A stretch of DNA of 64,000 nt, taken from assembly GCA_966211435.1 (NCBI GenBank), contig CBIHOG010000021.1, forward strand, positions 6,353 through 70,352. Reading direction: 5' to 3'. The translations under genes and the position numbers were made by a program. This stretch comes from an uncultured Variovorax sp. Its GTDB lineage: Bacteria > Pseudomonadota > Gammaproteobacteria > Burkholderiales > Burkholderiaceae_C. The first letter of the stretch is position 1. Every line of letters starts with the position of its first letter. Below are positions 1 to 64,000 of the stretch, in pieces. A model generated the notes under the pieces. The model had not been told where the DNA came from. It was given only the letters and a program-made list of their open reading frames with translations, and made no database searches.

Positions 1-402
1 GTTGGCGCGGAAGGTGCCGTCGATCAGGCCGACGGTGGGAAAGTTCTGTACGCCCGAGAAACCGAGCATGACCAGGCGCTGGAGGAACTCCTCCGGGATC
101 ATGAAGGGATCGGTGCCATTCACGCCTGCCAGCACCGGCGTGTGCTTCACCACCGGCAGCACCTCGCGCGCCATCTCGCAGACGATCTCGTTGGCATTGC
201 CGTAGGCCAGCAGGCCGGCGAGCGAGCCGCGGCCCGCCATGCGGTAGCGGCCGGAGTTGTAGATGACGATCATGTCGATGCCGCCGGCTTCCTCGCACTT
301 GGCCGAGAGGCCGGTACCGGCGCCGCCGCCGATGATCGGCTGGCCGGCGGCGATCTTGGCGCGGAAGCGTTGGAGCAGGGTGGATCTGGAGATGCGCGGC
401 AT
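1..402 (-). CDS. Phosphoenolpyruvate-hydrolase-like TIM-barrel protein (Tm-1 C-terminal homolog), 3' truncated by window edge
   Basis: Not in the ORF track. Manual translation from ATG at 402 gives [74 protein letters not shown]..., the signature of this family; open to position 1. Confidence 0.9.
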
Positions 403-422
403 GGTCGTGTCGTGGTCCCTGG

Positions 423-2648
423 TCAGGCACGCCGTGCGTTGGCGGGAGACCGGGCCGCTTCTTGCCAGGCCTGCACGAGCGCCTCGGCGAAGGCTTCGTC
501 GTTGATGTGCAGCGGCAGGCGCTGCAGTTTGTGGTCGGGGCCGGCGCGGAAGCCTTTCTCGATGGCGTCGAAGAGCGCGCGGTCGGCTTCCGGGTCGTGG
601 AAAGGCTGGCCCGGCCTGTCGATGGCGGAGACGCCGCTTTCGGGAATGAGGAAGCGCACCGGTCCGCGCATGGCGTTGAGCTTGGCGGCGATGAATTCGC
701 CGATCGCTCGGCACTCCTCGGCGGTGGTGCGCATCAGCGTCACGGTCGTGTTATGGCGGTAGAGCTTGCGGGATCTGAAGCGCTCGGGCACCGTGTCCCA
801 GGCGCCGAAGTTGATCATGTCCAATGCGCCGCAGGAGCCGACGTAGGGCAGGGCGTGGCGCGCGAAGACGTCCAGCCGCGCCGGGCCGGCGGAAAGCACG
901 CCGGCGCCGATCTCGTCGGCGATCTCTGTGGTCGACACGTCGATGGCGCCGGCGAGCAGACCTTGGTCGGCGAGCTTCTCCATCGACTGTCCACCAACGC
1001 CGGTGGCGTGGAAGACCAGGCAGTCATAGCTGTCCTCGAGACGCTTGGTGACGGCCTGCACGCAGGGCGTGGTCACGCCGAACATGGTGAGGCCGATGGC
1101 GGGCTTGACCACCGTCGAATGCACGGGCGGGTGCGCGATCATCCCGGCCAGTGCGTTCGCGGCGTTGGCGAACACGCTCTCGCTGATGCGGTGGATGCCT
1201 TGCACGTCAGTCACCGAATACATCATGCAGATGTCACTCGGGCCCACGTAGGGCCGCGTGTCGCCGCTGGCCATGGTGGAGACCATCATCTTGGGCACGC
1301 CGATCGGCAGCGCGCGCATGCCTTGCGTGGCCATGGAGGTGCCGCCCGAGCCGCCGGCGGAGATGATGCCGCCGAGATCGCGGCGGGTGCGCAGGAAGGC
1401 CTCGAAGGCGATGCCCATCGCGGCGGTTGCGCTGCCGCGGTCGCCGCTGAAGACCGCCGACTCGCCGCCCGGGTGATGGCGTGCCACCTCGCGAGGATGG
1501 ATGCTGGCGGAGGAGGTCTTGCCGGAGGTGGAGAGGTCGACGGTGACCACGCGCAGGCCGAGGCGCTCCAGGCATTGCCGCAGGAAGAACAGCTCGCGCC
1601 CCTTGGTGTCGAAGGTGCCCGCGACATAGGCCGCGCGCACGCTGCTCGCGGCCACCGGGAAGTCGAAGACCTGGGCCGGGGCGGCAGCGGGCTCCGGCGG
1701 CGCGGGTGGCGCAACGGCGGCCAGGCGGGCGATGTCGGTGACCGGCGCGGCGGTGCCGCCGGCGTTCCAGCGCGTGAAGCCGCGCACGGTGCCAGGCGCC
1801 ACATCATCGAGCGAGGGAGCGCCGTCGCCATGTGCCCGGCGCACGGTGAAGACGCGTACGGGTGGCGGCTCGTCGGGCTCGGCGGCGGAGGCCTGCGCCT
1901 CCTCCTCCTGGCCCGCCGAGCGCACGCCGAGCAGGCGCTCCTGCAGTTCGCGGTCGGCAGCCAGCTGCGCGCTGGGCATCTGCTGCGCGATGCGGCCGTT
2001 GACCATCACGCCGATGCGGTCCGCGACCGAGATCGCGACGCCAAGGTTCTGCTCGATCAGCAGCACTGCGATGCGTCCTTCGGCGGCGAGGTCGCGCAGC
2101 GACTGCGCGACCTGCTCGACGATCACCGGTGCCAGGCCTTCGGTGGGCTCGTCCATCACGAGCAACTTTGGGTCGAGCAGCAGGGCGCGGCCGATGGCCA
2201 GCATCTGCTGTTCGCCGCCGGAGAGCTGCGAGCCGCCATTGCCGCGGCGCTCGGCGAGGCGCGGGAACATGGCGTAGATACGGTCCACATCGCGCCTGCG
2301 GCTGGCGACCAGGCGCAGGGTTTCATCCACCGAGAGCGAGGGCCACACGCGCCGCCCCTGCGGTACATAGGCGATGCCGCGGCGGGTGATCTCATTGGGT
2401 GCCAGGCCCAGTACTTCCTCGCCCAGCAGCCGGACGCTGCCGCGCGCGGGCACCATGCCGGTGATGGCGTTGCACAGCGTGGTCTTGCCCATGCCGTTGC
2501 GCCCGACGATGCCGAGAACGCCGCGTTCCAGCGACAGGCTCACGCCCTGCAAGGCGTGGGCGCGGCCGTAGAACACGTCGAGCCCCTCGACCGCGAGCAC
2601 CGGCGCGCGGCTGTCCGAGTTGTCTTGCGGCTTGCCGAACCAGGCCAT
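423..2648 (-). CDS. Fusion: LivF-type ABC ATPase + Pro/Ala linker + Tm-1-like ATP-binding (UPF0261) domain
   Basis: N-terminal GRNGMGKT Walker A, LSGGEQQ signature, LLVMDEP Walker B; C-terminal GTFDTKGRE and GGSGGT motifs of UPF0261/Tm-1; single 741-aa ORF. Confidence 0.9.
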
Positions 2649-3466
2649 CAGTGCCGGCTCCCCATGTAGATGGCCTGCACCTGCGCATCGCCCTCGATTT
2701 CCTGCGGGCTGCCGGTGCGCAGCACGCGGCCGTTGTGCATCACGGTCACCTTCTCGACCACGCGCAGCGCGATGTCCAGGTCGTGCTCGATCAGCACGAA
2801 GCTCATGTGCGCCGGCAGAGAGCCGAGCAGCGCGACCAGCTCGCGGCGCTCGGCCGGCGAGAGCCCCGCGGCCGGCTCGTCGAAGAGGATCAGGCGCGGC
2901 GCACCCGCCAACGCCATGCCGATCTCCAGTTGCCGCTGCTGGCCGTGCGCCAGGTTCGCCACGCGCTCGTCGGCGATGTGGCTGAGCCGGGTGCGTTCCA
3001 GCAGGTCGTTGGTGGCCATCGAGGAGTGATGGCCGAAGCGTGCGCGCTTGAAGCTGAAGCGTCCGTTGGAGACGCCGCGCACGGCGAGGAACAGGTTGTC
3101 CCGCACCGTCAATTCACGGAACAGCAGCGAGGACTGGTAAGTGCGCCGCAGGCCCTTGCGGATGCGCTCGCAGGGCGGCAGCGTCGTGATGTCCTCGCCG
3201 AAGAAATGGATCCGCCCCGCGGTGGGCGGAAAGTCGCCGGTGATGGCGTTGAAGAGCGTGGTCTTGCCGGCGCCGTTGGAGCCGAGGATGGCGTATTTCT
3301 GCCCGGCCTCGACCGTGAGCGACACGTCGTCGACCGCGCGCAGCGCGCCGAAGGCGCGGGTCACCCCCTCCAGCCGGAGCGCATCGCCCGACAGCAGCTG
3401 CGTGCCGGCGTGGGGGGCGGCGGCGCCGCGCAGGGCGGCCGGCCGCAAGGGGGTGATGGTGGCCAT
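2648..3466 (-). CDS. LivG-type ABC transporter ATP-binding protein
   Basis: GSNGAGKT, LAHGQQRQ, ILFDEP, IEHD; start placed at the second Met (MATITPL), behind a GAAGGG SD-like sequence. Confidence 0.9.
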   Translation of the reverse strand: MATITPLRPAALRGAAAPHAGTQLLSGDALRLEGVTRAFGALRAVDDVSLTVEAGQKYAILGSNGAGKTTLFNAITGDFPPTAGRIHFFGEDITTLPPCERIRKGLRRTYQSSLLFRELTVRDNLFLAVRGVSNGRFSFKRARFGHHSSMATNDLLERTRLSHIADERVANLAHGQQRQLEIGMALAGAPRLILFDEPAAGLSPAERRELVALLGSLPAHMSFVLIEHDLDIALRVVEKVTVMHNGRVLRTGSPQEIEGDAQVQAIYMGSRH

Positions 3467-3494
3467 CGGGGCTGCCCCTTTTCCTTCCCTGTGC

Positions 3495-4748
3495 CTACTT
3501 GCGGCAATCCGGCACGTCACGGGTGCCGAGGCCCATCTTCTGGAACTCCGCCTCGGGCAACCCGAGGGTCTGAGTGATGTTGGGCACCGACTTCACGACC
3601 TTGTTGTAGAAGGAACCGTCCGCCGCCTTCGTCACTTCTGTGATGTAGGTGGTGCCGACGCCGTTGCGGTTGGCGTCGATCTTCACGTCGCCGGCCGGGC
3701 CCTTGAAGTTGGTCTTTTGCAGCGCCTCGCGGTAGGCCTTCTGCCCGCCGGAGAGGTCACCCTTCACCACGTCCAGCGCGTCGAGCGCGGCCTTGGTGTT
3801 GATGTAGTAGAGGTAGGCGAAGAGCGAGGGGCTCGGGAAGCCGTCCTTGAAGTTGGCCTTGTAGTCGGAGACGAATTTCTTCCACTCCGGCGTGTCGATC
3901 GAGTCGGCCATCGGCCCGGCGGAGGCCGTGCCCAGCAGCGACTCGCGGCGCTTGCCCTTGAAGTTGAGCACCGTCTGGTCGACCGTGATCGAGCCGCCGA
4001 TCATCGGCTTGTCGCCGCCGGCCTGCTCGTACTGGGTGAGGAAGTTCACCGCGTCCGAGCCGCCAAGCACCACGACGAGCGCATCGACGTCCTTCGGGAT
4101 CTTGGCGATCACGGAGGCGTAGTCCTTGGTGCCAAGCGGCACCCAGGCCTTGTCCACCACCTTGCCGCCCTTGGCGCAGTAGCTGGCCATGAAGCCCTGC
4201 ACCTGCGAGTAGGGGAAGCCGTAGTCCTCGGCGATCAGGAAGGTCTTCTTGTAGCCTTTGGAGAGCGCATGCTCGCCCAGGCCCACCATCCATTGCGCGC
4301 CCTCGGTGTTGAAACGGTAGAAGTTCGGCGCCGGGTCGCCCAGCGTCGCGCCCTGCGCGCCAGACGAGCCGTTGATGAAGGTGATGCCGGGCTGCGTCTT
4401 CGCGTAGTTCTTGACCGCGATGCCCTCGTCACCCGACAGCGGGCCGATCATGATCTGCACCTTGTCCTGTTCCACCGCCTTGCGCGTGGAGTTGACGGCC
4501 TTGTCGGGCGTGGCGTCCGACGAGACCTTGACGAATTCGATCTTCTTCCCGCCGGCCATGCCGTTCTTCTGCTTGAGCGCGAGGTCCGCGCCGCGCATGC
4601 CATCCTGCCCCGGCGCCGCGAAGGGGCCTTCGAGCGAGGCCAGCAGCCCGATCTTCAAGGTCTCCTGGGCCTGCGCCCAACCCGTGACCGCGATCAACGC
4701 CGCGGCGCCGATGAGGCTGCGTGCCAACACGCTTGTGCTTTTCTTCAT
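3495..4748 (-). CDS. ABC substrate-binding protein, branched-chain amino acid (HAAT/LivK-like) fold
   Basis: Signal peptide, LKIGLLASLEGPFA, GADLAL, periplasmic-binding-protein type I layout. Confidence 0.9.
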   Translation of the reverse strand: MKKSTSVLARSLIGAAALIAVTGWAQAQETLKIGLLASLEGPFAAPGQDGMRGADLALKQKNGMAGGKKIEFVKVSSDATPDKAVNSTRKAVEQDKVQIMIGPLSGDEGIAVKNYAKTQPGITFINGSSGAQGATLGDPAPNFYRFNTEGAQWMVGLGEHALSKGYKKTFLIAEDYGFPYSQVQGFMASYCAKGGKVVDKAWVPLGTKDYASVIAKIPKDVDALVVVLGGSDAVNFLTQYEQAGGDKPMIGGSITVDQTVLNFKGKRRESLLGTASAGPMADSIDTPEWKKFVSDYKANFKDGFPSPSLFAYLYYINTKAALDALDVVKGDLSGGQKAYREALQKTNFKGPAGDVKIDANRNGVGTTYITEVTKAADGSFYNKVVKSVPNITQTLGLPEAEFQKMGLGTRDVPDCRK

Positions 4749-4763
4749 GTCTCGCTCCTGTCT

Positions 4764-5912
4764 TTATGGATGAATGCGGCCGCGGCCGCGGGGGGTGAAC
4801 GGGGCCGGCAGGCGAGTGCGCAGGTGTTGCCACAAGCCGAGCAGACCGTCGGGGGAGAACAGAACAATGGCGAGGAAGACGCCGCCGATGACGAGATTGA
4901 AGCGTTCGCGGTCAACGAGGTCGATCGCGAAGTTCTGCAGCAGCACGAAGACGATCGCGCCGACGAAGGCGCCGATGGGATGCTTCATGCCGCCCAGCAC
5001 GGCGATGATGAGAATGTTGATCATCGCGCCGGTGCCGATGGTCCCGGGCGAGATGCGGCCGTTGTACCAGACCATCAGCACGCCGCCGACGGCCGCGAGA
5101 AAGCCCGCCACCGCGTACGCGCCCACGCGGTGCGCGGTGACGTTGTAGCCCAGCGCCTGCATGCGGCGCGGGTTGTCGCGGATGCCCTGCAGCGCGATGC
5201 CGAAGGGCGCGCGCACCAGGTGCTTGACGAAGAAGTAGCCGCCGAGCGAGCACGCCAGGGTGAGGAAGTAGAAGGGCATCGGCTCGTGCATGTCCTGACC
5301 GAAGACGGTGGGTGGCGCGATGCGGCTGAAGCCCTGGAAGCCGTTGAAGATGGTGTAGTTCTGCTGCGCCAGGTAGAAGAAGGCGACGCCCACGGCCAGC
5401 GTGATCATGATGGTGTAGATGCCCTCGGTGCGCACCGACAGCCAGCCGACGGCCGCGGCGAAGACCGTGGCCAGCGAGATCGCCACGAGCAGCGCGAGCC
5501 ACCAAGGCCAGCCGAGGCTGATGCCGACATTGCTGCTGGTGCCGAAGATCGCGAGCGCGTAGGCCGCGAAGCCCGCGACCGTCATCTGCGCGAGCGAGAC
5601 CATGCCGCCGTAGCCGCCAAGGAAGGTGAGCGACAACGCGATGAGGCCGAGCGCGAGGGATTGCGCGCCGATCTGGAAGGTGAAGAACGGCGTGGCGAAG
5701 AAGGGGTAGGCGAGCACGAAGATGGCGACCAGAATGTGGCGTGCCTCGATGGCGTGCAGCGCCTTCTTCCACCAGCTCTGCCCGGGCTGCACCGAAACGG
5801 CCGCGGGGCGCGTCCCGGCCGGGTGCACGGCCACCGGCCCGCGCGGCGCGCGCGCCGTGCCGGCCGCGGTGGCCGAGGAATTCATGGCCCTGCGCCATTT
5901 CGCGGCGCTCAT
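4764..5912 (-). CDS. LivM-type ABC permease
   Basis: GYGGMVSLAQ, GIYTIMITLA, GIRDNPRRMQALG, VLGGM; ATGA overlap with the upstream livH-like stop at 5909-5912. Confidence 0.88.
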   Translation of the reverse strand: MSAAKWRRAMNSSATAAGTARAPRGPVAVHPAGTRPAAVSVQPGQSWWKKALHAIEARHILVAIFVLAYPFFATPFFTFQIGAQSLALGLIALSLTFLGGYGGMVSLAQMTVAGFAAYALAIFGTSSNVGISLGWPWWLALLVAISLATVFAAAVGWLSVRTEGIYTIMITLAVGVAFFYLAQQNYTIFNGFQGFSRIAPPTVFGQDMHEPMPFYFLTLACSLGGYFFVKHLVRAPFGIALQGIRDNPRRMQALGYNVTAHRVGAYAVAGFLAAVGGVLMVWYNGRISPGTIGTGAMINILIIAVLGGMKHPIGAFVGAIVFVLLQNFAIDLVDRERFNLVIGGVFLAIVLFSPDGLLGLWQHLRTRLPAPFTPRGRGRIHP

Positions 5913-6850
5913 GTGTTCTTTCCCATCAGCCCGCGCGGCTTGAAGGCCAGCGCCACGACCATGATCACGAAGGTGAAGACCACGCTGTAAGTCGGCGCAT
6001 AGGCCAGCCCGAACTGCTCGGCCAGTCCGATGAGCAGCGCGCCGATGGCCGCGCCCACGACGCTGCCCATGCCGCCGACGATGACGACGACCAGCGAGGC
6101 GAGCAGGTAGCGCGTGTCCTCGCCCGGCGAAATGGAAAGCGCCGTGCCGCCCACCACGCCCGCGAGCCCGGCCATGCCGGCGCCGATGGCGAAGGTGAGC
6201 GCGAAGACGCGTTGCACATTCACGCCCGAAGCGGCGAGCATGCCGCGATCGTCCACGCCGGCGCGGATCATCATGCCGATGCGTGTGCGCGCGAGCAGCA
6301 GCCACAAGCCGACGCCGATGACGACGGAGGCGAGCAGCACCATGAGCCGGTAGGTCGGGAACTTGTTGACCAGCGGCAGGGTGGTGGAGCCGTAGATCCA
6401 GGCGGGCGGATCGAAGGTGTAGATCTCGGCGCCCCAGATCCACAGTGCGACGTCGGCCAGCACGATCGAGAGACCGATGGTCACCAGCGTCTGCCTCAGG
6501 TCCTGGCCCTGCATGTGGCGGAAGATGAGCAACTGCATCAGCAAGCCGAGGATGGCAGCGGAGAGGAAGCCCGCGATGACGGCCAGCACCCACGAGCCCG
6601 TGTGCTCGCCGACCATCCAGCCGACGTAGGCGCCGATCAGGTAAAGCGAGCCGTGCGCGAGGTTGACGTTGCGCATGAGGCCGAAGACGAGCGTGAAGCC
6701 GCTGGCGACGAGGAAGTAGAGCGAGGCGAGCGTGAGGCCGTTGAGCAGCGTCTTGAAGAAGAGCGATGCGTTGTCGGCGATGGCCCAGACGGCGAACACG
6801 GCGATCGGTGCGCCGAAGACGAGCCAGAGCGCCCCCTGTTTTCGAGTCAT
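5909..6850 (-). CDS. LivH-type ABC permease
   Basis: LNGLTLASLYFLVASGFTLVFGLMRNVNLAHG, GMMIRAGVDD, VGGMGS; start MTRKQG overlaps the amidohydrolase stop. Confidence 0.9.
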   Translation of the reverse strand: MTRKQGALWLVFGAPIAVFAVWAIADNASLFFKTLLNGLTLASLYFLVASGFTLVFGLMRNVNLAHGSLYLIGAYVGWMVGEHTGSWVLAVIAGFLSAAILGLLMQLLIFRHMQGQDLRQTLVTIGLSIVLADVALWIWGAEIYTFDPPAWIYGSTTLPLVNKFPTYRLMVLLASVVIGVGLWLLLARTRIGMMIRAGVDDRGMLAASGVNVQRVFALTFAIGAGMAGLAGVVGGTALSISPGEDTRYLLASLVVVIVGGMGSVVGAAIGALLIGLAEQFGLAYAPTYSVVFTFVIMVVALAFKPRGLMGKNT

Positions 6851-8130
6851 GCGGCGTGCTCCCAGGTCCGCTGCGACGCGATCTCGGGTACCTTGGCGAA
6901 TTCGCCGTCCTTCATCACGGCCAGGATGCGCTTCGGGTCGCGCAGGATGGAGAGATTGGCGAGCGGATCGCCGTCCACCAGCAGCAGGTCGGCGAGGTAG
7001 CCGTCCTTGATGGCGCCGAGTTCGCTGCCGCGCATCATGATCTGCCCGCCATAGACGGTGGTGCTGCGGATGGCTTCCATGGGCGTGAACCCGAGGTACT
7101 TGACGAAGAACTCCAGGTCGCGCGCGTTCTGGCAATGGGGCGTGAAGGCGAAGCCGTAGTCGCCGCCGGGCAGGATGCGCACGCCGCGGCGGTGGATGGC
7201 CTTCAGCGACTCGATGGCCGCATCCCACTCGATCTGGTAGCCCATGGCCACCGCCTTCTCGTGGGTGATGCCGAAGGCGGCGGCTTCGTGCAGCATCGCG
7301 TAGAGGATCGCGATGCCGGGCGCGACGAACACGCGGTCCTTCGCGGCTTCGAGCATGTCGAGGGTTTCCTCGTCCGTGAAGCTGGCGTGGTAGATCACGT
7401 CGATGCCGTGGCGCAACGCCTGCTTGACCGAGGCGGCCGAACGCGCATGCGCGGTGCCGCGCTTGCCGCGCACGCGCACTTCCTGCATGGCGGCGTCGAC
7501 TTCGGCATCGCTCATCCAGGTGGTGTCGGCGGGTGAGTCGGGCGTGAAGTTGTCGCCGGAGAGGTTGAGCTTGATGGAGTCGACGCCGTACTTCAGGAAC
7601 ATGCGCGTGACCTTGCGCATCTCGTCCGCAGAGTTGACGTTGACGCCGAAGCTGAATTCAGGAAAGGGAAGGTGGGGCAGGGTCTCGTCGCCCAACCCGC
7701 CGGGGACGGTGATCTCCTGGCTTGCCGCGAGGTAGCGCGGCCCCGGGATCTGCCCTGCATTGATGGCGTTGCGGATCACGACATCGAGCCGCGGCTTCGC
7801 GCAGGCGGCCCCCACGCAAGAGGTGAAGCCTGCCTCGAGGTAGCGCCTGGCGACCTTGGCGCACCACAGCACGTGCTCTTCCAGCGGCATGCGCTGGATG
7901 GCGGAGAGGGTGGCCGCATCGTTCCACGAGAAGTGCGTGTGCGCCTCGCACATGCCAGGCATCAGGGTGGCGCCCGCGCCGTCGACCACCATCGCCCCGC
8001 CGGGTGAGATCGGCGCGGTGCTGCGGCCGACCTGGCGGATGCGGTTGCCTCGGACGAGGACGCTGCCTGTGTAGGGGTTCTGGCCAGTGCCGTCCAGGAT
8101 GCGGACGTTGGTGAAGACTACGTCACTCAT
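6847..8130 (-). CDS. Metal-dependent amidohydrolase (prolidase-like subgroup), copy 1
   Basis: MPGMCEAHTH (HxH), SIK, AHAR, IYHAS, PGGDYG, GYLADLLLVDGDPL. Confidence 0.9.
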   Translation of the reverse strand: MSDVVFTNVRILDGTGQNPYTGSVLVRGNRIRQVGRSTAPISPGGAMVVDGAGATLMPGMCEAHTHFSWNDAATLSAIQRMPLEEHVLWCAKVARRYLEAGFTSCVGAACAKPRLDVVIRNAINAGQIPGPRYLAASQEITVPGGLGDETLPHLPFPEFSFGVNVNSADEMRKVTRMFLKYGVDSIKLNLSGDNFTPDSPADTTWMSDAEVDAAMQEVRVRGKRGTAHARSAASVKQALRHGIDVIYHASFTDEETLDMLEAAKDRVFVAPGIAILYAMLHEAAAFGITHEKAVAMGYQIEWDAAIESLKAIHRRGVRILPGGDYGFAFTPHCQNARDLEFFVKYLGFTPMEAIRSTTVYGGQIMMRGSELGAIKDGYLADLLLVDGDPLANLSILRDPKRILAVMKDGEFAKVPEIASQRTWEHAA

Positions 8131-8232
8131 GAGGCTCTCCTTCGGACGGCGGGAGGCGATGGGCGCTGGATAGGGGCGTGCTGATCAAGACGCCCCGTGC
8201 CGGGCGTCCTTCCAAGGCAGGCGCAAGACAGG

Positions 8233-9540
8233 TCATGCCGCCACCAACCCTTGCCCGGACCACCGCGTCGTCCGGGCCCCGCGCAAAGCCGGCGCGCGAT
8301 GAAACTCCCCATCCTTCATCACGGCCAGAATCCGCGCCTTGTCCTGCAGCACGGTGATGTCCGAGAGCGGATCGCCGTCGATCAACAGGATGTCCGCCAG
8401 ATATCCTTCGCGGATGTACCCCAGCACCTTGCCCATCCGCATCATCGGCCCGCCCCACGCGGTCGCGGAGAGCAGCGCCTCCATGGTGCTCATCCCCACG
8501 TACTTGACGAAGTACTCGAGGTCCCTGGCATTGGTGCCATGCGGCGTCCATGCGAAGCCGTAGTCCCCGCCGGGCAGGATGCGAACGCCGCGCTTGCGCA
8601 GCGCACGCATGCTCTCGATGGCGGCGTCGAGTTCGCGGTGGTAGCCCATCTTCCGCGTCACTTCCGGCGTCAGTCCCCACTCGCTCGCGTTGTGGCAGGT
8701 GTTGATGAGCCATGCCAGCCCCGGCGCGATGAAGTGCTCCATCTTGTGCGCCTCAAGCATGTCCAGCGCCTCCTCGTCCGTGAAGCTCGCGTGGTAGATC
8801 ACCTCGATCCCCTGCTTCACGCACTGCTTGATCGCCCACGTCGAACGGGCATGCGCCGCCACTCGCTTGCCCCAGGCCTTGGCCTCCTGCACGCAGACCG
8901 TGATCTCCTCCTCCGTGAACTGGCTCATCTCGCTCGGCATGCCCGTGATCGACTCGCCCGAGAGATTGATCTTCAACGAGTCGACGCCGTACTTCGCGAA
9001 CATGCGCACGCAGCGCCGCATCTCCTCGCAGCCGCTCACGACCGCGCCGAAGGCGAACTCCGGCTGCGGCAGGTGCGGCTGCGTCGTGTCGCCCAGGCCG
9101 CCGGGCACCGTGATCTCCTGGCTCGCCGCCAGGTAGCGCGGACCGACGATGGTGCCGTCCTGGATCGCGTTGCGGATCACCACGTCCAGCCGCGGCTTCG
9201 CCGTCGCCGCGCCGACGCAGCTGGTCCAGCCCATGTCGAGGTAGCGCTTTGCAACCTCCGCGCACCAGAGGATGTGTTCCTCCGGCGGCATGCGCTGGAT
9301 CGCGTCCAGGCTCGGCTGGTCGTTCCACGAGAAATGCGTATGCGCCTCCACCATGCCCGGCATCAGGAAAGCGCCCGCGCCGTCGATCACCTGCGCTCCC
9401 ATCACGGGCGCCGCGCGACCGCCGTAGCCCGTCTTCACGACGCGCGCGATGCGGTTGCCCTGCACCAGAACGTCGCCCATGAAGGGCGCCTCGCCGCCGC
9501 CGTCGAAGATGCGGACATTGGTGAACATGACGTCGGCCAT
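8233..9540 (-). CDS. Metal-dependent amidohydrolase, copy 2
   Basis: C-terminal part of the 1215-aa track ORF; real start MADVMFTNVRIFDG at 9540; MPGMVEAHTH, AAHAR, IYHAS, PGGDYG. Confidence 0.9.
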   Translation of the reverse strand: MADVMFTNVRIFDGGGEAPFMGDVLVQGNRIARVVKTGYGGRAAPVMGAQVIDGAGAFLMPGMVEAHTHFSWNDQPSLDAIQRMPPEEHILWCAEVAKRYLDMGWTSCVGAATAKPRLDVVIRNAIQDGTIVGPRYLAASQEITVPGGLGDTTQPHLPQPEFAFGAVVSGCEEMRRCVRMFAKYGVDSLKINLSGESITGMPSEMSQFTEEEITVCVQEAKAWGKRVAAHARSTWAIKQCVKQGIEVIYHASFTDEEALDMLEAHKMEHFIAPGLAWLINTCHNASEWGLTPEVTRKMGYHRELDAAIESMRALRKRGVRILPGGDYGFAWTPHGTNARDLEYFVKYVGMSTMEALLSATAWGGPMMRMGKVLGYIREGYLADILLIDGDPLSDITVLQDKARILAVMKDGEFHRAPALRGARTTRWSGQGLVAA

Positions 9541-9542
9541 GG

Positions 9543-10340
9543 TCAGTTCCTCGTGTTGGAAGCCAGGAATTCGCGCAGCTCGCGCTGGCACTCTTCGGGC
9601 CGTTCGATCGGCGTCCAGTGGCCGCAGCGCGGCAGTACCACCACGCGCTTGCTCGCGGCGCGATGCAGCTTGTCGGCCATCGCGCGCACCGACTGCGGCG
9701 GCGCCACGCCGTCCTCGTCGCCGGTGACCAGCAGCACCGGCGCCTCGATGCGCTCCACTGCCGCGGGCTGCGCGCCGGCCAGCGCCTCGCAGCTGCGCGC
9801 ATAGGCCTCGCCGTCCTGGCGCATCAGGCTTTCGCGCACATAGGCCACCGCGACCGGCAGGCGCTGGCGCGTATCGGCGGAGATCGCGGCGTTCAACAGC
9901 CCCTGCGTGATCTCGTGCATGCCGCCCGCGCCTTCGCGGGCCTTCGCCGCGCGGGCCTGCATGGCCGTGCGCGCGGCGTCGGGCGGCGCGATCAGCGGGC
10001 CGAAGAGCGCCATGCTCGCGGCGAGCGAAGCGTGCTCTGCCGCGATGTGCTGGCACACGATGGTGCCCATCGAATGCCCAACCCAGTGCGCGCGCGTGAT
10101 CTTCAGCCGCTCGCAGATGCGCAGCAGCGTCTCGACATAGCGCTCGATGGAGAGCGCGCCCTCCGCTCGCTGCGAGCGCCCGCTGCCGGGCAGGTCCACG
10201 CGCACGACGCGATGCCGCGCCATCGCGGGCATCAGCGGCGTGTAGGTGTTGGAGCTGCCACCCAGCCCGTGCACGCAGACGACGGCCGGGCCTTCGCCGT
10301 CCTCCTCCACCGCGACGCGATCGATCAACTGAAAGGCCAT
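9543..10340 (-). CDS. Alpha/beta fold hydrolase (PcaD/enol-lactonase-like)
   Basis: HGLGGS oxyanion loop, GHSMG nucleophile elbow, DEDGVAP, GHW catalytic His. Confidence 0.88.
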   Translation of the reverse strand: MAFQLIDRVAVEEDGEGPAVVCVHGLGGSSNTYTPLMPAMARHRVVRVDLPGSGRSQRAEGALSIERYVETLLRICERLKITRAHWVGHSMGTIVCQHIAAEHASLAASMALFGPLIAPPDAARTAMQARAAKAREGAGGMHEITQGLLNAAISADTRQRLPVAVAYVRESLMRQDGEAYARSCEALAGAQPAAVERIEAPVLLVTGDEDGVAPPQSVRAMADKLHRAASKRVVVLPRCGHWTPIERPEECQRELREFLASNTRN

Positions 10341-10346
10341 GGTCTG

Positions 10347-11213
10347 CTACTCGAAGTGGTTCTCGATGACGCCGACGCCGTCGATCTCGATGCGCACCGC
10401 GTCGCCGGACTTCAGCCATTGCGGCGGCTTCTGGCCCATGCCCACGCCTGATGGCGTGCCGGTGGCGATCACATCGCCGGGGTACAGCGTGATTCCGCGC
10501 GAGCAGGTCTCGATGAGGGTGGGGATGTCGAAGATCATGTCCTTCGTCAGCCCGTCCTGCCGCAGCGCGCCGTTGACCCAGCCGCGCACGCGCGTGGCGC
10601 GGCCGTCGAGTTCGTCGGCGGTGACGATCCACGGGCCCATCGGGCAGAAGGTGTCGAAGCTCTTGCCCAGGTCCCATTGCTGGTGGCGCATCTGCACGTC
10701 GCGCGCGGTCACGTCGTTGACGATCGTGTAGCCGAAGACATGCGCCATGGCGTGTGAGCGTGGGATGTCGCGGCCGCCGCGGCCGATGACGACCGCAAGC
10801 TCCGACTCGTAGTCGATCTGCACCGAGATCGAAGGCGAGGGCAGGCGCACCGCGTCGTGGGGGCCGATCACGCATTCGCCCAGCTTGCCGAAGACGATGG
10901 GCCAGGGGTCGGTCTCGGGCATGGTCTCGCGGAACACGGTGCCGGCGAGTTCGGTCGCATGCGCGTGGTAGTTGCGGCCGACGCAGAAGAGGCCGCGCAG
11001 GGGACGCGGCAGCGGCGCGCGAAGGGTGATGACATCGACCGGCAGCCGCGTGCCGGAAGGCTGCGGCAGCGGCTCGTCGCGTGCGATCGCCTGGATGAGC
11101 GGCAGCACACCCAGTGACGCATCGCGCACGGACAGCGGCGTGGCTTCCCGCCCGTCCGGCGAGATCGTGCCCACGTGATCGCGTCCGCCCCAACTCCAGC
11201 TGGCCAAGCGCAT
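10347..11213 (-). CDS. Fumarylacetoacetate hydrolase family protein
   Basis: CVGRNYHAH, DYESEL, GYTIVNDVTARD, GKSFDTFCPMGP, GDVIATGTP; start MRLASW behind a GGAGA SD. Confidence 0.92.
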   Translation of the reverse strand: MRLASWSWGGRDHVGTISPDGREATPLSVRDASLGVLPLIQAIARDEPLPQPSGTRLPVDVITLRAPLPRPLRGLFCVGRNYHAHATELAGTVFRETMPETDPWPIVFGKLGECVIGPHDAVRLPSPSISVQIDYESELAVVIGRGGRDIPRSHAMAHVFGYTIVNDVTARDVQMRHQQWDLGKSFDTFCPMGPWIVTADELDGRATRVRGWVNGALRQDGLTKDMIFDIPTLIETCSRGITLYPGDVIATGTPSGVGMGQKPPQWLKSGDAVRIEIDGVGVIENHFE

Positions 11214-11284
11214 CGCAGTTGTCTCCATCTTGTCCCGGGGTTCTTGCGGTTCGCACCACCGCCTCGGGATCAGTGAAAGTCCTT

Positions 11285-11304
11285 TTTGAGACTTGTGTCT
11301 CAAA
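11285..11304. promoter_or_regulatory. Putative TetR operator (perfect inverted repeat TTTGAGAC-ttgt-GTCTCAAA)
   Basis: 8-bp perfect inverted repeat with 4-bp spacer in the divergent FAH/TetR intergenic region. Confidence 0.7.
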
Positions 11305-11382
11305 TCGGGATCGGTGCATCATACGATCCGAGTTCCGGCCTTCACAAGCCGGTGAAAGCCATTCCAGACCCGTACAAACCCC

Positions 11383-12129
11383 ATGGCACGACTGAAGCAC
11401 AAGCTGAGCGAACCGCCCGTGCCTCCCGATCGCGGCGTGAAGGCAGCCACCTTCAACCTGCTGCTCGACACCGCGATGGACATCATTCGCCAGAGCGGCC
11501 ACATTCCATCCGTCGCCGAGGCGGCGGCGCGCTCGAAGGTGTCGCGCGCGACGGCGTACCGCTACTTTCCGAGCCGCAGTGCGCTGATCACGGCGGTGGT
11601 CGACAGCTCGCTCGGGCCGGTGCGCAAGCTCGCCTCCGACAACCCGAGCGGACGCGAGCGGGTGCACGAACTCTTCCTGCAGACCTTCCCGCGTTTCAAG
11701 GAGTTCGAGCCGCAGATGCGCGCCGCCGCGCAGCTGTCGCTGGAGCAATGGGCGCTGGAGCGCGCCGGGCTGCTGGAGGAGGAGCCGTACCGGCGCGGCC
11801 ACCGCGTGCGCATCCTGGAGCACGCGATCGAGCCGCTCGCGCCGCTGCTGCGGCCGGCCGTGCGCGACCGGCTGCATCACGCGCTGTCGGTGGTCTACGG
11901 CATCGAGCCGTACATGATCCTGAAGGACATCTGGGGCCTGGGCGACCGCGAGGTCGAGCGCACCGCGCTGTGGATGGCCGACGCGCTCATCGATGCGGCA
12001 TTGCGCGAGTCGGGCGAGAAGCCGGCCGGACGCGCGTCTCGTGCCGCGAAGTCCAACGGGAGTGCCGGCGCCGCGAGCCCGGCGCCGGCCACCGTCAAGC
12101 GTCGCCCGGCCCGCGTCCCGGGCGGCTGA
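11383..12129 (+). CDS. TetR/AcrR family transcriptional regulator
   Basis: HTH PSVAEAAARSKVSRATAYRYF; divergent from the catabolic operon. Confidence 0.92.
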   Translation: MARLKHKLSEPPVPPDRGVKAATFNLLLDTAMDIIRQSGHIPSVAEAAARSKVSRATAYRYFPSRSALITAVVDSSLGPVRKLASDNPSGRERVHELFLQTFPRFKEFEPQMRAAAQLSLEQWALERAGLLEEEPYRRGHRVRILEHAIEPLAPLLRPAVRDRLHHALSVVYGIEPYMILKDIWGLGDREVERTALWMADALIDAALRESGEKPAGRASRAAKSNGSAGAASPAPATVKRRPARVPGG

Positions 12130-12156
12130 CCGTTTTCATGCCGCGCGCAGCGGGGC

Positions 12157-13851
12157 CTACATGCCGACGTAGTTCGGCCCGCCGCCGCCTTCGGGTGTGA
12201 CCCACACGATGTTCTGGGTCGGATCCTTGATGTCGCAGGTCTTGCAGTGCACGCAGTTCTGCGCGTTGATCTGCAAGCGCTCCTTGCCATTCGAATCCGG
12301 CACGAACTCGTAGACGCCTGCGGGGCAGTAGCGGCTTTCCGGGCCGGCGTACTCGGGCAGGTTGATCTCGGTGGGCACCGCGGCGTTCTTCAGCGTCAGG
12401 TGCGCCGGCTGGTTCTCTTCGTGGTTGGTGTTGCTGATGAAGACGGACGAGAGTCGGTCGAAGGTGAGCTTGCCGTCCGGCTTGGGGTAGGCGATCTTCT
12501 TGCACGCCGACGCGCGCTTCAGCCGCTCGTTGTCCGGCGTGGTGTTGTGCAGCGTCCAGGGTACGTGGCCGCGCAGCACGAATTGCTCGATGCCGGTCAT
12601 GACGGTCGCGACCGTCAGGCCCTTCTTGAACCATTGCTTGAAGTTGCGCGCCTTGTTGAGCTCCGTGTGTAGCCAGCTCTTTTCGAAGGATTCGGGATAC
12701 GCCGCGAGCTCGTCCTGCTGGCGGCCGGCCGTGATGGCATCGAAGGCGGCCTGCGCCACCAGCATGCCGGTCTTGATCGCGGCGTGGCTGCCCTTGATGC
12801 GGCTCGCGTTGAGGTATCCGGCCTCGCAGCCCACCAGCGCGCCGCCCGGGAACACGGTCTTGGGCAGGGAGAGCAGGCCACCCGCCGTGATCGCGCGGGC
12901 ACCATAGCTCAGGCGCTTGGGCGCCTTCAGTCCCTTGTCCTGCCCCTCGAAGTACCAACGGATGTTCGGGTGCGTCTTGAAGCGCTGGAATTCCTCGAAA
13001 GGGCTCAGGTGCGGGTTCTGGTAGTCGAGGCCGACCACGAAGCCGACGATGAGCTGGTTGTTCTCCGCGTGGTAGACGAAGGAGCCGCCATAGGTGTCCG
13101 ACTGCAGCGGCCAACCGGCGGTGTGCACGGCCAGGCCCGGCTCGTGGCGGGCGGGGTCGATCTCCCACAGCTCCTTGATGCCGATGCCGTAGCTCTGGGG
13201 CTGCCTGCCTTCGTCGAGCTTGTATTTCGCGATCAGCTGCCGGCCCAGGTGGCCGCGCGAGCCTTCGGCGAACACCGTGTACTTGCCGAGAAGTTCCATT
13301 CCCAGCTGGAAGTTCTCGGTCGGCTCGCCGTCCTTGCCGATGCCCAGGTTGCCGGTGGCGACGCCGCGCACTTTGCCGTCCTCGGTGTAGAGCACCTCGG
13401 CGGCGGGGAAGCCCGGGAAGATCTCCACGCCGAGGCTCTCGGCCTGCTGCGCGAGCCAGCGCACCACGTTGCCGAGGCTGACGATGTAGTTGCCCTCGTT
13501 GTGGAAGTTGTGCGGCAGCATGAAGTTGGGCGTGCGCGTGGCGCCGGTCTCGCTCAACATCAGGAAGGTGTCTTGCGTGACTGGCTGATGGAGCGGGGCG
13601 CCGAGTTCCTCCCAGTCGGGCAGCAATTCGAAGAGCGCGCGCGGGTCCATGATGGCGCCGGAGAGGATGTGGGCGCCGGGTTCGGAGCCCTTCTCAAGCA
13701 CGACGACGGAGATCTCCTTGCCATGCGATGCGGCCAACTGCTTGAGGTGGATGGCGGTGGAAAGGCCCGCGGGCCCTGCGCCGACCACCACCACGTCGTA
13801 TTCCATGGTTTCGCGGGGGCCGTACTGGGCGAGGATTTCGTCGTGCGTCAT
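12157..13851 (-). CDS. Electron transfer flavoprotein-ubiquinone oxidoreductase
   Basis: DVVVVGAGPAGLS FAD motif, GAHILSGA, C-terminal CPAGVYE...NCVHCKTCDIKDP 4Fe-4S motif; start MTHDEIL. Confidence 0.96.
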   Translation of the reverse strand: MTHDEILAQYGPRETMEYDVVVVGAGPAGLSTAIHLKQLAASHGKEISVVVLEKGSEPGAHILSGAIMDPRALFELLPDWEELGAPLHQPVTQDTFLMLSETGATRTPNFMLPHNFHNEGNYIVSLGNVVRWLAQQAESLGVEIFPGFPAAEVLYTEDGKVRGVATGNLGIGKDGEPTENFQLGMELLGKYTVFAEGSRGHLGRQLIAKYKLDEGRQPQSYGIGIKELWEIDPARHEPGLAVHTAGWPLQSDTYGGSFVYHAENNQLIVGFVVGLDYQNPHLSPFEEFQRFKTHPNIRWYFEGQDKGLKAPKRLSYGARAITAGGLLSLPKTVFPGGALVGCEAGYLNASRIKGSHAAIKTGMLVAQAAFDAITAGRQQDELAAYPESFEKSWLHTELNKARNFKQWFKKGLTVATVMTGIEQFVLRGHVPWTLHNTTPDNERLKRASACKKIAYPKPDGKLTFDRLSSVFISNTNHEENQPAHLTLKNAAVPTEINLPEYAGPESRYCPAGVYEFVPDSNGKERLQINAQNCVHCKTCDIKDPTQNIVWVTPEGGGGPNYVGM

Positions 13852-13970
13852 GTGGGTCTCGTCGATAATGATTTTGAGGATGCGAGGCGCCGTGGCGGGC
13901 CGGATCATTTTATGCGGCGCCCGCGGAGCCTCCGGACGGTCGCCGCGGCGACTCCAAGAGGACTTCTCCC

Positions 13971-14753
13971 ATGGCTTACAGCATCGATCTTTCGGGCCGC
14001 GTGGCCTTCGTCACCGGTGCATCGAGCGGCCTCGGCGCCCAGTTCGCCAAGACCCTGGCGCGCGCGGGCGCGGCGGTGGTCCTGGCCAGCCGCCACACCG
14101 ACCGGCTGAAGGAGCTGCGCGCGCGCATCCAGGGCGAGGGCGGCGACGCGCACGTGGTCGAGCTGGACGTGACCGACCCGGGCAGCATCAAGGCCGCCGT
14201 CGCGCGCGCGGAGACCGAGGTCGGACCGATCGACATCCTGGTCAACAACTCCGGCGTCAGCGGCACGCGGCGGTTGCAGGACGTGACGCCGGAAGACTAT
14301 GACTTCATCTTCGATACCAACGTGAAGGGCTCCTTCTTCGTGGCGCAGGAGGTCGGCAAGCGGATGCTGGCGCGCGCAAAGGGCGCCGCGCCGGGCACCT
14401 ACATCGGCGGGCGCATCATCAACGTGGCCTCGGTCGCGGCCCTGAAAGTCATCCCGAAGATTGGCGTCTACTGCATGAGCAAGGCGGCGGTGGTGCAGAT
14501 GACGAAGGCAATGGCGCTCGAATGGGGTCGCTTCGGCATCAACGTGAATGCGCTGTGTCCGGGCTACATCACGACCGACATCAACGAGGACCACTGGTCC
14601 TCCGACGACGGCCAGAAGCTGGTGGGCATGCTGCCGCGCAAGCGGGTGGGCAAGCCGGAGGACCTCGACGGCCTGGTCGTGCTGCTGGCCAGCGGCGAGA
14701 GCCACTTCGTCAACGGCGCGGTGATCGCGGCGGACGATGGTTTTTCGTTGTGA
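13971..14753 (+). CDS. SDR family oxidoreductase
   Basis: TGASSGLG, NNSG, YCMSK catalytic motif. Confidence 0.93.
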   Translation: MAYSIDLSGRVAFVTGASSGLGAQFAKTLARAGAAVVLASRHTDRLKELRARIQGEGGDAHVVELDVTDPGSIKAAVARAETEVGPIDILVNNSGVSGTRRLQDVTPEDYDFIFDTNVKGSFFVAQEVGKRMLARAKGAAPGTYIGGRIINVASVAALKVIPKIGVYCMSKAAVVQMTKAMALEWGRFGINVNALCPGYITTDINEDHWSSDDGQKLVGMLPRKRVGKPEDLDGLVVLLASGESHFVNGAVIAADDGFSL

Positions 14754-14756
14754 CGC

Positions 14757-16136
14757 TCAGGCGGCGGGCATGACGATGCGGGCCTCGAAGCCCGCCGTCG
14801 CGCCGGGCGGCGGAGAGCTCAGATCCAGGCGGGCGCCGTGCTTCTCGACGATGGTCGAGACAATCGACAGGCCCAGTCCGTAGCCGGCCCGGCTGGACGC
14901 ATGGCGCACGTGGCGCTGGCGCAGCGTGCGCAGCTGAGCCTCGCTCACGCCGGGGCCGAAGTCGCGCACGGCCAAGGTGCAGGGTTGAAGCACCTCGATG
15001 ACCACGCGGCCGCGGCCGTAGCGCAGTGCGTTCTCCACCAGGTTGCGCAGGGCGATCGCGAGCGCGTCGACGTCGCCGAGCGCCATGGGCGGCTCGGTAT
15101 CGGGCACCTTCAACGTCAAGCGTTCGTTGACGCGCGGATCCTGCCAGAACTCCTGCGCCACGGTGCCGGCGAGCTGGACCAGGTCGATCCTCGTGCGCGC
15201 GAGCGACGCGCCCGATTCGGCGCGCGAGAGCTGCAGCAGCTTCTCGGTGCGGTGCCCGAGGATCTGGAGCGCGTCCAGAGCGCCTTCGACGTCCTCGCGC
15301 GTGAGATCGTGCTCCAGCGCCGTCTGCAGCCGCAGCCGCGCCGCGGCCAGTGGCGTGCGCAGCTCGTGCGCGGCATTGGCCGCCAGCGCGCGTTCCACGT
15401 CCAGTGAGTGCGAAAGCCGTTCGAGCAGGCGGTTGACGTGGTCGCCCACCGTGCGCAGTTCCTGCGGCAGGCCGGGCAGCTGGATCGCGCGCAGGTCCGT
15501 GCCGCTGCGCTGCTCGATCTCGCCCGACAGCTGCTGCAGCACCCGCAGCTCGGTGCGGGCAACGTTGCGCAGCACCAGGGCCAGCAGGGGCAGCACGGCG
15601 CCCAGCGGGATGATGAGGCCCAGCAGGGTACGGTTGAGCGCGCGGCGACGCTCGTCCAGCGGGTCGGCGACCTGCAGGAAAAAGTCCATGGTCGGATGCC
15701 GCACGGTGTAGATGCGCCAGGCCTCCGCGTTCGCGAAGCCGGGCGCCAGCGGCACGTCGAAGGCATTGCCCGGCGCCTCGATGGAGCGCAGCAGCACCCG
15801 CTCGTGCAGGTCGACCACCTGGTAGAGCACGGCATCGGTGGGATAGAGCTGCGGCGGCGCGATGAGCGGCGAGCGCGCATCGGGATCCTCGCCCTGCAAC
15901 TTCATCAACTCCTGCACCGCCATGTCGAACATGCGGTGGGAGACTTCGACCAGCTCGTTGTCGAAGTTGTGGTTGATCTCGCGGTCCACGTACCACACCA
16001 CGCCCAGCACGCACAGCAGCCACACCCCGCCTACCCAGAGGATGAGGGTGCGCGTGAGCCGGCCTGCCAGGGAATCGCGGCGGACGAAAGCGCCCAGGCC
16101 CTCGCTGCCGGCCTGTTCCAGGAGCTTCAGATTCAT
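14757..16136 (-). CDS. Sensor histidine kinase (QseC/PmrB/ColS-like)
   Basis: Two TM segments, HAMP, AAHELRTPL H-box, NLVENALRYG, DFGPG, GYGLGL; ATGA overlap with the response regulator. Confidence 0.9.
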   Translation of the reverse strand: MNLKLLEQAGSEGLGAFVRRDSLAGRLTRTLILWVGGVWLLCVLGVVWYVDREINHNFDNELVEVSHRMFDMAVQELMKLQGEDPDARSPLIAPPQLYPTDAVLYQVVDLHERVLLRSIEAPGNAFDVPLAPGFANAEAWRIYTVRHPTMDFFLQVADPLDERRRALNRTLLGLIIPLGAVLPLLALVLRNVARTELRVLQQLSGEIEQRSGTDLRAIQLPGLPQELRTVGDHVNRLLERLSHSLDVERALAANAAHELRTPLAAARLRLQTALEHDLTREDVEGALDALQILGHRTEKLLQLSRAESGASLARTRIDLVQLAGTVAQEFWQDPRVNERLTLKVPDTEPPMALGDVDALAIALRNLVENALRYGRGRVVIEVLQPCTLAVRDFGPGVSEAQLRTLRQRHVRHASSRAGYGLGLSIVSTIVEKHGARLDLSSPPPGATAGFEARIVMPAA

Positions 16137-16819
16137 TGGTCTTCTTTTTCTTCTTCGTCCGGCGAGAAGGAAAGCCGGTAGCCCAGTCCGCGCAGGGTCT
16201 GGATGTGGCTGCGGCCGAGCTTGCGACGCAGGCGGCTGATGAAGACCTCCAGTGTGTTGCTGTCCGCCTCGTCGCCAAAGCCGTAGAGCGCGTCGGCCAG
16301 GTTCTCGCGCGTGTGGATGCGCTCGGGGCGCGTCGCCATCACGCGCAGCAGCGCCCATTCCTTCTGCGTGAGCGTGATGGGGAAGCCGTCCTTGCGTACC
16401 ATGTCGCGGCCGAGGTCGATCTCCAGGCCGCCCAGCTTCAGCACCGGAGAACTGCTGGCGCTGCGGCGGCGCTCGACGGCACGCAGGCGGGCCAGCAGTT
16501 CCGCGGGGTCGTACGGCTTGATGAGGTAGTCGTCCGCGCCGGCGTCAAGGCCGCGGATGCGGTCGGTGACCTGGTCGCGGGCGGTCAGAACGATCACGAT
16601 GGGCCGGTCCCGCAATGCGCGCACGGTGGGTAGCAGCGAGAGGCCGTCGCCGTCGCCCAGGTGCAGGTCCAGCAGCACGGCAGCATACTGCACGGCGGCC
16701 AGCGCCGATCGCGCCTCGGCAAGGCCCGGCGCCACGTCCACGACGAAGGCCTTCGCCATGAGGTAGCTGCACACGGCGTCGGCCAGGGCGGTATCGTCTT
16801 CGACCAGCAATATCCGCAC
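16133..16819 (-). CDS. OmpR-family response regulator (QseB/PmrA/ColR-like)
   Basis: MRILLVEDD, LLDLHL, LTARD, GADDYLIKP, winged helix LRRKLG...TLRGLGY. Confidence 0.93.
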   Translation of the reverse strand: MRILLVEDDTALADAVCSYLMAKAFVVDVAPGLAEARSALAAVQYAAVLLDLHLGDGDGLSLLPTVRALRDRPIVIVLTARDQVTDRIRGLDAGADDYLIKPYDPAELLARLRAVERRRSASSSPVLKLGGLEIDLGRDMVRKDGFPITLTQKEWALLRVMATRPERIHTRENLADALYGFGDEADSNTLEVFISRLRRKLGRSHIQTLRGLGYRLSFSPDEEEKEDQ

Positions 16820-16854
16820 TGCGGCTTCCTTTCAAAAGCTGGAGTCTAGTGCGC

Positions 16855-16887
16855 CTTAAGGCTTCGTTCAGGGCGCGAAACTAAGCT
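16855..16887 (+). promoter_or_regulatory. OmpR-type direct-repeat box and -10 element upstream of pap2 (CTTAAG-N5-GTTCAG-N10-TAAGCT)
   Basis: Read directly; same spacing as the sites at 17612 and 25064. Confidence 0.65.
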
Positions 16888-16895
16888 GGCGGCGA

Positions 16896-17597
16896 ATGAG
16901 CCGTTCTGCTGTCACACATCCCCCCGCTTCTTCCTCCCTCACGCCGCTCTTCTCGCCCTTCGCGCTGACTGTCGCCTCGCTCGTGCTCGTGTTGGCGTGG
17001 GACGCGAGCAAGCTCGACCTGTGGCTGGCGGAGATGATGGGCACGCCCGCTGGTTTTCCGCTGCGGGACAACTGGTTCCTTGTCAACATCATGCACGAGG
17101 GGGCCAAGTGGCTGAGTTGGGCGCTGGCCTTCGCGTTGATCGCGGGAATCCGCTGGCCGGCGGGCTTCCTGCGGCGGGTCTCCTTGCGCGACCGGATGCA
17201 GCTCGTCGCGGCGCTGGTGCTTTCCGTGCTGGCGGTCTCGATCCTCAAGCGCGCGAGCGAGAGCAGTTGCCCTTGGGATTTGCAGGTCTTCGGTGGCGTG
17301 GCGCGTTACGTATCTCATTGGTCCCTCGGCGTGCTGGACGGGGGGCCGGGCAAGTGTTTTCCGGCCGGGCACGCCTCGGCCGCCTTCGCATTCGCAGGGG
17401 GGTATTTCGCACTTCGTCGGTCTTCGCCCGCATTCGCCCGTGCCTGGCTCGTTGCCGCCCTGGCTGCGGGCCTGGTGCTCGGCCTGACGCAGCAGCTTCG
17501 CGGAGCGCACTACATGAGCCACACGCTCTGGACAGGCTGGGTCTGCTGGGCGGTCGGCTATGCCCTCGACGCTGTGCTTCACCGCAAAGATGAATGA
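16896..17597 (+). CDS. PAP2-family membrane phosphatase
   Basis: KRASESSCPW, CFPAGHAS, QQLRGAHYMSH acid-phosphatase motifs; multiple TM segments. Confidence 0.88.
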   Translation: MSRSAVTHPPASSSLTPLFSPFALTVASLVLVLAWDASKLDLWLAEMMGTPAGFPLRDNWFLVNIMHEGAKWLSWALAFALIAGIRWPAGFLRRVSLRDRMQLVAALVLSVLAVSILKRASESSCPWDLQVFGGVARYVSHWSLGVLDGGPGKCFPAGHASAAFAFAGGYFALRRSSPAFARAWLVAALAAGLVLGLTQQLRGAHYMSHTLWTGWVCWAVGYALDAVLHRKDE

Positions 17598-17611
17598 AAC
17601 CTGACCAAGGG

Positions 17612-17644
17612 CTTCAGGGAGATTTCAGTCCCGCTTCTTAGCCT
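17612..17644 (+). promoter_or_regulatory. OmpR-type box and -10 element upstream of eptA (CTTCAG-N5-TTTCAG-N10-TAGCCT)
   Basis: Read directly; ATG follows 6 nt after the -10, which would make the mRNA leaderless. Confidence 0.7.
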
Positions 17645-17650
17645 CTCCGG

Positions 17651-19429
17651 ATGTCCGAATCGTCCGTCACCTCGTCTCGCTTTTCTCCCTCCCCCTCAGA
17701 AGAATCCCGCCCCGGCTCCTCCTCCAGTGCCGGCACCGCACCATCTGGCGCTCCATGGGCGGCGCTTGATCGGTGGTTCTCGCGGCCCCGCTCGGCGCGC
17801 AGCGTGGTGGGCTGGCTCAGCCTGTATCTCGCCGTCGCGGCCAACTGGCCCTTGTGGATCGAACTGGCGCGTATTGGCGGCGCCCCCAGTGTCTATGTGC
17901 CCTCGATCGCCGTGATGGCGCTGCTCACGTTCTGCGGCAGCGCCGCGATACTGTCCTTCACCGCCTGGTCTCGCTGGATGAAGCCGCTGTGGTTTGCGGT
18001 GGTGCTCCTGGCCGCGGTCGTGCAGCACTACATGCTGAGCTACCGCATCGTGATGGATCCGAGCATGGTGGCCAATGCGATGCAGACGGATGCGAACGAA
18101 GTGCGCGACCTGTTGAGCTGGCGCATGCTGCTGAATGTGCTGCTGGTCGCCGCCTTGCCCGGATGGGCGCTCTGGCGCGTGCGCATTCCGCCGATGCGGG
18201 TGGTGTCGCAGCTGTGGCGCAACCTGCTGTTGCTGTTCGCCGTCTTCGCGCTGGCCGCGGCAGCCATCGTCGCCATGAACCGGCAACTGGCGCCGCTGAT
18301 GCGCAACAACGTCCATCTGCGCTACATGATGAATCCGGTCGCGAGCCTGTATTCGACGGGCGCCGCGGTGGGCAGGCCGTTGTTCAAGCACAGCCGCAAG
18401 CTCATCCCGGTTTCGGGCGGCGCGGCCCTCGGCGCCAGCTACGCGGCGCAGAAGAAGCCGCCGCTGTTCGTCCTCGTGGTGGGCGAGACGGCGCGCGCCG
18501 ACCATTTCGCGCTCAACGGCTATGCGCGCAACACGACGCCGGAACTTGCCGCGCGCAACGTGTTGAGTTATCGCGAAGTCCACTCCTGCGGGACCAACAC
18601 GCTCGCCTCGGTACCCTGCATGTTCTCGCCGCTGGGCAAGCAGGCCTTCGAGGCCCGCAAGGACGACTACGAGAACCTGATGGATGTGCTGCAGGCTTCG
18701 GGCCTCGCGGTTTTCTGGCTCGACAACCAGGCCGGCGGCTGCAAGGGCGTGTGCGACCGCATCCCGCACGCATCCGCCTTCGATGGGCTCGACGAAGGCG
18801 TGAAGAACGCGCTGTGCGAAGGCGACGAGTGCCTTGACGACGTGATGCTCAAGGGCCTGGACGCACGCCTGGCTGCGCTGCCGGCCGAGCGCCGCGCCAA
18901 GGGTGTGGTGCTGGTAATGCACCAGATGGGAAGCCACGGGCCTGCCTACTACAAGCGTTCTTCCGCCGACATGAAGCGCTTCGTGCCCGAGTGCAAGACC
19001 AACGCGCTGGCTGAGTGCAGCCACGCTGAACTGATCAACGGCTTCGATAACTCGATTGCCTATACCGACCGCTTTCTTGGCCAGACGATCGACTGGCTCA
19101 AGGGCCAATCCGCGCAGTACGACACGGGCCTGCTCTACCTGAGCGACCACGGCGAATCGCTGGGCGAATATGGCCTTTTCCTGCACGGTGTGCCTTACAG
19201 TTTCGCGCCCGAGGTCCAGAAGCACATCCCGATGGTGACCTGGTTCGCCGAGGGGATGACCACGCGGCGTCGACTCTCGCGCTCCTGCATGCAGGCGGGG
19301 CTGGACATTCCGCTCACGCACGACAATCTTTATCACACGGTCCTCGGCCTGATGGACGTGACGACGCCGACGTACAAGGTCGGGCTGGATGCGCTGGCTT
19401 CGTGCCGGGGGAACGGCGCGGGCGCCTGA
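17651..19429 (+). CDS. eptA: Lipid A phosphoethanolamine transferase (EptA/MCR family)
   Basis: 5 TM N-terminus, VVGETAR, SCGTNTLASVPCMFS (catalytic Thr), GSHGPAYY, SDHGESLGE, LHG. Confidence 0.92.
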   Translation: MSESSVTSSRFSPSPSEESRPGSSSSAGTAPSGAPWAALDRWFSRPRSARSVVGWLSLYLAVAANWPLWIELARIGGAPSVYVPSIAVMALLTFCGSAAILSFTAWSRWMKPLWFAVVLLAAVVQHYMLSYRIVMDPSMVANAMQTDANEVRDLLSWRMLLNVLLVAALPGWALWRVRIPPMRVVSQLWRNLLLLFAVFALAAAAIVAMNRQLAPLMRNNVHLRYMMNPVASLYSTGAAVGRPLFKHSRKLIPVSGGAALGASYAAQKKPPLFVLVVGETARADHFALNGYARNTTPELAARNVLSYREVHSCGTNTLASVPCMFSPLGKQAFEARKDDYENLMDVLQASGLAVFWLDNQAGGCKGVCDRIPHASAFDGLDEGVKNALCEGDECLDDVMLKGLDARLAALPAERRAKGVVLVMHQMGSHGPAYYKRSSADMKRFVPECKTNALAECSHAELINGFDNSIAYTDRFLGQTIDWLKGQSAQYDTGLLYLSDHGESLGEYGLFLHGVPYSFAPEVQKHIPMVTWFAEGMTTRRRLSRSCMQAGLDIPLTHDNLYHTVLGLMDVTTPTYKVGLDALASCRGNGAGA

Positions 19430-19449
19430 GCCGGCGCGCTCAAGGCGGA

Positions 19450-20247
19450 TCAAGGTTCGCCGAGTCGGTCCGTCCGCAGCCGGTGACGCTCGTCCATGAC
19501 AGACCGGGCCGCGAGGTAGACGGCGCCCGCAGCGGCAAGGCCGCCCGCGCCCGTGAGCAGGAAGAGCAGCAGGATCTGGTACTTCGCCGCGTCGATGGGG
19601 TCCATGCCGGCAAGCAACTGGCCGGTCATGATGCCCGGCAGCGTGATCACGCCGGCCGCGGACATCTGATTGATGATAGGGATCATCCCCCGGCGGATGG
19701 CGGCGCGGATGAGGTCCGCCAGCGCCTCCCGCCCGGTCGCGCCGAGGGCGAGCCTCGCCTCGATCACCGCGCGGCGCGCGAGCACCTCGCCGAAGAACCC
19801 GTCCAGGCCAAGGCTGGCCGCGTTCAGCACCGTTCCCAGCACGATGCCCATGAGCGGGATGGCGTAACGCGGGTCATCCCAGGGCTCGGGTCGGATGGCG
19901 GTCGCCAGAGCCAGCGCCACCGTCCCGACGCTGGAAAGCGTGACCACGAGCGCGCCGATGCGGTAGTTGCCCCCACCCTTCAGACGGTGCTGCGGACGCA
20001 CGGCCACTTCGCGCGCCGCGGCGAGGATCATCAGGGCGATGATGGCAAGCGTCGCGGCGGCGGAGGATGCACCGAAAACGATCCGCAGCACAAAGCCCAC
20101 CAGCAGCAACTGGACCACCATGCGCGCCGCGGCCCACAGCATCTGCCGATGCAAGCGCAGGCGAAGGAGCAGGGACGCGGCCGCATTGATCACCACCAGC
20201 GACGCGGCCAGGGCGAGGTCCGTGCCGTGGAGGGCGACAGTGCTCAT
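19450..20247 (-). CDS. UPF0014/FetB(YbbM)/STAR2-like ABC permease
   Basis: RMVVQLLLVG, IPLMGIVLG, ITLPGIMTGQLLAG, AAKYQI family motifs. Confidence 0.88.
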   Translation of the reverse strand: MSTVALHGTDLALAASLVVINAAASLLLRLRLHRQMLWAAARMVVQLLLVGFVLRIVFGASSAAATLAIIALMILAAAREVAVRPQHRLKGGGNYRIGALVVTLSSVGTVALALATAIRPEPWDDPRYAIPLMGIVLGTVLNAASLGLDGFFGEVLARRAVIEARLALGATGREALADLIRAAIRRGMIPIINQMSAAGVITLPGIMTGQLLAGMDPIDAAKYQILLLFLLTGAGGLAAAGAVYLAARSVMDERHRLRTDRLGEP

Positions 20248-20308
20248 CGGCGTGCTTTCGTGCTACGAACGACGGCGGGGGCTTGTCCGAGGCGGCCCGG
20301 CGCGGCAC

Positions 20309-20923
20309 TCATGCGGGGCGCAGCCTGCGCTCGGCCATCTCGAACATCCGCTGGGCCATCCGCTTGGCCTGTTCGTGCGAATGCGTGACGAGGACGATGG
20401 CGAGCCCGGCCTCCATGCGCCGCCGCAGGAGGGCTTCCATTGCCAGGGTCGAGGCTGGGTCCAGCGCGGCGGCCGGTTCGTCGAGCAGCAGCGCGTCGGG
20501 GCGAGGCGCCAGCGAGCGTATGAGCGCAAGCCGTTGGCGCTCGCCGGTGGAAAGTCTCGCGATGTCGGTGCGGAGTAGCGCCGGCGCCAAGCCGAGCGCA
20601 GGCATGAACTCCAGCAGCGCCGAGGCGTCCGACGCGCGGAAGTGCGCCGCGCCGGTGGGCGCCCACCATGCCGGCTCGGCTGCCTGGTAGACGACCTTGC
20701 GTCGCCACTGCGGCGCGGACCAGGTCTCGCGGCGCCTGCCGCTCAGTTCGACGGTGCCCGTGCCGGGGTCGAGGTCGGCGAGCAATCGCAGGAAGACGCT
20801 CTTGCCCGCGCCCGACTTGCCGACGATCACCGTGCATTCGCCGCGGTGAATGTCGATGTCGAAGGGGCCGCCATGCGGCGAGCGCAACTCGCGGATGCGC
20901 AGGAGTGGGTGTTCTGCGGTCAT
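20309..20923 (-). CDS. FetA(YbbL)/STAR1-like ABC ATP-binding protein
   Basis: C-terminal part of track ORF 20309..21739; GKSGAGKS, LSTGERQR, LLLDEP, VTHS; ATG overlaps the deacetylase stop. Confidence 0.85.
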   Translation of the reverse strand: MTAEHPLLRIRELRSPHGGPFDIDIHRGECTVIVGKSGAGKSVFLRLLADLDPGTGTVELSGRRRETWSAPQWRRKVVYQAAEPAWWAPTGAAHFRASDASALLEFMPALGLAPALLRTDIARLSTGERQRLALIRSLAPRPDALLLDEPAAALDPASTLAMEALLRRRMEAGLAIVLVTHSHEQAKRMAQRMFEMAERRLRPA

Positions 20924-21804
20924 GTCACGACACCGCATCCGCTGTGCGAAAGGGGGGCGAGGGAGACAAGGCCCGTGGGCGTCTCGACTGGGAAGACAGT
21001 GTCGCGCAGCACCACATACTCCCGCAGTCTCGCGGCGGCGATCGGGTCCGAGGGCGTCTTGTCCAGCGCCGGGTGACACATCAGCACATCGCCGGTGCGG
21101 CAGATGTCGAGCCAGCCTCGCAGGAGCGTCCGGTAGTCGCTGCGGCTGCCAGTGACGCCGGTGAAGTCGTAGACGCCGAGCAGGCGGCAACTCGTCGGGA
21201 TGCCGCGCCGCCCCGCCGCGGCCATCATCCCGACACCTCCCATCGCGAAAATGAGATCCTCCTTCGAACGAGGGATGCGGCGCATCCTGGCGGGGGCGGT
21301 GCTCCGGATCCAGGGCGCCAAAGTGCCGTATCTGTTGGCGATGACATCGGCCAGCACATCCGCCACGCCAGGGAGTTGATGCACATGCCGGTGTCCGTCC
21401 ACGAACGAGGGTGGGCGGTCGAGGCCGTCCTCGAATCGTCCCAACTGTTCCATGATTCGCGCGCGCATGCTCTCGGGCCGGAGAAGGCCCAGGTAACCCT
21501 TGAGGATCCAGGGGCCCAAGGCCGCCTCGCCGTGCCGGCCTCGCGAAGGACTGGTGAGATCGAAATGAAGTCCTATCTCGAGCCGCGAGGCGGAGAGGGC
21601 GCGCAGCTCCCGTGACCCGGCCGCCCAGGCAGGGCGCATGACCATGCACCCCGTCGAGGAAAGCGAACCCCGCTCGGCGAGGTCGAGCACCGCCTCGTTG
21701 ATGCCGGTGCTCAAGCCGAAGTCGTCCGCGCAGACGCAAAGATGGCGGCTGGGTGCCGCATTGGCCCTCTGCGCGATGCTACGCTCGTGCATGGCGTCGG
21801 ACAT
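20920..21804 (-). CDS. YdjC/ChbG-family carbohydrate deacetylase (LgmC/NaxD-like)
   Basis: CADDFG, IGLHFDLT, DGHRHVH, LMCHP; start could alternatively be 21792. Confidence 0.87.
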   Translation of the reverse strand: MSDAMHERSIAQRANAAPSRHLCVCADDFGLSTGINEAVLDLAERGSLSSTGCMVMRPAWAAGSRELRALSASRLEIGLHFDLTSPSRGRHGEAALGPWILKGYLGLLRPESMRARIMEQLGRFEDGLDRPPSFVDGHRHVHQLPGVADVLADVIANRYGTLAPWIRSTAPARMRRIPRSKEDLIFAMGGVGMMAAAGRRGIPTSCRLLGVYDFTGVTGSRSDYRTLLRGWLDICRTGDVLMCHPALDKTPSDPIAAARLREYVVLRDTVFPVETPTGLVSLAPLSHSGCGVVT

Positions 21805-21823
21805 ATCGAGAGGATCGCGGGGA

Positions 21824-22222
21824 ATGAAGCGGCATCATGCCGAGGTTGCGCGGTTCATCGTGGTCGGAACGGCCGCCGCCGCCGTCCACTTGCTGATCGT
21901 CATGATGCTCGTGACCTGGCTGCGCTGGCAGCCGCTCGGGGCGAACCTGTGCGGCTGGCTGGTCGCGTTCTGGGTTTCCTTCTTCGGTCACTATGGTTGG
22001 ACTTTCAGGGGCAGCGCGCTGGGCGTCTCCGCCTCGGCGAGGCGCTTCTTCGTTCTGTCCGCGGGTGGCTTCGCCGTCAACGAGGCCCTGTACGCCGCCG
22101 CGCTGCGATGGTCCGCGCTGCGGTTCGACTGGCTGCTGGCCTGCGTGCTGGTCTTCATGGCAGTGCTGACTTTTGTGGCGAGTCGGCTGTGGGCGTTTCG
22201 AGGCAGCGGGGGGCGCGCGTAG
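21824..22222 (+). CDS. GtrA-family small membrane protein (undecaprenyl-P-sugar flippase-like)
   Basis: RFIVVG, ANLCGWLVAFWVSF..H..WTF, RLWAF; four TM segments; start MKRHH. Confidence 0.87.
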   Translation: MKRHHAEVARFIVVGTAAAAVHLLIVMMLVTWLRWQPLGANLCGWLVAFWVSFFGHYGWTFRGSALGVSASARRFFVLSAGGFAVNEALYAAALRWSALRFDWLLACVLVFMAVLTFVASRLWAFRGSGGRA

Positions 22223-23732
22223 CGCTGCCTTCGAATCGCCAGATGGCTGCCTCTGCGTTCGCCGCGACCGGGCGTGCCTCCGCCAGCCAGGGATGAGCGA
22301 GTGGCGCCTGAGTCGCGCCGATCACCCATGTCGCGCGCGGTACGCACAATGTTTCGCCGAGCCGGGATGGATCGACCAGCAGCCTGGACGCCAGCGCGGC
22401 GTCGAAGCGCCCCGCGTCGCGAAGTTCCCTCCGCCAGTCGTCGCGCCGGTCCACCGCTTCCGGCGACCAGTCACTGCTGACCATCACCGGTTCACGCAGC
22501 GACCAGTGAATCGGGACCTCGTAGTAGTAGGCGTCGAGCATCAGCACCTGGTCGCCTGGTGCGACGGTCTCGCCCGAGGGCAAGCGGATGCTTGCACGTG
22601 GCTGTACCGCAACCGACTCCACCGCGACGATCGCGCCCACGCATGCCAGGCCGGCCAGCGCCGCAGTCCAGCGCAGTGGGTGGGACGCGAGGCCGCGTTC
22701 GCCTGCCGCGGCCAATGCAGCCCTTGCGACAAGGTAGGCCAGGGGTGGCAAGGCCGGCAGCACATAGCCGATCAGCTTGGAGCGCGGCAGCGAGAAGAAG
22801 ACGACGATGCAGGCCCCCCAGATCGTCATGAGCCAGTCAAGATCCCGCGTGCGCGGCAAGGTCCGCGGGCCCTTGCGCGGAACGAGGAGCCAGGCGATCC
22901 AGGGCACCGTCAGTCCCGCGATGACCGGCAGGTAGAACCAGAACGGGTGTGCGTTGTTGAAGCCGGAAGTGGCGAAGCGCCGGAAGTGCTGCGTGACGAT
23001 GAAGTAATCGAAGAAGGCCGGATAGCGCCACTGCATCGCGATCAGCCATGGCCCGGCGGTCGCGATCAGCACGCCCCAGCCGGGCAGCCAGGCCATCAGC
23101 CGCGCGGCCTGCAGGCGCCGTGTGGCCGCGGTCCACGCCAGGAAGACCAAAGCCGGGAGCATCAGGCCGATCAGGCCCTTCGCCAGCACGCCGAGCGCGG
23201 CGAAGGCGTAGGCGGCGGCCAAGGCGCCGCGCCATTCACCCTCCTGCTCCCTCGAGAGGGCCGCGTGCGCGGCCAGCAGCACGGTGGCGCTGATGCAGCC
23301 GGCGACCAGCATGTCGAGGTTGGCGAACTGCGCCGCTGCGAAGAAGAAGGGCATCGTGACCAGGACGACGGCGGAGAGTCTTGCAACGGTATGACCCGCC
23401 CAACGGCGAAGAAACAGGAAGAGGGAGGCCGCCGCCAGCGTGCCGCCCAAGATCGACGGCAGCCGGGCCGCCCATTCGCTCGGCCCCAGCACTGTCATTG
23501 CAGCCGCGGCGATCCAGTAGAACAAGGGTGGCTTATGGAAGAAGGGGAGGCCGTCCAGGCGGGGCACCAGCCAGTCGCCCGAACGAAGCATCTCGAACGC
23601 GACCCCTGCATAGCGGCCTTCGTCCGGCGTCATCAGTGGTCGGAGCCAGGCGGTCGCCGCCAGCCAGAGGAAGATGGCCGCCACGACGATGAAGGAGCCC
23701 CGCGACGCACGGAGGCCGTGCGAAGGTTTCAT
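22155..23732 (-). CDS. ArnT/GT83(PMT-like) lipid-carrier-dependent glycosyltransferase (LgmB-like)
   Basis: PDEGRYA, FFHKPPLFYW, EWAARLPS, NLDML, LAKGLIG, SKLIGYVLP; ATGA overlap with GT2. Confidence 0.9.
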   Translation of the reverse strand: MKPSHGLRASRGSFIVVAAIFLWLAATAWLRPLMTPDEGRYAGVAFEMLRSGDWLVPRLDGLPFFHKPPLFYWIAAAAMTVLGPSEWAARLPSILGGTLAAASLFLFLRRWAGHTVARLSAVVLVTMPFFFAAAQFANLDMLVAGCISATVLLAAHAALSREQEGEWRGALAAAYAFAALGVLAKGLIGLMLPALVFLAWTAATRRLQAARLMAWLPGWGVLIATAGPWLIAMQWRYPAFFDYFIVTQHFRRFATSGFNNAHPFWFYLPVIAGLTVPWIAWLLVPRKGPRTLPRTRDLDWLMTIWGACIVVFFSLPRSKLIGYVLPALPPLAYLVARAALAAAGERGLASHPLRWTAALAGLACVGAIVAVESVAVQPRASIRLPSGETVAPGDQVLMLDAYYYEVPIHWSLREPVMVSSDWSPEAVDRRDDWRRELRDAGRFDAALASRLLVDPSRLGETLCVPRATWVIGATQAPLAHPWLAEARPVAANAEAAIWRFEGSATRAPRCLETPTADSPQKSALP

Positions 23733-24742
23733 GGCGCGGGCGCCTGGCCCAGCCCGCGTCCCACGTCCTTCTTGACCACGTAGAGGGGGCGTCCCTTCAC
23801 TTCCTCGAAGATGCGCGCGACGTACTCGCCCAGGATGCCGGTCGAGATCATCTGCATGCCGATGAGGAACATCAGGCTCACGACGATGGTCGTCCACCCG
23901 GAGACGGCGTTTCCCGCGAACAGGTGCTCCACGACGAGATACAAGCCATAGCCGAGGGCCGGCACGGCCAGCATGAGGCCGACCACGCTGATCATCCGCA
24001 GCGGCCAGGTGGTGAAGGAGGTCAGGCCGTCGAGTGCATGGGCGAACAGGCGCCATGCGCTGAAGGTGCTGACGCCATGCAGGCGCGGCGCCGGCGTGTA
24101 CGGCAACGCCACCGCCTTGAATCCGACCCAGGCATAAAGGCCCTTCATGAAGCGACTGCGTTCAGGCAAGCTCAGCAGCGCGTCGACGACCTTGCGGTCC
24201 ATCAGCCGGAAATCACCGGCATCCTTCGGCAGCGCGTACCGGCCGGAAGTGTTCACGAGCCTGTAGAAGAGGCCCGCGCCGACGCGCTTGAGGGGCGACT
24301 CCTCGTCGCGCGCTTCGCGTACCGCATAGACGACCTCGGCGCCCCGTGCCCACTCGGCCACCATTGCCGGGATGAGCGACGGCGAATGCTGCAGGTCGCC
24401 GTCGAGCACCAGCACCGCGTCGCCGCGCGCCGCCTCCAGTCCGGCGGTGAGCGCGGCTTCCTTGCCGAAATTGCGCGACAGCGAGATGCACCGGAAGCCC
24501 GGCAGTTCGCACCAGACGGCAGCCACCGCCGCGGTTTCGTCGGTGCTTCCGTCGTCGACCACGATGATTTCCCAGTCGAGGTGCGTGTCGAAAAGGATCT
24601 CCTCCAATCGGGAGAGCAGTTCGTTGAGGTTTGCGGCCTCGTTGAAGCAGGGGATGACGCAACTGACGCTGCGGTGGGGCGCCGTCAGCTGAACAGGCTG
24701 GCAGTCGAGGGTGCTGCCGAGCATTCGCGGCGGGCCGTTCAT
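23729..24742 (-). CDS. GT2 undecaprenyl-phosphate glycosyltransferase (ArnC/GtrB/LgmA-like)
   Basis: VIPCFNEA, VDDGSTD, LSRNFGKEAAL, LDGDLQH, GDFRLMDR, two C-terminal TM segments. Confidence 0.92.
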   Translation of the reverse strand: MNGPPRMLGSTLDCQPVQLTAPHRSVSCVIPCFNEAANLNELLSRLEEILFDTHLDWEIIVVDDGSTDETAAVAAVWCELPGFRCISLSRNFGKEAALTAGLEAARGDAVLVLDGDLQHSPSLIPAMVAEWARGAEVVYAVREARDEESPLKRVGAGLFYRLVNTSGRYALPKDAGDFRLMDRKVVDALLSLPERSRFMKGLYAWVGFKAVALPYTPAPRLHGVSTFSAWRLFAHALDGLTSFTTWPLRMISVVGLMLAVPALGYGLYLVVEHLFAGNAVSGWTTIVVSLMFLIGMQMISTGILGEYVARIFEEVKGRPLYVVKKDVGRGLGQAPAP

Positions 24743-24833
24743 GCCTGGGCTCCGTGGCGCCCGGGCCGTTCAGAGCATGCGGGAATCTGCGCCCGCGCGG
24801 AGGTGCCCGGGCATGGAGTTTGTGGCAGCGGAT

Positions 24834-25025
24834 TCATGACCGGAACGCGTCGGGTTGATCGATGCGTACGGACGACAGTACGAAGAGCGTGGCCTCGCGC
24901 TGCGCCGCACGATCCGCATGGGGATGAGCAGCCAGGAATGGCTGCGGCGCCGCAAGCAGCAGCGCGGAAGGAGACCACACCATCCGGTGGGCGGCAATGA
25001 GTCGACGAAGGCCTGCGAGCAACAT
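24834..25025 (-). CDS. Possible 63-aa leaderless small ORF (hypothetical)
   Basis: ATG at the predicted transcription start; basic then hydrophobic N-terminus; codon usage is A/T-rich at third positions, so coding support is weak. Confidence 0.25.
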   Translation of the reverse strand: MLLAGLRRLIAAHRMVWSPSALLLAAPQPFLAAHPHADRAAQREATLFVLSSVRIDQPDAFRS

Positions 25026-25031
25026 GCCGCG

Positions 25032-25064
25032 ACTCTATGGAGCGCGGATGAAGCCAAGCTGAAT
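25032..25064 (-). promoter_or_regulatory. OmpR-type box and -10 element upstream of the GT2-arnT operon (ATTCAG-N5-CTTCAT-N10-TAGAGT)
   Basis: Read directly on the minus strand; spacing identical to the two plus-strand sites; ATG 6 nt after the -10. Confidence 0.6.
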
Positions 25065-25109
25065 CCGCGCTTCAGCTTCGGGGCGGTGTTCTCAGCCACG
25101 CGTGGCGTC

Positions 25110-25217
25110 CGGCATTGCCCGTGCCATCAGCCCGACCGGCGCGAAGTCCTTCAGCGGGTTTTAGTGCAGGGTGGCGAAGAGGCCGGGGTTGATGGTCATG
25201 GTGCCGCCGGAGCCGGT
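25110..25217 (-). pseudogene. Fragment of a Bug/TctC substrate-binding protein gene with an in-frame stop
   Basis: Manual translation TGSGGTMTINPGLFATLH*NPLKDFAPVGLMARAMP matches the Bug consensus ...INPxLyxxLpYdPlkDFaPv...; TAA at 25161-25163 replaces the conserved Tyr codon. Confidence 0.7.
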
Positions 25218-25223
25218 CGCGCA

Positions 25224-25265
25224 GGCGGCCTGAGCCGCCCGACCTCACGGCGGCCTCAGGCCGCC
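25224..25265. terminator. GC-rich hairpin at the 3' end of the dioxygenase gene
   Basis: Arms ggcggcctgagccgcc / ggcggcctcaggccgcc; no U-tract. Confidence 0.35.
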
Positions 25266-26134
25266 ATGAGGCGTGCCTCGGGTACGTCCTCGATGGTGGT
25301 GCGGCGCAGTTCACGGCGTTCCGCGATGTCGTAGCGCCGCCCGCGGTGCAGCGTGCAGCGGTTGTCCCACATCACGAGGTCGTTCACCTGCCATTCGTGG
25401 CTGTAGACGAACTGCCGCTGCGTCGCGTGCTCCAGCAGATCCGAGAGATAGAGCCGCGCCTCGGCTGTGGGCCAGCCCATGATCTGGCGCGCATGCACGC
25501 CCACGAAGAGCACCTTGCGGCCCGAGCCCGGGTGCGTCTCCACCAGCGGCCAGACGGCCGGCGGGATGGCCTTCTTCTGGTCGTCGGTGTAGGCCTCGTC
25601 GCCCAGCAGGATGCGGGTGTGCAGGGCGTAATGTTCAGCGCTCAGGCCTTCGATCTCGGCCTTGGTGCGCTCCGGCAGCGTGTCGTAGGCCGCGCGCAGG
25701 TCGGTGAACTCCGTCCTGCCGCCCCAGCTCGGCAACACCAGCGCATGCAGCATCGAGTAGGCGGCGCGCGGGTTCTGGAAGGAACTGTCGCTGTGCCACA
25801 GCTGGTTGGCGAAATTCGAGAGGTTCTTCGGCGAATCGCGCCGCGCCACCTTGCCCTGCGCGTCGACGTTGGAGATGTCGATGAGCCGCTCGTCCTCCAG
25901 CCGCTCCGGCCGGTTGAAGACCTTCTTCAGCCCGAGGTCGAGCGGCCCGAAGGCCTTGGCGAAGTCGATCTGCTGCTGGCCGCCGAGCGCCTGGCCGCGC
26001 CAGACCAGCACGGCGTACTGGTTCATCGCGGCGTTGATGGCGCGCACGTCCGGGTCCGAAAGCGGCTGCGTGATGTCGATGCCGCTGGCTTCGGCGACGA
26101 AGACGGAATGGAGGGGCTTGAGCTCGAGTGGCAT
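25256..26134 (-). CDS. tfdA: TfdA-like Fe(II)/alpha-ketoglutarate dioxygenase (2,4-D/phenoxyalkanoate family)
   Basis: NFANQLWHSDSSFQ, EHYAL..R.LLGD, WPLV.TH.GSGRK, DLVMWDNRC.LHRGRRYDI..RRELRR; these segments match Cupriavidus pJP4 TfdA as recalled from memory, beyond generic TauD motifs. Confidence 0.78.
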   Translation of the reverse strand: MPLELKPLHSVFVAEASGIDITQPLSDPDVRAINAAMNQYAVLVWRGQALGGQQQIDFAKAFGPLDLGLKKVFNRPERLEDERLIDISNVDAQGKVARRDSPKNLSNFANQLWHSDSSFQNPRAAYSMLHALVLPSWGGRTEFTDLRAAYDTLPERTKAEIEGLSAEHYALHTRILLGDEAYTDDQKKAIPPAVWPLVETHPGSGRKVLFVGVHARQIMGWPTAEARLYLSDLLEHATQRQFVYSHEWQVNDLVMWDNRCTLHRGRRYDIAERRELRRTTIEDVPEARLMAA

Positions 26135-26139
26135 GTTGT

Positions 26140-27129
26140 TTATTCGGCCTGGATGTTGGCTTCGCGGACCACCACGGCCCAGCGCTTCATTTCGGATCGC
26201 ACGAAGGCATCGAACTGCTCGGGCTTCGAGGCGACGACTTCCATGCCCTGTTCCTCGATGCGCTTGCGCATCTCGGGGTTGCGCAGCACCTTCTCGGTGT
26301 CGGCCTGGATCTTCTGGACGACGGCCCGCGGCGTGGCGTGCGGCGCGACGAAGCCGAGCAGGGCGTTCACGCTGAAGCCCGGCAGGGTCTCGGCGACCGT
26401 CGGGTAGTCGAAACCCTCGACACGCTTGTCGCCCAGCGTCGCGATCATCTTCATGCGGCCGGCCTTGACGTAGGGAAGGATCGACAGGAAGGGGTCGACC
26501 ACGAGGTCGATGCGGCCACCCATCAGCTCGGTATGCGCCGGCGCGCTGCCCTTGAAGGGCGCATGCAGCATGTCGAACTTCGCCTCGCGCTTGAGCAGTT
26601 CCGCGCCCAGGTGCGTGGTGCTGCCGGCGCCGGGGGTCCCATAGGTCAGCTTGCCAGGGTTCTTCTTCGCGTAGGCGATGAGTTCCGGCAGCGTGTTGAA
26701 TGGCGCGTCCGGCCGCGCGACGATCGCGAGTTGCAGGTTGGCGATCTGCGTGATGCCGGAGAGATCCTTGACGGTGTCGTAGGGCAGGCTCTTGCGCAGC
26801 GAGGGGTTGACCGCGAAAGAGGAGTTCACCATGCCGAAGGTCAGGCCGTCGGCCGGCGCCTTGGCGACGAAGTCCGCGCCGATGGCCGTGCCGGCGCCGG
26901 GCTTGTAGTCGATGATGACCGGTTGGCCCCAGGCCTCCTGCAGCTTCAGCGCGATCAGCCGGCCGACGGTGTCGGTGGGCCCGCCGGGCGCGAAGGGAAT
27001 GATGATCTTGACCGGGCCCCTGGGGAAATCCTGGGCGGCCGCTTCGAGGGTGGTGCCCAGGCCGGCGGCCAGGAGCCCGCCGGCCATGAGGAGCTGGCGG
27101 CGGTTGGGATGTGGGGTTTGTCTCGGCAT
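26140..27129 (-). CDS. Bug/TctC tripartite tricarboxylate transporter substrate-binding protein
   Basis: Tat-like RRQLL signal, IIPFAPGGPTD, KPGAGTAIG, HAPFKGSAPA. Confidence 0.93.
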   Translation of the reverse strand: MPRQTPHPNRRQLLMAGGLLAAGLGTTLEAAAQDFPRGPVKIIIPFAPGGPTDTVGRLIALKLQEAWGQPVIIDYKPGAGTAIGADFVAKAPADGLTFGMVNSSFAVNPSLRKSLPYDTVKDLSGITQIANLQLAIVARPDAPFNTLPELIAYAKKNPGKLTYGTPGAGSTTHLGAELLKREAKFDMLHAPFKGSAPAHTELMGGRIDLVVDPFLSILPYVKAGRMKMIATLGDKRVEGFDYPTVAETLPGFSVNALLGFVAPHATPRAVVQKIQADTEKVLRNPEMRKRIEEQGMEVVASKPEQFDAFVRSEMKRWAVVVREANIQAE

Positions 27130-27137
27130 GATTTTAT

Positions 27138-27150
27138 GGAACAGTGTTTT
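27138..27150. promoter_or_regulatory. Putative IclR operator copy 1 (GGAACAGTGTTTT)
   Basis: Pseudo-palindrome repeated at 27201-27213 in the divergent bug/iclR intergenic region. Confidence 0.55.
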
Positions 27151-27200
27151 GAAATAATAAAGGTTCCAGCCTCGACGTCAACCCGACTGAGGGAAAATAC

Positions 27201-27213
27201 GGAACGGTGTTTC
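27201..27213. promoter_or_regulatory. Putative IclR operator copy 2 (GGAACGGTGTTTC)
   Basis: 11 of 13 bases identical to copy 1. Confidence 0.55.
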
Positions 27214-27229
27214 AGGAAAACAGAATCGC

Positions 27230-28021
27230 ATGGCTGAGCAGAACAGTGGATCAGGCAAGGAGGAAGTCACGGCGCTCGCCCGGGGTCTGGCGGTGCTGAA
27301 GGCGGTCGGGGAGGCGGCGGGCCCGCTGAGCAACCGCGAGTTGGCGGATGTCACCGGCATCCCGAAGCCGACCGTCTCGCGACTCGCGGCCACGCTGGTG
27401 GGGAGCGGCTACCTGCGCCAGGCGGCCGACACCGAGCGCTTCAGCCTCGGCCCCGCGCTGCTCGACATGAGCAACCGCTACTTGCGCCACTTCGACCTGC
27501 GCGGCGTCGCGCGGCCGCATCTCACGGCATTGGCCGAGTTCGCGGGCGCCAGCGTGCACTTGGGGGTGCGGGATGACCTCGACATGTTGATCATCGATTC
27601 CGTGCGCCCGCGCACGGCGCTCATCAGCTCGCGCATTGACGTGGGCTCGCGCATGACCATCGCGACGTCCGCCGCCGGACGGGCCTATCTCGCCGCGCTG
27701 CCGCACGACGAACAGGCCGAGTTGCTGGAACGGATCAGGCAGGCGAGCGGCGAGAACTGGGCAACCCTGGAGCCGCGGCTCATGGCCGGGCTGGAGGATC
27801 ACGCGAAGTTGGGCTACTGCAGCTCGTTCGGCGAATGGCATCCGCACATCCACGCGCTCGGCTTCTCCTTGCGCGGCCCGCGCGGCGAACGCTATGCGGT
27901 GAGCTGCGGCGGGCCCGCCTACCTGCTTCCCAGGGATAGCATGGTTGCCCGCATCGCGCCGAAGTTGCTCGAGACGGTGCAGCGCATCAACGCGGAAATC
28001 GGTACCGCGCCCACGGACTGA
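27230..28021 (+). CDS. IclR family transcriptional regulator
   Basis: LARGLAVL, TGIPKPTVSRL HTH, TSAAGRAYL, IclR effector domain. Confidence 0.93.
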   Translation: MAEQNSGSGKEEVTALARGLAVLKAVGEAAGPLSNRELADVTGIPKPTVSRLAATLVGSGYLRQAADTERFSLGPALLDMSNRYLRHFDLRGVARPHLTALAEFAGASVHLGVRDDLDMLIIDSVRPRTALISSRIDVGSRMTIATSAAGRAYLAALPHDEQAELLERIRQASGENWATLEPRLMAGLEDHAKLGYCSSFGEWHPHIHALGFSLRGPRGERYAVSCGGPAYLLPRDSMVARIAPKLLETVQRINAEIGTAPTD

Positions 28022-28033
28022 GCGGGCCGTCGC

Positions 28034-28681
28034 TCAGCCAGCCGCTTCCAGTCCGTTGCGGAAGTGCTGCTGCATGCGCGACATCGCGGCGTCCGCGTCG
28101 CGCGCCTGGAGCGCCGCCACGATCGCGCGATGCTCTTTCAGCGACTCGTCGATGCGCCCTGACTTCAACAGCGAGTTGTGCCGGTTGAGCTTCATCACCT
28201 TGCGCAGGTCCGCCACCATCTGGTCGCGCCAGCGGTTGTCGGCGATGGCGAGCAGTCGCATGTGGAAGCGTTCGTTGACCGCGAAGAAGTGCTCGCGGTC
28301 GACATGGCCGGGCTTCGCCGCGTCTTCGAGCTCCGCGTGAAGGGCTTCGAGCTCGGCCAGGTCCTTCTCCGACGCGCGCCTGGCCACCACGCCGGCCGCG
28401 TCGCTTTCCAGCAGGCTCAACAGGTGGTAGACGTCCGCCAAATCCTTTTCTGACACCTCGGTCACGTAGGCGCCGCGCCGCACCTTCATCGTGACCAGCC
28501 CCTCCGCCGCCAGCACCTTCAAGGCCTCGCGCAGCGGCGTCCGGCTGATGCCGTATTCTTCCGCCAGCTTCAGCTCATCGATCCAGCTGCCTGGCTCGAG
28601 TTCGCGGCTGAAGATGCGCTGGCGCAGCAATTCCGCCACCTCTTCGTAGAGGGCGCGGGGCGTGAGGGTGACGGCGGACAT
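28034..28681 (-). CDS. GntR family (FCD) regulator, divergent from the methylmalonyl-CoA operon
   Basis: ELKLAEEYGISRTPLREAL, NERFH, EHRAIV. Confidence 0.93.
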   Translation of the reverse strand: MSAVTLTPRALYEEVAELLRQRIFSRELEPGSWIDELKLAEEYGISRTPLREALKVLAAEGLVTMKVRRGAYVTEVSEKDLADVYHLLSLLESDAAGVVARRASEKDLAELEALHAELEDAAKPGHVDREHFFAVNERFHMRLLAIADNRWRDQMVADLRKVMKLNRHNSLLKSGRIDESLKEHRAIVAALQARDADAAMSRMQQHFRNGLEAAG

Positions 28682-28710
28682 GGCCGCACTTTACCGCAAA
28701 CCGCTCTTTG

Positions 28711-28723
28711 AATTAATAATTAC
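28711..28723. promoter_or_regulatory. AT-rich near-palindrome, possible GntR operator
   Basis: AATTAATAATTAC in an otherwise GC-rich divergent intergenic region. Confidence 0.35.
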
Positions 28724-28803
28724 AGATGGGTTAGACTCGCCTTGAACTGTCACGTCCCAGCGAACACACTCGCGACACCCGACGATCTTGCAAAGCGGCG
28801 CCC

Positions 28804-30963
<2,160 letters not shown>

Positions 30964-30965
30964 GC

Positions 30966-32050
30966 ATGCCGGCGGCCCGAACCCCCGTCACGGCCGAAGC
31001 GCTGGCGACGTCGGATGGTGCGCAGCAGCGCCGCGCGATCGCCAAGGCGATCACGCTGCTGGAGTCGACGCGCGCCGACCATCGGGCGCAGGCCGATGAG
31101 TTGCTTACCGCGCTGCTGTCGCGTACCGGCAAGTCCTTCCGGCTCGGCATCTCGGGCGTTCCCGGCGTCGGCAAGTCGACATTCATCGAGGCGCTGGGCC
31201 TCTTCCTGATCGCGCAAGGTCACCGCGTCGCGGTGCTCACCATCGACCCTTCGTCCACCGTCTCGGGCGGCTCCATCCTCGGCGACAAGACGCGCATGGA
31301 GAAGCTCTCGGTGCACGAGCGCGCCTACATCCGTCCCAGCCCCTCGTCCGGCACGCTCGGCGGTGTCGCCGAGAAGACGCGCGAGGCCATGCTGGTGTGC
31401 GAGTCCGCCGGCTACGACATCGTGATCGTCGAGACCGTCGGCGTCGGCCAGAGCGAGACCGCGGTCGCCGGCATGACCGACATGTTCGTGCTGCTGCAAT
31501 TGCCCAACGCGGGCGACGACCTGCAGGCGATCAAGAAGGGCGTGATGGAACTGGCCGACCTCGTCGTCATCAACAAGGCGGACCTCGATCGCGATGCGGC
31601 GACGCGCGCGCAGGCGCAGATCACCTCCGCGCTGCGCCTGTTCGGCCATCATGGCAACCCGGCGCACGCGCAGGCCATCCAGGCCGCCCATGCCTTGCCT
31701 GGCTCGCCGGAAGCCGAGATCCGATTCTGGCAGCCGAAGGTGATCCAGTTGAGCGCGTTGACCGGCAGCGGCATCGACACCTTCTGGGCTGCCGTGCTTC
31801 AATTCAAGGCGCTGCAGACCGCCAATGGCAAGCTCGAGGCGCGCCGCGAAAAGCAGGCGCTCGCCTGGATGTGGGAGCGCGTCGATGCCGGGCTCAAGCA
31901 GGCATTCCGCCAGCATCCCGATGTGCGCGAGCTGCTGCCTCGAACCATTGCCCAAGTCGCGGCGGGCACGCTGCCCGCATCGACCGCCGCACGCAACCTG
32001 CTCGCAGCCCAGGCGGGCGGGGCGCAGATTCACACTTCCGACAGGACGTC

Positions 32051-32054
<4 letters not shown>
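30966..32054 (+). CDS. meaB: Methylmalonyl-CoA mutase-associated GTPase
   Basis: [33 protein letters not shown]. Confidence 0.95.
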
Positions 32055-33583
<1,529 letters not shown>

Positions 33584-33587
33584 GGCC

Positions 33588-33680
33588 GCCCCCAGTCTTC
33601 GCGCACTTCGTGTCGCTTCGCCTTTTCCCCTGCAGGGGAGAACCCCAACGGACCGGCGGAGCCGGGTCCGCGGTGCTTCT
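33588..33680. repeat. REP/MITE-like palindromic intergenic element
   Basis: Perfect palindrome TCCCCTGCAGGGGA (33626-33639) plus a ggacc...ggtcc hairpin; resembles a Comamonadaceae intergenic repeat recalled from memory; only one copy in this window. Confidence 0.45.
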
Positions 33681-33704
33681 CGAATCGTTATGGATGCACA
33701 CACA

Positions 33705-35761
<2,057 letters not shown>

Positions 35762-35762
<1 letters not shown>

Positions 35763-36805
35763 TGGGAGCCAACGATTTGAGAGTCATGGAAGAAGGCGGC
35801 AAGGCCGTCACATTGCATCGCCCGGCGGCCAAGCCGGCCGCGCCGCGGGGGCCGTGGTCGGTGGAGGCCGTGCAGGCCCTGCTCGACAAGCCGTTCAACG
35901 ACCTGCTCTTCGAGGCCCAGGCAGTGCATCGCGCGAATTTCCCCGAGGGGGACATCGAGCTGGCGACGCTGCTGTCGGTGAAGACCGGCGGCTGTCCCGA
36001 GAACTGCGGCTACTGCCCCCAGGCGGCGGAGTTCGACACTGGCGTGAAGGCGCAGAAGCTGATGGAAGTCGATGAGGTCGTGCGTGCGGCGCAGGCGGCC
36101 AAGGATGCGGGCGCCACGCGCTTTTGCATGGGCGCGGCCTGGCGCGCGCCCAAGGATCGCGACGTCGAGAAGGTCGCGGTGCTGGTCGAAGCCGTGAAGG
36201 GGCTCGGCCTTCAGACCTGCGCCACGCTGGGCATGCTGGAGCCGCGACACGCGCAGACGCTCAAGGCCGCGGGCCTGGATTACTACAACCACAACCTCGA
36301 CACCGCGCCGGAGTACTACGGCGACATCGTCGACACGCGCACCTACCAGGACCGGCTCGACACGCTGGCCCACGTGCGCGCCGCCGGCATCAGCGTGTGC
36401 TGCGGCGGCATTGTCGGCATGGGCGAGGCACCGGTGCACCGCGCAGGGCTGATCGCGCAACTGGCCAATCTGGACCCGTACCCGGAATCGGTGCCGATCA
36501 ACAGCCTGGTGCGCGTACCGGGCACGCCGCTGGCGGATTCGCAGCCGATCGACCCTCTCGACTTCGTCCGCATGATCGCCGTGGCGCGCATCACCATGCC
36601 CAGTGCGCGCGTGCGCCTGTCGGCAGGCCGCCAGCAGCTCGGCGACGCGGTGCAGGCCCTGTGCTTCCTGGCTGGCGCGAATTCGATCTTCTACGGCGAC
36701 AAGCTGTTGGTCACCGGCAACCCGGATGTCGAAGCCGATGTGCAGTTGCTGCGCAAGCTCGGCCTCCGGGCGCGTCGCAGCACCGCGCAGGAGGACTGCG
36801 CATGA
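35762..36805 (+). CDS. bioB: Biotin synthase
   Basis: CPENCGYC radical-SAM motif, YNHNLDT, CCGGIVG, PESVPIN, ANSIFYG; exact start uncertain. Confidence 0.96.
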
Positions 36806-37278
36806 GCCGCCCATTCAAGGTGCTCGGCGTCCAGCAGATCGCCATTGGCGGGCCGGACAAGATGCGGCTGCGCAAGCTATGGGTGGAGATGCTGGGCCTC
36901 GAGGTGACTGGTACGTTCCGCAGCGAGCGCGAGAACGTGGACGAGGATATCTGCGCCATCGGCGGTGGCTCCTTCAAGGTCGAGGTGGACCTGATGCAGC
37001 CGCTGGACCCGGAGAAGAAGCCGGCGGTGCACGCAACGCCGCTCAATCACGTCGGATTGTGGATCGACGATCTGCCGCGCGCGGTCGAGTGGCTGACGGC
37101 GCAGGGCGTGCGCTTCGCGCCGGGCGGCATCCGCAAGGGCGCGGCGGGCTTCGACATCTGTTTCCTGCATCCCAAGGGGAACGACGAATTCCCGATCGCG
37201 GGCGAGGGCGTGCTGATCGAGATGGTTCAGGCGCCGCCCGAGGTCATCAAGGCTTTCTCGGCCCTGGCGGCGTCGTAG
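36802..37278 (+). CDS. VOC-family protein, probable methylmalonyl-CoA epimerase
   Basis: [26 protein letters not shown]; last gene of the scpA-meaB-pcc-bioB operon. Confidence 0.75.
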
Positions 37279-37284
37279 GGCGGC

Positions 37285-37920
37285 TCAGGCGCCGGGACGG
37301 CGCCAGAAGGCGAGGGTGGCGGCCAGCAGCCACATGCCGGCCGCGCAGCCGCGGTTGACGGCGCGCAGGCTGCGCACCGAAAGCCAGCGCACGGCCTGCG
37401 TGCCGGCCGCGGCGTAGGCGAGCATCACGCAGGTGTCCAGCCCGACGAAGACCGTGCCCAGCAGCGCGTACTGCGGTCCCTGCGGATGAGACACATCGAC
37501 GAACTGGGGCAGGAAGGCCGCGAAGAACAGCAAGGTCTTCGGGTTGGACAATGCCACCGTCAAGCTGCGCGTGAACGCGACGCGCCCGCGCCGCGGTTCG
37601 GCCGGCGACGCGGCGAGCGCGGCCCGAATGTCGAGCGGCTGCGTGCGCCAGAGCTTGAGACCGAGCCAGGCCAGGTAGACGACGCCTGCCACGCGGATGG
37701 CGTTGAAGAGCCATTCCGACGCTGCGAGCAGCGAGCCCAGACCCAGCGCGACGGTGCAGATCAGCACGCCCGCCCCCAGCGACGCGCCGACGATTCCCCA
37801 GATGGCTGCACGCATTCCCCCGGCGATGCCATTCGAGAGGGCGAGCAGCATGGTCGGGCCGGGGGTGATGGCCAGCGCCAGCGAGGCAGCAACATAGAGG
37901 AGGAGCGTGTCGAGGTTCAT
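37285..37920 (-). CDS. LysE/RhtB family translocator
   Basis: TPGPTML, GVVYLAWLG, LSNPKTLLFF. Confidence 0.92.
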   Translation of the reverse strand: MNLDTLLLYVAASLALAITPGPTMLLALSNGIAGGMRAAIWGIVGASLGAGVLICTVALGLGSLLAASEWLFNAIRVAGVVYLAWLGLKLWRTQPLDIRAALAASPAEPRRGRVAFTRSLTVALSNPKTLLFFAAFLPQFVDVSHPQGPQYALLGTVFVGLDTCVMLAYAAAGTQAVRWLSVRSLRAVNRGCAAGMWLLAATLAFWRRPGA

Positions 37921-38552
37921 GGCTTCTTTCCTTCTGCCCGCGACGCGGCGGCGCGCGCGCGCGCAAGGGCGGCCTCGATGATGGCGCGTTTGCGGTCCGG
38001 AGCGGCCGCCGGTGGGTCGGCCCGCACATCTGGCGCCGCGGCCTGGAGATTGCCCTGCTGTTCACGGCGCTTGGCGCGTGCCTCGTACCTGTTGCGCGCG
38101 TGGTCGGCTTGCGCCTGCGACCAGGCATCCCAGCCGCTGAGTCCGGGCGTCACAGTCTCCAGCGAGATGCAATCGACGGGACAGACCGGGATACACAATT
38201 CGCAGCCGGTGCAATGCGCCTCGATCACCGTGTGCATGCGCTTGTGGATGCCGACGATGGCGTCCGTCGGGCAAGCATCGAGGCACAACGTGCAGCCAAT
38301 GCACCAGGCCTCGTCGATCACCGCCAGTGCGCGCGGCCCCTCTGCGCCGAACTGCCGATCGATTGGCTGCACGGGCTTGCCGGTGAGCCGAGCCAAGCGC
38401 GCCACGCCTTCCCTGCCGCCGGGTGGGCACTGATCGATACCGGCCTCGCCGGCTGCGATGGCCTGCGCGTAGCCCGCGCAGTCGGCATAGCTGCAGCGCG
38501 TGCACTGCGTCTGCGGCAGCGCGTCGAGAATGCGTGCGGCCAGGGTGTCCAC
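37917..38552 (-). CDS. rsxB: Stand-alone RnfB/RsxB-like Fe-S protein
   Basis: GTG start VDTLAARILDALPQTQCTRCSYADC, CPPGG, CIGCTLCLDACP, CTGCELCIPVCP. Confidence 0.85.
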   Translation of the reverse strand: MDTLAARILDALPQTQCTRCSYADCAGYAQAIAAGEAGIDQCPPGGREGVARLARLTGKPVQPIDRQFGAEGPRALAVIDEAWCIGCTLCLDACPTDAIVGIHKRMHTVIEAHCTGCELCIPVCPVDCISLETVTPGLSGWDAWSQAQADHARNRYEARAKRREQQGNLQAAAPDVRADPPAAAPDRKRAIIEAALARARAAASRAEGKKP

Positions 38553-38571
38553 GGCCTTCTGCCGCCGAAGA

Positions 38572-39972
38572 TCAGCGCGCGGCCGGGCGCGCGCGGCGCG
38601 CGGGCACCGCCTTGCGCGCGGTCGTGGCGCGCTTGCGGGCCGCCGGGACGGGCACCTTCCGGCTCCGGTCTTCCGCGCCCAGCACGGCAGCTTGCGTCGC
38701 ACGCTTCTGCGGCTTGTCGTGTGCGGTGATGAAGGCCTTGACCTGTGGATAGACCAGGTCGCGCCAGCGGCGGCCGCTGAAGATGCCGTAGTGGCCGGCG
38801 CCCTTGACCTCGTAATGCTGCTGGTCGGCGGACGATACGCCCGTGCACAGTTCGTGTGCTGCACGGGTCTGGCCGGCGCCGGAGATGTCGTCGAGCTCGC
38901 CTTCGATGGTGAGCACGCCGGTTGCGCGGATGTCCTGCGGACGCACGAGTTCGCGCGTGCCTTCGGGGTTCTTCACTTCCCAGGTGCCGTTCACCAGGTC
39001 GAAGTCCTGGAAGACCGTGCGGATGGTGTCGAGGTAGTAGTCCGCGTCCATGTCGAGCACGGCGTTGTATTCGTCGTAGAACTTGCGGTGGGCCTCGGCG
39101 CTCGCGTCGTCGCCCTTGATGAGGTCCTTGAAGTAGTCATAGTGGCTGCTGGCGTGCCGGTCGGGATTCATTGCCACGAAGCCGGTGTGCTGCAGGAAGC
39201 CCGGATACACGCGACGACCGACGCCGGGGAAGTTCTCCGGTACGCGGTAGATCACGTTGTTCTCGAACCACTCGTAGCTCTTGTTCATCGCCAGGTTGTT
39301 GACGGCGGTCGGCGACTTGCGTGCGTCGATGGGGCCGCCCATCATCGTCAGCGACAGCGGAATCTGCTCGCCGCGGCTGGCCATGAGCGAGACGGCGGCC
39401 AGCACCGGCACCGTCGGCTGGCATACGCTGATGACGTGGCAATTGCCGTATTCAGCCTGCAGGTAGCGGATGAACTCCTGCACGTAGTTGATGTAGTCGT
39501 CGAGATGGAACTCGCCCGCCGACAGTGGCACCAGCCGCGCATTGACCCAGTCGGTGATGTAGACCTTGTGATCCTGCAACATGGTGCGTACGGTATCCCG
39601 CAGCAGGGTCGCGTAGTGGCCCGAGAGCGGCGCCACGATGAGCACCACGGGCTGACTCTTCAGCGTCTTGAGGATGTGCGGCTCGTCGGTGAAACGCTTG
39701 AAGCGGCGCAGCTGGCAGAAGGGCTTCTCGATCTCGACGCTCTCCTGGATCACCACGTCGTCGCCTGCGACCTTGACCGTCTTGATGCCGAACTCGGGCT
39801 TCTCGTAGTCCTTGCCGAGGCGGTAGAGCAGGTCGTATCCGGCGGCGAGGCGCTGTGCCATCGGAACCTGTCCGAGGACGGCTCCCTGGCCATAGAGCTT
39901 GGAGGCGGCCTGGGCGAAGTCGGCAAACGGCTCCATCAAGGAACGTTGCGCTTCGTAGAGTTGGTAGAGCAT
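38572..39972 (-). CDS. phaZ: Intracellular polyhydroxyalkanoate depolymerase (PhaZ1 family)
   Basis: MLYQLYE, APLSGHYATLLR, SVCQPTVP, VYPGFLQH, GHYGIFSG. Confidence 0.93.
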   Translation of the reverse strand: MLYQLYEAQRSLMEPFADFAQAASKLYGQGAVLGQVPMAQRLAAGYDLLYRLGKDYEKPEFGIKTVKVAGDDVVIQESVEIEKPFCQLRRFKRFTDEPHILKTLKSQPVVLIVAPLSGHYATLLRDTVRTMLQDHKVYITDWVNARLVPLSAGEFHLDDYINYVQEFIRYLQAEYGNCHVISVCQPTVPVLAAVSLMASRGEQIPLSLTMMGGPIDARKSPTAVNNLAMNKSYEWFENNVIYRVPENFPGVGRRVYPGFLQHTGFVAMNPDRHASSHYDYFKDLIKGDDASAEAHRKFYDEYNAVLDMDADYYLDTIRTVFQDFDLVNGTWEVKNPEGTRELVRPQDIRATGVLTIEGELDDISGAGQTRAAHELCTGVSSADQQHYEVKGAGHYGIFSGRRWRDLVYPQVKAFITAHDKPQKRATQAAVLGAEDRSRKVPVPAARKRATTARKAVPARRARPAAR

Positions 39973-40137
39973 CGAGGGGGCCAGATAGTTGTGCAATGCA
40001 ATATATCAGCAGCTCTTGACGCGAAGTAGAGGCGCGGCACCAGTCCCTGCGGGCGACCGTGACATCCGCACGCAGCCGGCAAAAGGTCACCAAGACGGGC
40101 TAGAAGCGGCGCGGGCCGGCCGCGCCGCTTTCCCGGT

Positions 40138-41334
40138 TCAGATCACCTTGGCGATGCTCTGGCAGACGTAGTCGATGTTCTTGCTGTTGAGCGCGGCGAC
40201 GCACATGCGGCCGGTGTCGGTTCCGTAGACGCCGAACTCGTTGCGCAGGCGCACCATCTGGTCCTTGGTGAGGCCGGAATAGCTGAACATGCCGATCTGC
40301 GTGGTGATGAAGCTCATGTCCTGTTTCACGCCCGCGGCCTTGAGGCCGTCGACCAGTTTCTGGCGCATGGCCTTGATGCGCACGCGCATCTCGCCCAGTT
40401 CCTTCTCCCACAGCGCGCGCAGTTCGGGGTTGCCGAGCACGGCCGCGACCACCGCGCCGCCGTGCGTGGGCGGGTTGCTGTAGTTGGTGCGGATCATGAT
40501 CTTGAGCTGGCTCAGCACGCGGGCGGCTTCGTCCTTGCTCTCGCACAGCACGGACAGGGCGCCGACGCGCTCGCCGTAGAGGCTGAAGCTCTTGGAGAAA
40601 GAGGTGGAGACGAAGAAGGTCAGGCCCGCGTCGACGAACTTGCCGATGGCGGCGCCGTCTTCCTTCAGCCCGTAGCCGAAGCCCTGGTAGGCCATGTCGA
40701 GGAAGGCGACGAGGTTCTTCGCCTTGACGGCGGCGACCACCTGGTCCCACTGCGCGGGAGTGATGTCGTAGCCGGTCGGGTTGTGGCAGCAGGCGTGCAG
40801 CACGAAGATGGTGCCGGCAGGCGCGGCGTTGAGCGCGGCCAGCATGCCTTCGAAGTTGATGCCGCGCCTGGCCGCGTCGTAGTACGGGTAGGTCTCGACC
40901 ACGAAGCCGGCTTCGGTGAAGAGCGCGCGATGGTTTTCCCAGCTCGGGTCGCTGATCATCACCTTGGCCTTGGGACTCAGACGCTTGAGGAAGTCCGCGC
41001 CGACCTTCAGGCCCCCGGTGCCGCCCAGGCCCTGGATGGTGGCGACGCGGCCGGACTTCACAGGCTCGCTTTCGGCGCCGAACACGAGGCTCTTGACCGC
41101 GTTGTCATAGGCCGCGATGCCGTCGATCGGCAGGTAGCCGCGGGCGGCGGGCGTTTTCATCATGTCCTGCTCGGCCTTCTGCACGCACTCCAGCAGCGGC
41201 AGCTTGCCGTTGTCGTCGTAATACACGCCGACGCCGAGGTTGACCTTGTTGGGATTGCTGTCGGCGGCGTACTGCTCGTTGAGACCCAGGATCGGGTCGC
41301 GCGGCGCCATTTCGACGGCGGTGAACATTGACAT
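40138..41334 (-). CDS. tyrB: Aromatic amino acid/aspartate aminotransferase
   Basis: APRDPILGL, NLGVGVY, HACCHNPTG, DMAYQGF, SFSKSFSLYGERVG. Confidence 0.95.
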   Translation of the reverse strand: MSMFTAVEMAPRDPILGLNEQYAADSNPNKVNLGVGVYYDDNGKLPLLECVQKAEQDMMKTPAARGYLPIDGIAAYDNAVKSLVFGAESEPVKSGRVATIQGLGGTGGLKVGADFLKRLSPKAKVMISDPSWENHRALFTEAGFVVETYPYYDAARRGINFEGMLAALNAAPAGTIFVLHACCHNPTGYDITPAQWDQVVAAVKAKNLVAFLDMAYQGFGYGLKEDGAAIGKFVDAGLTFFVSTSFSKSFSLYGERVGALSVLCESKDEAARVLSQLKIMIRTNYSNPPTHGGAVVAAVLGNPELRALWEKELGEMRVRIKAMRQKLVDGLKAAGVKQDMSFITTQIGMFSYSGLTKDQMVRLRNEFGVYGTDTGRMCVAALNSKNIDYVCQSIAKVI

Positions 41335-41441
41335 GGAAAGTCCTTTGGGATGATCGGTTCGCGAGAACGCCGGACCTGCGTTAGGCTGTCCGGTTCCCTT
41401 GAATTTTACCGGCCGCGCCACCAACTCCCCGAGTCCACGCC

Positions 41442-43565
41442 ATGCCAGAAATCACCGAAGCCCTTCCCAAGCCGCAACACGCCGAGCCCGTCGGCCCTGC
41501 CAAGGAGGGCGAATTCATCACCTTCCCGGGCTCGCCCTTCGAGCTTTTTCAGCCCTATCCGCCCGCCGGCGACCAGCCGGCGGCCATCGAGGCGCTGGTG
41601 GAGGGCGTGCGGGATGGCGAGGTTTTCCAGACCCTGCTGGGCGTCACAGGCTCCGGCAAGACTTTCACGATGGCGAACGTGATCGCGCGCATGGGCCGCC
41701 CGGCCATCGTCTTCGCGCCCAACAAGACGCTGGCGGCGCAGCTCTACAGCGAATTCCGCGAATTCTTCCCGAAGAACGCGGTCGAATACTTCGTCAGCTA
41801 CTACGACTACTACCAGCCCGAGGCCTACGTGCCGCAGCGCGACCTGTTCATCGAGAAGGACAGCTCGATCAACGAGCACATCGAGCAGATGCGCCTGTCC
41901 GCCACCAAGAGCGTGCTGGAGCGGCGCGATACGGTGATCGTTGCCACGGTCAGCGCCATCTACGGCATCGGCACGCCAGAGGACTACACGCAGATGCGTT
42001 TCATCATGCGGGTGGGTGACAAGATCGGCCAGCGCGACGTGATCGGCCGGCTGATCCGCATGCAGTACACCCGCAACGAGCAGGACTTCTCACGCGGCAG
42101 CTTTCGCGTGCGGGGCGACACGATCGATGTCTTTCCGGCCGAGCACAGCGAGCTGGCGATCCGCATCGAGCTCTTCGACGACGAGATCGAGACGCTGCAG
42201 CTCTTCGACCCGCTCACGGGGCGCATCCGGCAGAAGATCCCGCGCTTCACGGTGTACCCGTCGAGCCACTACGTCACGCCCCGTGACAAGGTGCTGAGCG
42301 CGGTCGAGACCATCAAGCTGGAACTCGACGAGCGCCTGAAGTTCTTCGTGGCGGAGGGCAAGCTGGTGGAGGCGCAGCGCATCGAGCAGCGCACCCGCTT
42401 CGACCTGGAGATGCTGGCCGAGATCGGCCACTGCAAGGGCATCGAGAACTACACGCGGCACCTCTCGGGCGCCGCGCCCGGCGAGCCACCGGCGACGCTG
42501 ACGGACTACCTGCCGAAGGATGCGCTGATGTTCCTCGACGAGAGCCACCAGATGATCGGGCAGCTCGGCGGCATGTACAACGGTGACCGCGCGCGCAAGA
42601 CCACGTTGGTGGAGTACGGCTTCCGTCTGCCGTCGGCGCTGGACAACCGGCCGCTGAAGTTCGACGAGTTCGAGAAGCGGATGCGGCAGTGCATCTTTGT
42701 CTCGGCCACGCCCGCCCAGTACGAGAAGGACCATGCCGGCAACGTGGTCGAGCAGTTGGTGCGCCCGACCGGGCTGATCGATCCCGAGGTGGAAGTGCGG
42801 CCCGCCACCCACCAGGTGGACGACGTGCTGCAGGAGATCCGCCTGCGCGTCGACAAGAACGAGCGTGTGCTGATCACCACCTTGACCAAGCGAATGGCCG
42901 AGCAACTCACCGACTACCTGGGCGACAACGGCGTGAAGGTGCGCTACCTGCACAGCGACGTCGATACCGTGGAGCGGGTGGAGATCCTGCGCGACCTGCG
43001 CCTCGGGACCTTCGACGTGCTCGTCGGCATCAACCTGCTGCGCGAGGGCCTGGACATCCCGGAGGTCTCGCTGGTGGCGATCCTCGACGCCGACAAGGAA
43101 GGCTTCCTGCGCGCCGAGCGCTCGCTGATCCAGACCATCGGCCGGGCGGCGCGCAACCTGAACGGCAAGGCGATCCTCTACGCCGACCGCATGACCGACT
43201 CGATGAAGAAGGCCATCGACGAGACCGAGCGCCGGCGCGCGCGCCAGGTCGCGCACAACGAGGCCCATGGCATCACGCCTCGCAGCATCGTGAAGCAGGT
43301 GCGGGACCTGATCGACGGCGTCTACAGCGAGAAGAGCGGCAAGGAGGCCGCCAAGCGGGAACTGGAGCGGGCCAAGGTCGAAGACATGTCCGAGAAAGAC
43401 ATCGCCCGCGAGATCAAGCGGCTCGAGAAACTCATGCTCGAACATGCACGGAACCTCGAGTTCGAAAAGGCGGCCCGGGTGCGCGACCAGCTGTCGGAAC
43501 TGCGCGAACAGGCCTTCGGCGCGGCCGGGCGCGACAACATCGCCATCCCGCCGGCTGGTTCCTGA
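41442..43565 (+). CDS. uvrB: Excinuclease ABC subunit B
   Basis: [34 protein letters not shown]-terminal UVR coiled coil. Confidence 0.98.
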
Positions 43566-43591
43566 GCGGCGTCGGCGGCACGCAATCGGGT

Positions 43592-43646
43592 TTACCCGAG
43601 CGAACCTGAGGGCTTTCTGTTAAACTTGAGCGAAATACTCAACAAC
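43592..43646. promoter_or_regulatory. Putative tandem type-1 IscR binding sites
   Basis: aaacTTGAGcgaaataCTCAAcaac (43622-43646) and ttACCCGAgcgaacc upstream; both resemble the E. coli iscR operators as recalled; they share GAGCGAA 30 bp apart. Confidence 0.55.
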
Positions 43647-43783
43647 ACAGAAACTTCGCGATGAAGAGCCGACTCCTACCAGCAGGTTCACCAGTGGAAC
43701 AGGGGTCGGGCAGGGCGGAGACGAAGTCACCGCGGCCGCCGGCCACGGTGTCATTTCAACGGTAAGCACACAAGGAGCTTGCG

Positions 43784-44320
43784 ATGCGTCTCACTACCAA
43801 AGGCCGCTTTGCGGTTACAGCCATGATCGACCTGGCCTTGCGCCAGAACACCGGTCCGGTCACGCTGGCAGCAATCAGCCAGCGGCAGCAGATCTCGCTG
43901 TCCTATCTCGAACAACTTTTTGGCAAGCTGCGTCGCCACGAGCTGGTCGAATCCACGCGGGGCCCCGGTGGCGGCTACTCGCTCGGCCGCAAGGCTGCGG
44001 AAATCACTGTCGCCGACATCATCGTGTCGGTCGACGAGCCGATCGACGCGACCCAGTGCGGGGGCAAGGAAAACTGCCTGGGCGAAGCTGGCCGCTGCAT
44101 GACGCACGAGCTCTGGGCGTCGCTCAACCAGCGCATGGTCGAGTTTCTCGACTCCGTCACGCTTCAGAAGCTCGTCGACGATCAGCTCGCCAAGGGCGTG
44201 CAGATCGAGAACAAGCCTGCGGTGAAGCGCGCCATTTCGGCCCAGCCGGTGGTGAAGCCGATCCGGGTCAACGCGCCCAATTCGGTGTTCGCCCTCGGCA
44301 ACGCCTTCGCCAAGTCCTGA
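43784..44320 (+). CDS. iscR: Fe-S cluster assembly transcription factor IscR
   Basis: MRLTTKGRFAV, SYLEQLF, three Cys (QCGGKENCLGEAGRCMTH); AAGGAG SD. Confidence 0.96.
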   Translation: MRLTTKGRFAVTAMIDLALRQNTGPVTLAAISQRQQISLSYLEQLFGKLRRHELVESTRGPGGGYSLGRKAAEITVADIIVSVDEPIDATQCGGKENCLGEAGRCMTHELWASLNQRMVEFLDSVTLQKLVDDQLAKGVQIENKPAVKRAISAQPVVKPIRVNAPNSVFALGNAFAKS

Positions 44321-44406
44321 CCGGGTGGGCGCCTCCGGGCGCCGCCCCTCTCGTTTGACGCTGTTTCGCCAAAAGATAAACCCCACGAACGAAGTCTGAG
44401 CCAGCC

Positions 44407-45627
44407 ATGGACGTCACCCCTCATTTCCCGATCTACCTCGACTACGGCGCGACGACGCCGGTCGATCCCCGCGTCGTCGACGCGATGATTCCCTGGTTGC
44501 GCGAGCACTTCGGCAACCCGGCGTCACGCAGCCATGCCTGGGGTTGGGAAGCCGAGGAAGCGGTCGAGAAGGCGCGTGGCGAAGTGGCGGAACTGATCGG
44601 CGCCGATCCGCGCGAGATCGTCTGGACCTCCGGCGCCACCGAGTCGAACAACCTCGCGCTGAAGGGCGCGGCGCATTTCTACAAGGGCAAGGGCAAGCAC
44701 CTCATCACGGTCAAGACCGAGCACAAGGCCGTGCTGGACACCATGCGCGAACTCGAGCGCCAGGGTTTCGAGGTGACCTACCTCGATGTGCAGGAAAACG
44801 GCTTGCTCGACCTGGAAGCCTTCAAGGCCGCGATCCGGCCCGACACCATTCTCGCGAGCGTGATGTTCGTGAACAACGAGATTGGCGTCATCCAGGACGT
44901 GGTGGCCCTGGGCAACCTGTGCCGCGAGAAGGGCGTGATCTTTCACGTCGACGCGGCGCAGGCCACGGGCAAGGTCGAGATCGACATCAAGAAGCTGCCG
45001 ATCGACCTCATGAGCCTGGCTTCGCACAAGACGTACGGCCCCAAGGGCATCGGTGCCCTCTACGTACGCCGCAAGCCGCGCGTGCGGCTGGAGGCCCAGA
45101 TGCACGGAGGCGGCCACGAACGCGGCATGCGCTCGGGCACGCTGCCCACCCACCAGATCGTGGGCATGGGCGAGGCCTTCCGCATCGCCCGGCTGGAGAT
45201 GAAGGACGACATCGCCAAGGCCAGCGCCCTGCAGCAGCGTCTGCTGAACGGCCTGAAGGACGTGGAGCAGGTCTTCATCAACGGCGACCTGGAGCACCGC
45301 GTTCCGCACAACCTGAACATCAGCTTCAACTACGTGGAGGGCGAGTCGCTGATCATGGGCATCAAGGGGCTGGCGGTGTCCAGCGGCTCGGCCTGCACAT
45401 CCGCCAGCCTGGAGCCCAGCTACGTGCTGCGCGCCCTTGGCCGCAGCGACGAACTCGCGCACAGCAGCCTTCGAATGACCATCGGCCGTTTCACGACCGA
45501 GGAAGAAATCGACTACGCGATCTCGACCATCAAGCACAACGTCGCCAAGCTCCGCGAGCTGAGCCCGTTGTGGGAGATGTTCAAGGAAGGCATCGACATC
45601 AGCACGATCCAATGGTCGGCGCACTAA
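44407..45627 (+). CDS. iscS: Cysteine desulfurase
   Basis: [35 protein letters not shown]. Confidence 0.98.
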
Positions 45628-45651
45628 AGATTCAGATCGAAGAGGTACCCC

Positions 45652-46065
45652 ATGGCTTATTCATCCAAGGTCATTGACCACTATGAGAATCCCCGAAACG
45701 TCGGCTCCTTCGAGAAGGGCGACGACTCCGTAGGCACCGGCATGGTCGGCGCACCGGCGTGTGGCGACGTCATGAAGCTGCAGATCAAGGTCAACCCGGA
45801 AACCGGCGTGATCGAGGACGCGCGCTTCAAGACCTACGGCTGCGGCTCGGCGATCGCCTCGTCCTCGCTCGTGACCGAATGGGTCAAGGGCAAGACGCTC
45901 GACGAAGCGGCTGCGCTGAAGAACGCGCAGATCGCCGAAGAACTGGCATTGCCGCCGGTCAAGATCCATTGCTCGATCCTGGCCGAGGATGCGATCAAGG
46001 CCGCCGTCAGCGACTACAAGGCCAAGCACGGCGCAACCGCCACCGCGACGGAAGCCGCTCACTGA
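45652..46065 (+). CDS. iscU: Fe-S scaffold protein
   Basis: [30 protein letters not shown]. Confidence 0.98.
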
Positions 46066-46066
46066 C

Positions 46067-46390
46067 ATGGCCGTGACCCTGACAGAAGCGGCCGCGCGCC
46101 ACGTCACGCGCTACCTCGGCAAGCGAGGCAAGGGCGTGGGCGTGCGGCTGGGCGTCAAGACCACGGGCTGCTCGGGCCTGGCCTACAAGCTCGAGTACGT
46201 GGACGAACTGGCGCCGGAAGACGTGGTGTTCGAGGACCATGGCGTGAAGGTGCTGGTCGACCCCAAGAGTCTTGCGTACCTGGACGGAACCCAGCTCGAC
46301 TTCGTTCGGGAAGGGCTCAACGAAGGCTTCAAGTTCAACAATCCGCAAGAACGCGACCGCTGTGGATGCGGCGAGAGCTTCCGCATCTGA
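46067..46390 (+). CDS. iscA: Fe-S cluster assembly protein IscA
   Basis: [17 protein letters not shown]. Confidence 0.97.
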
Positions 46391-46411
46391 TCGCGCCGGC
46401 CTAGCGCCACC

Positions 46412-46444
46412 AGCCGCCACCATGTCATGTGCTGGCGGCTTTTT
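46412..46444 (+). terminator. Intrinsic terminator between iscA and hscB
   Basis: Stem AGCCGCCA/TGGCGGCT followed by TTTT. Confidence 0.65.
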
Positions 46445-46450
46445 ATCGCC

Positions 46451-46969
46451 ATGAACCTGAACGACACCGACTTCGAACTCTTCGCCGTCCCGGCGACCTT
46501 CGCGCAGGACCGCGCCGCGCTGGATGCGCGCTGGAAGGAACTCCAGCGCGAGGCCCACCCGGACCGTTTCGCAGCCCAGGGCGCCGCCGCGCAGCGCGTG
46601 GCCATGCAATGGTCGGTGCGCATCAACGAGGCCTATCAGCGCCTGAAGGACCCGGTCCGGCGCGCGACCTACCTGTGCGAGCTCAACGGTGCGCCCATCG
46701 ATGCCGAGCACAACACCTCGATGCCGCCCGAGTTCCTGATGCAGCAGATGGAGTGGCGCGAGGAGCTCGACGACGCACGCGACGCCTCCGCCGTCGAGAA
46801 GCTGCGGGCCGAAGTCGAGGCCGGCCGTGCGCGCGCGCTCTCGTCGCTCGACTGGCTCATCGACGAGAAAGGCGACTACGCTGGCGCGGCCCGCCAGGTC
46901 AGAGCCCTCATGTTCATTGAGCGCTTTGCCGACGACGTCGAAGCCAAGTCCGATCAGTGGGGACAATAG
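46451..46969 (+). CDS. hscB: Co-chaperone HscB
   Basis: HPD J-domain motif, [21 protein letters not shown]. Confidence 0.95.
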
Positions 46970-46973
46970 GGCC

Positions 46974-48830
46974 ATGGCACTGCTCCAGATTTCAGAACCC
47001 GGCCAGGCGCCGGACCCGCACCAGCGCCGCATTGCCGTGGGCATCGACCTCGGCACAACCCATTCGCTGGTGGCGGCCGTGCGCAGCGGCGTGGCCGAGT
47101 GCCTGCCCGACGACCAGGGCCGCGTGGTGCTGCCTTCGGTCGTGCGCTACCTCGACAAGGACCGTCGCCAGATCGGCTTCGACGCGCTGGCCGCGCGCGC
47201 CACGGACCCGGCCAACGTGATCACCTCCGTCAAGCGCCTCATGGGTCGCGGCGTGCAGGACATTGCCAACCGCGACGCCATGTCCTACCGGCTGGCGGGC
47301 GATGCCGGAATGGTCAAGGTGCAGACCGTGGCGGGCGAGAAGTCGCCGGTCGAGGTGAGCGCGGAGATCCTCGCGACCCTGCGCTTCCGCGCCGAGGACA
47401 CCTTCGACGACGAGCTCTATGGGGCGGTCATCACGGTGCCCGCCTATTTCGACGAAGGCCAGCGCCAGGCGACCAAGGACGCCGCGCAGCTGGCCGGCAT
47501 CAACGTGCTGCGTCTCATCAGCGAGCCGACGGCCGCGGCCATAGCCTATGGCCTGGACAACGCGAGCGAAGGCGTCTACGCGGTGTACGACCTCGGCGGT
47601 GGCACCTTCGACATCTCGATCCTGCGGCTGACGCAAGGCGTTTTCGAGGTGATCGCCACCGGCGGCGACTCCGCGCTGGGCGGTGATGACTACGATCATG
47701 CGCTTGTCGATCTGGTGATGCGCCAATGCGGCCTCGAAGCGCGCAGCGACATCGACAAGGCGGCGCTGCTGGTCGCCGCGCGCGCCACGAAGGAGGCGTT
47801 GAGCGATGCGACGTCCGCCACCTTCGAGGCGGAACTGGGGGGCAAGGCCGTGCGCTGCGAGGTCGAGCGCTCTCAGTTCGATGAAGCCACCGCCGCGCTG
47901 ACCGCGCGGACCATCGCCGCCGTGCGCAAGGCGCTGCGCGACGCGAGGCTGCAGTCCGCGGAGCTTCAGGGCATCGTGCTCGTGGGCGGCGCGACGCGCA
48001 TGCCGCAGATCCGCGAAGCCGTCGCCGGGTTCTTCGGCCGCGAGGCGCTGACCAACCTGAACCCCGACGAGGTCGTCGCCCTCGGCGCGGCGATCCAGGC
48101 CAACCAGCTCGCCGGCAACGGCGGCTCCGGTGACCTGCTGCTGCTGGACGTGATCCCGCTGTCCCTTGGCCTGGAGACCATGGGCGGGCTCGTCGAGCGC
48201 ATCGTGCCGCGCAACCAGACCATCCCGACCGCGATGGCGCAGGACTTCACCACTTACCAGGACGGCCAGACGGCGCTCGCGCTGCACGTCGTGCAAGGCG
48301 AGCGCGACCTCGTCGCCGATTGCCGCAGCCTCGCGCGCTTCGAGCTGCGCGGCATCCCGCCCATGGCCGCCGGCGCCGCGCGCATCCGCGTCACCTTCAC
48401 CGTGGATGCCGATGGCCTGCTGAGCGTGAGCGCCAGGGAGCAGGGCAGCGGCGTCGAGGCCAGCGTCACGGTCAAGCCTTCCTACGGCCTGTCCGACGAC
48501 CAGATCGCGAGCATGTTGCAGGAGAGCTTCTCCACTGCCCAGCAGGACATGCAGGCACGCGCCGTGGTCGAGGCCCGCGTGGATGCCGACCGCATGCTGC
48601 TCGCGACGCAGAGCGCCCTCGATGCCGATGGCGACCTGCTCACCGACGGGGAGCGCGGCGACATCGACGTGCTGATGGCGCGGCTTCGCGATGCGCGCTC
48701 GTCCGACGATGCGGCTGTCATCGAAGCCATGACCAAGGCGCTGGCGGAAGGCACCGAGGCCTTCGCGGCCCAGCGCATGAATGCAGGCATCGCGCGCGCC
48801 CTTTCCGGACGCCAGATCGAATCCCTCTAG
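46974..48830 (+). CDS. hscA: Fe-S chaperone HscA
   Basis: [39 protein letters not shown]. Confidence 0.96.
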
Positions 48831-48837
48831 AAACCCG

Positions 48838-49176
48838 ATGCCCACGATCAAGATCCTTCCTCATCCCGAGTACTGCCCGCAGGGCGCCGAGATCAGCGCG
48901 CCCGCCGGCACCTCGATCTGCGAGGCCATGCTCGACAACCATATCAACATCGAGCATGCGTGCGAAATGAGCTGCGCCTGCACCACCTGCCACGTCATCG
49001 TGCGCAAGGGGCTCGAATCACTCAACGAGGCGGAAGAAGGCGAGGAAGACCTGCTCGACCGCGCCTGGGGCCTGGAGCCGCAGTCCCGTCTGAGCTGCCA
49101 GGCGATCCTGGCGCAGGCCGACGTGACGGTGGAGATCCCGAAGTACTCGATCAACCACGCCAAAGAGAACCACTGA
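48838..49176 (+). CDS. fdx: ISC 2Fe-2S ferredoxin
   Basis: HACEMSCACTTCH, SRLSCQ. Confidence 0.97.
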   Translation: MPTIKILPHPEYCPQGAEISAPAGTSICEAMLDNHINIEHACEMSCACTTCHVIVRKGLESLNEAEEGEEDLLDRAWGLEPQSRLSCQAILAQADVTVEIPKYSINHAKENH

Positions 49177-49895
49177 TGTCCAGACTGATCGTCCTCGACA
49201 CCGAAACCACCGGCCTCTCCGCGGAGAACGGCGACCGTGTCATCGAGCTGGGATGCGTCGAACTCGTCAATCGCAAGCTCACCGGCAACGACCTGCACAT
49301 CTACTTCAACCCGGAGCGTGAGAGCCACGAGGACGCGCTGAAGGTGCACGGCCTCACGACCGACTTCCTGCGCGACAAGCCCAAGTTCGCGACGCTCGCG
49401 AGCGACATCGTCGAGTACCTGCGCGATGCGGAACTGATCATCCACAACGCGGCCTTCGACGTCGGCTTCCTCAACAAGGAGTTCGAGCTGGCCGGGCTTC
49501 AGCCGCTGCGCAGCTACGTGGCGGAAGTGACCGACACGCTCGCGATGGCGAAGCTGGTCTACCCCGGCAAGCGCAATTCGCTCGACGCGCTGTGCGACCG
49601 CTTCGGCGTCGACCGCTCCAACCGCACCTTCCACGGCGCCAAGCTGGACGCGCAACTGCTGGCGGACGTCTACATCAACCTCACGCGCGGCCAGGATGCG
49701 TTGCTGATCGACGTGTCGTCGAACGAGCCCGCGCTGGGCGCGGTGGTGGCCATCGACCTGCGAAGCTTCGAGCTGCCAGTGCTGATGGCGGCCGAGCACG
49801 AGCTGGCCGAGCACGCGCTGCTGTTGGGCCAACTCGACAAGGAGAGCAAGGGCCGCACGCTTTTTCGCAAGATCGAGCCAAACGCTGTGGCATAA
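49176..49895 (+). CDS. dnaQ: DNA polymerase III epsilon subunit
   Basis: LDTETTG, IIHNAAFD, HGAKLDA; TGATG overlap with fdx. Confidence 0.96.
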   Translation: MSRLIVLDTETTGLSAENGDRVIELGCVELVNRKLTGNDLHIYFNPERESHEDALKVHGLTTDFLRDKPKFATLASDIVEYLRDAELIIHNAAFDVGFLNKEFELAGLQPLRSYVAEVTDTLAMAKLVYPGKRNSLDALCDRFGVDRSNRTFHGAKLDAQLLADVYINLTRGQDALLIDVSSNEPALGAVVAIDLRSFELPVLMAAEHELAEHALLLGQLDKESKGRTLFRKIEPNAVA

Positions 49896-49958
49896 TCGCA
49901 GGCTTCGCGCAGCAGCGCGGGAATCCATCAGGTGCAGGGCCTTCAGGCTCGGCGCCAC

Positions 49959-50033
49959 GGGCGGTTAGCTCAGGGGTAGAGCACAGCATTCACACTGCTG
50001 GGGTCGGAGGTTCGAAGCCTCCACCGCCCACCA
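49959..50033 (+). tRNA. tRNA-Val (anticodon CAC)
   Basis: GGGCGGT acceptor stem, anticodon arm CAGCA-TTCACAC-TGCTG, GGTTCGAAGCC T arm, encoded CCA; 75 nt. Confidence 0.96.
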
Positions 50034-50154
50034 ATTTCCATTCCTCATCTGTCTTCCCGGCGCCCTTGTGGGTTGTCGCCGACGCAAGCCGCGGCCGCGC
50101 GCTGGTAGCGCATGCGCCCGAAGTCTTGTAGAACAGCCTGGAAGGAGAAATTAC

Positions 50155-50301
50155 ATGGCCACCAGTCCTGATCTTCCAACGCCCATCACGAGCGATCCCC
50201 CGGACGTGCCCGAGCTTCCGGTGGAACCCGACAAGGGCCCCGCATCACCGCCCGAGAATCCCGCGGACCCCGACAGCTCGGTCCCCTCGCCGCCGAAGTG
50301 A
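50155..50301 (+). CDS. 48-aa Pro/Asp/Glu-rich small protein (hypothetical)
   Basis: Strong AAGGAG SD; MATSPDLPTPITSDPPDVPELPVEPDKGPASPPENPADPDSSVPSPPK. Confidence 0.6.
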   Translation: MATSPDLPTPITSDPPDVPELPVEPDKGPASPPENPADPDSSVPSPPK

Positions 50302-50345
50302 ACCAGTCCCTCGAAGACGAGGTTGAAGCCCGCTAAGCTCGCGGG

Positions 50346-51452
50346 ATGGATGAATTCGATTGCGCCGTCATCGGCGCCGGCGTCGTGGGCTTGGCGGTCG
50401 CGCGCGCACTTGCGCTCCACGGCCGCGAAGTGATCGTGCTGGAGTCAGAGGGCGGCATCGGCACCGGCACCAGCTCCCGCAACAGCGAGGTGATCCACGC
50501 CGGCATTTACTACCCCAAGGATTCCCTCAAGGCCCGGCTTTGCGTCGAGGGCAAGCAACTGCTCTATGCCTATGCCGCCGAACGCGGCGTGCCGCACCGG
50601 CGCTGCGGCAAGCTGATCGTCGCCACCTCGCAAGCTCAGGTGGCCCAACTGGATGCGATCAACGCCAAGGCAAAAGCCAACGGCGTCGACGACATGGTCT
50701 TGCTCACGCGCGGGCAGGCCCGCGCGATGGAGCCTCAGTTGGAATGCCTGGCGGCACTGCACTCGCCGAGCACGGGCATCGTCGACAGCCATGCGCTGAT
50801 GCTCAGCCTGCAGGGGGATCTCGAGAACGCCGGCGGCGTCGTCGCGCTCAAGTCCGGCATCGCACGCGCGGAATGCACGGCGGAGGGCATCGTGCTGACC
50901 GGCTTGGACGGTACCGCCCTGCGCTGCAGGAGCGTCGCCAACGCCGCCGGCATCGCCGCGCCGGACCTCGCCCGCCGGTTCGAGGGCGTTCCCGCCGCCG
51001 CAATTCCCAAAGCCCACTACGCCAAGGGCAACTACTTCACGCTGGCTGGCCGCGCACCCTTCAGCCGCTTGATCTACCCCGTGCCGGAGGCGGCGGGCCT
51101 CGGCGTGCACCTCACGCTGGACCTGGGCGGCCAGGCCAAGTTCGGGCCGGACGTGGAGTGGGTCGCATCGCCGGACGACCTGGTCGTCGACCCGGCGCGT
51201 GGCGATGGCTTCTATGCCGAGGTGCGCAAGTACTGGCCCGCCCTCCAGGACGGTGCGCTGGTCCCGGGCTATGCCGGCATCCGTCCCAAGATCTCCGGGC
51301 CCGGCGAGCCCGCCGCCGATTTCGTGATCCAGGGGCCGGCCGACCACGGCGTGCCCGGCCTTGTCAATCTCTTCGGCATCGAGTCGCCTGGCCTCACCAG
51401 CAGCCTCGCAATTGCGAGCCGAGTGGCCGATCTTCTGGCCCAGGCCCTGTGA
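50346..51452 (+). CDS. lhgO: FAD-dependent oxidoreductase, L-2-hydroxyglutarate oxidase family
   Basis: [46 protein letters not shown]. Confidence 0.82.
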
Positions 51453-51534
51453 GGCCATGTACCATGATTGCTACGCCGCCCGATGGCGTGGAATCACCGG
51501 CACGGTGCCGGTGTGAATGCGGAGAACATTTCCA

Positions 51535-51843
51535 ATGACTGCATCTACGAATCTTGAAGAGGCTGCCAAGGCCGTCGCCGAAGACATCGCGAGCGACGTG
51601 CGCGGCGTGCTTGCCAGCAAGGACCTCGACTCGGTTCCCCATATCAAGGCCCTGCGTCAGCGCATCGACAGCAAGCTGGCCATCGCGCGCGAACTCGCGG
51701 CCGAGAAGAGCCGGATCGCCGCCAAGAAGGCGCGTGAAGCCGCGAACACGGCCAATGCCTATGCGCATGACGAGCCGTGGCAGATCGCCGGCGCCGCGCT
51801 GGCGGTGGGCGTGCTGGTGGGCCTGTTGCTTGGTCGCCGCTAA
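51535..51843 (+). CDS. DUF883/ElaB/YqjD family membrane-anchored protein
   Basis: C-terminal YAHDEPWQIAGAALAVGVLVGLLLGRR; GGAGA SD. Confidence 0.88.
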   Translation: MTASTNLEEAAKAVAEDIASDVRGVLASKDLDSVPHIKALRQRIDSKLAIARELAAEKSRIAAKKAREAANTANAYAHDEPWQIAGAALAVGVLVGLLLGRR

Positions 51844-51882
51844 GCCCGAAGACGTTCCAGCGGCGGCGAGGGAGAAGAGCGA

Positions 51883-52593
51883 ATGAAGCTCTTGATGTCC
51901 CTGCTCGGGCTGGATGCGCGCCTGAGGCACCTGAAGATCCTGGCCAGGGAGGGTGCGCTCGCAGCCGAAGACCGCGTGCTTCTGCTGCGCCTGGCGTGGG
52001 AGGAGGAGAAGCAGCGGCTGCAGCTGATGCTCGTCCTCGTGATCGCGGTGATGGGCCTCACGACGGTCGCCGCGGCCCTGCTGTCGGTGGCGGTCGTCGT
52101 TCATTTCTGGGATACGCCGCACCGCATCGCGGCGGCCTGGTCCGTGGCGGCGGTCTGGACCGCGCTCTGGATCGCAGCCGTGGTCGCGCTGCTCTCGACG
52201 CTTCGCAAGACGTCGAGCGCTTTCGAGCCCACGCGCCGCGAGTTCGAGCGCGACTGGGACTGGGCCCGCGCCCAGTTCGGCGTCGGAGGCAAGGGCGAGG
52301 CGCCCGATGCGCCGAGGCGGCCGGTCACGCGCGAGGAAGTGCTCGGCCGCATCGAGCGGCAGCGCATGCGCATCGCGACGCTCCAGGCGGCGCAGGCGGA
52401 GCCCGAGCGGCGCGAGTCCGCCAGCGAGCCGCCGCCAGCCGACGCATCCGTCACGGCGGCTGCGATGCGCGTCGTGCGCGAGCATCCCATCGCCACCGGT
52501 GTCGCGGCGGCCGCGGCCGTCGCCGTGCTGGGCCCGCGCCGCCTGCTGCGCTGGGCCGTGGTGGTGGTCCCCGTCCTCTGGCGGATGCGCTGA
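51883..52593 (+). CDS. YqjE/phage-holin-like membrane protein with a YqjK-like C-terminal extension
   Basis: Two TM segments, FEPTRREFERD, then RIERQRMR and VLGPRRLLRWA; position after the elaB homolog. Confidence 0.6.
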   Translation: MKLLMSLLGLDARLRHLKILAREGALAAEDRVLLLRLAWEEEKQRLQLMLVLVIAVMGLTTVAAALLSVAVVVHFWDTPHRIAAAWSVAAVWTALWIAAVVALLSTLRKTSSAFEPTRREFERDWDWARAQFGVGGKGEAPDAPRRPVTREEVLGRIERQRMRIATLQAAQAEPERRESASEPPPADASVTAAAMRVVREHPIATGVAAAAAVAVLGPRRLLRWAVVVVPVLWRMR

Positions 52594-52603
52594 GGCGCCG
52601 TCT

Positions 52604-53671
52604 TCAGGCCCGGTGTTCGCGCAGGGCCTGCGCGGCCTGGCGGACCAGCGCCGGGCCGCGATAGATCATCCCGGTGTAGATCTGCACCACGTCGGCACCC
52701 GCCGCGATCTTGGCCTGTGCGTCCGCACCGCTCAGCACGCCGCCAACGCCGACGATCGGAAAGTTCGCGCCCAGCGCGGTGCGCAACTGCCCGATCACCC
52801 GGTTGCTGGCTTCGCGCACCGGCGCGCCGGAGAGGCCACCGGTTTCCTCCGCATGCGGCAGACCCGCCACCGCCTCGCGCGACAGCGTGGTGTTGGTCGC
52901 GACCACGCCGTCCATCCCGTGTCGCAACAGCGCCGCCGCGATCACGCCGAGCTGCGCCTCGTCCAGGTCCGGCGCGATCTTGACGAACAGCGGCACCCGC
53001 TTGCCGTGCCGTTCGGCCAGCGCCGCGCGCTTGTCGGCGAGGGCACCCAGCAGGGCGTCGAGCGCCTCGTCGCTCTGCAGCGAGCGGAGGTTGGCGGTGT
53101 TGGGGCTCGAAATGTTGATGGTCACGTAGTCGGCATGCGGGTACACGCCGTCCAGGCAGACCAGGTAGTCGTCCACCGCGCGTTCGATCGGCGTGGCGGC
53201 GTTCTTGCCGATGTTGAGCCCCAGCAGCATGGGCTTTCTCGACGTGTTCTTGCGGAAGCGCGCCCGCTGCACGTTGGCCAGGAAGGCGTCCAGCCCCTCG
53301 TTGTTGAAGCCCAGCCGGTTGATCAACGCGTCGCGCTGCGGCAACCGGAAGATCCGCGGTCGTGCATTGCCCGGCTGCGGCTTCGGCGTGACGGTGCCGA
53401 CCTCGACGAAGCCGAAGCCCATCGCGGCGAAGGCGTCGATGCAGCGCGCATTCTTGTCCAGCCCGGCCGCCAAGCCGACCCGATTGGGGAAATCCAGGCC
53501 CGCCAGCTTGAGCGGATCTTCCACGCGCGGCGCCGCGTAGGCGCAGGCGAAGGGGGTGTTCTGGGTGCGCGCCAGTGCGTCGAGAGTGAGCTCGTGCGCA
53601 TGCTCGGGGTCGATGCCAAAAAGAAAGGGACGGGCAAGACCGTAAAACGAGGAGGGCAGCGGCAGGGGCAT
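52604..53671 (-). CDS. pyrD: Quinone-dependent dihydroorotate dehydrogenase
   Basis: [34 protein letters not shown]. Confidence 0.97.
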
Positions 53672-53711
53672 TGGATAATTCCGGACTTCGAACAGCCAAG
53701 GATTCTCCGCG

Positions 53712-54413
53712 ATGACTTCCCCCGTTCCCGCTCCAGCCCTGACCCAGGATGAAATGAAGGCGCAGGTCGGCCGCGCCGCGCTGGCTTACGTGGTGAAGGG
53801 CGAGATCGTCGGCGTCGGCACCGGCTCCACGGTCAACAAGTTCATCGACGCGCTGGCGACGATCAAGGGAAGCATCCGCGGGGCGGTGTCCAGTTCCGTC
53901 GCCTCCACCGAGCGGCTGCTGGCCCTGGGCATTCCGGTGTTCGACAGCAACGATGTCGAGGAACTGGGGGTGTATATCGACGGCGCCGACGAGATCGACG
54001 GCCGTGGCTACATGCTCAAGGGCGGCGGCGCGGCGCTGACGCGCGAGAAGATCGTCGCGGCGCAATCCCGCAGCTTCGTCTGCATCGCGGATGCCTCCAA
54101 GCGGGTGAACACGCTCGGCGCCTTCCCGCTGCCGGTCGAGGTCATCCCGATGGCCACGCGGCGCATCATCCGCCAGTTCGCGCGGCTGGGCGGCGTGGCC
54201 ACGGTCCGCGAGAAGGACGGCGCACCGCTGGTCACCGACAACGGGCAGCACATCATCGATGTGAAGGGCCTGCGCATCACCGATCCGCTCGACTTCGAAT
54301 CCGAGGTCAGCCAGTGGCCCGGCGTGATCACCGTGGGCGTGTTCGCCCATCAGCGGGCAGATGTGTGCCTGTTGGGAACACCCACCGGCGTCGAGACGCT
54401 GCGCTTCGACTGA
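53712..54413 (+). CDS. rpiA: Ribose-5-phosphate isomerase A
   Basis: [25 protein letters not shown]. Confidence 0.97.
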
Positions 54414-54426
54414 GTCCGGTGCAGAC

Positions 54427-55053
54427 TCAGAACTTGATGCCGGCCGGGTTGGCCGGCGTCGGCTCGCTCGATGGGGCCGGCAGTGGCAGCGAATTCGCAG
54501 GCGCCGTGGCAGCGGGCGCGGGTTGCGCCGCCGGCTGCAAGGCCACGAGCGGCTGCGCCGGCGGGTTGCGATAGCCGGCGGGCAACTGTGCGCTCTTCGG
54601 GTAGCCCGCAGCATCCAGGTACTGCGACCATTCCGAATCCGAGAATCCCTTCAATTGCTGAGAGCCGATGGCCAGCAGCGGCAGCGAGTTCTGGTTGCTC
54701 AGGCGCTGCAGGGCGTCGATGTCCGCGTTGCTCTTGACGGTCCGTTCCTCGAAAGGCACGCCACGCGTCGTCAGCAGCGAACGCCCGCTGTTGCAGGGGC
54801 CGCATTCGTCGCCCGTGTAGAGCGTGACGGGGTAGCGCTGCGCTACCTGGCGCAGTTCGTAGGGCAGGCCCGCGTCGGCACCGCCCGCGGAAGGCCCGCC
54901 GCGCGGCGCGGCCACCGGCGCGTTGGCGGCAGGGGGCTGGTCGGAGAAGGTGACCTTGCCGTTCTTGTCGACGTTGCGGTAGACGGCCTGCGCGGAGGCG
55001 GCGCCGGCGAGCATCAGCAGGGCAAGGCCGCTAAGGGCGGTGTTCAGCTTCAT
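54427..55053 (-). CDS. Secreted DUF4124 + glutaredoxin-domain protein
   Basis: Signal peptide, VYRNVDKNGKVTFSDQPP, CGPC motif, Pro/Ala-rich tail. Confidence 0.82.
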   Translation of the reverse strand: MKLNTALSGLALLMLAGAASAQAVYRNVDKNGKVTFSDQPPAANAPVAAPRGGPSAGGADAGLPYELRQVAQRYPVTLYTGDECGPCNSGRSLLTTRGVPFEERTVKSNADIDALQRLSNQNSLPLLAIGSQQLKGFSDSEWSQYLDAAGYPKSAQLPAGYRNPPAQPLVALQPAAQPAPAATAPANSLPLPAPSSEPTPANPAGIKF

Positions 55054-55123
55054 CGATGAGACTCCATGATCGGATGTCCGGAGTATCTCAGGACGCGGCA
55101 CCCCTGCCGCGTCCGACCCGCGT

Positions 55124-57172
55124 TCAGGCCGGCTGCGGCTCCGCCATGCCCTGGTGCCGCAGCAGCGCATCGAGCTGGGGCTCGCGGCCCCGGAAGGCCT
55201 TGAAGGAGTCCATCGCGCTGCGGCTGCCACCCGCCTCCAGGATGGCCTGGCGGTACTTGCGGCCGGTCTCGATGCTCGGCTCGCCGTTGGCGCCCGCGGT
55301 CTCCTCGAAGGCCGCATAGGCGTCGGCGCTCAGCACCTCGGCCCACTTGTAGCTGTAGTAGCCGGCCGCGTAGCCGCCCGAGAAGATGTGGCTGAAGGTA
55401 TTCGGCGTGCGGCTGAAGGGCGGAGAAGGCATGACCGCGATCTCCTCGCGCACTTTGCCCAGGAGAGCCATCACGTCGCCCGGCTGGGCGGTGGCAGCGT
55501 CGTACTCGGTGTGCAGCAGCATGTCGAAGAGCGAGAACTCGATCTGGCGCAGCGTCTGCAGGCCGCTCTGGAAGTTCTTGGCTGCCGTCATCTTGTCGAA
55601 CAAGGCGCGCGGCAGCGGCTCGCCGGTGTCCACGTGCGAGGTCATGTGGCGCAGGACATCCCATTCCCAGCAGAAGTTCTCCATGAACTGGCTCGGCAGT
55701 TCCACCGCGTCCCATTCGACGCCGCTGATGCCGGAGACATCGCGCTCGTTGATCTGGGTCAGCATGTGGTGCAGGCCGTGGCCGAACTCGTGGAAGAGCG
55801 TGGTCACGTCGTCGTGCGTGAGCAGCGGCGGCTTGCCGTCGACGCCATCGGCGAAGTTGCAGACGAGTTGCGCGACCGGGGTCTGCAGCGTGCCGTTGTC
55901 AGGGCGCAGCCAGCGGGCGCGCACGTCGTCCATCCAGGCCCCGCCACGCTTCGCCGCGCGGGCGGAAGGGTCGAGGTAGAACTGGCCGACCTTCTGGCCG
56001 GCGCGCTCGATGCGGTAGAACTCCACGCTCGGGTGCCACACCGGCGCGGTGTCGCGGCGGATGGAGACTTCGAACAGCGTCTCGACGATCTTGAACAGGC
56101 CCGCCATGACCTTCGGCGCGGTGAAGTACTGCTTGACCTCCTGCTCGCTGAAGGCGTAGCGCGCTTCCTTGAGCTTCTCGCCGATGTAGCTCCAGTCCCA
56201 GGGCTGCGGGTCAAGGATGCCGAGTTGCTCCGACGCGAAGGCGCGCAGGTCGGCGAGGTCGCGCTCGCCGTAGGGCTTGGCCTTGGTGCCCAGGTCGCGC
56301 AGGAACTTGACGACCTGGCCGGCGGATTCCGCCATCTTCGGCACGATCGACAGCTCGCCGAAATTGGGATACCCCAGCAACTTCGCTTCTTCCTGACGCA
56401 GCGCGAGAATCTCGCGGATCAGTCCGGTGTTGTCGAAGGCCGGGTCGCCGAACTCGCTGGCGCGCGTGACGTAGGCGCGGTAGAGCGTCTCGCGCAATGC
56501 GCTGCTCTTCGCGAACTGCATCACTGGCAGGTAGGACGGCATCTTCAACGTGAGCTTGTAGCCTTCCTTGCCGTCCGCCTCGGCCGCGCTGCGCGCCGCG
56601 CTGATGACGTCCTCGGGCAGGCCTTCCAGCTCGCCGAGCTGTGCGTAGTGCGCGAAGGCATCGGTCGCGTCGAGCGCGTTCTCGCTGAACTTCTGGCTTA
56701 GTTCGGCCTGGCGCTCCTGGATCTCCGCGAAGCGCTTCTTCGCCTCGCCCTGAAGTTCCGCGCCGCCGAGCACGAAGTTGCGCACCGCGTTGCGGTGCGC
56801 CTGGCGCTGCTCCGGGTTCAGCTTCGCCGCGTCGATGGCCTTGTACTTCGCGTACAGCCGCTCGTCGGAGCCCAGGCGCGTCCAGAACGCCGTGACGCGG
56901 GGCATCGCCTCGTTGTAGGCGGCGCGCAGTTCCGGGGTGTCGGCGACCGCGTTGAGGTGACCGATCGCGCCCCATGCGCGGCTGAAGCGCTCCGAGGCAA
57001 CATCCAGCACCTTCGCGATGGCGGTCCAGTCGGCCGGGAAATCCGGCGCTGTCACCGTCTGCAGTGCCGTCTCGGCCTCGGCCAGCAGGGTGTCGACGGC
57101 GGGCGCCACATGCTCGGGCTTGATCTGGTCGAACAGCGGGAGGTCGTTGAAGTCGAGGAGCGGATTGGTCAT
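55124..57172 (-). CDS. prlC: Oligopeptidase A (M3 family)
   Basis: FHEFGHGLH, ELPSQFME, GYAAGYYSYKWAE. Confidence 0.95.
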   Translation of the reverse strand: MTNPLLDFNDLPLFDQIKPEHVAPAVDTLLAEAETALQTVTAPDFPADWTAIAKVLDVASERFSRAWGAIGHLNAVADTPELRAAYNEAMPRVTAFWTRLGSDERLYAKYKAIDAAKLNPEQRQAHRNAVRNFVLGGAELQGEAKKRFAEIQERQAELSQKFSENALDATDAFAHYAQLGELEGLPEDVISAARSAAEADGKEGYKLTLKMPSYLPVMQFAKSSALRETLYRAYVTRASEFGDPAFDNTGLIREILALRQEEAKLLGYPNFGELSIVPKMAESAGQVVKFLRDLGTKAKPYGERDLADLRAFASEQLGILDPQPWDWSYIGEKLKEARYAFSEQEVKQYFTAPKVMAGLFKIVETLFEVSIRRDTAPVWHPSVEFYRIERAGQKVGQFYLDPSARAAKRGGAWMDDVRARWLRPDNGTLQTPVAQLVCNFADGVDGKPPLLTHDDVTTLFHEFGHGLHHMLTQINERDVSGISGVEWDAVELPSQFMENFCWEWDVLRHMTSHVDTGEPLPRALFDKMTAAKNFQSGLQTLRQIEFSLFDMLLHTEYDAATAQPGDVMALLGKVREEIAVMPSPPFSRTPNTFSHIFSGGYAAGYYSYKWAEVLSADAYAAFEETAGANGEPSIETGRKYRQAILEAGGSRSAMDSFKAFRGREPQLDALLRHQGMAEPQPA

Positions 57173-57206
57173 GGTCTTGTTCAGATGGCGGACGGAGTGC
57201 GCGAGT

Positions 57207-58061
57207 TCAAGTGGCGGTGGCCCTTTCGGCCGCCTCGAGGGTGTTGACCAGCAACATGGTGATCGTCATCGGGCCGACGCCGCCGGGCACGGGGGTGATC
57301 CAGCCGGCGACCTCGCGGACGCCCGCGAAATCGACGTCGCCGCAGAGCTTGCCTTCGTCGTTGCGGTTCATGCCCACGTCGATGACGACCGCGCCGGGCT
57401 TGACCATGCCGGCCGTGAGTACATTGCGCTTGCCGACCGCGGCGACGACCACGTCGGCCTGGCGGGTGAAGGCGCCGAGGTCGGGCGTGGCGCTGTGGCA
57501 GATGGTGACGGTCGCGTTCTTCGCCAGCAGCATCAGCGCCATCGGCTTGCCCACGATGTTGCTGCGGCCGATGACGACGGCATGCTTGCCGCGCAGCTCG
57601 TAGCCAATGGATTCGAGCATCTTCATGCAGCCATAGGGCGTGCAGGGCCAGAAGCCGGGCGAGCCGGTCATCAGCGCGCCGGCGCTGGCCACGTGGAAGC
57701 CGTCGACGTCCTTGGCGGGCGCGATCGCCTCGATGACTTTCTGCGCGTCTATGTGCGGCGGCAGCGGCAACTGCACCAGGATGCCATGGATGGCCGGATC
57801 CTTGTTGAGCGCATCGACGCGGGCGAGCAGGGCGGACTCGCTGAGCTCGGCGGGGTGCTTTTCCAGCAACGAGTGCAGGCCGTTGTCCTCGCAGGCCTTG
57901 ACCTTGTTGCGCACATAGACCTGGCTGGCCGGGTTTTCGCCGACCAGCACCACGGCCAGGCCTGGAACCACGCCCCGCGCCCTGAGCGCCGCCGCGCGGA
58001 CCGCCACATCGGCACGCAGCGTCTTGGAGAGCGCGTTCCCATCGATCAGTTGAGCTGTCAT
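57207..58061 (-). CDS. folD: Methylenetetrahydrofolate dehydrogenase/cyclohydrolase
   Basis: [44 protein letters not shown]. Confidence 0.97.
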
Positions 58062-58080
58062 CGTTTTCGATTTTCCAAGT

Positions 58081-58104
58081 AAAAACGCCCGCTTGCGCAG
58101 GCGT
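58081..58104 (-). terminator. Intrinsic terminator after the response regulator, 19 nt before the folD start
   Basis: Minus strand ACGCCTGC-GCAA-GCGGGCG-TTTTT. Confidence 0.65.
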
Positions 58105-58137
58105 GAAGGCTGAATGTCGCTATGACGGGGATAGGCG

Positions 58138-58764
58138 CTAGGCCTTGGCCGGCTGCTGCCCGAGCGCGATCTTGAGCAGGTCGGCCACCGTGTTGGCGTT
58201 GAGCTTTTCCATGATGTTGGCGCGATGCGCCTCCACCGTCTTGATGCTGATGCCGAGATCGTCGGCGATCTGCTTGTTGAGGCGGCCGGCGACGATGCGT
58301 TCGAGCACTTGCGCCTCGCGGCCGGTGAGCTTGGACAGCAGCGCGTCGCGGCTGGCGGATTGCTGGTGCTGCGCGAAGGCGCCGCGCGCATGTTCGAGCA
58401 TGCGTTCGACCAGCGCGACCAGGGCTTCGTCGTTGAATGGCTTCTGGATGAAGTCCATCGCGCCCTTCTTCATGCTGTCCACCGCCATCGGCACGTCGCC
58501 GTGGCCGGTGATGACCACGATCGGCAGCGGCGAGCGGCGCTCGATCAGCCGGTCCTGCAACTCGATGCCGGACATGCCGCCCATGCGGATGTCGACGATC
58601 AGGCAGGCGACTTCGCGCGGGTCGTAGCGGGAGAGAAAGGACTCGGCGGAATCGAAGCAGCGGACCCGGTAGTCCTTGCCTTCGAGCAGCCATTGCAACG
58701 AATCGCGGACGGCCTCGTCATCGTCGACGACATAGACCGTGCCCTTCTTGGGAATCAAACTCAT
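58138..58764 (-). CDS. FixJ/LuxR-type response regulator
   Basis: [50 protein letters not shown]. Confidence 0.94.
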
Positions 58765-61304
58765 GCGGGTACCTTCGCCTCGTTGCTTGCTACGGAATCG
58801 ATAGCGTCCAACACCGGAATCCAGAAGGAAAAACGGCATCCGACCACGTCCGGGCCATTGTAGATGTTCTCCGCCTGCATCCTGCCCCTGTGCGACTCCA
58901 CGATGGTGCGGCACAGGTTGAGCCCGATGCCCATGCCCTCCGGCTTGGTGGAGAAGAAGGCTTCGTAGAGCCGGTCCATCACTTCGGGCGCGAGGCCCAT
59001 GCCCGTGTCCTGCACCGAAAACTCGACCGCGTTCTGCCCGTCGATCACCTTCGGCAGCACGCGCAGCTCGACACTGCGTCGCGCCAGCGGCCGGTTGGCG
59101 AGGTCGATGGATTCGGCCGCGTTCTTCAGCAGGTTGACCATCACCTGCTCGATCAGGATCGGATCGACCCGCACCACCGGCAGCCGCGCCGCCACGTAGT
59201 GGTTGAGGCGCACATTGCGGCGCCGCAGCTCGATGCCCGCGAGCTCGACCGCCTCGCTCACCATCGTCGCGACCTCGGAGGGCGTGCGATTGGGCTCGCT
59301 GCGCTTCACGAAGGAGCGGATGCGCTGGATGATCTGGCCCGCGCGCTGCGCCTGCTTGGCGGTCTTGTCCAGCGCGGCGAGGAGCGCGTCGGAGTCGATC
59401 TGCTGGCCGCGGATGCGCGACATCATCCCGTTGCAGTAGTTGGTGATGGCGGTCAACGGCTGGTTGAGCTCGTGCGCGACGCTGGAGGCCATCTCGCCCA
59501 TGGTGATGAGCCGGCTCGCGGCCTGTGCGCGGTCGGCCTGCGCGGCGGAGAGGTCTTCCGCGTCGCGCCGCGGCGTGATGTCGGTCGCGATGACAAGTTG
59601 GGCGAGGCGGCCGTCGACCCATGTCAGGTAGCGCGAACGCACCTCGAGCCACTTTCCCAGTTCCGGCACGAAGATCTCGTTGTTGGCCGGCTGCGCCGCG
59701 GTCAACTGGTCGATCGGCAAGCCCGCGAAGGGGTCGACGTCGTCCAGCGCCTCGTCGCGCGCATGCGAGGCCGGCACGCCGGCCTGCGCCACCATGCCGA
59801 GATGGCCGACGGTATTGGACCCGAACCAGAGGCGGTACAGCTTGTTGGCGAAGAGCAGTTCCTCGCTGCCGAGCGGCGCCACCGACACCGATGCATCCAG
59901 CGCTTCCAGCACCGTGGTGAAGCGTTCGTAGGACGCTGAAAGTTGTTCGCGGATGCGCGTCGGCTCGGTGATGTCCGTCATCGAGGTCATCCATCCGGTC
60001 TGGTGGCCCCGTGCGTCGATCAATGGCGAGACATAGAGGCGGGCGTTGAACACGCTGCCGTTCTTGCGCTTCACTCGCACCTGGAAGCCGCCGGGCAGGG
60101 CGCGGCCGTGCAACTCTTCCTCCAGCCGCTCGTTCATGATTTCGCGGTCGGATTCGAGCCAGTACGGGAAGGGCGGCGTCTGGCCGACCAACTCTTCCTC
60201 GTCCCAGCCCGTCATCGCGCAGAAGGCGGCGTTGACGTAGGTGATGCGGCCTTCGAGGTCCAGCACGCGCATGCCGGTGAGCATGGAATTCTCCATCGCG
60301 CGGCGGAAGTTCGTCTCCGCGACCAGTGCCTGCTGCGCCTGCAGCCGGCGGCGCGTATGGCGCCAGGTGCCGATCAGCATCCAACTCGTCAGCACGCTGA
60401 GCGCGCCCACCAGCCAGAAGAGCCCGTTGCCGACCACGCCCTGGGAGGTGCGGTAGGCCTGGGCGCGCAGGATCAGCGCATTGCCGACAGGCGACACCGG
60501 CACTTCGTACTCGTTGGTGCGCGCCATCCACGGCAGCAGCCGGGTGCCTGTCTCGCGCGGGCTGGCGACGGTGTTGCCGGCGATCAGCCCGCCCTTGGCA
60601 TCGAGCAGCGACACCGCGTAGCGCGCCGAGACTTCGGCAGGCATGCCGTAGCGCAGGAGGCCGTCGACCGAGAATTCGCCCAGCACCATGCCCGCGAAAA
60701 GGCCCTGGTCGAAGAAAGGAACGTGCAGTTGCAGCATCGCCGGCGGGTCGCCGCCGGCCAAGGGCTGCGAGAAGACCGGCTGGCGCAGCTCGCGCGCGAG
60801 CGCGTAGTTGCTCTCGATGTCGCCGGGCCGCAGGACTTCGCCCACCGCGTGCTGCTGCGCCGGATGGACGCTGGGCGCCGCGTAGCCGGCCTTGAATCGA
60901 CGGCGGTCGTCGATCCAGCTGATGGCCTGGAGTTCGGGGAACTGGCTGACCAGCGACTCCGCCCGGCTCGTGAACTCGGTCGCGTCGATCTCGCGATTGG
61001 AGGCATCGCGCGCCAGGCGCATGAGCTGTTCCTGCCGCTCCAGCAGGCGCAGACGAACGCGCTGCTGGCCGTATTCCACGTCGCGCTTCACCGACTCCTG
61101 CACGCGCTCCATCTCTTCCGCGCGCAGATACCAGAAGGCCGACACGATGGCCGCCAGGAACAACAACACCGCCGCCAACGGCGCGAGCATCGCGACCGCG
61201 TCCTGCAGCACCGGTGTCTGCCGGCGCCACCAGCGGCGCCACCAGGACAGCGGCGACGCGTTGACGGCGCTGCGCGCCACCGCGATCGGGGAGGAGAAGG
61301 GCAT
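58761..61304 (-). CDS. Membrane PAS-domain sensor histidine kinase (FixL-like)
   Basis: Two TM segments, PAS (YVNAAFCAMTG), AHELNQPL, NLLKNA, DTG, GMGIGL. Confidence 0.93.
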   Translation of the reverse strand: MPFSSPIAVARSAVNASPLSWWRRWWRRQTPVLQDAVAMLAPLAAVLLFLAAIVSAFWYLRAEEMERVQESVKRDVEYGQQRVRLRLLERQEQLMRLARDASNREIDATEFTSRAESLVSQFPELQAISWIDDRRRFKAGYAAPSVHPAQQHAVGEVLRPGDIESNYALARELRQPVFSQPLAGGDPPAMLQLHVPFFDQGLFAGMVLGEFSVDGLLRYGMPAEVSARYAVSLLDAKGGLIAGNTVASPRETGTRLLPWMARTNEYEVPVSPVGNALILRAQAYRTSQGVVGNGLFWLVGALSVLTSWMLIGTWRHTRRRLQAQQALVAETNFRRAMENSMLTGMRVLDLEGRITYVNAAFCAMTGWDEEELVGQTPPFPYWLESDREIMNERLEEELHGRALPGGFQVRVKRKNGSVFNARLYVSPLIDARGHQTGWMTSMTDITEPTRIREQLSASYERFTTVLEALDASVSVAPLGSEELLFANKLYRLWFGSNTVGHLGMVAQAGVPASHARDEALDDVDPFAGLPIDQLTAAQPANNEIFVPELGKWLEVRSRYLTWVDGRLAQLVIATDITPRRDAEDLSAAQADRAQAASRLITMGEMASSVAHELNQPLTAITNYCNGMMSRIRGQQIDSDALLAALDKTAKQAQRAGQIIQRIRSFVKRSEPNRTPSEVATMVSEAVELAGIELRRRNVRLNHYVAARLPVVRVDPILIEQVMVNLLKNAAESIDLANRPLARRSVELRVLPKVIDGQNAVEFSVQDTGMGLAPEVMDRLYEAFFSTKPEGMGIGLNLCRTIVESHRGRMQAENIYNGPDVVGCRFSFWIPVLDAIDSVASNEAKVPA

Positions 61305-61364
61305 TGGACGAGTTTAGGTGAAGGTCTTCTCTTCGACGCTGCGCCGCGCGATCCTCGGTAGTGA

Positions 61365-61379
61365 TTTCATATTAAGAAA
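61365..61379. promoter_or_regulatory. Near-palindrome TTTCATATTAAGAAA in the sensor kinase/aceE intergenic region
   Basis: AT-rich near-palindrome; possible response-regulator site. Confidence 0.4.
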
Positions 61380-61482
61380 ACGTTGAGCGCCATTTGAAAT
61401 CGCCTTATTTCTGTGCGAAACTCCCGCGCGTTGCCAAGACGGCACTAAATTACAGCCACACCGCCTCAAAAAGGAGACAAGC

Positions 61483-64000
<2,518 letters not shown>

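Follow-up and report, generated by a model that had tools for sequence, protein, structure and literature searches.

An ABC importer ATPase fused to a Tm-1-type UPF0261 domain in Variovorax and its relatives, with a proposed function

The pairing of a UPF0261 protein with a PF09370 TIM barrel recurs across bacteria, archaea, and plants, and tomato Tm-1, in which UPF0261 precedes PF09370 in one chain (PDB 3WRV-3WRY; PMC5028733) that has no transporter part, is an agronomically important derivative of that pair; its antiviral activity is a derived function. An activity is known for only one UPF0261 member and for no PF09370 member. The one exception is MarK (Saro_1862, PDB 9MPY) of Novosphingobium aromaticivorans, described in 2025 as a kinase that uses ATP to phosphorylate acetovanillone and other phenolics; UPF0261 offers one site for ATP and another for a small molecule, and in MarK H219 is bonded to the phenolic oxygen while H304 engages in pi-stacking (PMC12624787). 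MarK acts as a free homodimer that lacks any TIM partner, and it heads the acetovanillone carboxylase operon acvCDEF. Our search of the literature for an ATPase-UPF0261 fusion, for flotillins associated with SRPBCC proteins, and for a function of PF09370 returned nothing relevant beyond the two papers cited above.

Here we analyze a 64,000-nucleotide stretch of DNA from an uncultured Variovorax sp. (the window), in which a UPF0261 domain is joined to the ATPase of an ABC importer. An earlier note on this DNA had reported a 741-residue fusion of the two and had taken the native function of both UPF0261 and the TIM barrel to be unknown. The fusion is borne out by a stop-free reading frame, by Pfam and NCBIfam matches, and by full-length relatives, and the boundaries proposed for its three parts hold (Table 1). 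The statement about function is outdated for UPF0261, because MarK is a kinase of phenolics, but it still applies to the TIM barrel and to Tm-1-type pairs. New here are a conserved linker motif, the co-occurrence of the fusion with flotillin and SRPBCC genes, decayed lineages that lack the TIM barrel, and the position of the Variovorax copy among alphaproteobacterial ones.

Architecture and integrity of the fusion

Table 1. Features of the operon and its surroundings, in window coordinates
Feature	Nucleotides	Strand	Residues	Basis or remark
PF09370 (PEP_hydrolase-like) TIM-barrel gene, cut by window start	1..402	-		Pfam, PDB match
Fusion gene, ABC ATPase + linker + UPF0261	423..2648	-	741 aa	No internal stop
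UPF0261 N- and C-domains, Tm-1 type	447..1643	-	336-734	Pfam, NCBIfam, AF2
Linker	1644..1925	-	242-335 (94 aa)	Alignments, AF2, GC3
Candidate short docking motif	1767..1775	-	T292-R293-W294	Alignment A4
Nucleotide-binding domain (NBD), LivF/UrtE type	1926..2612	-	13-241	Pfam, NCBIfam, motifs
Partner ATPase, LivG/UrtD type	2648..3466	-		Pfam, NCBIfam; probable start ATG 3466
Periplasmic substrate-binding protein, Peripla_BP_6	3495..4748	-		Pfam, NCBIfam
Permease, UrtC/LivM type	4764..5912	-		Pfam, NCBIfam; probable start ATG 5912
Permease, UrtB/LivH type	5909..6850	-		Pfam, NCBIfam; probable start ATG 6850
Amidohydrolase 1, carboxypeptidase/amide-hydrolase type	6847..8130	-		Pfam, NCBIfam, PDB
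Amidohydrolase 2, tandem paralogue	8233..9540	-		tblastn with L024 paralogue, 83% identity
Alpha/beta hydrolase, PcaD-like	9543..10340	-		Closest to 3-oxoadipate enol-lactonase PcaD, below curated cut-off
FAH-family enzyme, HpaG/HpcE group	10347..11303	-		First gene of the operon
TetR-family regulator, divergent	11383..12129	+		Homology

The N-terminal part of the protein is a complete NBD, which ABC_tran (PF00005) matches at aa 33-169 with 95.8 bits against a cut-off of 25 (Pfam). It carries a Walker A motif (GRNGMGKTT, G49-T57), Q97, the signature LSGGEQQ (L142-Q148), and Walker B (D166-E167), with EQN at 199-201 where the H-loop would be; none of these residues varies in an alignment of 54 diverse fusions (A4), and the AF2 model of the domain has a pLDDT of mostly 85-96. 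Every NBD motif is common to the fusion protein and the LivF/UrtE ATPases of HAAT importers. The label LivF needs some care: the NBD is of the LivF/UrtE type, but Urt (urea-transporter) models outscore Liv models for this ATPase and for the other transporter parts, and neither curated cut-off is reached (for the ATPase in NCBIfam, the UrtE-like TIGR03410 scores 209.7 at aa 18-232 against an equivalog cut-off of 285.8, and the LivF-like NF008626 scores 151.5 at aa 17-237 against 441). The start codon (ATG) of the fusion gene overlaps by one base the stop codon of the ATPase gene upstream of it, an arrangement suggestive of translational coupling.

Ordinary LivF/UrtE proteins end at "LLGV" near aa 243, whereas the fusion protein runs about 500 residues further. 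Some LivF paralogues in related genomes appeared to match as far as aa 318-325; by tblastn, these matches proved to be read-through past a stop codon into low-complexity sequence. Two apparent reverse-order architectures from a search of representative proteins (P0222 and P0237) are permease-LivG-LivF and LivG-LivF fusions without UPF0261. The product name that PGAP gives to the fusion proteins, "ABC transporter permease," is wrong and conceals the architecture.

The C-terminal part reaches the UPF0261 equivalog NF002673 (582.6 against a cut-off of 520; NCBIfam), with the N-domain (PF06792) at aa 340-505 (201.7 bits) and UPF0261_C (PF23189) at aa 515-730 (300.4 bits), each against a Pfam gathering cut-off of 27. 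It is the only UPF0261 of the genome, and its AF2 pLDDT is again mostly 85-96. The kinship to Tm-1 claimed in the earlier note holds, as tomato Tm-1 (PDB 3WRY) is the best solved match at E 1e-91; MarK, which has both UPF0261 domains as well, is more distant (E 3.5e-58). K349 (nt 1602-1604), within GTFDTKGR, aligns with the ATP-contacting lysine K20 of Tm-1 and with K16 of MarK, and H547, H632, and G524 align with H219, H304, and G195 of MarK. K349 and the UPF0261 core are invariant across the 54 fusions of A4. Four MarK pocket residues are changed (T196 to V525, F283 to M611, I285 to N613, and H348 to I676), and at the positions where the pocket departs from MarK, the residues match or resemble those of Tm-1 ([16 protein letters not shown]). 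By residue comparison, then, a MarK-like hydroxyl-binding core appears to be retained while specificity residues have changed.

The linker between these two halves begins with an acidic segment, continues with a stretch conserved within the genus (about aa 264-308), and ends in a length-variable Pro/Ala/Ser spacer. It has no methionine, as the earlier note stated, but it is more than Pro/Ala filler, for it also bears a near-universal motif. T292, R293, and W294 are its sole invariant residues in A4, and [TN]RW, usually in the form P-T-R-W or F-T-R-W, is found in 244 of 247 fusion proteins; the unfused LivF proteins that adjoin UPF0261 genes at two loci (L038 and L055) have neither a tail nor the motif. 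We regard [TN]RW as a candidate docking motif. The linker is predicted to be disordered: its pLDDT in the AF2 model (pTM 0.53) is 26-36, with no secondary structure. Together with the variation in its length among fusions, this makes the link between NBD and UPF0261 look like a tether rather than a rigid coupling. When an internal start that might yield a free UPF0261 protein was sought in the linker, there was no ATG, and no Shine-Dalgarno sequence was seen before the in-frame GTG codons.

The fusion is confirmed as real and widespread. In-frame GC3 of 0.73-0.93 marks the linker as coding, the reading frame is continuous at 22 of the 23 loci examined (independent assemblies, complete genomes among them), and relatives of the fusion number more than 7,800 protein clusters at E<=1e-100. 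Taken with the invariance of the NBD motifs and of the UPF0261 core, the coding signature and the continuity of the frame also mean that the fusion is under selection. Among 25 sampled genomes of the genus, 7 have the fusion at full length, counting G013, where a contig end truncates it; the corresponding counts are 11 of 401 for the sampled Pseudomonadota and 16 of 401 for the sampled Alphaproteobacteria.

Partner genes and lineage variation

The TIM-barrel gene follows the fusion gene at exactly the distance first reported: a 20-nt spacer separates the TGA at nt 423-425 from the ATG at nt 400-402, and the two are separate reading frames. Complete, it lies at L002:5909-6754 (-), encodes 281 aa, and is the genome's sole PF09370 gene. 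The profile search proposed in the earlier note matched both UPF0261/Tm-1 and PEP_hydrolase, the latter (PF09370) at E 1e-128, and among solved structures the barrel matches PDB 2P10 (Mll9387) at E 8e-125. The order of the two families is that of plant Tm-1; unlike plant Tm-1, they are encoded here by two genes, and the UPF0261 domain has an ATPase at its N terminus. A survey of conservation, proposed in the same note, found the TIM barrel adjacent at 19 of 23 fused loci and at 12 of 14 unfused UPF0261 loci, as is expected for the two subunits of one enzyme. At L038 and L055, an unfused HAAT transporter stands beside TIM-SRPBCC-UPF0261, an arrangement that, by the Rosetta-stone analogy, would lend support to a functional tie between the pair and the importer.

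The conserved module extends beyond the edge of the window, where a membrane-anchored flotillin and two SRPBCC genes lie directly downstream. The flotillin matches Band_7/SPFH (PF01145) and Flot (PF15975) and has an N-terminal hydrophobic helix at about aa 6-30; with 42 bits against the FloT equivalog cut-off of 700, it is not FloT itself. All 23 fused loci have the flotillin and both SRPBCC genes, whereas none of the 14 unfused UPF0261 loci has the flotillin. Across the sampled genomes of the genus, Flot-domain genes are confined to the 7 genomes with the fusion (7/7, against 0 of the 18 others), and the only Flot gene of the Variovorax genome is the one in this operon. A link from the SRPBCC proteins to plant abscisic acid (ABA) receptors, with which they share PF10604, was dropped, the PYL matches in PDB (E 0.24-0.7) not being significant. 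VOC and methyltransferase genes further downstream are kept only in the nearest relative and were dropped as members of the core module. The neighboring genes also include one in which a quinone-reductase-like domain is fused to an SRPBCC domain.

On the upstream side, the fusion has the partner set of a HAAT importer: a LivG/UrtD-type ATPase, which has no C-terminal extension, two BPD_transp_2 permeases, and a Peripla_BP_6 binding protein. The setting in uptake and catabolism that the earlier note envisaged is correct, although it had overlooked the flotillin and SRPBCC genes beyond the window as well as the two amidohydrolases, the PcaD-like hydrolase, and the FAH-family enzyme upstream. Amidohydrolase 1 matches PDB 3MTW (Arg carboxypeptidase Cc2672) at E 8e-44, as well as ochratoxinase-type amide hydrolases. 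Its paralogue, amidohydrolase 2, was concealed within a spurious 1215-aa reading frame; the listed frames at 8123-8713 and 8753-9802 are not genes. Homologues of the divergent TetR regulator (38-48% identity) also adjoin unfused UPF0261-TIM pairs in other genomes. Biotin carboxylase and phosphatase genes of the acvCDEF type were sought in the 15-kb operon, and none is present.

What might this importer carry? The nearest solved relatives of the binding protein are 4ZPJ, then 4EVQ, 4EY3, 4EVS, and 4F06, the last four of which we take to be Rhodopseudomonas palustris binders of benzoate derivatives, and all of these outscore urea binders. Aromatic acids are known ligands of HAAT-family binding proteins, for example RPA0668 and RPA0985 (PMC3223731). 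Further hints come from the neighboring carboxypeptidase/ochratoxinase-type amidohydrolases, PcaD-like hydrolase, HpaG-type FAH enzyme, and quinone-reductase-SRPBCC gene. Judged by homology, the probable substrate is an acid of hydrophobic or aromatic character, or such an acid conjugated to an amino acid as an amide; all of the hints lie below curated cut-offs, and since urea-transporter models score best for all transporter parts, an amide or ureide fits as well as an aromatic compound.

Lineages without the barrel are instructive. At two TIM-less fused loci, L013 and L014, and only there, GTFDTKGR, the ATP motif, has degenerated into GSMDVNSR or GAMNRRPE, and the UPF0261 domain is strongly diverged (30-33% identity) on very long branches; the TIM barrel is gone from these genomes altogether. 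The domain, the TRW motif, the flotillin, and the SRPBCC genes are nonetheless retained, which speaks for an additional, noncatalytic role of the tethered domain. At two other TIM-less fused loci, the genomes have a second locus of the form TetR-UPF0261-TIM. The fusion spans many alphaproteobacterial families and Betaproteobacteria, and the Variovorax copy falls within a group of alphaproteobacterial ones, a placement suggestive of horizontal transfer. When we asked whether the fusion arose only once, the backbone of the UPF0261 tree was without resolution, and the fused label requires three changes on the best tree.

A proposed importer-tethered enzyme and competing explanations

Our tentative preference is for a mechanism in which the importer-tethered UPF0261 domain and the TIM barrel act as an ATP-dependent first-step enzyme within a flotillin-scaffolded assembly. 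In an ABC importer of the HAAT family (Liv/Urt type), the fusion protein would supply the second of the two ATPase subunits, and its disordered tether of about 95 residues would permanently join that subunit to a Tm-1-type UPF0261 domain. With the PF09370 barrel, UPF0261 would form a two-part ATP-dependent enzyme at the cytoplasmic face of the importer, which, by analogy with MarK, would most likely phosphorylate a hydroxyl group, such that the solute is modified or trapped during entry. We posit that the two SRPBCC proteins hold a hydrophobic ligand or product, that the membrane-anchored flotillin of the operon organizes the assembly, and that the invariant TRW of the tether docks on one partner, with the TIM barrel, the SRPBCC proteins, and the flotillin among the candidates. 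Kinase chemistry is an extrapolation here, since MarK is a homodimer without a TIM barrel, belongs to a different operon, and differs at four pocket residues; moreover, with UPF0261 on only one of the two ATPases, a homodimer could form only between two transporters. The channelling and sensing roles put forward in the earlier note are both plausible.

A more specific version, possible but rather doubtful, is that the ABC importer has its substrate kinase built in: the tethered UPF0261 domain would phosphorylate the solute as soon as the permeases release it, the PEP-mutase-like TIM barrel would process the resulting enol- or aryl-phosphate, and TRW would dock the complex to a dedicated flotillin microdomain in which all of this takes place. 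If true, it would represent a group-translocation-like mode of ABC transport, would give proteobacterial flotillin its first defined client and function, and would reveal the ancestral biochemistry of plant Tm-1.

Could the tethered domain be a sensor instead? Where an importer ATPase is extended at its C terminus, the extension typically serves regulation, as in MalK, MetN, and ModC, and UPF0261 might bind ATP or a cytoplasmic metabolite (substrate or product) and adjust the ATPase, with the TIM barrel as the next enzyme of the pathway. The presence of an ATP site and a small-molecule site in the family (PMC12624787) would suit such a role. So would the persistence of the domain after decay of the ATP motif and loss of the barrel, which is easier to reconcile with ligand sensing or a structural role than with catalysis. 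The accessory domain of MalK, MetN, and ModC follows an importer NBD, as UPF0261 does, but it is contiguous with that NBD, is present on both NBDs, and dimerizes within one transporter, whereas the fusion places an enzyme-family domain on one of two different NBDs behind a 94-residue, disordered, length-variable tether, across which allosteric coupling is hard to picture. Where the barrel is present, moreover, the ATP lysine and the pocket histidines are strictly conserved. We consider regulation an unlikely main role, though one to be taken seriously.

A second alternative is that the fusion serves localization, with the tethered domain cross-linking transporters or TRW recruiting the complex to flotillin. 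UPF0261 is dimeric in both MarK and Tm-1, and with one UPF0261 per transporter any homodimer would bridge two complexes. The perfect co-occurrence of flotillin and fusion, the restriction of TRW to fused proteins, and the retention of domain, motif, and flotillin in the decayed lineages would all follow. This reading leaves unexplained the conserved catalytic-type residues and the TIM partner of most lineages, and we think it improbable as a full account; it is compatible with the tethered enzyme that we favor rather than exclusive of it.

It is also conceivable, but quite improbable, that the fusion merely secures co-expression and stoichiometry of pathway genes, with no physical or kinetic coupling to transport. 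The same genes do occur unfused at L038 and L055, and most unfused loci have a close UPF0261-TIM pair with no transporter nearby. Yet the persistence of the fusion in many families of Alphaproteobacteria, and in Betaproteobacteria as well, together with a linker motif that is almost universal and a flotillin dedicated to it, points to constraint beyond what co-expression alone would impose.

The idea that the long frame is a frameshift, a misassembly, or a read-through of two genes is effectively refuted already and has next to no probability: high-GC DNA does contain long chance frames, with several in the window, and one related metagenome-assembled genome (G643) has a broken version, but that lesion is a derived 44-nt duplication absent from an intact sister genome, and the coding signal throughout the linker, the frame-continuous orthologues, and the thousands of database proteins of the same architecture all stand against it.

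Experimental handles and related systems

Through the fusion, the UPF0261-TIM pair is bound to one particular importer, which has a binding protein and a regulator of its own, and this offers direct experimental handles: identifying what the binding protein binds should reveal the substrate, to which the TetR and AraC regulators should in turn respond, and the UPF0261 domain can be removed without touching the transporter. A near-universal TRW in an otherwise freely evolving tether is a precise target for mutagenesis, and exclusive co-inheritance with the fusion gives a bacterial flotillin a defined genetic partner, which is rare.

The favored mechanism has a conceptual parallel in group translocation, or vectorial metabolism, as known from sugar phosphorylation by the PTS and from vectorial acylation by FadL-FadD. 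What these systems would have in common with the fusion is uptake coupled to an ATP- or PEP-dependent modification that traps the solute. They are not ABC importers and have no sequence kinship to the fusion, and for the operon described here the coupling of modification to uptake is our proposal.

Reading frame, spread and origin of the fusion

The earlier note's proposal that a single ORF joins an ABC ATPase to a UPF0261 domain is borne out by translation, which runs through 741 residues without a stop, and by domain matches. Pfam places ABC_tran at aa 33-169 and UPF0261 domains at aa 340-505 and 515-730, all far over cut-offs. Against NCBIfam, the N-terminal part scores 209.7 bits with UrtE (aa 18-232) and 151.5 bits with LivF, both below the equivalog cut-offs, and the C-terminal part exceeds the cut-off of 520 for the UPF0261 equivalog NF002673 (582.6 bits). 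By these matches, the protein is a member of both UPF0261 and the ABC ATPase family. The searches proposed in the note also matched the PEP_hydrolase family: the TIM-barrel gene does begin 20 nt past the fusion TGA and belongs to PF09370 ("PEP_hydrolase-like"). Read whole from the contig past the window edge, it encodes 281 aa (PF09370 E 1e-128), in the same family as the unannotated structural-genomics protein Mll9387 (PDB 2P10, E 8e-125).

The survey of conservation, likewise proposed, recovered the full-length fusion in 7 of 25 genomes of the genus (the copy in genome G013 ends at a contig edge and matches only from aa 289), in 11/401 evenly drawn genomes of Pseudomonadota, and in 16/401 family-balanced genomes of Alphaproteobacteria, from at least 13 families. 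Full-length relatives at ≥80% identity fill over 120 database clusters, many from Variovorax assemblies; others, one of them from Agrobacterium, are 41-53% identical, and a profile built from divergent members finds at least 7,800 clusters at E≤1e-100. Within the linker, in-frame GC3 is 0.73-0.93 throughout and GC2 is lower, the coding signature of a 68% GC genome. Given this signature, the full-length relatives in samples and database, and a frame that passes from ATPase into UPF0261 without interruption in 14/14 further loci, the chance that the ORF is an artefact is negligible. The single broken copy, in G643 (a metagenome-assembled genome, 71% complete), is disrupted by 44 nt duplicated where the ATPase domain ends. 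The duplication is missing from the sister genome (locus L046), whose fusion is intact, and the break reflects either a misassembly or a split that arose naturally and recently.

In the UPF0261 tree, the window protein and its counterpart from a second genus of the family fall within alphaproteobacterial fusions, strongly supported (98/96 and 100/98). This placement and the patchy distribution of the fusion across the genus point to its horizontal acquisition by the window's family. The backbone of the tree is unresolved and fits one or several origins of the fusion.

The operon and its conserved module

The operon genes lie on the same strand and are tightly packed, with several stop and start codons overlapping.

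Features of the operon and related loci (window positions unless a locus is named; L002 is the same contig extended past the window)
Feature	Coordinates	Strand	Remark
Operon gene 1			FAH-family enzyme
Operon gene 2			PcaD-like alpha/beta hydrolase
Operon genes 3-4	8233-9540 (second)	-	tandem amidohydrolases; second concealed in tail of spurious 1215-aa ORF, 83% identical to tandem paralogue in related genus
Operon genes 5-6			two permeases
Operon gene 7			binding protein
Operon gene 8			LivG-type ATPase
Operon gene 9	423-2648	-	fusion
Operon gene 10			TIM barrel
Past window start			flotillin with N-terminal membrane helix
Past window start	L002:3749-4189	-	SRPBCC protein (SRPBCC1)
Past window start			second SRPBCC domain fused to quinone-reductase-like dehydrogenase
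VOC gene	L002:1874-2251	-	glyoxalase/extradiol dioxygenase-type; directly after SRPBCC-dehydrogenase gene
TetR gene	11383-12129		divergent from operon
Listed ORFs in 8123-9802	8123-8713, 8753-9802		no family match; wrong codon-position GC pattern
G643 lesion	L044:9780-10260		tandem duplication; frameshift, LivF cut early, UPF0261 in another frame
Flotillin, TIM-less fused loci	L013:11213-13948, L014:11129-14470		911-1113 aa via central insert; no Pfam call for the flotillin

The window and 22 other fused loci (23 in total) were compared with 14 loci in which a close UPF0261 is unfused. Flotillin accompanies the fusion in 23/23 and the unfused domain in 0/14; both SRPBCC genes occur in all 23 fused loci, and one SRPBCC gene in 5 of the 14 unfused. 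The TIM barrel is adjacent in 19/23 fused and 12/14 unfused loci. About half of the fused loci hold the FAH, alpha/beta hydrolase and amidohydrolase set, whole or in part. The VOC gene was rejected as a core-module member, being kept only in the nearest related genus (locus L024). In the genus sample, whose genomes are related and not independent, all seven fusion genomes have a Flot-domain gene, ~2 kb downstream of the fusion in each, and none of the other 18 does; in the window genome, the sole UPF0261, PF09370 and Flot genes all lie within this operon.

A TetR homologue occurs in 5/14 unfused loci. Unfused UPF0261-TIM pairs at L035, L036, L040-L042, L056 and L057 are preceded by a divergent TetR gene whose product is 38-48% identical to that of the window. 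This recurrence makes TetR, UPF0261 and TIM look like a smaller unit, which probably senses a related ligand. In two unfused loci, a different importer of the Liv/Urt type (HAAT) adjoins TIM-SRPBCC-UPF0261.

SRPBCC1 is nearest to uncharacterised bacterial SRPBCC proteins of solved structure (XoxI 3CNW, 7TMU and 3F08; E ~1e-17), followed by onion lachrymatory-factor synthase (E 5e-4). Among solved structures, plant ABA receptors (PYL) gave no significant match (E 0.24-0.7), which lends no support to the idea that plant PYL and Tm-1-like genes came from a common bacterial source.

Possible roles of the tethered domain

Ordinary LivF paralogues stop at "LLGV.R", which corresponds to fusion aa 243. 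The fusion continues into a linker of 94 residues, an acidic start followed by a spacer rich in Pro, Ala and Ser whose length varies. AlphaFold2 (54-sequence alignment) predicts aa 13-241 and aa 336-734 confidently as domains (pLDDT mostly 85-96), joined by a linker without secondary structure (pLDDT 26-36); pTM is 0.53. In an alignment of 54 diverse fusions, the ATPase domain keeps its full motif set invariant, and T292, R293 and W294 are the three invariant residues of an otherwise freely evolving linker. Of 247 fusion proteins collected, 244 carry a [TN]RW triplet in the linker; its usual context is "SNPxxPTRW" among Alphaproteobacteria and "[11 protein letters not shown]" for Variovorax. 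The remaining three comprise two garbled gene calls and a protein with TQW instead. Both tail and motif are missing from the unfused LivF proteins whose genes lie near a UPF0261 gene. Based on this pattern, we infer that TRW is a candidate short motif for docking on a partner in trans.

What, then, might the tethered domain do? We posit, tentatively, that it is a transporter-tethered enzyme, the best-supported reading at somewhat below an even chance. In this model, UPF0261 and the TIM barrel would act, using ATP, on solute leaving the importer; they would probably phosphorylate a hydroxyl group, by analogy with MarK, the aromatic kinase of Novosphingobium aromaticivorans, and the phosphorylated product would pass to the PEP-mutase-like TIM barrel. 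Binding of the hydrophobic ligand would fall to the SRPBCC proteins, and organisation of the complex to flotillin. Classical regulatory domains are contiguous with the nucleotide-binding domain and are carried by both ATPases. The long disordered tether, the retention of residues of catalytic type and the partner gene next door favour a tethered enzyme over such a domain. A role in sensing or regulation is unlikely, although the domain's persistence in TIM-less lineages speaks for it. The same persistence would suit scaffolding alone, which we consider less probable still; that the fusion serves merely for co-expression is more doubtful again.

Four of the 23 fused loci are without an adjacent TIM barrel. 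In two (genomes G135 and G223), the ATP motif is kept, and the genomes hold a second TetR-UPF0261-TIM locus that could be the source of the barrel. In the other two (L013 and L014), the motif has decayed (GSMDVNSR and GAMNRRPE), and a genome-wide look for a PF09370 gene in the genome carrying L014 found none. Their UPF0261 domains are only 30-33% identical, on very long branches, and their ATPase domains 60-66% identical; neither locus has lost the UPF0261 domain, the TRW motif or the two SRPBCC genes, and the flotillin of both is enlarged. Across the four loci, then, an intact ATP site goes with the barrel, and retention of the domain despite motif decay suggests a second, ATP-independent role. 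The operon of L013 and L014 runs on into a CoxSML-like molybdenum hydroxylase cluster with MoxR and VWA genes.

As to the substrate, the binding protein is nearest among solved structures to 4ZPJ, then to 4EVQ, 4EY3, 4EVS and 4F06 (these four we take to be R. palustris benzoate-derivative binders), all ahead of urea binders. Ligand binding is documented for that group (PMC3223731). For the amidohydrolases, the likeness is to Arg carboxypeptidase Cc2672 and to amide hydrolases of the ochratoxinase type; for the FAH enzyme, it is to HpaG/HpcE. These likenesses suggest that the substrate is an aromatic acid, either free or conjugated to an amino acid; the best scores of the transporter parts, with urea-transporter models, count against this, and all of these matches fall below curated cut-offs.

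Relation to annotated and characterised proteins

Public annotation already carries the architecture: JGI names both halves, and one NCBI record reads "Tm-1-like ATP-binding domain-containing protein". PGAP mostly misnames the soluble fusion "ABC transporter permease" (P0009, P0014, P0285 and others), which hides the architecture in text searches. Our literature search found no paper on the fusion, its flotillin link or PF09370 function. New here are the TRW motif, the predicted tether disorder, the genus-level co-inheritance of fusion and flotillin, the link between TIM loss and ATP-motif decay, the connection of TetR with unfused pairs, the probable transfer to the window's family and the substrate hints.

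The structure of MarK has an ATP-site Lys, a His bonding the phenolic oxygen and a stacking His (PMC12624787). By alignment, the fusion keeps these as K349, H547 and H632, along with G524; four MarK specificity residues are changed and match Tm-1, the tomato UPF0261-TIM protein, instead. Two database proteins show other arrangements: P0172 (743 aa) is a single-chain UPF0261 plus PF09370 with Tm-1-like architecture, and P0186 (626 aa) is a UPF0261 whose C-terminal fusion partner is Cupin_5 (DUF985). MarK (E 3.5e-58) is the closest characterised protein, but the fusion is not its orthologue, since pocket residues and operon context both differ. Tomato Tm-1 (E 1e-91) is the nearest by sequence; plant Tm-1, however, is a single chain, whereas here UPF0261 and the TIM barrel are encoded by separate genes.

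Follow-up and report, generated by a model that had tools for sequence, protein, structure and literature searches.

Described systems related to the locus

Among UPF0261 proteins, kinase activity is known only for MarK of Novosphingobium aromaticivorans (PDB 9MPY), an ATP-dependent kinase of phenolic hydroxyls that forms a free homodimer, is encoded beside acetovanillone-catabolic carboxylase and phosphatase genes, and for which the study reports no TIM-barrel partner (PMC12624787). In plant Tm-1 (PDB 3WRV-3WRY; PMC5028733) a UPF0261 domain and a PF09370 TIM barrel are joined in one chain. The 3hpd cluster of Ensifer adhaerens HP1 combines a kinase-type pair for an aromatic hydroxyl, a separate SRPBCC protein and an oxidoreductase: the 3-hydroxypyridine dehydrogenase HpdA depends on a distinct SRPBCC subunit as well as on a pair of the PEP-utilising/PPDK type (bioRxiv 10.1101/2020.01.08.898148), and thus provides a precedent for a kinase, an SRPBCC protein and an oxidoreductase working together on a hydroxy-N-heterocycle. 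ABC importers of the HAAT family (Liv/Urt-type) consist of two BPD_transp_2 permeases, LivG- and LivF-type ATPases and a Peripla_BP_6 protein.

The locus analysed here is a real gene cluster of soil bacteria, apparently a TetR-controlled operon for an importer, kinase-like proteins, a flotillin, a reductase and hydrolases. Its UPF0261 domain belongs to the MarK family and conserves the D-T-K motif, but it is joined to an ABC ATPase, has a TIM barrel as partner and is closer to tomato Tm-1, and the locus has neither the carboxylase nor the phosphatase. In comparison to plant Tm-1, UPF0261 and the TIM barrel are encoded side by side, the former being fused to LivF and the latter having a gene of its own. 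The cluster resembles 3hpd in its putative kinase pair, separate SRPBCC and oxidoreductase; however, the pair is UPF0261/TIM instead of PEP-utilising/PPDK type, the reductase is a quinone oxidoreductase (QOR) with no molybdenum hydroxylase, and 3hpd lacks a flotillin and an importer fusion. Alphaproteobacterial sister clusters are like 3hpd in that their SRPBCC genes are followed by a molybdenum hydroxylase. The importer has the HAAT composition, but all its components fall far below the Liv/Urt equivalog cut-offs, its genes are ordered LivH-LivM-SBP-LivG-LivF, and its LivF carries an additional, enzyme-like domain of 400 aa.

Gene content and packing of the putative operon

In the window (the whole 64-kb stretch of DNA analysed), we found all eleven genes of the initial annotation, ten of them co-oriented and divergent from TetR (Table 1): a fumarylacetoacetase-family (FAH) enzyme, an alpha/beta hydrolase, two paralogous amidohydrolases (AH2, AH1), LivH, LivM, the solute-binding protein (SBP), LivG, LivF::UPF0261 and a TIM barrel. 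Its description of the cluster as complete was wrong because the unit carries on to the left of the window, for about 4.5 kb, where flotillin, SRPBCC, SRPBCC::QOR and VOC genes were found. The putative operon has 14 genes, nine and a half of them within the window, and with TetR makes a 15-gene unit. The hidden downstream genes also account for the earlier impression that nearly every enzyme was hydrolytic and that no oxygenase was in view, as well as for the seeming lack of redox enzymes, since an SRPBCC::NADPH-quinone-oxidoreductase and a VOC-superfamily protein, which is possibly a dioxygenase, are encoded just past the edge.

Table 1. Features of the cluster; L002 positions are given for the genes that lie beyond, or run across, the left edge of the window.
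Feature	Position	Strand	Remarks
Small VOC protein	L002:1874-2251	-	left of window
SRPBCC::QOR fusion (NADPH)	L002:2271-3749	-	left of window
SRPBCC	L002:3749-4189	-	left of window
Flotillin	L002:4193-5893	-	left of window
PEP-hydrolase-like TIM barrel, whole gene, 281 aa	L002:5909-6754	-	PF09370 426.8 bits; PDB 2P10 (Mll9387) 8e-125
TIM barrel, 5' part	1..402	-	starts at 402, runs off window
LivF::UPF0261 (Tm-1/MarK-like), 741-aa single ORF	423..2648	-	PF00005, PF06792, PF23189; Walker A 2481-2504, signature motif 2205-2225, Walker B 2148-2165
GTFDTKG, ATP-phosphate-binding D-T-K motif (residues 347-349)	1599..1619	-	aligns with MarK D14-T15-K16, Tm-1 K20
Variable Ala/Pro-rich linker, ~100 aa	1641..1928	-	conserved short motif FTRWNAGG at 1755-1778
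LivG/UrtD-type ABC ATPase	2648..3466	-	PF00005 E 3.5e-32
Periplasmic SBP, 417 aa	3495..4748	-	PF13458 E 1.5e-52
LivM-type permease	4764..5912	-	PF02653 E 4.4e-37; start overlaps LivH stop (ATGA)
LivH-type permease	5909..6850	-	PF02653 E 2.2e-39; start overlaps AH1 stop (ATGA)
Amidohydrolase AH1, 427 aa	6847..8130	-	PF01979 E 2.5e-22; AH2 paralogue
Amidohydrolase AH2, 435 aa	8233..9540	-	PF01979
Alpha/beta-fold hydrolase, 3-oxoadipate enol-lactonase-like (PcaD-like), 265 aa	9543..10340	-	PF00561 E 1.2e-30; GHSMG nucleophile elbow at residue 88
FAH-family enzyme, 288 aa	10347..11213	-	PF01557 E 2.5e-70; ATG with GGAG Shine-Dalgarno; alternative start 11228
Candidate TetR operator	11285..11304	.	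perfect palindrome TTTGAGAC-TTGT-GTCTCAAA, core TGAGAC-N4-GTCTCA
Predicted sigma-70-like operon promoter	11318..11347	-	TTGTGA, 18 nt, TATGAT; consensus scan, 9/12 matches
TetR-family repressor, 248 aa	11383..12129	+	PF00440 26.1 bits, cut-off 24; divergent from operon

The genes in the window are separated by 2-28 nt, apart from two ATGA overlaps, a one-base overlap and a single larger gap of 102 nt between AH2 and AH1. One of the ATGA overlaps (AH1/LivH) spans the hydrolase/importer boundary. To the left, the gaps are 15 nt (TIM/flotillin), 3 nt (flotillin/SRPBCC) and 0 nt, and no convincing terminator was found inside the operon, the genes of which are probably co-transcribed.

The view that the genes form one unit and correspond to no characterised pathway was upheld: comparison with NCBIfam equivalog cut-offs, a PDB sequence search and a literature search gave no match to such a pathway, and none of the papers searched describes the cluster. 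No enzyme reached an NCBIfam equivalog cut-off. The best FAH score was 174.5 bits against a cut-off of 500 (closest PDB entries 8SKY, 1.8e-64, and 6IYM), and the alpha/beta hydrolase scored 132 bits against 256 for PcaD (TIGR02427; PDB 2XUA, 5.6e-27). The amidohydrolases, which are 61% identical to each other, share a fold subgroup with Cc2672 (PDB 3MTW), ochratoxin amidohydrolase (PDB 8IHQ) and ochratoxinase (PDB 4C5Y), and in both the metal ligands of the carboxypeptidase-like enzymes of the superfamily (HxH, Lys, His, His, Asp) are present. This likeness, which for AH2 is to ochratoxin-type amidohydrolases, the Arg carboxypeptidase Cc2672 and prolidase-like enzymes, is at about 1e-39 only, and the NCBIfam Xaa-Pro dipeptidase model gave 237 and 218 bits against a cut-off of 500. 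By similarity, AH1 and AH2 are nearer to carboxypeptidase-type N-acyl-amino-acid hydrolases than to ring-opening lactamases, a point against the route proposed below.

The SBP starts with a signal-peptide-like segment and is far under the urea and Liv equivalog cut-offs; LivG matched UrtD and LivG best, both under cut-off. The PDB entry closest to the SBP was 4ZPJ (3e-43), followed by 4EVQ, 4EY3, 4EVS and 4F06, which we take to be aromatic-acid binders.

The LivF::UPF0261 fusion

The fusion scored 582.6 bits with NF002673 (cut-off 520), and more than 120 clusters with this architecture were found. Its UPF0261 domain matched Tm-1 (PDB 3WRY, 3e-91) and MarK (PDB 9MPY, 4e-58). The linker varies from 65 to 126 aa, with an identity of 0.32-0.41 in comparison to 0.54-0.70 in the domains; nevertheless, a TRW motif within it was kept in all six closely related fusions and in seven of the 11 more distant full-length ones (P0121, P0122, P0123, P0127, P0134, P0149 and P0177), down to 41% identity.

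The initial annotation had treated the domain neutrally, as Tm-1, a reading that is not supported now that the family is shown to include a kinase of phenolic hydroxyls (PMC12624787). With residue roles for the D-T-K motif taken from the same study, the domain may be a kinase: besides this motif it retains the equivalents of MarK G195, H219 and H304, which contact the phenolic oxygen or form the stack with the ring. Four of the seven residues of the substrate pocket are changed (T196V, F283M, I285N, H348I), all of them specificity residues.

Alternatively, UPF0261 could serve as a regulatory module of the importer that senses ATP and a cytoplasmic ligand and gates transport, leaving the chemistry to the TIM barrel and the other enzymes. 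Regulatory domains at the C-terminus are known from other ABC importer ATPases (MalK, MetN, ModC), and the long variable tether at the C-terminus of the ATPase, with a conserved TRW motif that could dock on a partner, would suit such an arrangement. Tomato Tm-1 likewise acts via ATP-bridged protein binding and not by known catalysis (PMC12624787). However, the conservation of the residues for phenolic oxygen and ring stacking speaks for catalysis, LivF and UPF0261 are separate proteins in Thermomicrobium, and the UPF0261-TIM pair also occurs on its own under TetR control, as two genes without any transporter, which excludes the regulation of transport as the primary role of the pair. We consider a regulatory module unlikely.

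Conservation in layers and the candidate TetR operator

About 60 loci from different Burkholderiales genera share the order TetR<>FAH-alpha/beta hydrolase-AH2-AH1-LivH-LivM-SBP-LivG-LivF::UPF0261-TIM-flotillin-SRPBCC-SRPBCC::QOR, with the VOC gene directly next in 34 of 49 evaluable loci. With some 60 independent loci in one order, the arrangement is far beyond chance. We also noticed that the cluster is common to many soil bacteria.

The importer-UPF0261-TIM part (LivH-LivM-SBP-LivG-LivF-UPF0261-TIM) keeps its order in Alphaproteobacteria and in Thermomicrobium roseum, in the latter with LivF and the Tm-1-like protein encoded by two neighbouring, unfused genes. The QOR fusion was found together with the FAH-alpha/beta hydrolase-amidohydrolase trio in this cluster, in all Burkholderiales loci and in loci L116, L118, L121 and L122. 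In the alphaproteobacterial version with two unfused SRPBCC genes a molybdenum hydroxylase was present instead (6/6 loci); none was found in the Burkholderiales loci. The hydrolase trio, which had been regarded as the heart of the system, is therefore an accessory layer, in every case together with the QOR fusion. The deep core, as judged by comparison of the loci, lies elsewhere, in TetR, UPF0261 and TIM, with the importer, flotillin and SRPBCC as the next layer.

Such layers of different phylogenetic depth could also mean that two or three independent neighbours meet here, namely the hydrolases, the importer with the kinase pair, and the flotillin, SRPBCC and QOR genes; the 102-nt gap and the position of the hydrolase trio in L116, which differs from that in L118 and L121, would agree with this. 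We find it highly improbable, since the hydrolase/importer boundary is an ATGA overlap and the TIM/flotillin/SRPBCC gaps are tiny, the adjacency is kept in the Burkholderiales loci, the QOR fusion and the hydrolase trio occur together without exception, and AH2-type genes (at least 56% identity) occurred only inside such clusters in a sample of 401 genomes.

TetR control, proposed earlier, gained support from a conserved candidate operator at the predicted promoter, directly downstream of the -10 hexamer, and all operon genes are apparently under this one repressor. The palindrome matched only once in the window and recurred, with up to three mismatches, in the TetR-FAH intergenic region of 32/32 loci. 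TetR orthologues (47-93% identity) hold the same position at related loci, and homologues of 38-48% identity adjoin stand-alone UPF0261-TIM pairs in other families. In such minimal loci (L123, L124, L125, L130) the palindrome is present with 0-1 mismatch, often twice, which ties the regulator to the UPF0261/TIM chemistry.

A possible route and its alternatives

The reading that we prefer, and to which we give an about even chance, is that of an inducible, TetR-repressed 14-gene operon that imports, phosphorylates, reduces and hydrolyses one class of small compound. The SBP and LivHM/LivG/LivF would carry the compound in, and, as it emerges, UPF0261 tethered to LivF would, with its TIM partner and ATP, phosphorylate a phenol- or enol-type hydroxyl, which would trap or activate the compound. 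The SRPBCC proteins and SRPBCC::QOR would then bind and reduce the ring, and the flotillin may, judging from gene adjacency, keep them near the importer. The VOC protein, the two amidohydrolases, the enol-lactonase-like hydrolase and FAH would open and cut the product to central metabolites. TetR, bound to TGAGAC-N4-GTCTCA over the promoter, would leave the DNA in response to the substrate or to its phosphorylated derivative. This order of steps and the substrate class are what we infer: the compound would be a hydroxylated aromatic, N-heteroaromatic or quinonoid, probably anionic, possibly as an amide or lactone conjugate. An amide, lactone or N-heterocycle is a possible substrate. UPF0261-TIM pairs also occur in sugar-like contexts, as on pNGR234a, where a sugar ABC transporter is encoded with them, together with a cupin and a Gfo/Idh/MocA oxidoreductase, so an aromatic substrate is not a given.

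If instead the amidohydrolases and the lactonase-like hydrolase were the key enzymes, the operon could scavenge N-acyl or N-aroyl amino acids or lactone-amides (aromatic acid-amino acid conjugates, isocoumarin amides, opened acyl-homoserine lactones), with the kinase-like pair handling the released product. The solved structures nearest to AH1 and AH2 (ochratoxin amidohydrolases, Cc2672, prolidase-like enzymes) are those of enzymes that hydrolyse the amide bond to a C-terminal amino acid, an enol-lactonase comes closest to the alpha/beta hydrolase, the SBP falls in the Liv/aromatic-acid binder class, and Variovorax paradoxus VAI-C, a classic degrader of acyl-homoserine lactones, has the full cluster. 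In that strain, however, their use is ascribed to Ntn-type acylases (PMC8142574), the amidohydrolase likeness is only at about 1e-39, the PDB is biased to ochratoxin hydrolases, and the alphaproteobacterial versions lack the hydrolases yet keep the importer components (about 50-64% identity) and the SBP (about 47-53%). This makes scavenging a doubtful alternative to the phosphorylating route.

The same downstream genes could be read as non-catabolic, the flotillin, SRPBCC proteins, QOR and kinase modifying or sequestering a redox-active quinone or cofactor-like molecule in membrane-associated salvage or detoxification. The flotillin, the two lipid/ligand-binding SRPBCC domains and the quinone reductase form the downstream block that varies least, enzyme conservation is unusually high (75-94% identity across genera), and TetR-controlled modifying enzymes are typical of detoxification. 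We regard this as quite improbable: an SBP-dependent importer of high affinity points to deliberate uptake, and enzymes such as FAH, the enol-lactonase-like hydrolase and the amidohydrolases are typical of degradation. The patchy occurrence in the genus, in about one third of genomes (an orthologous fusion in 25 of 80 other sampled Variovorax genomes), fits an optional nutrient route.

Gene content on both sides of the window edge

Genes were called in the window (bases 6353-70352 of the contig, in a genome of 5.98 Mb that its relatives put within or close to Variovorax) from an ORF listing combined with Pfam and NCBIfam scans. All of the genes named in the initial annotation were present, on the strands stated there. 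The same annotation had called the cluster complete and had regarded its enzymes as nearly all hydrolases, with no oxygenase among them. Neither view survived the examination of 6.3 kb of the left flank, where the remainder of the TIM-barrel gene was followed by four more genes of the cluster, including a reductase in which an SRPBCC domain is fused to a quinone oxidoreductase (SRPBCC::QOR) and a VOC-superfamily protein. The apparent lack of redox enzymes was thus due to where the window ends.

Genes of the cluster in the window and in the contig stretch to its left (L002)
Feature	Coordinates	Strand	Remarks
TetR	11383-12129	+	PF00440
FAH-family enzyme	10347-11213	-	PF01557 domain only
PcaD-like alpha/beta hydrolase	9543-10340	-	
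Amidohydrolase AH2	8233-9540	-	
Amidohydrolase AH1	6847-8130	-	
LivH	5909-6850	-	BPD_transp_2 permease
LivM	4764-5912	-	BPD_transp_2 permease
SBP	3495-4748	-	Peripla_BP_6 solute-binding protein
LivG	2648-3466	-	ABC ATPase
LivF::UPF0261	423-2648	-	one ORF of 741 aa; PF06792 and PF23189
TIM barrel	starts at 402 and runs past the window edge; whole gene L002:5909-6754	-	PF09370
Flotillin			566 aa; 15 nt downstream of the TIM barrel, left of the window; N-terminal membrane segment
SRPBCC protein			146 aa; 3 nt beyond flotillin, left of the window
SRPBCC::QOR			492 aa; overlaps the preceding SRPBCC gene, left of the window
VOC (glyoxalase/dioxygenase superfamily) protein	L002:1874-2251	-	125 aa; about 20 nt beyond SRPBCC::QOR

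The genes are closely packed, with ATGA overlaps at AH1/LivH and LivH/LivM and a single base shared by LivG and LivF; the remaining intergenic gaps are of 2-28 nt, and only the one between AH2 and AH1 is wider (102 nt). A UbiE-like methyltransferase gene to the left of the VOC gene was placed outside the unit, and no related locus contained a methyltransferase match. On the other side, an ETF-ubiquinone oxidoreductase gene (12157-13908, minus strand) converges on TetR with a gap of 27 nt; it looks like a housekeeping gene, lies outside the flanks compared and was not counted in the unit.

Conservation of the cluster and of its candidate operator

The LivF::UPF0261 fusion was found with the same architecture and at least 80% identity in more than 120 database clusters, and more than 547 relatives were found among species-representative genomes; 80 loci were compared. 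In these loci, which span Variovorax, Rhizobacter, Rubrivivax, Piscinibacter, Pseudorhodoferax, Caldimonas, Ramlibacter and others, the order TetR<>FAH-ABH-AH2-AH1-LivH-LivM-SBP-LivG-LivF::UPF0261-TIM-Flot-SRPBCC-SRPBCC::QOR (ABH, the alpha/beta hydrolase) was kept wherever the contig was long enough. The VOC gene came directly next in 34 of 49 evaluable loci and is a frequent last member of the operon. Set beside this order, the alternative that the genes are merely adjacent and belong to separate units appears very improbable. An orthologous fusion (at least 81% identity) was found in 25 of the 80 other sampled genomes of the genus; the cluster is an optional trait of the genus and not part of its core. 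V. paradoxus VAI-C carries the full cluster on its chromid (CP063167.1), with all genes generically named; its TetR is absent from the PLSDB gene table and was detected by tblastn at 83% identity.

On the scale of the phylum, UPF0261 was present in 35 of 401 sampled genomes, and twenty 20-kb contexts could be arranged in three layers. The first comprises minimal loci (L123, L124, L125, L129, L130), in which a TetR 38-48% identical to ours is divergent from a stand-alone UPF0261-TIM pair; the neighbours in two of them (L123, L129) are heterogeneous and include a decarboxylase, an SDR, a peptide ABC transporter and an M24 peptidase. The second layer is a Liv-type importer with the fusion, the TIM barrel, flotillin and SRPBCC genes, at 50-70% identity in several alphaproteobacterial families. 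The third occurs in two forms, which were never mixed in the sample. In one of them, found in the window, all Burkholderiales loci, L116, L118, L121 and L122, SRPBCC::QOR accompanies the FAH-ABH-AH trio; in the other (L113, L114, L115, L117, L119, L120), two unfused SRPBCC genes are followed by a molybdenum hydroxylase of the CoxM/CoxS/split-CoxL type. Neither the contig stretch nor the 80 Burkholderiales loci contained CoxL/M/S-type subunits, which were seen only in the alphaproteobacterial sister clusters. In L118 and L121, from another family of the same phylum, flotillin directly follows UPF0261, with no TIM-barrel match in between; the TIM partner may be encoded elsewhere in these genomes.

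Outside the phylum, a plasmid of Thermomicrobium roseum (NC_011961.1, 57234-79198) carries LivH-LivM-SBP-LivG-LivF-Tm-1-like-TIM in the same order, with SBP 51% and the TIM barrel 68% identical to those of the window. Here the two genes are unfused, with a 12-nt gap between LivF and the Tm-1-like gene, which argues that the link between importer and putative kinase is older than the fusion. The module is followed by a cyclase, a PEP-utilising/PEP-pyruvate-binding pair, a CoxM-like FAD subunit, an FAH gene and a molybdenum subunit; ABM and xanthine-dehydrogenase-family subunits are also among the neighbours.

The TetR assignment rests on an N-terminal HTH that passes the PF00440 cut-off by a narrow margin (26.1 bits against 24). 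A perfect palindrome, TTTGAGAC-TTGT-GTCTCAAA, occurs once in the window, at 11285-11304, just downstream of the -10 hexamer of the only sigma-70-like promoter predicted on the operon strand. Its core, TGAGAC-N4-GTCTCA, was present in the TetR-FAH spacer of 32 out of 32 related loci and also in VAI-C, making the palindrome a candidate TetR operator that is conserved together with the regulator. The control of the cluster by TetR, proposed in the initial annotation, is in agreement with this prediction. The core was also found with no or one mismatch, often in two copies, between TetR and the UPF0261-TIM pair in four of the five minimal loci, and the fifth carries it twice, with two mismatches; it was not found in the alphaproteobacterial importer clusters. 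The sharing of the core with the minimal loci ties TetR, and hence probably its effector, to the chemistry of UPF0261 and TIM, and not to the hydrolases.

Enzymes, importer and the LivF::UPF0261 fusion

None of the hydrolases of the unit reached an NCBIfam equivalog cut-off. AH1 and AH2 are 61% identical, both have the HxH, Lys, His, His, Asp pattern of metal ligands, and both missed the Xaa-Pro dipeptidase-type model NF051886 (237.3 and 217.7 bits against 500). Their nearest relatives are ochratoxin amidohydrolases, Cc2672 and prolidase-like enzymes, which hydrolyse an amide bond to a C-terminal amino acid, and AH2-type proteins with at least 56% identity occurred only within such clusters in the 401-genome sample. 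This may be read as N-acyl-amino-acid scavenging centred on the hydrolases, which we consider unlikely; sister clusters with the fused importer lack these enzymes. A specific variant, AHL catabolism, was raised by the presence of the cluster in VAI-C and was downgraded because AHL use by this strain is attributed to Ntn acylases (PMC8142574) and because the sister clusters are without the hydrolases. Ring hydrolysis of the enamidase type was rejected as well, as the PDB search with AH2 gave no enamidase-like entry at E 1e-10 or better.

The alpha/beta hydrolase most closely resembles 3-oxoadipate enol-lactonase and missed the PcaD model TIGR02427 (132.2 bits against 255.85). The FAH enzyme has its closest matches in HpcE/YisK-like members and missed the models of HpaG (174.5 against 500), L-2,4-diketo-3-deoxyrhamnonate hydrolase (159.8 against 276.4) and fumarylacetoacetase (38.8 against 375). 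On these cut-offs, the protocatechuate and 4-hydroxyphenylacetate pathways were ruled out. One locus, L055 of Variovorax sp. PCZ-1, has two tandem copies of the alpha/beta hydrolase gene (2337-3943). The VOC protein may have a His/His/Glu metal triad, as a comparison of motifs suggests. In three loci (L065, L068, L072), VOC and FAH have moved together into a TetR-FAH-VOC unit on the opposite strand, which hints that they act in consecutive steps.

SRPBCC::QOR combines a second SRPBCC domain with an MDR enzyme of the NADPH:quinone-oxidoreductase/2-haloacrylate-reductase type (PDB 1WLY and 1QOR, about 1e-61). With such an enzyme, the cluster might be a quinone-handling system with no catabolic role, which seems decidedly unlikely to us. 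The flotillin matched PF01145 (Band_7) and PF15975 (Flot), has a hydrophobic N-terminus and missed the FloT equivalog (42 bits against 700).

The importer is a full HAAT (Liv/Urt-type) set of two permeases, two ATPases and a binding protein. It missed the equivalogs of UrtA (80 bits against 493), UrtC (121 against 296), UrtD (208 against 304), UrtE (210 against 286) and LivF (152 against 441), and uptake of urea or branched-chain amino acids was ruled out on these cut-offs. The nearest PDB entry of SBP is 4ZPJ, followed by 4EVQ, 4EY3, 4EVS and 4F06, the last four of which we take to be binders of lignin-derived aromatic acids. When compared with the related loci, the SBP-LivM-LivH cassette (3495-6850) was of two types in clusters otherwise 80-90% identical: identity to the window was about 85-95% or about 61-70% for SBP, about 70-85% or 61-68% for LivM, and about 56-72% or below 52% (or not detected) for LivH. 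Since both types occur inside one genus within similar clusters, their sequences suggest exchange of the cassette and perhaps two ligand specificities.

The UPF0261 part of the fusion matched PF06792 and PF23189 (201.7 and 300.4 bits) and exceeded the cut-off of NF002673, the UPF0261 family model (582.6 bits against 520). Among PDB entries, it matched tomato Tm-1 (3e-91) better than MarK (4e-58). MarK, the only UPF0261 protein of known activity, is an ATP-dependent kinase of phenolic hydroxyls that releases ADP; its G195 and H219 hydrogen-bond the phenolic oxygen and H304 stacks on the ring (PMC12624787). The GTFDTKG segment of the fusion (residues 344-350) aligns with the ATP-contacting D14-T15-K16 of MarK, and residue mapping showed that the equivalents of G195, H219 and H304 are retained, whereas T196, F283, I285 and H348 are replaced, as in Tm-1. 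This pattern fits a kinase-competent domain with a planar hydroxylated ligand other than that of MarK. Alternatively, the tethered domain could be regulatory and not a substrate kinase, which we find improbable; the retained phenol-contacting and ring-stacking positions speak against it. The TIM barrel, whose gene starts 20 nt downstream of the fusion gene, matched PF09370 over its full length (426.8 bits) and Mll9387 (PDB 2P10) at 8e-125.

LivF and UPF0261 are joined by a tether of variable sequence and length (65-126 aa). It contains FTRWNAGG (1755-1778, fusion residues 291-298), and PTRWS was seen in seven of 11 more distant fusions compared, down to 41% identity; the TRW motif may be a docking site for some partner.

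Proposed function of the operon

The literature search found no published description of the cluster or the fusion, and the hydrolases and importer stay below equivalog cut-offs, so the earlier view that no characterised pathway matches was upheld. In the acetovanillone pathway (MarK or AcvAB/HpeHI with AcvCDEF/HpeCBAD), carboxylase and phosphatase genes lie beside the kinase, whereas none were detected among all 15 cluster genes by Pfam and NCBIfam scans. The 3hpd, pic and Ndh clusters for N-heterocycles encode molybdenum hydroxylase subunits, unlike the cluster of the window. The 3-hydroxypyridine dehydrogenase system, which joins a kinase-type pair with an SRPBCC protein as a separate subunit and an oxidoreductase in acting on a hydroxy-N-heterocycle (bioRxiv 10.1101/2020.01.08.898148), may serve by analogy as a precedent for kinase, SRPBCC and oxidoreductase here.

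Our best explanation, which we judge to stand at about an even chance, is a putative single TetR-repressed operon for the import, phosphorylation, reduction and hydrolysis of a hydroxylated acid that would be aromatic, N-heteroaromatic or quinonoid and might be taken up as an amide or lactone conjugate. The importer would take up the compound, which would be phosphorylated at the importer and reduced by SRPBCC::QOR at a membrane site organised by flotillin; the VOC protein and the four hydrolases would then open and cut it. The comparisons directly establish which genes are present, how they are packed, the fusion, the conserved palindrome and the layered conservation; that UPF0261 acts as a kinase, how the steps follow one another, what flotillin does and which class of substrate is converted are our inferences. 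The aromatic substrate is a preference and not a result, as UPF0261-TIM pairs are also found in sugar-like settings. On pNGR234a (273045-292223), the Tm-1-like gene lies between two PEP-hydrolase-family genes, an arrangement of rhizobial symbiotic plasmids, followed by a cupin, a Gfo/Idh/MocA oxidoreductase and a sigma-54 regulator and adjoined by a sugar-type ABC transporter; this is a separate setting for the pair.

A further and rather doubtful extension of the operon model is a flotillin-organised metabolon, in which the importer would pass its substrate directly to the ATPase-tethered kinase, and the phosphorylated product would go on to SRPBCC-bound redox and hydrolytic enzymes; the first handover would be an ABC-type counterpart of group translocation. 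If true, this would show what the UPF0261/TIM pair originally did in biochemical terms and would identify particular clients of a bacterial flotillin. In land plants, Tm-1-like proteins carry UPF0261 and the TIM partner in one chain, whereas the cluster has them as separate genes.

The component families are all known; their combination and the transporter-tethered kinase-like domain amount to a form of substrate-inducible operon for uptake and conversion that has not been described before. UPF0261 and its TIM partner are widespread, and the cluster provides a defined, regulated system, present in soil bacteria that can be cultured, in which their native substrate can be sought. It has a single repressor whose operator is recognisable, a single binding protein, and downstream enzymes that form a fixed set. 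It is also a concrete case for asking whether a bacterial flotillin serves specific enzyme clients and whether an ABC importer can couple directly to phosphorylation of its own cargo. New are the operator common to the cluster and the minimal units, the finding that the hydrolase trio goes strictly with the QOR fusion as against the molybdenum hydroxylase of the other form, the frequent place of VOC at the end of the unit, the absence of the fusion from the Thermomicrobium module, the two types of SBP-permease cassette and the conserved TRW motif in a variable linker. Public records, including that of VAI-C, wrongly name the fusion 'ABC transporter permease'.

What the first reader, a model, noticed from the sequence alone, without database searches (positions are those of the whole stretch)
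14757..25064. Self-contained lipid A/envelope remodelling island with its own two-component system
Seen: within about 10 kb lie an OmpR-family TCS, PAP2, EptA, a FetAB-like ABC pair, a YdjC deacetylase, GtrA, an ArnT-like transferase and GT2, inserted between core genes. Established: EptA adds phosphoethanolamine and ArnT-type enzymes add amino sugars to lipid A phosphates; similar gene sets are controlled by PmrAB in enterics and ColRS in Pseudomonas in response to metals or cationic peptides. Inference: two charge-neutralising routes, a phosphatase and a putative metal exporter are wired to one sensor. I do not know of such a unit being described for this lineage.
Basis: partly seen in the sequence, partly recalled or inferred. 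Interest (0 to 1): 0.75.

Follow-up and report, generated by a model that had tools for sequence, protein, structure and literature searches.

The report
PmrAB-like lipid A remodelling gene cluster
A soil Variovorax keeps a sensor-regulator pair next to genes that probably add phosphoethanolamine and an amino sugar to lipid A, probably under one shared promoter motif; this is a familiar kind of envelope-defence system, brought together here by a chromosome rearrangement and not by an inserted island.

Summary
All the listed genes are present, but their order and strands differ from the finding. The window is from a Variovorax genome. The region has two parts. HK-RR, PAP2 and EptA form a genus-wide core block at this position (EptA in 116 of 121 genomes). 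FetB-FetA-YdjC-GtrA-ArnT-like-GT2 is accessory (ArnT-like 41/121, FetB 31/121), lies elsewhere in relatives, and here sits at a synteny breakpoint right after EptA. No mobility genes, terminal repeats or GC shift were found. The sugar module is the Bordetella Lgm / Francisella-Acinetobacter NaxD type, which adds a hexosamine. It is not an L-Ara4N system: ArnT and ArnC equivalog cut-offs are missed and no ArnA or ArnB is found in the genome. The inference that one sensor controls the set gets real support. One direct-repeat box (TTCAG-type half-sites 11 bp apart) sits at -38 from the ATG of PAP2, of EptA and of the head of the GT2 operon. It is conserved across the genus and rare elsewhere in this genome. 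FetAB is start/stop-coupled to YdjC and recurs in box-controlled units within Variovorax, but not outside it. The closest precedent is the A. baumannii PmrAB regulon (pmrC plus naxD). Verdict: a new member of a known kind, of moderate interest. The same scan noted the promoter copies, lgm likeness, FetA coupling and antisense gtrA on this stretch.

The parts
14757..16136 (-). Sensor histidine kinase (459 aa; 2 TM segments, periplasmic loop of about 115 aa, HisKA + HATPase_c)
   Evidence: Pfam 2CSK_N, HisKA and HATPase_c. Best NCBIfam match is PmrB, 143 bits against a cut-off of 314. The start codon overlaps the RR stop. TM segments at 27-51 and 166-193, and one ExxE motif at 61-64.
16133..16819 (-). 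OmpR-family response regulator (228 aa), PmrA-like
   Evidence: Response_reg and Trans_reg_C domains. Best NCBIfam match is PmrA, 203.5 bits against a cut-off of 330. 89-92% identical in relatives.
16856..16872 (+). Box 1: direct repeat TTAAGG-N5-TTCAGG at -40 from the PAP2 ATG; -10-like TAAGCT at 16882-16887, then 8 nt to the ATG. It lies in the 76-bp RR|PAP2 divergent region.
   Evidence: Sequence read. Equivalent boxes upstream of PAP2 in most relatives. 21.8 bits with the weight matrix.
16896..17597 (+). PAP2-family membrane phosphatase
   Evidence: Pfam PAP2. Best NCBIfam match is 'PAP2 family lipid A phosphatase', 75.5 bits against a cut-off of 275.
17613..17629 (+). Box 2: TTCAGG-N5-TTCAGT at -38 from the EptA ATG; -10-like TTAGCC at 17638-17643, then 7 nt to the ATG
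   Evidence: Sequence read. Conserved position and layout upstream of EptA in all relatives examined. 23.6 bits, the top hit in the genome.
17651..19429 (+). EptA/PmrC-type phosphoethanolamine--lipid A transferase
   Evidence: EptA_B_N and Sulfatase domains. NF028537 scores 517 bits against a cut-off of 500, so it passes. Present in 116 of 121 genus genomes.
19450..20247 (-). FetB/YbbM-like ABC permease (UPF0014)
   Evidence: PF03649 at 247 bits. FetB equivalog 137.6 bits against a cut-off of 410. Present in 31 of 121 genus genomes. No solved relative.
20309..20923 (-). FetA/YbbL-like ABC ATPase; its ATG overlaps the YdjC stop (ATGA)
   Evidence: Frame found, start fixed, ABC_tran domain.
20920..21804 (-). 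YdjC-family deacetylase (NaxD/LgmC-like)
   Evidence: PF04794, E 3.7e-42. Conserved directly downstream of the ArnT-like gene in nearly all 80 related loci.
21824..22222 (+). GtrA-family small membrane protein (putative polyprenyl-phosphate-sugar flippase), antisense to its neighbours
   Evidence: PF04138. The same antisense placement occurs in about 35 Burkholderiales and Thiobacillus-type loci, but the gene is missing from most Variovorax operons.
22155..23732 (-). ArnT-like GT-C glycosyltransferase (LgmB/FlmK-like)
   Evidence: PMT_2 and PMT domains. ArnT equivalog 188 bits against a cut-off of 567. Matches the Cupriavidus ArnT structure 5EZM at E 9e-46 over residues 15-375.
23729..24742 (-). 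GT2 polyprenyl-phosphate glycosyltransferase (ArnC/LgmA/FlmF2-like)
   Evidence: Glycos_transf_2 domain. ArnC equivalog 187.6 bits against a cut-off of 529.
24834..25025 (-). 63-aa remnant of 'orf149', the conserved first gene of Variovorax lgm operons. The PAP2b gene that normally follows it is absent here.
   Evidence: BLASTP E 4e-9 against L097 orf149. The orf149-PAP2b pair precedes GT2 in nearly all Variovorax loci.
25047..25063 (-). Box 3: TTCAGC-N5-TTCATC at -38 from the ATG at 25025; -10-like TAGAGT at 25032-25037, then 6 nt to the ATG
   Evidence: Sequence read. 16.9 bits, rank 20 of about 12 million genome positions, with a matrix trained without this site. The homologous promoter is conserved upstream of orf149 across the genus.
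25224..25265 (.). Hairpin just after the TauD stop; would insulate the lgm promoter from upstream read-through
   Evidence: Inverted repeat I24.

Best explanation
This is a chromosomal PmrAB-like envelope-remodelling regulon of a Variovorax, not a mobile island. The histidine kinase senses an envelope or periplasmic signal whose nature is unknown; metal, acid pH or cationic peptides are suggested only by analogy. It phosphorylates the OmpR-family regulator. The regulator then binds a direct-repeat box (TTCAG/TTAAG-type half-sites 11 bp apart) that takes the place of a -35 element at three promoters. Promoter 1 drives PAP2, a lipid or lipid-carrier phosphatase. Promoter 2 drives EptA, which transfers phosphoethanolamine to a lipid A phosphate. 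Promoter 3 drives GT2 > ArnT-like and, by read-through or an unmapped internal promoter, YdjC > FetA > FetB. GT2 would make undecaprenyl-P-HexNAc, YdjC would deacetylate it to Und-P-HexN, GtrA would flip it, and the ArnT-like enzyme would transfer the hexosamine to a lipid A phosphate, as in the Bordetella Lgm and Francisella/Acinetobacter NaxD pathways. FetAB rides on the same transcript as a co-regulated exporter. Shown here: gene identities, the three overlapping start/stop junctions, the conserved box and promoter layout, genus-wide synteny, and the rearrangement breakpoints. Inferred: that this regulator binds the box, leaderless transcription, the lipid A acceptor, the identity of the sugar, the signal, and the FetAB substrate.
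For: ATGA overlaps at RR/HK, GT2/ArnT-like and YdjC/FetA come. All three boxes share one layout: box at about -38, then 8-9 nt, a -10-like hexamer, 6-8 nt, and the ATG. A regex for the box finds 15 matches in the 6-Mb genome on both strands, 3 of them within this 8.2 kb. A weight matrix trained only on EptA and PAP2 sites from 9 genomes scores the third site at 16.9 bits, rank 20 genome-wide. The box is conserved upstream of EptA in all relatives examined and upstream of PAP2 in most. The promoter at the head of the lgm operon is conserved across Variovorax, Xylophilus and Xenophilus even where lgm is far from the TCS. No sigma-70 consensus promoter is found at any of these gene starts (the scan's one weak match lies inside GT2), which fits activator-dependent promoters. 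GT2-ArnT-(GtrA)-YdjC is a conserved module in most of the 80 loci fetched. Other Burkholderiales carry TTAAGT-N5-TTAAGT about 100-130 nt upstream of GT2, and many have an RR-HK pair next to the module. No ArnA or ArnB equivalog is found in the 96%-complete genome. In the literature, A. baumannii PmrA binds TTTAAG-N5-TTTAAG at pmrC and naxD (PMC10927774), lgmA-C are required for GlcN on Bordetella lipid A (PMC4993483), and NaxD is a YdjC-family Und-P-HexNAc deacetylase (PMC11279074). EptA, lgm and FetAB re-associate in other arrangements elsewhere in the genus, each with a box.
Against: The regulator and kinase miss the PmrA and PmrB equivalog cut-offs. In most Variovorax the lgm-head box is a variant (ATCAGG...TTCACA) that scores low with the EptA/PAP2 matrix, so a paralogous regulator could serve it. 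Box 3 lies about 320 nt upstream of GT2, with a degenerate ORF in between. No promoter was identified for ydjC-fetAB, and the antisense gtrA lies between ArnT-like and YdjC. Box 3 helped shape the regex, although it was left out of the matrix. The acceptor of the ArnT-like enzyme is inferred from homology and context only.
Confidence: 0.66

Rival explanations
1. The GT2/GtrA/ArnT-like/YdjC module decorates an acceptor other than lipid A phosphate, such as core oligosaccharide, O-antigen, exopolysaccharide or a periplasmic protein. It would act as a generic three-component extracytoplasmic glycosylation system that happens to include a deacetylase.
For: GT2 + GtrA + GT-C three-component systems modify many different glycans (PMC11127046). 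The ArnT-like protein aligns with the solved ArnT only over its N-terminal 360 residues and misses the ArnT equivalog cut-off. The best NCBIfam match of the GT2 is PgfS, a Gram-positive glycosylation enzyme.
Against: The YdjC + ArnC-like + ArnT-like combination is the signature of lipid A hexosamine addition in Bordetella, Francisella and Acinetobacter (PMC4993483, PMC11279074). The operon shares the EptA promoter layout. In other Variovorax it is fused or placed divergently to EptA and PAP2, and PAP2b genes sit inside the operon in most of the genus.
Confidence: 0.13
2. The adjacency is an accident of rearrangement. The FetAB-lgm segment is not controlled by the neighbouring TCS, and box 3 is either a relic or the site of a different, paralogous OmpR-family regulator.
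For: In relatives lgm, FetAB and the TCS block lie at three separate loci. Most lgm-head boxes differ systematically from the EptA/PAP2 boxes. Paralogous RR-HK pairs (43-44% identity) sit beside FetAB or lgm in L022, L145 and L146, with a TTAAGG-N5-TGAAG box. Many FetAB loci have no box at all.
Against: In this genome box 3 is closer to the EptA/PAP2 consensus (16.9 bits) than the genus-typical variant (4-7 bits). The chance of a site this strong falling in the 500-bp upstream region in the right orientation is about 8e-4. Position, -10 hexamer and ATG spacing are identical to the EptA promoters.
Confidence: 0.17
3. The region is a horizontally acquired genomic island carrying its own regulator.
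For: The complete 10-kb arrangement was found in no other genome searched. The ArnT-like gene and FetB are accessory in the genus.
Against: The TCS-PAP2-EptA half is core and syntenic with ETF-QO and orf266 across the genus. There is no integrase, IS element, tRNA-type junction or terminal repeat. GC content is uniform. The best matches of every gene are Variovorax.
Confidence: 0.04
4. The ArnT-like route adds L-Ara4N, as in enterics, Pseudomonas and Burkholderia.
For: ArnT and ArnC are among the best named NCBIfam matches of the two transferases.
Against: Both scores are far below the equivalog cut-offs (188 against 567, and 188 against 529). No ArnA or ArnB equivalog is found in the genome, while the E. 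coli control passes. A YdjC deacetylase stands where ArnD would be.
Confidence: 0.03

Closest known systems
Acinetobacter baumannii PmrCAB plus NaxD regulon
   Same: One OmpR-family TCS drives both a pEtN transferase and a YdjC-type deacetylase needed for hexosamine addition to lipid A. It acts through a 6-bp direct repeat with a 5-bp gap (TTTAAG-N5-TTTAAG) at both promoters (PMC10927774).
   Different: Here the half-sites are mostly TTCAG and not TTAAG. eptA is divergent from the TCS and not in a pmrCAB operon. The complete GT2/ArnT-like/GtrA/YdjC set is clustered. A PAP2 gene and FetAB are included. The RR and HK miss the PmrA/PmrB equivalog cut-offs.
Bordetella lgmABCD locus (lipid A glucosamine modification)
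   Same: It contains an ArnC-like GT2, an ArnT-like GT-C, a deacetylase and a fourth small gene, and it adds GlcN to lipid A phosphates. lgmA-C are required and lgmD is dispensable (PMC4993483, PMC11895810). Alcaligenaceae loci L066 and L078 share the module.
   Different: Bordetella controls lgm through BvgAS, whereas here a PmrA-like box is present. I could not align Bordetella proteins directly. The equation of LgmD with GtrA and the exact step order are from memory and not from a paper I could read.
Francisella FlmF2 / NaxD / FlmK (lipid A galactosamine)
   Same: The chemistry follows the same logic: Und-P-HexNAc is made, deacetylated by a YdjC-family enzyme and transferred by an ArnT-like enzyme (PMC11279074).
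   Different: The Francisella genes are dispersed and constitutive, and the sugar is GalN. The sugar here is unknown (GlcN or GalN).
Salmonella / E. coli PmrAB (BasRS) with eptA and arnBCADTEF
   Same: It has the same regulatory logic and box type (YTTAAK direct repeat, cited in PMC10927774), and it also has two charge-reducing routes.
   Different: No Ara4N biosynthesis genes are present here. The HK has one ExxE motif; from memory, Salmonella PmrB has two.
Helicobacter pylori LpxE-EptA pair and mcr-pap2 pairs
   Same: A PAP2 phosphatase gene sits directly beside a pEtN transferase gene. The second NCBIfam match of the PAP2 here is 'PAP2 near MCR-1'.
   Different: Both PAP2 scores are far below their cut-offs. 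Whether this PAP2 dephosphorylates lipid A, recycles Und-PP or acts like LpxT is untested. The H. pylori two-step mechanism is recalled from memory.
E. coli FetAB (YbbL/YbbM) and rice STAR1/STAR2
   Same: An ABC ATPase is paired with a UPF0014 permease.
   Different: The FetB equivalog cut-off is missed (137.6 against 410). The roles in iron export (E. coli) and UDP-glucose export with aluminium tolerance (rice) are recalled from memory. Start/stop coupling to a sugar deacetylase is not part of either system.

Membership tests
PmrA/PmrB (BasR/BasS) two-component system | OmpR-family regulator (receiver + winged helix) paired with a HisKA/HATPase_c kinase with two TM segments | tested here: met
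PmrA/PmrB (BasR/BasS) two-component system | Scores above the NCBIfam equivalog cut-offs for PmrA (330) and PmrB (314) | tested here: not met
   203.5 and 143.4 bits. These are the best-ranking families but fall below the cut-offs.
PmrA/PmrB (BasR/BasS) two-component system | Direct-repeat box (YTTAAK-N5-YTTAAK type) overlapping the -35 region of lipid A modification genes | tested here: inconclusive
   A related box with the same 6+5+6 geometry is present at three promoters, but mostly with TTCAG half-sites. Binding was not tested.
PmrA/PmrB (BasR/BasS) two-component system | Periplasmic metal-binding ExxE motifs in the sensor | tested here: inconclusive
   One ExxE at residues 61-64, next to TM1.
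EptA/PmrC/MCR phosphoethanolamine--lipid A transferases | EptA_B_N membrane domain plus sulfatase-type catalytic domain, and a score above the NF028537 cut-off | tested here: met
   517.4 bits against 500, with both Pfam domains. The E. coli EptA equivalog is not met (449.9 against 660).
Lgm / Flm-NaxD lipid A hexosamine pathway | Co-located ArnC-like GT2, ArnT-like GT-C and YdjC-family deacetylase | tested here: met
   The synteny is conserved in most of the 80 loci fetched.
Lgm / Flm-NaxD lipid A hexosamine pathway | HexN (+161 Da) on a lipid A phosphate that depends on these genes | not testable with these tools
   Needs lipid A mass spectrometry of wild type and mutants.
Arn (L-Ara4N) pathway | ArnT and ArnC equivalogs, plus the ArnA and ArnB biosynthesis enzymes | tested here: not met
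   188.3 against 567 and 187.6 against 529. The best ArnA-type formyltransferase match is 114.5 against 316, and the best ArnB match is 234.4 against 631, while the E. coli control passes.
FetAB (YbbL/YbbM) iron exporter | UPF0014 permease with an adjacent ABC ATPase | tested here: met
   PF03649 at 246.7 bits, and ABC_tran.
FetAB (YbbL/YbbM) iron exporter | FetB equivalog score (TIGR00245 cut-off 410) | tested here: not met
   137.6 bits.
LpxE/LpxF-type lipid A phosphatases (PAP2) | Score above the NF028538 cut-off (275) | tested here: not met
   75.5 bits. The protein is a PAP2 superfamily member only.
Genomic island / mobile element | Mobility genes, terminal repeats or a tRNA junction, atypical composition, and patchy presence as one unit | tested here: not met
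   None were seen. GC is uniform. The left half is genus core.

The most novel reading that the evidence does not exclude
The FetAB/STAR1-STAR2-type ABC pair is a working part of the lipid A remodelling response in Variovorax and not a bystander. It might export or flip a sugar or lipid intermediate, or remove the metal that triggers the sensor. This would explain why it has been captured repeatedly, in at least five different arrangements, into box-controlled units: YdjC>FetAB here and in V. defluvii, box-EptA-FetAB in G050, FetAB divergent from lgm with a 23-bit box in G116, and PAP2b-FetAB in CF079.
Probability: 0.2. Interest if true: 0.6.

Novelty: new member of a known kind. Interest (0 to 1): 0.35.

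Why it matters
It gives a concrete, testable regulon model for lipid A charge modification in Variovorax, a common soil and rhizosphere genus for which I found no such description in the held literature. The model includes defined binding boxes, predicted leaderless start sites and a predicted HexN + pEtN lipid A. It also shows how envelope-remodelling modules (EptA, PAP2, lgm, FetAB) shuffle around the chromosome while keeping the same promoter box. Finally, it flags a UPF0014 ABC exporter, a family with poorly known substrates, as repeatedly recruited to that regulon. None of this changes the general picture of PmrAB-type systems.

Tried and rejected
1. The obvious 197-aa ORF at 20244-20837 as FetA: it has no domain hit, and the real gene lies in another frame.
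2. A simple reciprocal inversion to explain the juxtaposition: the DNA after EptA in relatives maps to contig C45, but the neighbour of TauD in relatives maps to C4 and C38, so the history is more complex.
3. Extra regulon members from genome-wide box hits: few sit in front of plausible genes, so the regulon looks local.
4. A general link between FetAB and lipid A genes across the order: none of 16 non-Variovorax FetAB loci has lgm, EptA or PAP2 neighbours.
5. A promoter for ydjC or gtrA in their 19-bp divergent gap: nothing recognisable.
7. The primary Lgm and NaxD papers (PMC3841722, PMC4136009, PMC3636864): not held, so the pathway steps rest on secondary citations and, where marked, on memory.
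8. Terminal repeats around 19300-25400: only chance GC-rich matches.

Full report
**What is there.** The window is about 68% GC, so I sorted real genes from spurious overlapping ORFs with Pfam and NCBIfam. The corrected map is:

- HK 14757-16136(-)
- RR 16133-16819(-)
- PAP2 16896-17597(+)
- EptA 17651-19429(+)
- FetB 19450-20247(-)
- FetA 20309-20923(-)
- YdjC 20920-21804(-)
- GtrA 21824-22222(+)
- ArnT-like 22155-23732(-)
- GT2 23729-24742(-)

Three junctions are ATGA start/stop overlaps: RR/HK, GT2/ArnT-like and YdjC/FetA. FetA was missed at first because it lies in a different frame from the obvious ORF.

**Lineage and conservation.** The best relatives of the ArnT-like protein are all Variovorax, at 56-68% identity. 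The nearest genome held is Variovorax sp. CF079, at about 79% nucleotide identity.

ETF-QO, orf266, HK, RR, PAP2 and EptA are syntenic in all six relatives I examined in detail. The TCS matched in 17 of 18 same-genus genomes. EptA is present in 116 of 121 genus genomes. The left half of the 'island' is therefore core chromosome.

The ArnT-like gene is in 41 of 121 genomes and FetB in 31 of 121. In relatives these two lie at separate loci, away from the TCS.

In six relatives, the DNA that begins 10-60 nt after the EptA stop maps to another contig of this genome, C45. The window's right flank, from TauD onward, is itself an 85%-identical conserved block located elsewhere in relatives. Its neighbour there maps to yet other contigs.

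The 5.8-kb FetAB-lgm segment thus sits at a synteny breakpoint between two core blocks. I found no mobility genes, no terminal repeats and no GC shift.

**The sugar module.** GT2-ArnT-like-(GtrA antisense)-YdjC is conserved across many Burkholderiales and Thiobacillus-type genomes. Most Variovorax carry a variant, orf149-PAP2b-GT2-ArnT-YdjC, with no GtrA. The window keeps GtrA, has only a 63-aa stub of orf149 (24834-25025) and lacks PAP2b.

The transferases miss the ArnT and ArnC equivalog cut-offs. The 96%-complete genome has no ArnA or ArnB equivalog, whereas the E. coli control does. With a YdjC deacetylase in place, the module matches the Bordetella Lgm and Francisella/Acinetobacter NaxD logic. 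In that logic Und-P-HexNAc is made, deacetylated, flipped and transferred to a lipid A phosphate (PMC4993483, PMC11279074, PMC11127046). The acceptor and the sugar are inferred, not shown.

**Regulatory wiring.** Upstream of PAP2, of EptA and of the head of the GT2 operon lies a 6+5+6 direct repeat of TTCAG/TTAAG-type half-sites at about -38 from an ATG. It is followed by 8-9 nt, a -10-like hexamer and 6-8 nt.

- A regex for the box finds 15 matches in the whole genome, three of them here.
- A weight matrix trained only on EptA and PAP2 sites from nine genomes ranks the third site 20th of about 12 million positions. That gives a chance of about 8e-4 of such a site falling in that spot and orientation.
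- The box and its spacing are conserved upstream of EptA in all relatives examined and upstream of PAP2 in most.
- The promoter at the head of the lgm operon keeps the same layout across Variovorax, Xylophilus and Xenophilus, even where lgm is unlinked from the TCS. Its half-sites there are a variant, ATCAGG...TTCACA.
- Other Burkholderiales have TTAAGT-N5-TTAAGT upstream of GT2, often next to an RR-HK pair.

The geometry matches the PmrA box shown experimentally at pmrC and naxD in A. baumannii (PMC10927774). The fixed 6-8 nt between the -10-like hexamer and the ATG suggests leaderless transcripts, which is an inference. I could not identify a promoter for ydjC-fetAB.

**FetAB.** Its ATG overlaps the YdjC stop, so co-translation with the sugar deacetylase is likely. 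Within Variovorax, FetAB lies within a few kb of lipid A genes in about 9 of 24 loci, in several arrangements:

- YdjC>FetAB here and in V. defluvii
- FetAB divergent from the lgm operon, with a 23-bit box, in G116
- PAP2b>FetAB in CF079
- box (25.6 bits)>EptA>FetA>FetB in G050
- beside a paralogous TCS, with a TTAAGG-N5-TGAAG box, in three loci

Many other FetAB loci have no box. None of the 16 FetAB loci from other genera in the order has such neighbours. I therefore read FetAB as a cassette recurrently recruited to this regulon within the genus, and not as a general pathway component. Its substrate is unknown.

**Comparison and verdict.** Functionally this works like the A. baumannii PmrAB regulon (pEtN plus NaxD-dependent hexosamine) combined with a Bordetella-type lgm module. 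The formal PmrA/PmrB, E. coli EptA, ArnT/ArnC, FetB and LpxE/F equivalog thresholds are not met. The broader lipid A pEtN transferase family threshold is met.

I found no description for Variovorax in the held literature. But it is not an island, it is not an Ara4N system, and it is not a new kind of system. It is a new member of a known kind. The FetAB recruitment and the apparently leaderless promoter layout are the parts worth an experiment.

Noticed in passing
L097:11872-12321(-) and homologs in L001-L041; window remnant at 24834-25025(-): 'orf149' is a protein of about 150 aa with no Pfam hit and two hydrophobic stretches. It is the conserved first gene of lgm operons in Variovorax, Xylophilus and Xenophilus, is followed by a PAP2 gene, and has three paralogs in L022. 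Its function is unknown.
   Followed up: partly
Loci L001-L080: GtrA and the orf149-PAP2b pair are almost mutually exclusive in lgm operons. Type A has orf149-PAP2b and no GtrA (L001 keeps a GtrA remnant inside the end of ArnT). Type B has GtrA and no orf149-PAP2b. The window is intermediate.
   Followed up: partly
L040, L051, L053, L057, L059, L067, L072, L073, about 100-130 nt upstream of GT2: A canonical PmrA-type box (TTAAGT-N5-TTAAGT) precedes the lgm-like operon in Comamonas, Piscinibacter, Acidovorax, Ramlibacter and Rhizobacter genomes. In Thiobacillus-type loci an RR-HK pair is divergent from GT2.
   Followed up: partly
G000 contig C34:34706-35689 (L088): The genome holds a second, distant ArnT-like GT-C gene (35% identity over residues 13-337). 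I did not examine its context.
   Followed up: no
G000 contig C8:83071-83115: Four tandem GTTCAG-type half-sites at 11-bp spacing. They may be another site for an OmpR-family regulator. The ORF downstream looks spurious.
   Followed up: partly
L135, L137, L138, upstream of FetA: A TAGCAT-N6-ATG start leads a 17-codon hydrophobic mini-ORF whose stop overlaps the FetA ATG. This could be a leader peptide for FetAB in genomes where FetAB has no box.
   Followed up: no
window 25256-33600: The TauD/TfdA-like dioxygenase, TctC receptor and IclR block to the right is an 85%-identical conserved block in three of the five relatives searched (G006, G010, G044). It is therefore core-like in the genus, not a strain-specific orphan.
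   Followed up: partly
L173 (G089), L174 (G055), L175 (G050): Second EptA copies occur fused to or divergent from lgm operons or FetAB in other Variovorax, each with a strong box (14-26 bits).
   Followed up: partly

What the first reader, a model, noticed from the sequence alone, without database searches (positions are those of the whole stretch)
16855..25064. Three copies of one promoter architecture define a local regulon, probably with leaderless mRNAs
Seen: CTTAAG-N5-GTTCAG-N10-TAAGCT (16855-16887, +), CTTCAG-N5-TTTCAG-N10-TAGCCT (17612-17644, +) and ATTCAG-N5-CTTCAT-N10-TAGAGT (25064-25032, -). The 11-bp repeat period and 10-bp spacer are identical, each copy heads a different unit of the island, and an ATG follows the -10 by 8, 6 and 6 nt with no SD. 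Established: OmpR-family regulators bind hexamer direct repeats with an N5 spacer (PmrA CTTAAG; Pseudomonas PhoP-type GTTCAG). Inference: the adjacent response regulator binds these sites.
Basis: partly seen in the sequence, partly recalled or inferred. Interest (0 to 1): 0.7.

Follow-up and report, generated by a model that had tools for sequence, protein, structure and literature searches.

The report
Regulator-dependent leaderless promoters for lipid A remodelling
Three near-identical promoters in a Variovorax genome, each with a two-hexamer regulator site in place of the -35 element and a start codon right after the -10 element, switch on lipid A remodelling genes; the design is conserved across related genera, but it is a new example of a well-known kind of circuit.

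Summary
All three sites read NTT(C/A)A(G/T)-N5-NTTCA(G/T)-N10-TANNNT, followed by ATG after 8, 6 and 6 nt.

It is far beyond chance. A weight matrix trained only on relatives ranks these three sites first among about 12 million positions of the 6-Mb genome. They score 29.3, 29.2 and 23.8; the next best scores 20.0, and six simulated genomes give no score of 23.8 or more.

The genome is a Variovorax.
- Site 1 is kept in 63 of 64 loci with the regulator-PAP2 arrangement.
- Site 2 (eptA) is kept with invariant spacing in Variovorax and eight other genera.
- Site 3 is kept in six relatives.

The best reading is activator-dependent promoters bound by the adjacent PmrA-like response regulator. Its recognition helix is invariant in 76 orthologs and unique in this genome.

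The leaderless reading is well supported for eptA:
- ATG lies 6-7 nt after the -10, in frame and open, in 58 of 62 loci.
- The first codons vary mainly at third positions.
- The whole genome shows a TANNNT-N6/7-ATG peak at gene starts.

It is plausible for PAP2. For unit 3 the start position is conserved, but the ORF here is a truncated remnant.

The closest known systems are ColRS/RaxRH, PmrAB and Pseudomonas PhoP. I rate it a new member of a known kind.

The parts
14757..16138 (-). Sensor histidine kinase of the PmrB/QseC-like type. It starts at ATG 16136, overlapping the regulator's stop. It has two membrane helices flanking a periplasmic domain of about 115 aa, with an ExxE motif (ELVE) just after the first helix.
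   Evidence: Pfam HisKA, HATPase_c and 2CSK_N; best NCBIfam matches PmrB and QseC, below their cut-offs; start codon, hydropathy and ExxE.
16133..16819 (-). [quoted passage not shown] It is the proposed binder of the boxes.
   Evidence: Pfam Response_reg and Trans_reg_C; best NCBIfam match PmrA at 203 bits against a cut-off of 330; closest solved structure K. pneumoniae PmrA/BasR 4S04/8JO2, E 9e-43; helix unique in the genome and invariant in 76 orthologs.
16843..16848 (-). TAGACT on the minus strand, the probable -10 of the regulator-kinase operon. It is followed by an SD (AAGGAAG) and GTG 16819. It lies 6 nt from the box here, but the distance varies in relatives.
   Evidence: AGTCTA is conserved next to the regulator start in the 23 genus loci while its distance to the box varies from 6 to more than 50 nt; SD seen. 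The promoter role is an inference.
16855..16887 (+). Site 1, the PAP2 promoter: CTTAAG-N5-GTTCAG box (16855-16871), N10, -10 TAAGCT (16882-16887). ATG 16896 follows 8 nt later.
   Evidence: score 23.8, rank 3 in the genome; the same architecture in 63 of 64 regulator-PAP2 loci, with CTTCAG-N5-GTTCA(G/T)-N10-TA(A/G)GCT conserved and the spacers variable.
16896..17597 (+). PAP2-family lipid A phosphatase (LpxE/LpxF-like). There is no in-frame start upstream and no SD-like alternative downstream.
   Evidence: Pfam PAP2; NCBIfam PAP2_lipid_A at 75 bits, below cut-off; start analysis.
17590..17606 (+). Two extra hexamers in inverted orientation, ATGAAT-N5-CTGACC, on the same 11-bp phase and 5 nt upstream of the site 2 box. 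With the box they form a four-hexamer head-to-head operator. The first hexamer overlaps the PAP2 stop codon.
   Evidence: The consensus of 52 unique eptA promoters is CTGAAC-N5-CTGAnn-N5-nTTCAG-N5-yTTCAG. In genera where the regulator and eptA are divergent neighbours, the inverted pair has its own N10 and -10 towards the regulator gene (L150-L153).
17612..17644 (+). Site 2, the eptA promoter: CTTCAG-N5-TTTCAG box (17612-17628), N10, -10 TAGCCT (17639-17644). ATG 17651 follows 6 nt later.
   Evidence: score 29.3, rank 1; all 20 Variovorax relatives fetched; eight further genera; ATG at 6-7 nt, in frame and open, in 58 of 62 loci.
17651..19429 (+). Lipid A phosphoethanolamine transferase EptA, with a Ser/Pro-rich N-terminal extension of about 50 aa. 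The next in-frame start is GTG at codon 52, without an SD.
   Evidence: Pfam EptA_B_N and Sulfatase; NCBIfam P_eth_NH2_trans at 517 bits, above the cut-off of 500; starts; third-position-biased variation in codons 2-11 among 24 relatives.
25070..25075 (-). Inverted hexamer CTGAAG, 5 nt upstream of the site 3 box. It occupies the same position as the inner inverted hexamer of the eptA operator.
   Evidence: conserved as AAAGCTGAA in L032, L033, L036 and L040.
25032..25064 (-). Site 3: ATTCAG-N5-CTTCAT box (25064-25048), N10, -10 TAGAGT (25037-25032). ATG 25025 follows 6 nt later.
   Evidence: score 29.2, rank 2, from a matrix that contained no site 3 sequence; orthologous promoters in L032, L033, L036, L040 and L045, and a degenerate one in L035, all with ATG 6-7 nt after the -10.
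24834..25025 (-). 63-codon ORF behind site 3. It is a truncated, internally deleted homolog of a Variovorax-specific 149-aa membrane protein that heads this unit in relatives. It is possibly non-functional here.
   Evidence: tblastn similarity and ORF comparison. The 149-aa protein has 54 homologs, all unnamed or Variovorax, and most are the same length, so they are called from this same ATG. No Pfam family. GC3 is 0.68 here against 0.83-0.84 for the full-length genes.
23729..24742 (-). GT2 polyprenyl-phosphate glycosyltransferase (ArnC/LgmA-like) with its own SD (GGAG). It lies about 280 nt downstream of the site 3 promoter.
   Evidence: Pfam Glycos_transf_2; NCBIfam PgfS and ArnC-type matches below cut-off; SD.
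22155..24056 (-). ArnT/LgmB-like lipid A glycosyltransferase, given here as the longest ORF. The real start is probably near the GT2 stop, because the family match begins at residue 124.
   Evidence: Pfam PMT_2 and PMT; NCBIfam ArnT at 188 bits, below cut-off.

Best explanation
The three sites are activator-dependent sigma-70 promoters of the PhoB/PmrA type. A 17-bp box of two direct hexamers on an 11-bp period, consensus NTTCAG-N5-NTTCA(G/T), takes the place of the -35 element. It ends exactly 10 bp before a weak -10 (nAnnnT).

The phosphorylated dimer of the adjacent PmrA-like response regulator (16133-16819) is proposed to bind the box head-to-tail and recruit RNA polymerase. It would do so when its membrane kinase senses an envelope or metal signal.

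This would turn on three units that remodel lipid A:
- a PAP2 lipid A phosphatase;
- the phosphoethanolamine transferase EptA;
- an ArnC/ArnT-like (Bordetella Lgm-like) sugar-transfer pair.

Transcription is predicted to start at or within 0-2 nt of the A of the ATG, 6-8 nt after the -10. The first cistron of each unit would then be a leaderless mRNA translated without a Shine-Dalgarno site.

Shown here: the architecture, its statistical uniqueness, its conservation, gene functions by family, conservation of the ATG position, and coding-type variation from that ATG.

Inferred: which protein binds, activation rather than repression, the exact start sites and the inducing signal.
For: 1. Uniqueness. 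A matrix trained on relatives only ranks the three sites 1-3 in the genome. A Markov null gives no comparable hit, and window shuffles expect 0.00 matches.

2. Footprinting. Hexamers, the N5 and N10 spacings and the -10 are conserved while spacer letters and flanks vary.
- Site 1 is in 63 of 64 loci.
- Site 2 is in all 20 Variovorax relatives fetched and in Xylophilus, Xenophilus, Acidovorax, Ottowia, Pseudacidovorax, Melaminivora, Rubrivivax and Comamonas.
- Site 3 is in six relatives, although that unit is unlinked to the regulator there.

3. Geometry. With the A of ATG as +1, the box spans -39 to -23. This lies between the PhoB box (-41 to -25) and the pmra-box, which sits 4 bp further downstream (PMC10570014). 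No canonical -35/-10 promoter is found in any of the three regions.

4. Regulator assignment.
- Regulator gene and box are adjacent in every genome.
- The helix SNTLEVF(I/V)SRLRRKLG is invariant in 76 orthologs down to 65% overall identity, and no paralog in the genome shares it.
- Distant PmrA/QseB-like best hits carry VHIH helices and have TTAAG/TTAAT repeats nearby instead.
- Relative to K. pneumoniae PmrA, the proposed specificity residues differ (H193F, H195S, N196R, E199R), while N188 and V192 are kept (PMC3973317, PMC10570014).

5. Leaderless start.
- For eptA, ATG lies 6 nt (52 loci) or 7 nt (6 loci) after the -10, in frame and open, in 58 of 62 loci, although the length of the N-terminal extension varies.
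- There is no in-frame start upstream and none before codon 52 downstream.
- Codons 2-11 vary mainly at third positions: entropy 1.14 against 0.53 and 0.43.
- Genome-wide, TANNNT followed by 6 or 7 nt and an ATG occurs 76 and 55 times at candidate starts of long ORFs, against a background of about 12.
- All seven site 3 promoters have ATG at 6-7 nt.

6. Regulon logic matches known lipid A remodelling circuits (PMC8306577, PMC2689224).
Against: - No transcription start, binding or expression data could be obtained.
- The box letters match the Pseudomonas aeruginosa PhoP consensus, so a different OmpR-family regulator among the 57 matches in this genome could be the binder.
- The PAP2 ATG is 8 nt from the -10, where the genome-wide signal is weak (22 against about 12). 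Many relatives have leaders of 13-100 nt before PAP2.
- The ORF behind site 3 is a truncated remnant with low GC3. 'Leaderless mRNA' there may mean only a conserved start position, with GT2 translated from its own SD about 280 nt downstream.
- In Comamonas the codon at that position is GTG, a poor leaderless initiator.
- Some eptA -10 elements begin with C or G (CAGACT, CACAGT, GACGAT).
- The sequences compared are related, so counts across loci overstate independence.
Confidence: 0.78

Rival explanations
1. The boxes and promoters are real, but a different OmpR-family regulator binds them, for example a PhoP- or ColR-type protein encoded elsewhere in the genome. The adjacent two-component system would then control something else or act only indirectly.
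For: The box matches the published Pseudomonas aeruginosa PhoP consensus GTTCAGNNNNNRTTCAG almost letter for letter (PMC3156716). It also resembles footprinted P. putida ColR sites, NTTCAC-N5-TTTCAC (PMC2689224). The genome has 57 matches to this regulator family. In relatives unit 3 is unlinked to the regulator.
Against: No paralog shares the recognition helix, and the nearest DNA-binding domain is only 40% identical. Regulator gene and box stay adjacent through all rearrangements, whether or not PAP2 lies between them. The helix is invariant wherever the box is kept. Relatives with another helix type sit next to another box type.
Confidence: 0.1
2. The regulator sites are real but the mRNAs are not leaderless. 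Transcription would start elsewhere, from an upstream promoter or by read-through from PAP2 into eptA. The conserved 'TANNNT' would be part of the operator or of a leader, with translation starting by an SD-independent internal mechanism or at a downstream codon.
For: No start site was mapped. There is no terminator between PAP2 and eptA, so read-through is possible. PAP2 has long leaders in many relatives. Comamonas has GTG at this position. Several -10 elements are poor.
Against: The ATG is kept at exactly 6-7 nt from a hexamer that keeps A at position 2 and T at position 6 in 58 of 62 loci from nine genera, while the 6 nt between vary freely. Coding-type variation starts at that ATG. No alternative start with an SD exists. 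The same -10/N6-7/ATG arrangement is about five times over-represented at gene starts across this genome. No canonical promoter lies upstream.
Confidence: 0.2
3. The regulator acts at these sites as a repressor, or as a dual regulator, rather than as a class II activator. For example, it could occlude the -35 region of constitutive promoters, with the four-hexamer head-to-head operator at eptA forming a repression complex.
For: The eptA and unit 3 operators carry extra inverted hexamers that an activator does not need. OmpR-family proteins can repress: PhoP at retS (PMC3156716) and ColR at PP0737 (PMC2689224).
Against: None of the promoters has a recognisable -35. The box ends exactly 10 bp before the -10, as in PhoB- and PmrA-activated promoters (PMC10570014). 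The -10 elements are weak, which is typical of activator dependence. In genera with divergent regulator and eptA genes, the inverted pair is explained as the box of a second, divergent promoter.
Confidence: 0.07

Closest known systems
ColS-ColR of Pseudomonas / RaxH-RaxR of Xanthomonas (PMC2689224, PMC8306577, PMC13524251)
   Same: - The regulator-kinase operon lies next to a divergently transcribed PAP2/lpxE gene.
- The regulon includes eptA, a PAP2 phosphatase and GtrA/GT2/ArnT-type genes.
- Footprinted ColR sites are direct hexamer repeats on an 11-bp period (NTTCAC-N5-TTTCAC), one letter per hexamer away from the box here.
- The kinase has a small periplasmic domain with an ExxE motif.
   Different: - The hexamer ends in G or T rather than C, and the T-rich spacer of ColR sites is absent.
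- Orthology to ColR could not be tested, because no ColR sequence was at hand.
- Among the models and structures available, the regulator scores best against PmrA.
- ColR sites lie 60-190 nt before start codons, not at leaderless promoters.
PmrA-PmrB (BasR-BasS) of Enterobacteria (PMC3973317, PMC10570014; PDB 4S04, 4S05, 8JO2)
   Same: - It is the closest regulator by sequence: NCBIfam PmrA is the best match and 4S04 has E 9e-43.
- The box has two hexamers separated by 5 bp and replaces the -35.
- Targets are eptA (pmrC) and the arn genes.
- The first hexamer of site 1 here is literally CTTAAG.
   Different: - The score is below the equivalog cut-off (203 against 330 bits).
- The box core is TTCAG, not TTAAG/TTAAT.
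- The proposed specificity residues differ (H193F, H195S, N196R, E199R).
- The box sits about 2 bp further upstream relative to the -10.
- The first genes are leaderless.
PhoP box of Pseudomonas aeruginosa (GTTCAGNNNNNRTTCAG; PMC3156716)
   Same: The half-site letters and the spacing are nearly identical.
   Different: - The regulator here is much closer to PmrA (203 bits) than to the enterobacterial PhoP model (117 bits).
- No PhoQ-type kinase is present.
- Similarity of the boxes is not evidence of orthology.
PhoB pho-box promoters (class II activation by an OmpR/PhoB-family regulator)
   Same: An 11-bp direct repeat lies about 10 bp upstream of the -10, there is no -35, and contact with sigma region 4 is expected. 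The PhoB box spans -41 to -25 and this box spans -39 to -23 (PMC10570014; established knowledge of the pho box).
   Different: The half-site sequence, the signal and the regulon all differ.
Bacterial leaderless genes recognised by a -10-like TANNNT just upstream of the start codon (PMC3160421, PMC6028130; Actinobacteria, Deinococcus PMC4007540)
   Same: A -10 hexamer lies 6-7 nt before the ATG, there is no SD, and the signature recurs genome-wide.
   Different: - The organism is a betaproteobacterium (Comamonadaceae).
- The signature is tied to one activator's regulon.
- The start sites have not been mapped.

Membership tests
OmpR/PhoB-family response-regulator-dependent (class II type) promoter | Two direct-repeat half-sites on a period of about 11 bp | tested here: met
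   The hexamer-N5-hexamer arrangement is present in all three sites and in more than 100 orthologous sites.
OmpR/PhoB-family response-regulator-dependent (class II type) promoter | The box overlaps or replaces the -35 at a fixed distance from a -10 element, with no canonical -35 | tested here: met
   The N10 spacing to nAnnnT is invariant. The scan finds no TTGACA-type promoter. The position, -39 to -23, lies between the PhoB and PmrA boxes (PMC10570014).
OmpR/PhoB-family response-regulator-dependent (class II type) promoter | The phosphorylated regulator binds the box and activates transcription | not testable with these tools
   This needs EMSA or footprinting and reporter or RNA assays. Only indirect support exists.
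PmrA/BasR (equivalog) | Protein score above the NCBIfam equivalog cut-off | tested here: not met
   NF007928 scores 203.5 bits against a cut-off of 330.
PmrA/BasR (equivalog) | Recognition of XTTAAY-N5-XTTAAY through His193/His195-type helix residues | tested here: not met
   The box core is TTCAG in all relatives. The helix has F, S, R and R at PmrA positions 193, 195, 196 and 199.
ColRS/RaxRH | Regulator-kinase operon divergent from a PAP2/lpxE gene, with eptA and arnT-type genes nearby or in the regulon | tested here: met
   Gene map; synteny in 64 loci; compared with PMC8306577 and PMC2689224.
ColRS/RaxRH | Orthology of the regulator and kinase to ColR and ColS (reciprocal best hits) | not tested
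   No ColR or ColS sequence was available in the tools. Class-level best hits were QseB/PmrA-like, not syntenic, at 40-47% identity.
ColRS/RaxRH | ColR consensus (T/C)(T/C)NA(C/G)NN(T/C)TTTTT(C/G)AC | tested here: inconclusive
   The period and the TTCA core are shared. The T-rich spacer and the terminal C are not, except for CTTCAC in site 3 orthologs.
Leaderless mRNA | Transcription start at, or within a few nt of, the start codon | not testable with these tools
The start is predicted from the -10 position only.
Leaderless mRNA | -10-like hexamer 6-7 nt upstream of a conserved ATG that is the true start codon, with no SD | tested here: met
   Met for eptA and for the unit 3 promoters. PAP2 is at 8 nt here and 7-11 nt in 22 of 57 distinct arrangements.

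The most novel reading that the evidence does not exclude
The regulon may use leaderless starts as a gate that ties translation to the regulator's own promoter. None of the three first cistrons has an SD. Transcripts that merely read through, for example from PAP2 into eptA across the 53-nt gap without a terminator, would then be poorly translated. Only RNAs that begin at the A of the ATG, positioned by the response regulator, would give protein. The conserved four-hexamer head-to-head operator would hold two regulator dimers. This design would be ancestral to a Comamonadaceae lineage of PmrA-like regulators that switched half-site specificity from TTAAG to TTCAG through changes in the recognition helix.
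Probability: 0.3. Interest if true: 0.6.

Novelty: new member of a known kind. Interest (0 to 1): 0.45.

Why it matters
- **Predicted regulon.** It gives a precise, testable cis-regulatory code (box, spacing, -10 and start) for lipid A remodelling, and hence cationic-peptide and metal tolerance, in Variovorax and related Comamonadaceae. These are common plant-associated and soil bacteria in which I found no description of this circuit.
- **Specificity change.** It offers a natural example of a shift in half-site specificity within the PmrA-like branch (TTAAG to TTCAG), with candidate helix residues to test.
- **Leaderless genes.** Leaderless genes appear to be a regular feature of this betaproteobacterial genome: roughly a hundred of about 2,900 long ORFs carry the signature. 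The arrangement is fixed in this regulator's eptA promoter across nine genera and in the unit 3 promoter within Variovorax.
- **Annotation.** The ATG directly after the -10 should be taken as the start of eptA, and of the 149-aa gene in relatives.

Tried and rejected
- **First regex for site 3 orthologs.** Requiring TTCA[GT] found none. The matrix scan later showed them with CTTCAC or degenerate hexamers, so the earlier negative was an artefact of the pattern.
- **Other box-only matches in the genome.** Two of the best lie between hydroquinone-dioxygenase subunit genes and inside or next to GST/CMD-family ORFs. They lack the N10 and -10 arrangement and are unrelated in function. Since 17 matches are observed against 9-14 at control spacings, I treat them as chance or unrelated.
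- **A box for the ydjC/gtrA/ABC genes at 19450-22222.** None was found.
- **Fetching a Pseudomonas ColR through the named control genomes.** The tool returns only counts. A class-wide search returned QseB/PmrA-like regulators without PAP2 or eptA nearby. ColR orthology therefore stays untested.
- **GC3-based gene calling around the hits.** It was too crude to classify sites as coding or intergenic. PAP2 and eptA themselves fell below the 0.82 filter.
- **Literature.** Searches for leaderless eptA, Variovorax start-site maps or Comamonadaceae eptA regulation found nothing relevant.

Full report
**1. The observation**

The three sites are present exactly as described.
- Site 1: CTTAAG-N5-GTTCAG-N10-TAAGCT at 16855-16887 (+), with ATG 16896 after 8 nt.
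- Site 2: CTTCAG-N5-TTTCAG-N10-TAGCCT at 17612-17644 (+), with ATG 17651 after 6 nt.
- Site 3: ATTCAG-N5-CTTCAT-N10-TAGAGT at 25064-25032 (-), with ATG 25025 after 6 nt.

An IUPAC version of the pattern matches three times in the window, against 0.00 expected from 100 shuffles. It matches three times in the whole 5.98-Mb assembly. That pattern was derived from the sites themselves, so I made a non-circular test.

I built a weight matrix from 39 unique orthologous sites taken only from relatives. Scanning both strands of the window's genome, the three sites rank first, second and third, with scores 29.3, 29.2 and 23.8. The best other position scores 20.0. Site 3 had no ortholog in the training set. 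Six third-order Markov genomes gave no score of 23.8 or more.

The 17-bp box alone is barely enriched: 17 matches with N5 against 9-14 at the control spacings N4, N7 and N8. The signal lies in the whole architecture.

**2. What lies around the sites**

Family searches give this map.

| Coordinates | Strand | Gene |
|---|---|---|
| 14757-16138 | - | PmrB/QseC-like histidine kinase |
| 16133-16819 | - | PmrA-like OmpR-family response regulator |
| 16896-17597 | + | PAP2 lipid A phosphatase |
| 17651-19429 | + | EptA (517 bits, above the domain cut-off) |
| 19450-about 20950 | - | UPF0014/ABC pair |
| 20920-21804 | - | YdjC-like deacetylase |
| about 21850-22222 | + | GtrA-like protein |
| 22155-24056 (longest ORF) | - | ArnT-like transferase |
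| 23729-24742 | - | GT2 (ArnC/LgmA-like) |
| 24834-25025 | - | 63-codon ORF directly behind site 3 |

The kinase starts at ATG 16136. It has a periplasmic domain of about 115 aa with an ExxE motif just after the first membrane helix. Record titles of close relatives identify the genus as Variovorax.

**3. Conservation of sites 1 and 2**

The regulator, PAP2 and EptA keep the same arrangement in 22 genus relatives.

*Site 1.* All 23 loci carry CTTCAG-N5-GTTCA(G/T)-N10-TA(A/G)GCT. The N5, N10 and flanking letters differ between them. In a wider set the site is found in 63 of 64 regulator-PAP2 loci. Many relatives add a second upstream pair of direct hexamers.

*Site 2.* All 20 Variovorax relatives fetched have NTTCAG-N5-YTTCAG-N10-(T/C)ANNNT-N6-ATG before eptA. 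This holds even where an extra gene separates PAP2 from eptA. The same is true in Xylophilus, Xenophilus, Acidovorax, Ottowia, Pseudacidovorax, Melaminivora, Rubrivivax and Comamonas.

The consensus of 52 unique eptA promoters shows two more hexamers in inverted orientation on the same 11-bp phase: CTGAAC-N5-CTGAnn-N5-nTTCAG-N5-yTTCAG. In the window they are ATGAAT and CTGACC at 17590-17606. Where the regulator and eptA are direct divergent neighbours (Comamonas), the inverted pair has its own N10 and a -10-like hexamer pointing at the regulator gene. That suggests an ancestral back-to-back promoter pair and autoregulation.

**4. Conservation of site 3**

The GT2/ArnT-like pair has orthologs in about 20 of 40 genus genomes, and there it is unlinked to the regulator. 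A first regex search missed the sites. The matrix then found them in L032, L033, L036, L040 and L045, reading AAAGCTGAA-N6-GTTCAG-CTTGG-CTTCAC-N10-TAGAGT-N6/7-ATG (L045 carries a more divergent version: GTTCAG-N5-TTTCAG-N10-TACGCT-N6-ATG). Inspection found a degenerate copy in L035: GATCAG-N5-GTTCAC-N10-TAGCAT-N6-ATG.

In L032, L035 and L045 the promoter heads a four-gene unit:
- a 149-aa protein with GC3 of 0.83-0.84;
- a second PAP2-family gene;
- GT2;
- ArnT-like.

The 149-aa protein has 54 homologs, all unnamed or from Variovorax. Most are the same length, so they are called from this same ATG.

In the window, as in L033, L036 and L040, the first two genes are lost. What remains is the promoter, the ATG and a 63-codon remnant with GC3 of 0.68. 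GT2 follows about 280 nt downstream with its own GGAG.

**5. Who binds the boxes**

This remains an inference, supported as follows.
- Regulator gene and box are neighbours in every genome examined.
- The recognition helix SNTLEVF(I/V)SRLRRKLG is invariant in 76 orthologs down to 65% overall identity.
- The helix is unique in the genome; the nearest paralogous DNA-binding domain is 40% identical.
- The closest solved structure is K. pneumoniae PmrA/BasR (4S04, 8JO2). N188 and V192, which contact the DNA, are kept. The residues proposed to set PmrA specificity differ: H193F, H195S, N196R and E199R (PMC3973317, PMC10570014).
- In 20 distant best hits across the class (40-47% identity), the helices are of the VHIH type. 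The repeats near those genes are TTAAG/TTAAT, and no PAP2 or eptA is adjacent. Helix type and box type therefore covary.

**6. How it most likely works**

If the A of the ATG is +1, the -10 spans -12 to -7 and the box spans -39 to -23. This lies between the PhoB box of pstS (-41 to -25) and the pmra-box, 4 bp further downstream. Both replace the -35 and act by contact with RNA polymerase (PMC10570014). No canonical -35/-10 promoter is present in the three regions.

I therefore read the sites as activator-dependent promoters switched on by the phosphorylated regulator.

**7. Leaderless starts**

*eptA.*
- ATG lies 6 nt (52 loci) or 7 nt (6 loci) after the -10, in frame with eptA and open, in 58 of 62 loci. 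This holds although the N-terminal extension varies in length, so insertions and deletions keep the frame.
- There is no in-frame start upstream. The next one downstream is GTG at codon 52, without an SD.
- Among 24 unique sequences of the V. paradoxus-like clade, codons 2-11 vary mainly at third positions: entropy 1.14 against 0.53 and 0.43. Examples are Ser TCA/TCC/TCG/TCT and Arg CGA/CGT/CGC/AGA. The 6-nt spacer varies freely. This is what a translated N-terminus starting at that ATG looks like.

*Genome-wide.* TANNNT followed by 6 or 7 nt and an ATG occurs 76 and 55 times at candidate starts of 2,921 long ORFs, against a background of about 12 per spacing. Leaderless genes therefore seem to be a regular minority class in this organism.

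*PAP2.* The spacing is 8 nt here, and 7-11 nt in 22 of 57 distinct arrangements. Other lineages have leaders of 13-100 nt. A leaderless or near-leaderless start is plausible for this genome, but it is not a fixed feature.

*Unit 3.* All seven promoters keep ATG at 6-7 nt, but the ORF here is a remnant.

**8. Comparison with known systems**

The closest match depends on the criterion.

| Criterion | Closest known system |
|---|---|
| Box letters | Pseudomonas aeruginosa PhoP |
| Regulator sequence | PmrA/BasR, but below the equivalog cut-off (203 against 330 bits) |
| Synteny and regulon | ColS-ColR of Pseudomonas and RaxH-RaxR of Xanthomonas |

For ColRS/RaxRH, the regulator-kinase genes sit next to a divergent PAP2/lpxE gene and control eptA, PAP2 and GtrA/ArnT-type genes (PMC8306577, PMC2689224, PMC13524251). 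The footprinted ColR sites, such as GTTCAG-N5-TTTCAC and CTTCAC-N5-TTTCAC, share the 11-bp period and the TTCA core. Orthology to ColR could not be tested.

I found no paper describing this circuit in Comamonadaceae, or a leaderless eptA.

**9. Verdict**

The finding is real and its interpretation is largely right.

It is a new member of a known kind: a two-component system controlling lipid A remodelling through an OmpR/PhoB-type box that replaces the -35.

Three features are worth noting:
- conserved leaderless first cistrons;
- a four-hexamer head-to-head operator at eptA;
- an apparent switch of half-site specificity within the PmrA-like branch.

Confidence is about 0.8 that these are regulator-dependent promoters of one regulon. 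It is about 0.7 that eptA is leaderless, and lower for PAP2 and for the remnant ORF of unit 3.

Noticed in passing
whole genome G000: At candidate starts of 2,921 long ORFs, TANNNT followed by exactly 6 or 7 nt and an ATG occurs 76 and 55 times, against about 12 at other spacings. GTG starts show little such peak (16 and 10 against about 8). Roughly a hundred genes of this Variovorax may be leaderless.
   Followed up: partly
L035:123-572 and homologs; window 24834-25025 (-): A Variovorax-restricted 149-aa membrane protein of unknown function heads the GT2/ArnT unit in relatives, followed by a second PAP2 gene. In the window it is reduced to a 63-codon remnant and the second PAP2 is missing.
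   Followed up: partly
G000:C8:83070-83113 (L160:2071-2113): Four tandem hexamers on an 11-bp period (TTTCAG, GTTCAG, GTTCAG, GTTCAA) lie in the short gap between two co-oriented genes. One of these is a hydroquinone 1,2-dioxygenase large subunit (PnpD-like). No -10 sits at N10. This is probably unrelated to the regulon.
   Followed up: partly
window 16843-16848 (-): TAGACT, with an SD and a GTG after it, is conserved in front of the regulator gene in the genus relatives. It is the likely -10 of the regulator-kinase operon. Its distance to the box varies from 6 to more than 50 nt, so autoregulation through site 1 is uncertain in Variovorax.
   Followed up: partly
L150, L151, L153 (Comamonas): The regulator and eptA are direct divergent neighbours. 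The intergenic region has two back-to-back boxes, each with N10 and a -10-like hexamer, which suggests autoregulation. The codon 7 nt after the eptA -10 is GTG, not ATG.
   Followed up: no
G000:C18:27865-28518: A paralogous OmpR-family regulator carries the PmrA/QseB-type helix SNTLEVHIHRLRRKID. It may be the TTAAG-binding counterpart in this genome.
   Followed up: no
L064-L066, L068-L070, L072, L073, L075-L077 (between PAP2 and eptA): Many Variovorax relatives carry an extra ORF of about 215 aa between PAP2 and eptA. By eye its N-terminus resembles the second PAP2 of unit 3. In L061 an ORF on the opposite strand fills that gap instead; by eye it looks like a cation-diffusion-type gene. The eptA promoter stays intact in all of them. 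Neither ORF was checked against Pfam.
   Followed up: no
window 17651-17806: EptA has a Ser/Pro-rich N-terminal extension of about 50 aa before the first membrane helix. Its length and sequence vary widely among relatives, while the reading frame and the first few residues are kept.
   Followed up: partly
window 23729-24056: The longest ArnT-like ORF overlaps the 3' end of GT2 by 328 nt in another frame. The family match begins at residue 124, so the true start is probably near the GT2 stop.
   Followed up: no
window 21804-22222: The GtrA-like gene lies on the plus strand between the ArnT-like and ydjC genes, which are both on the minus strand. No box precedes gtrA or ydjC, so whether they belong to the regulon is open.
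   Followed up: no
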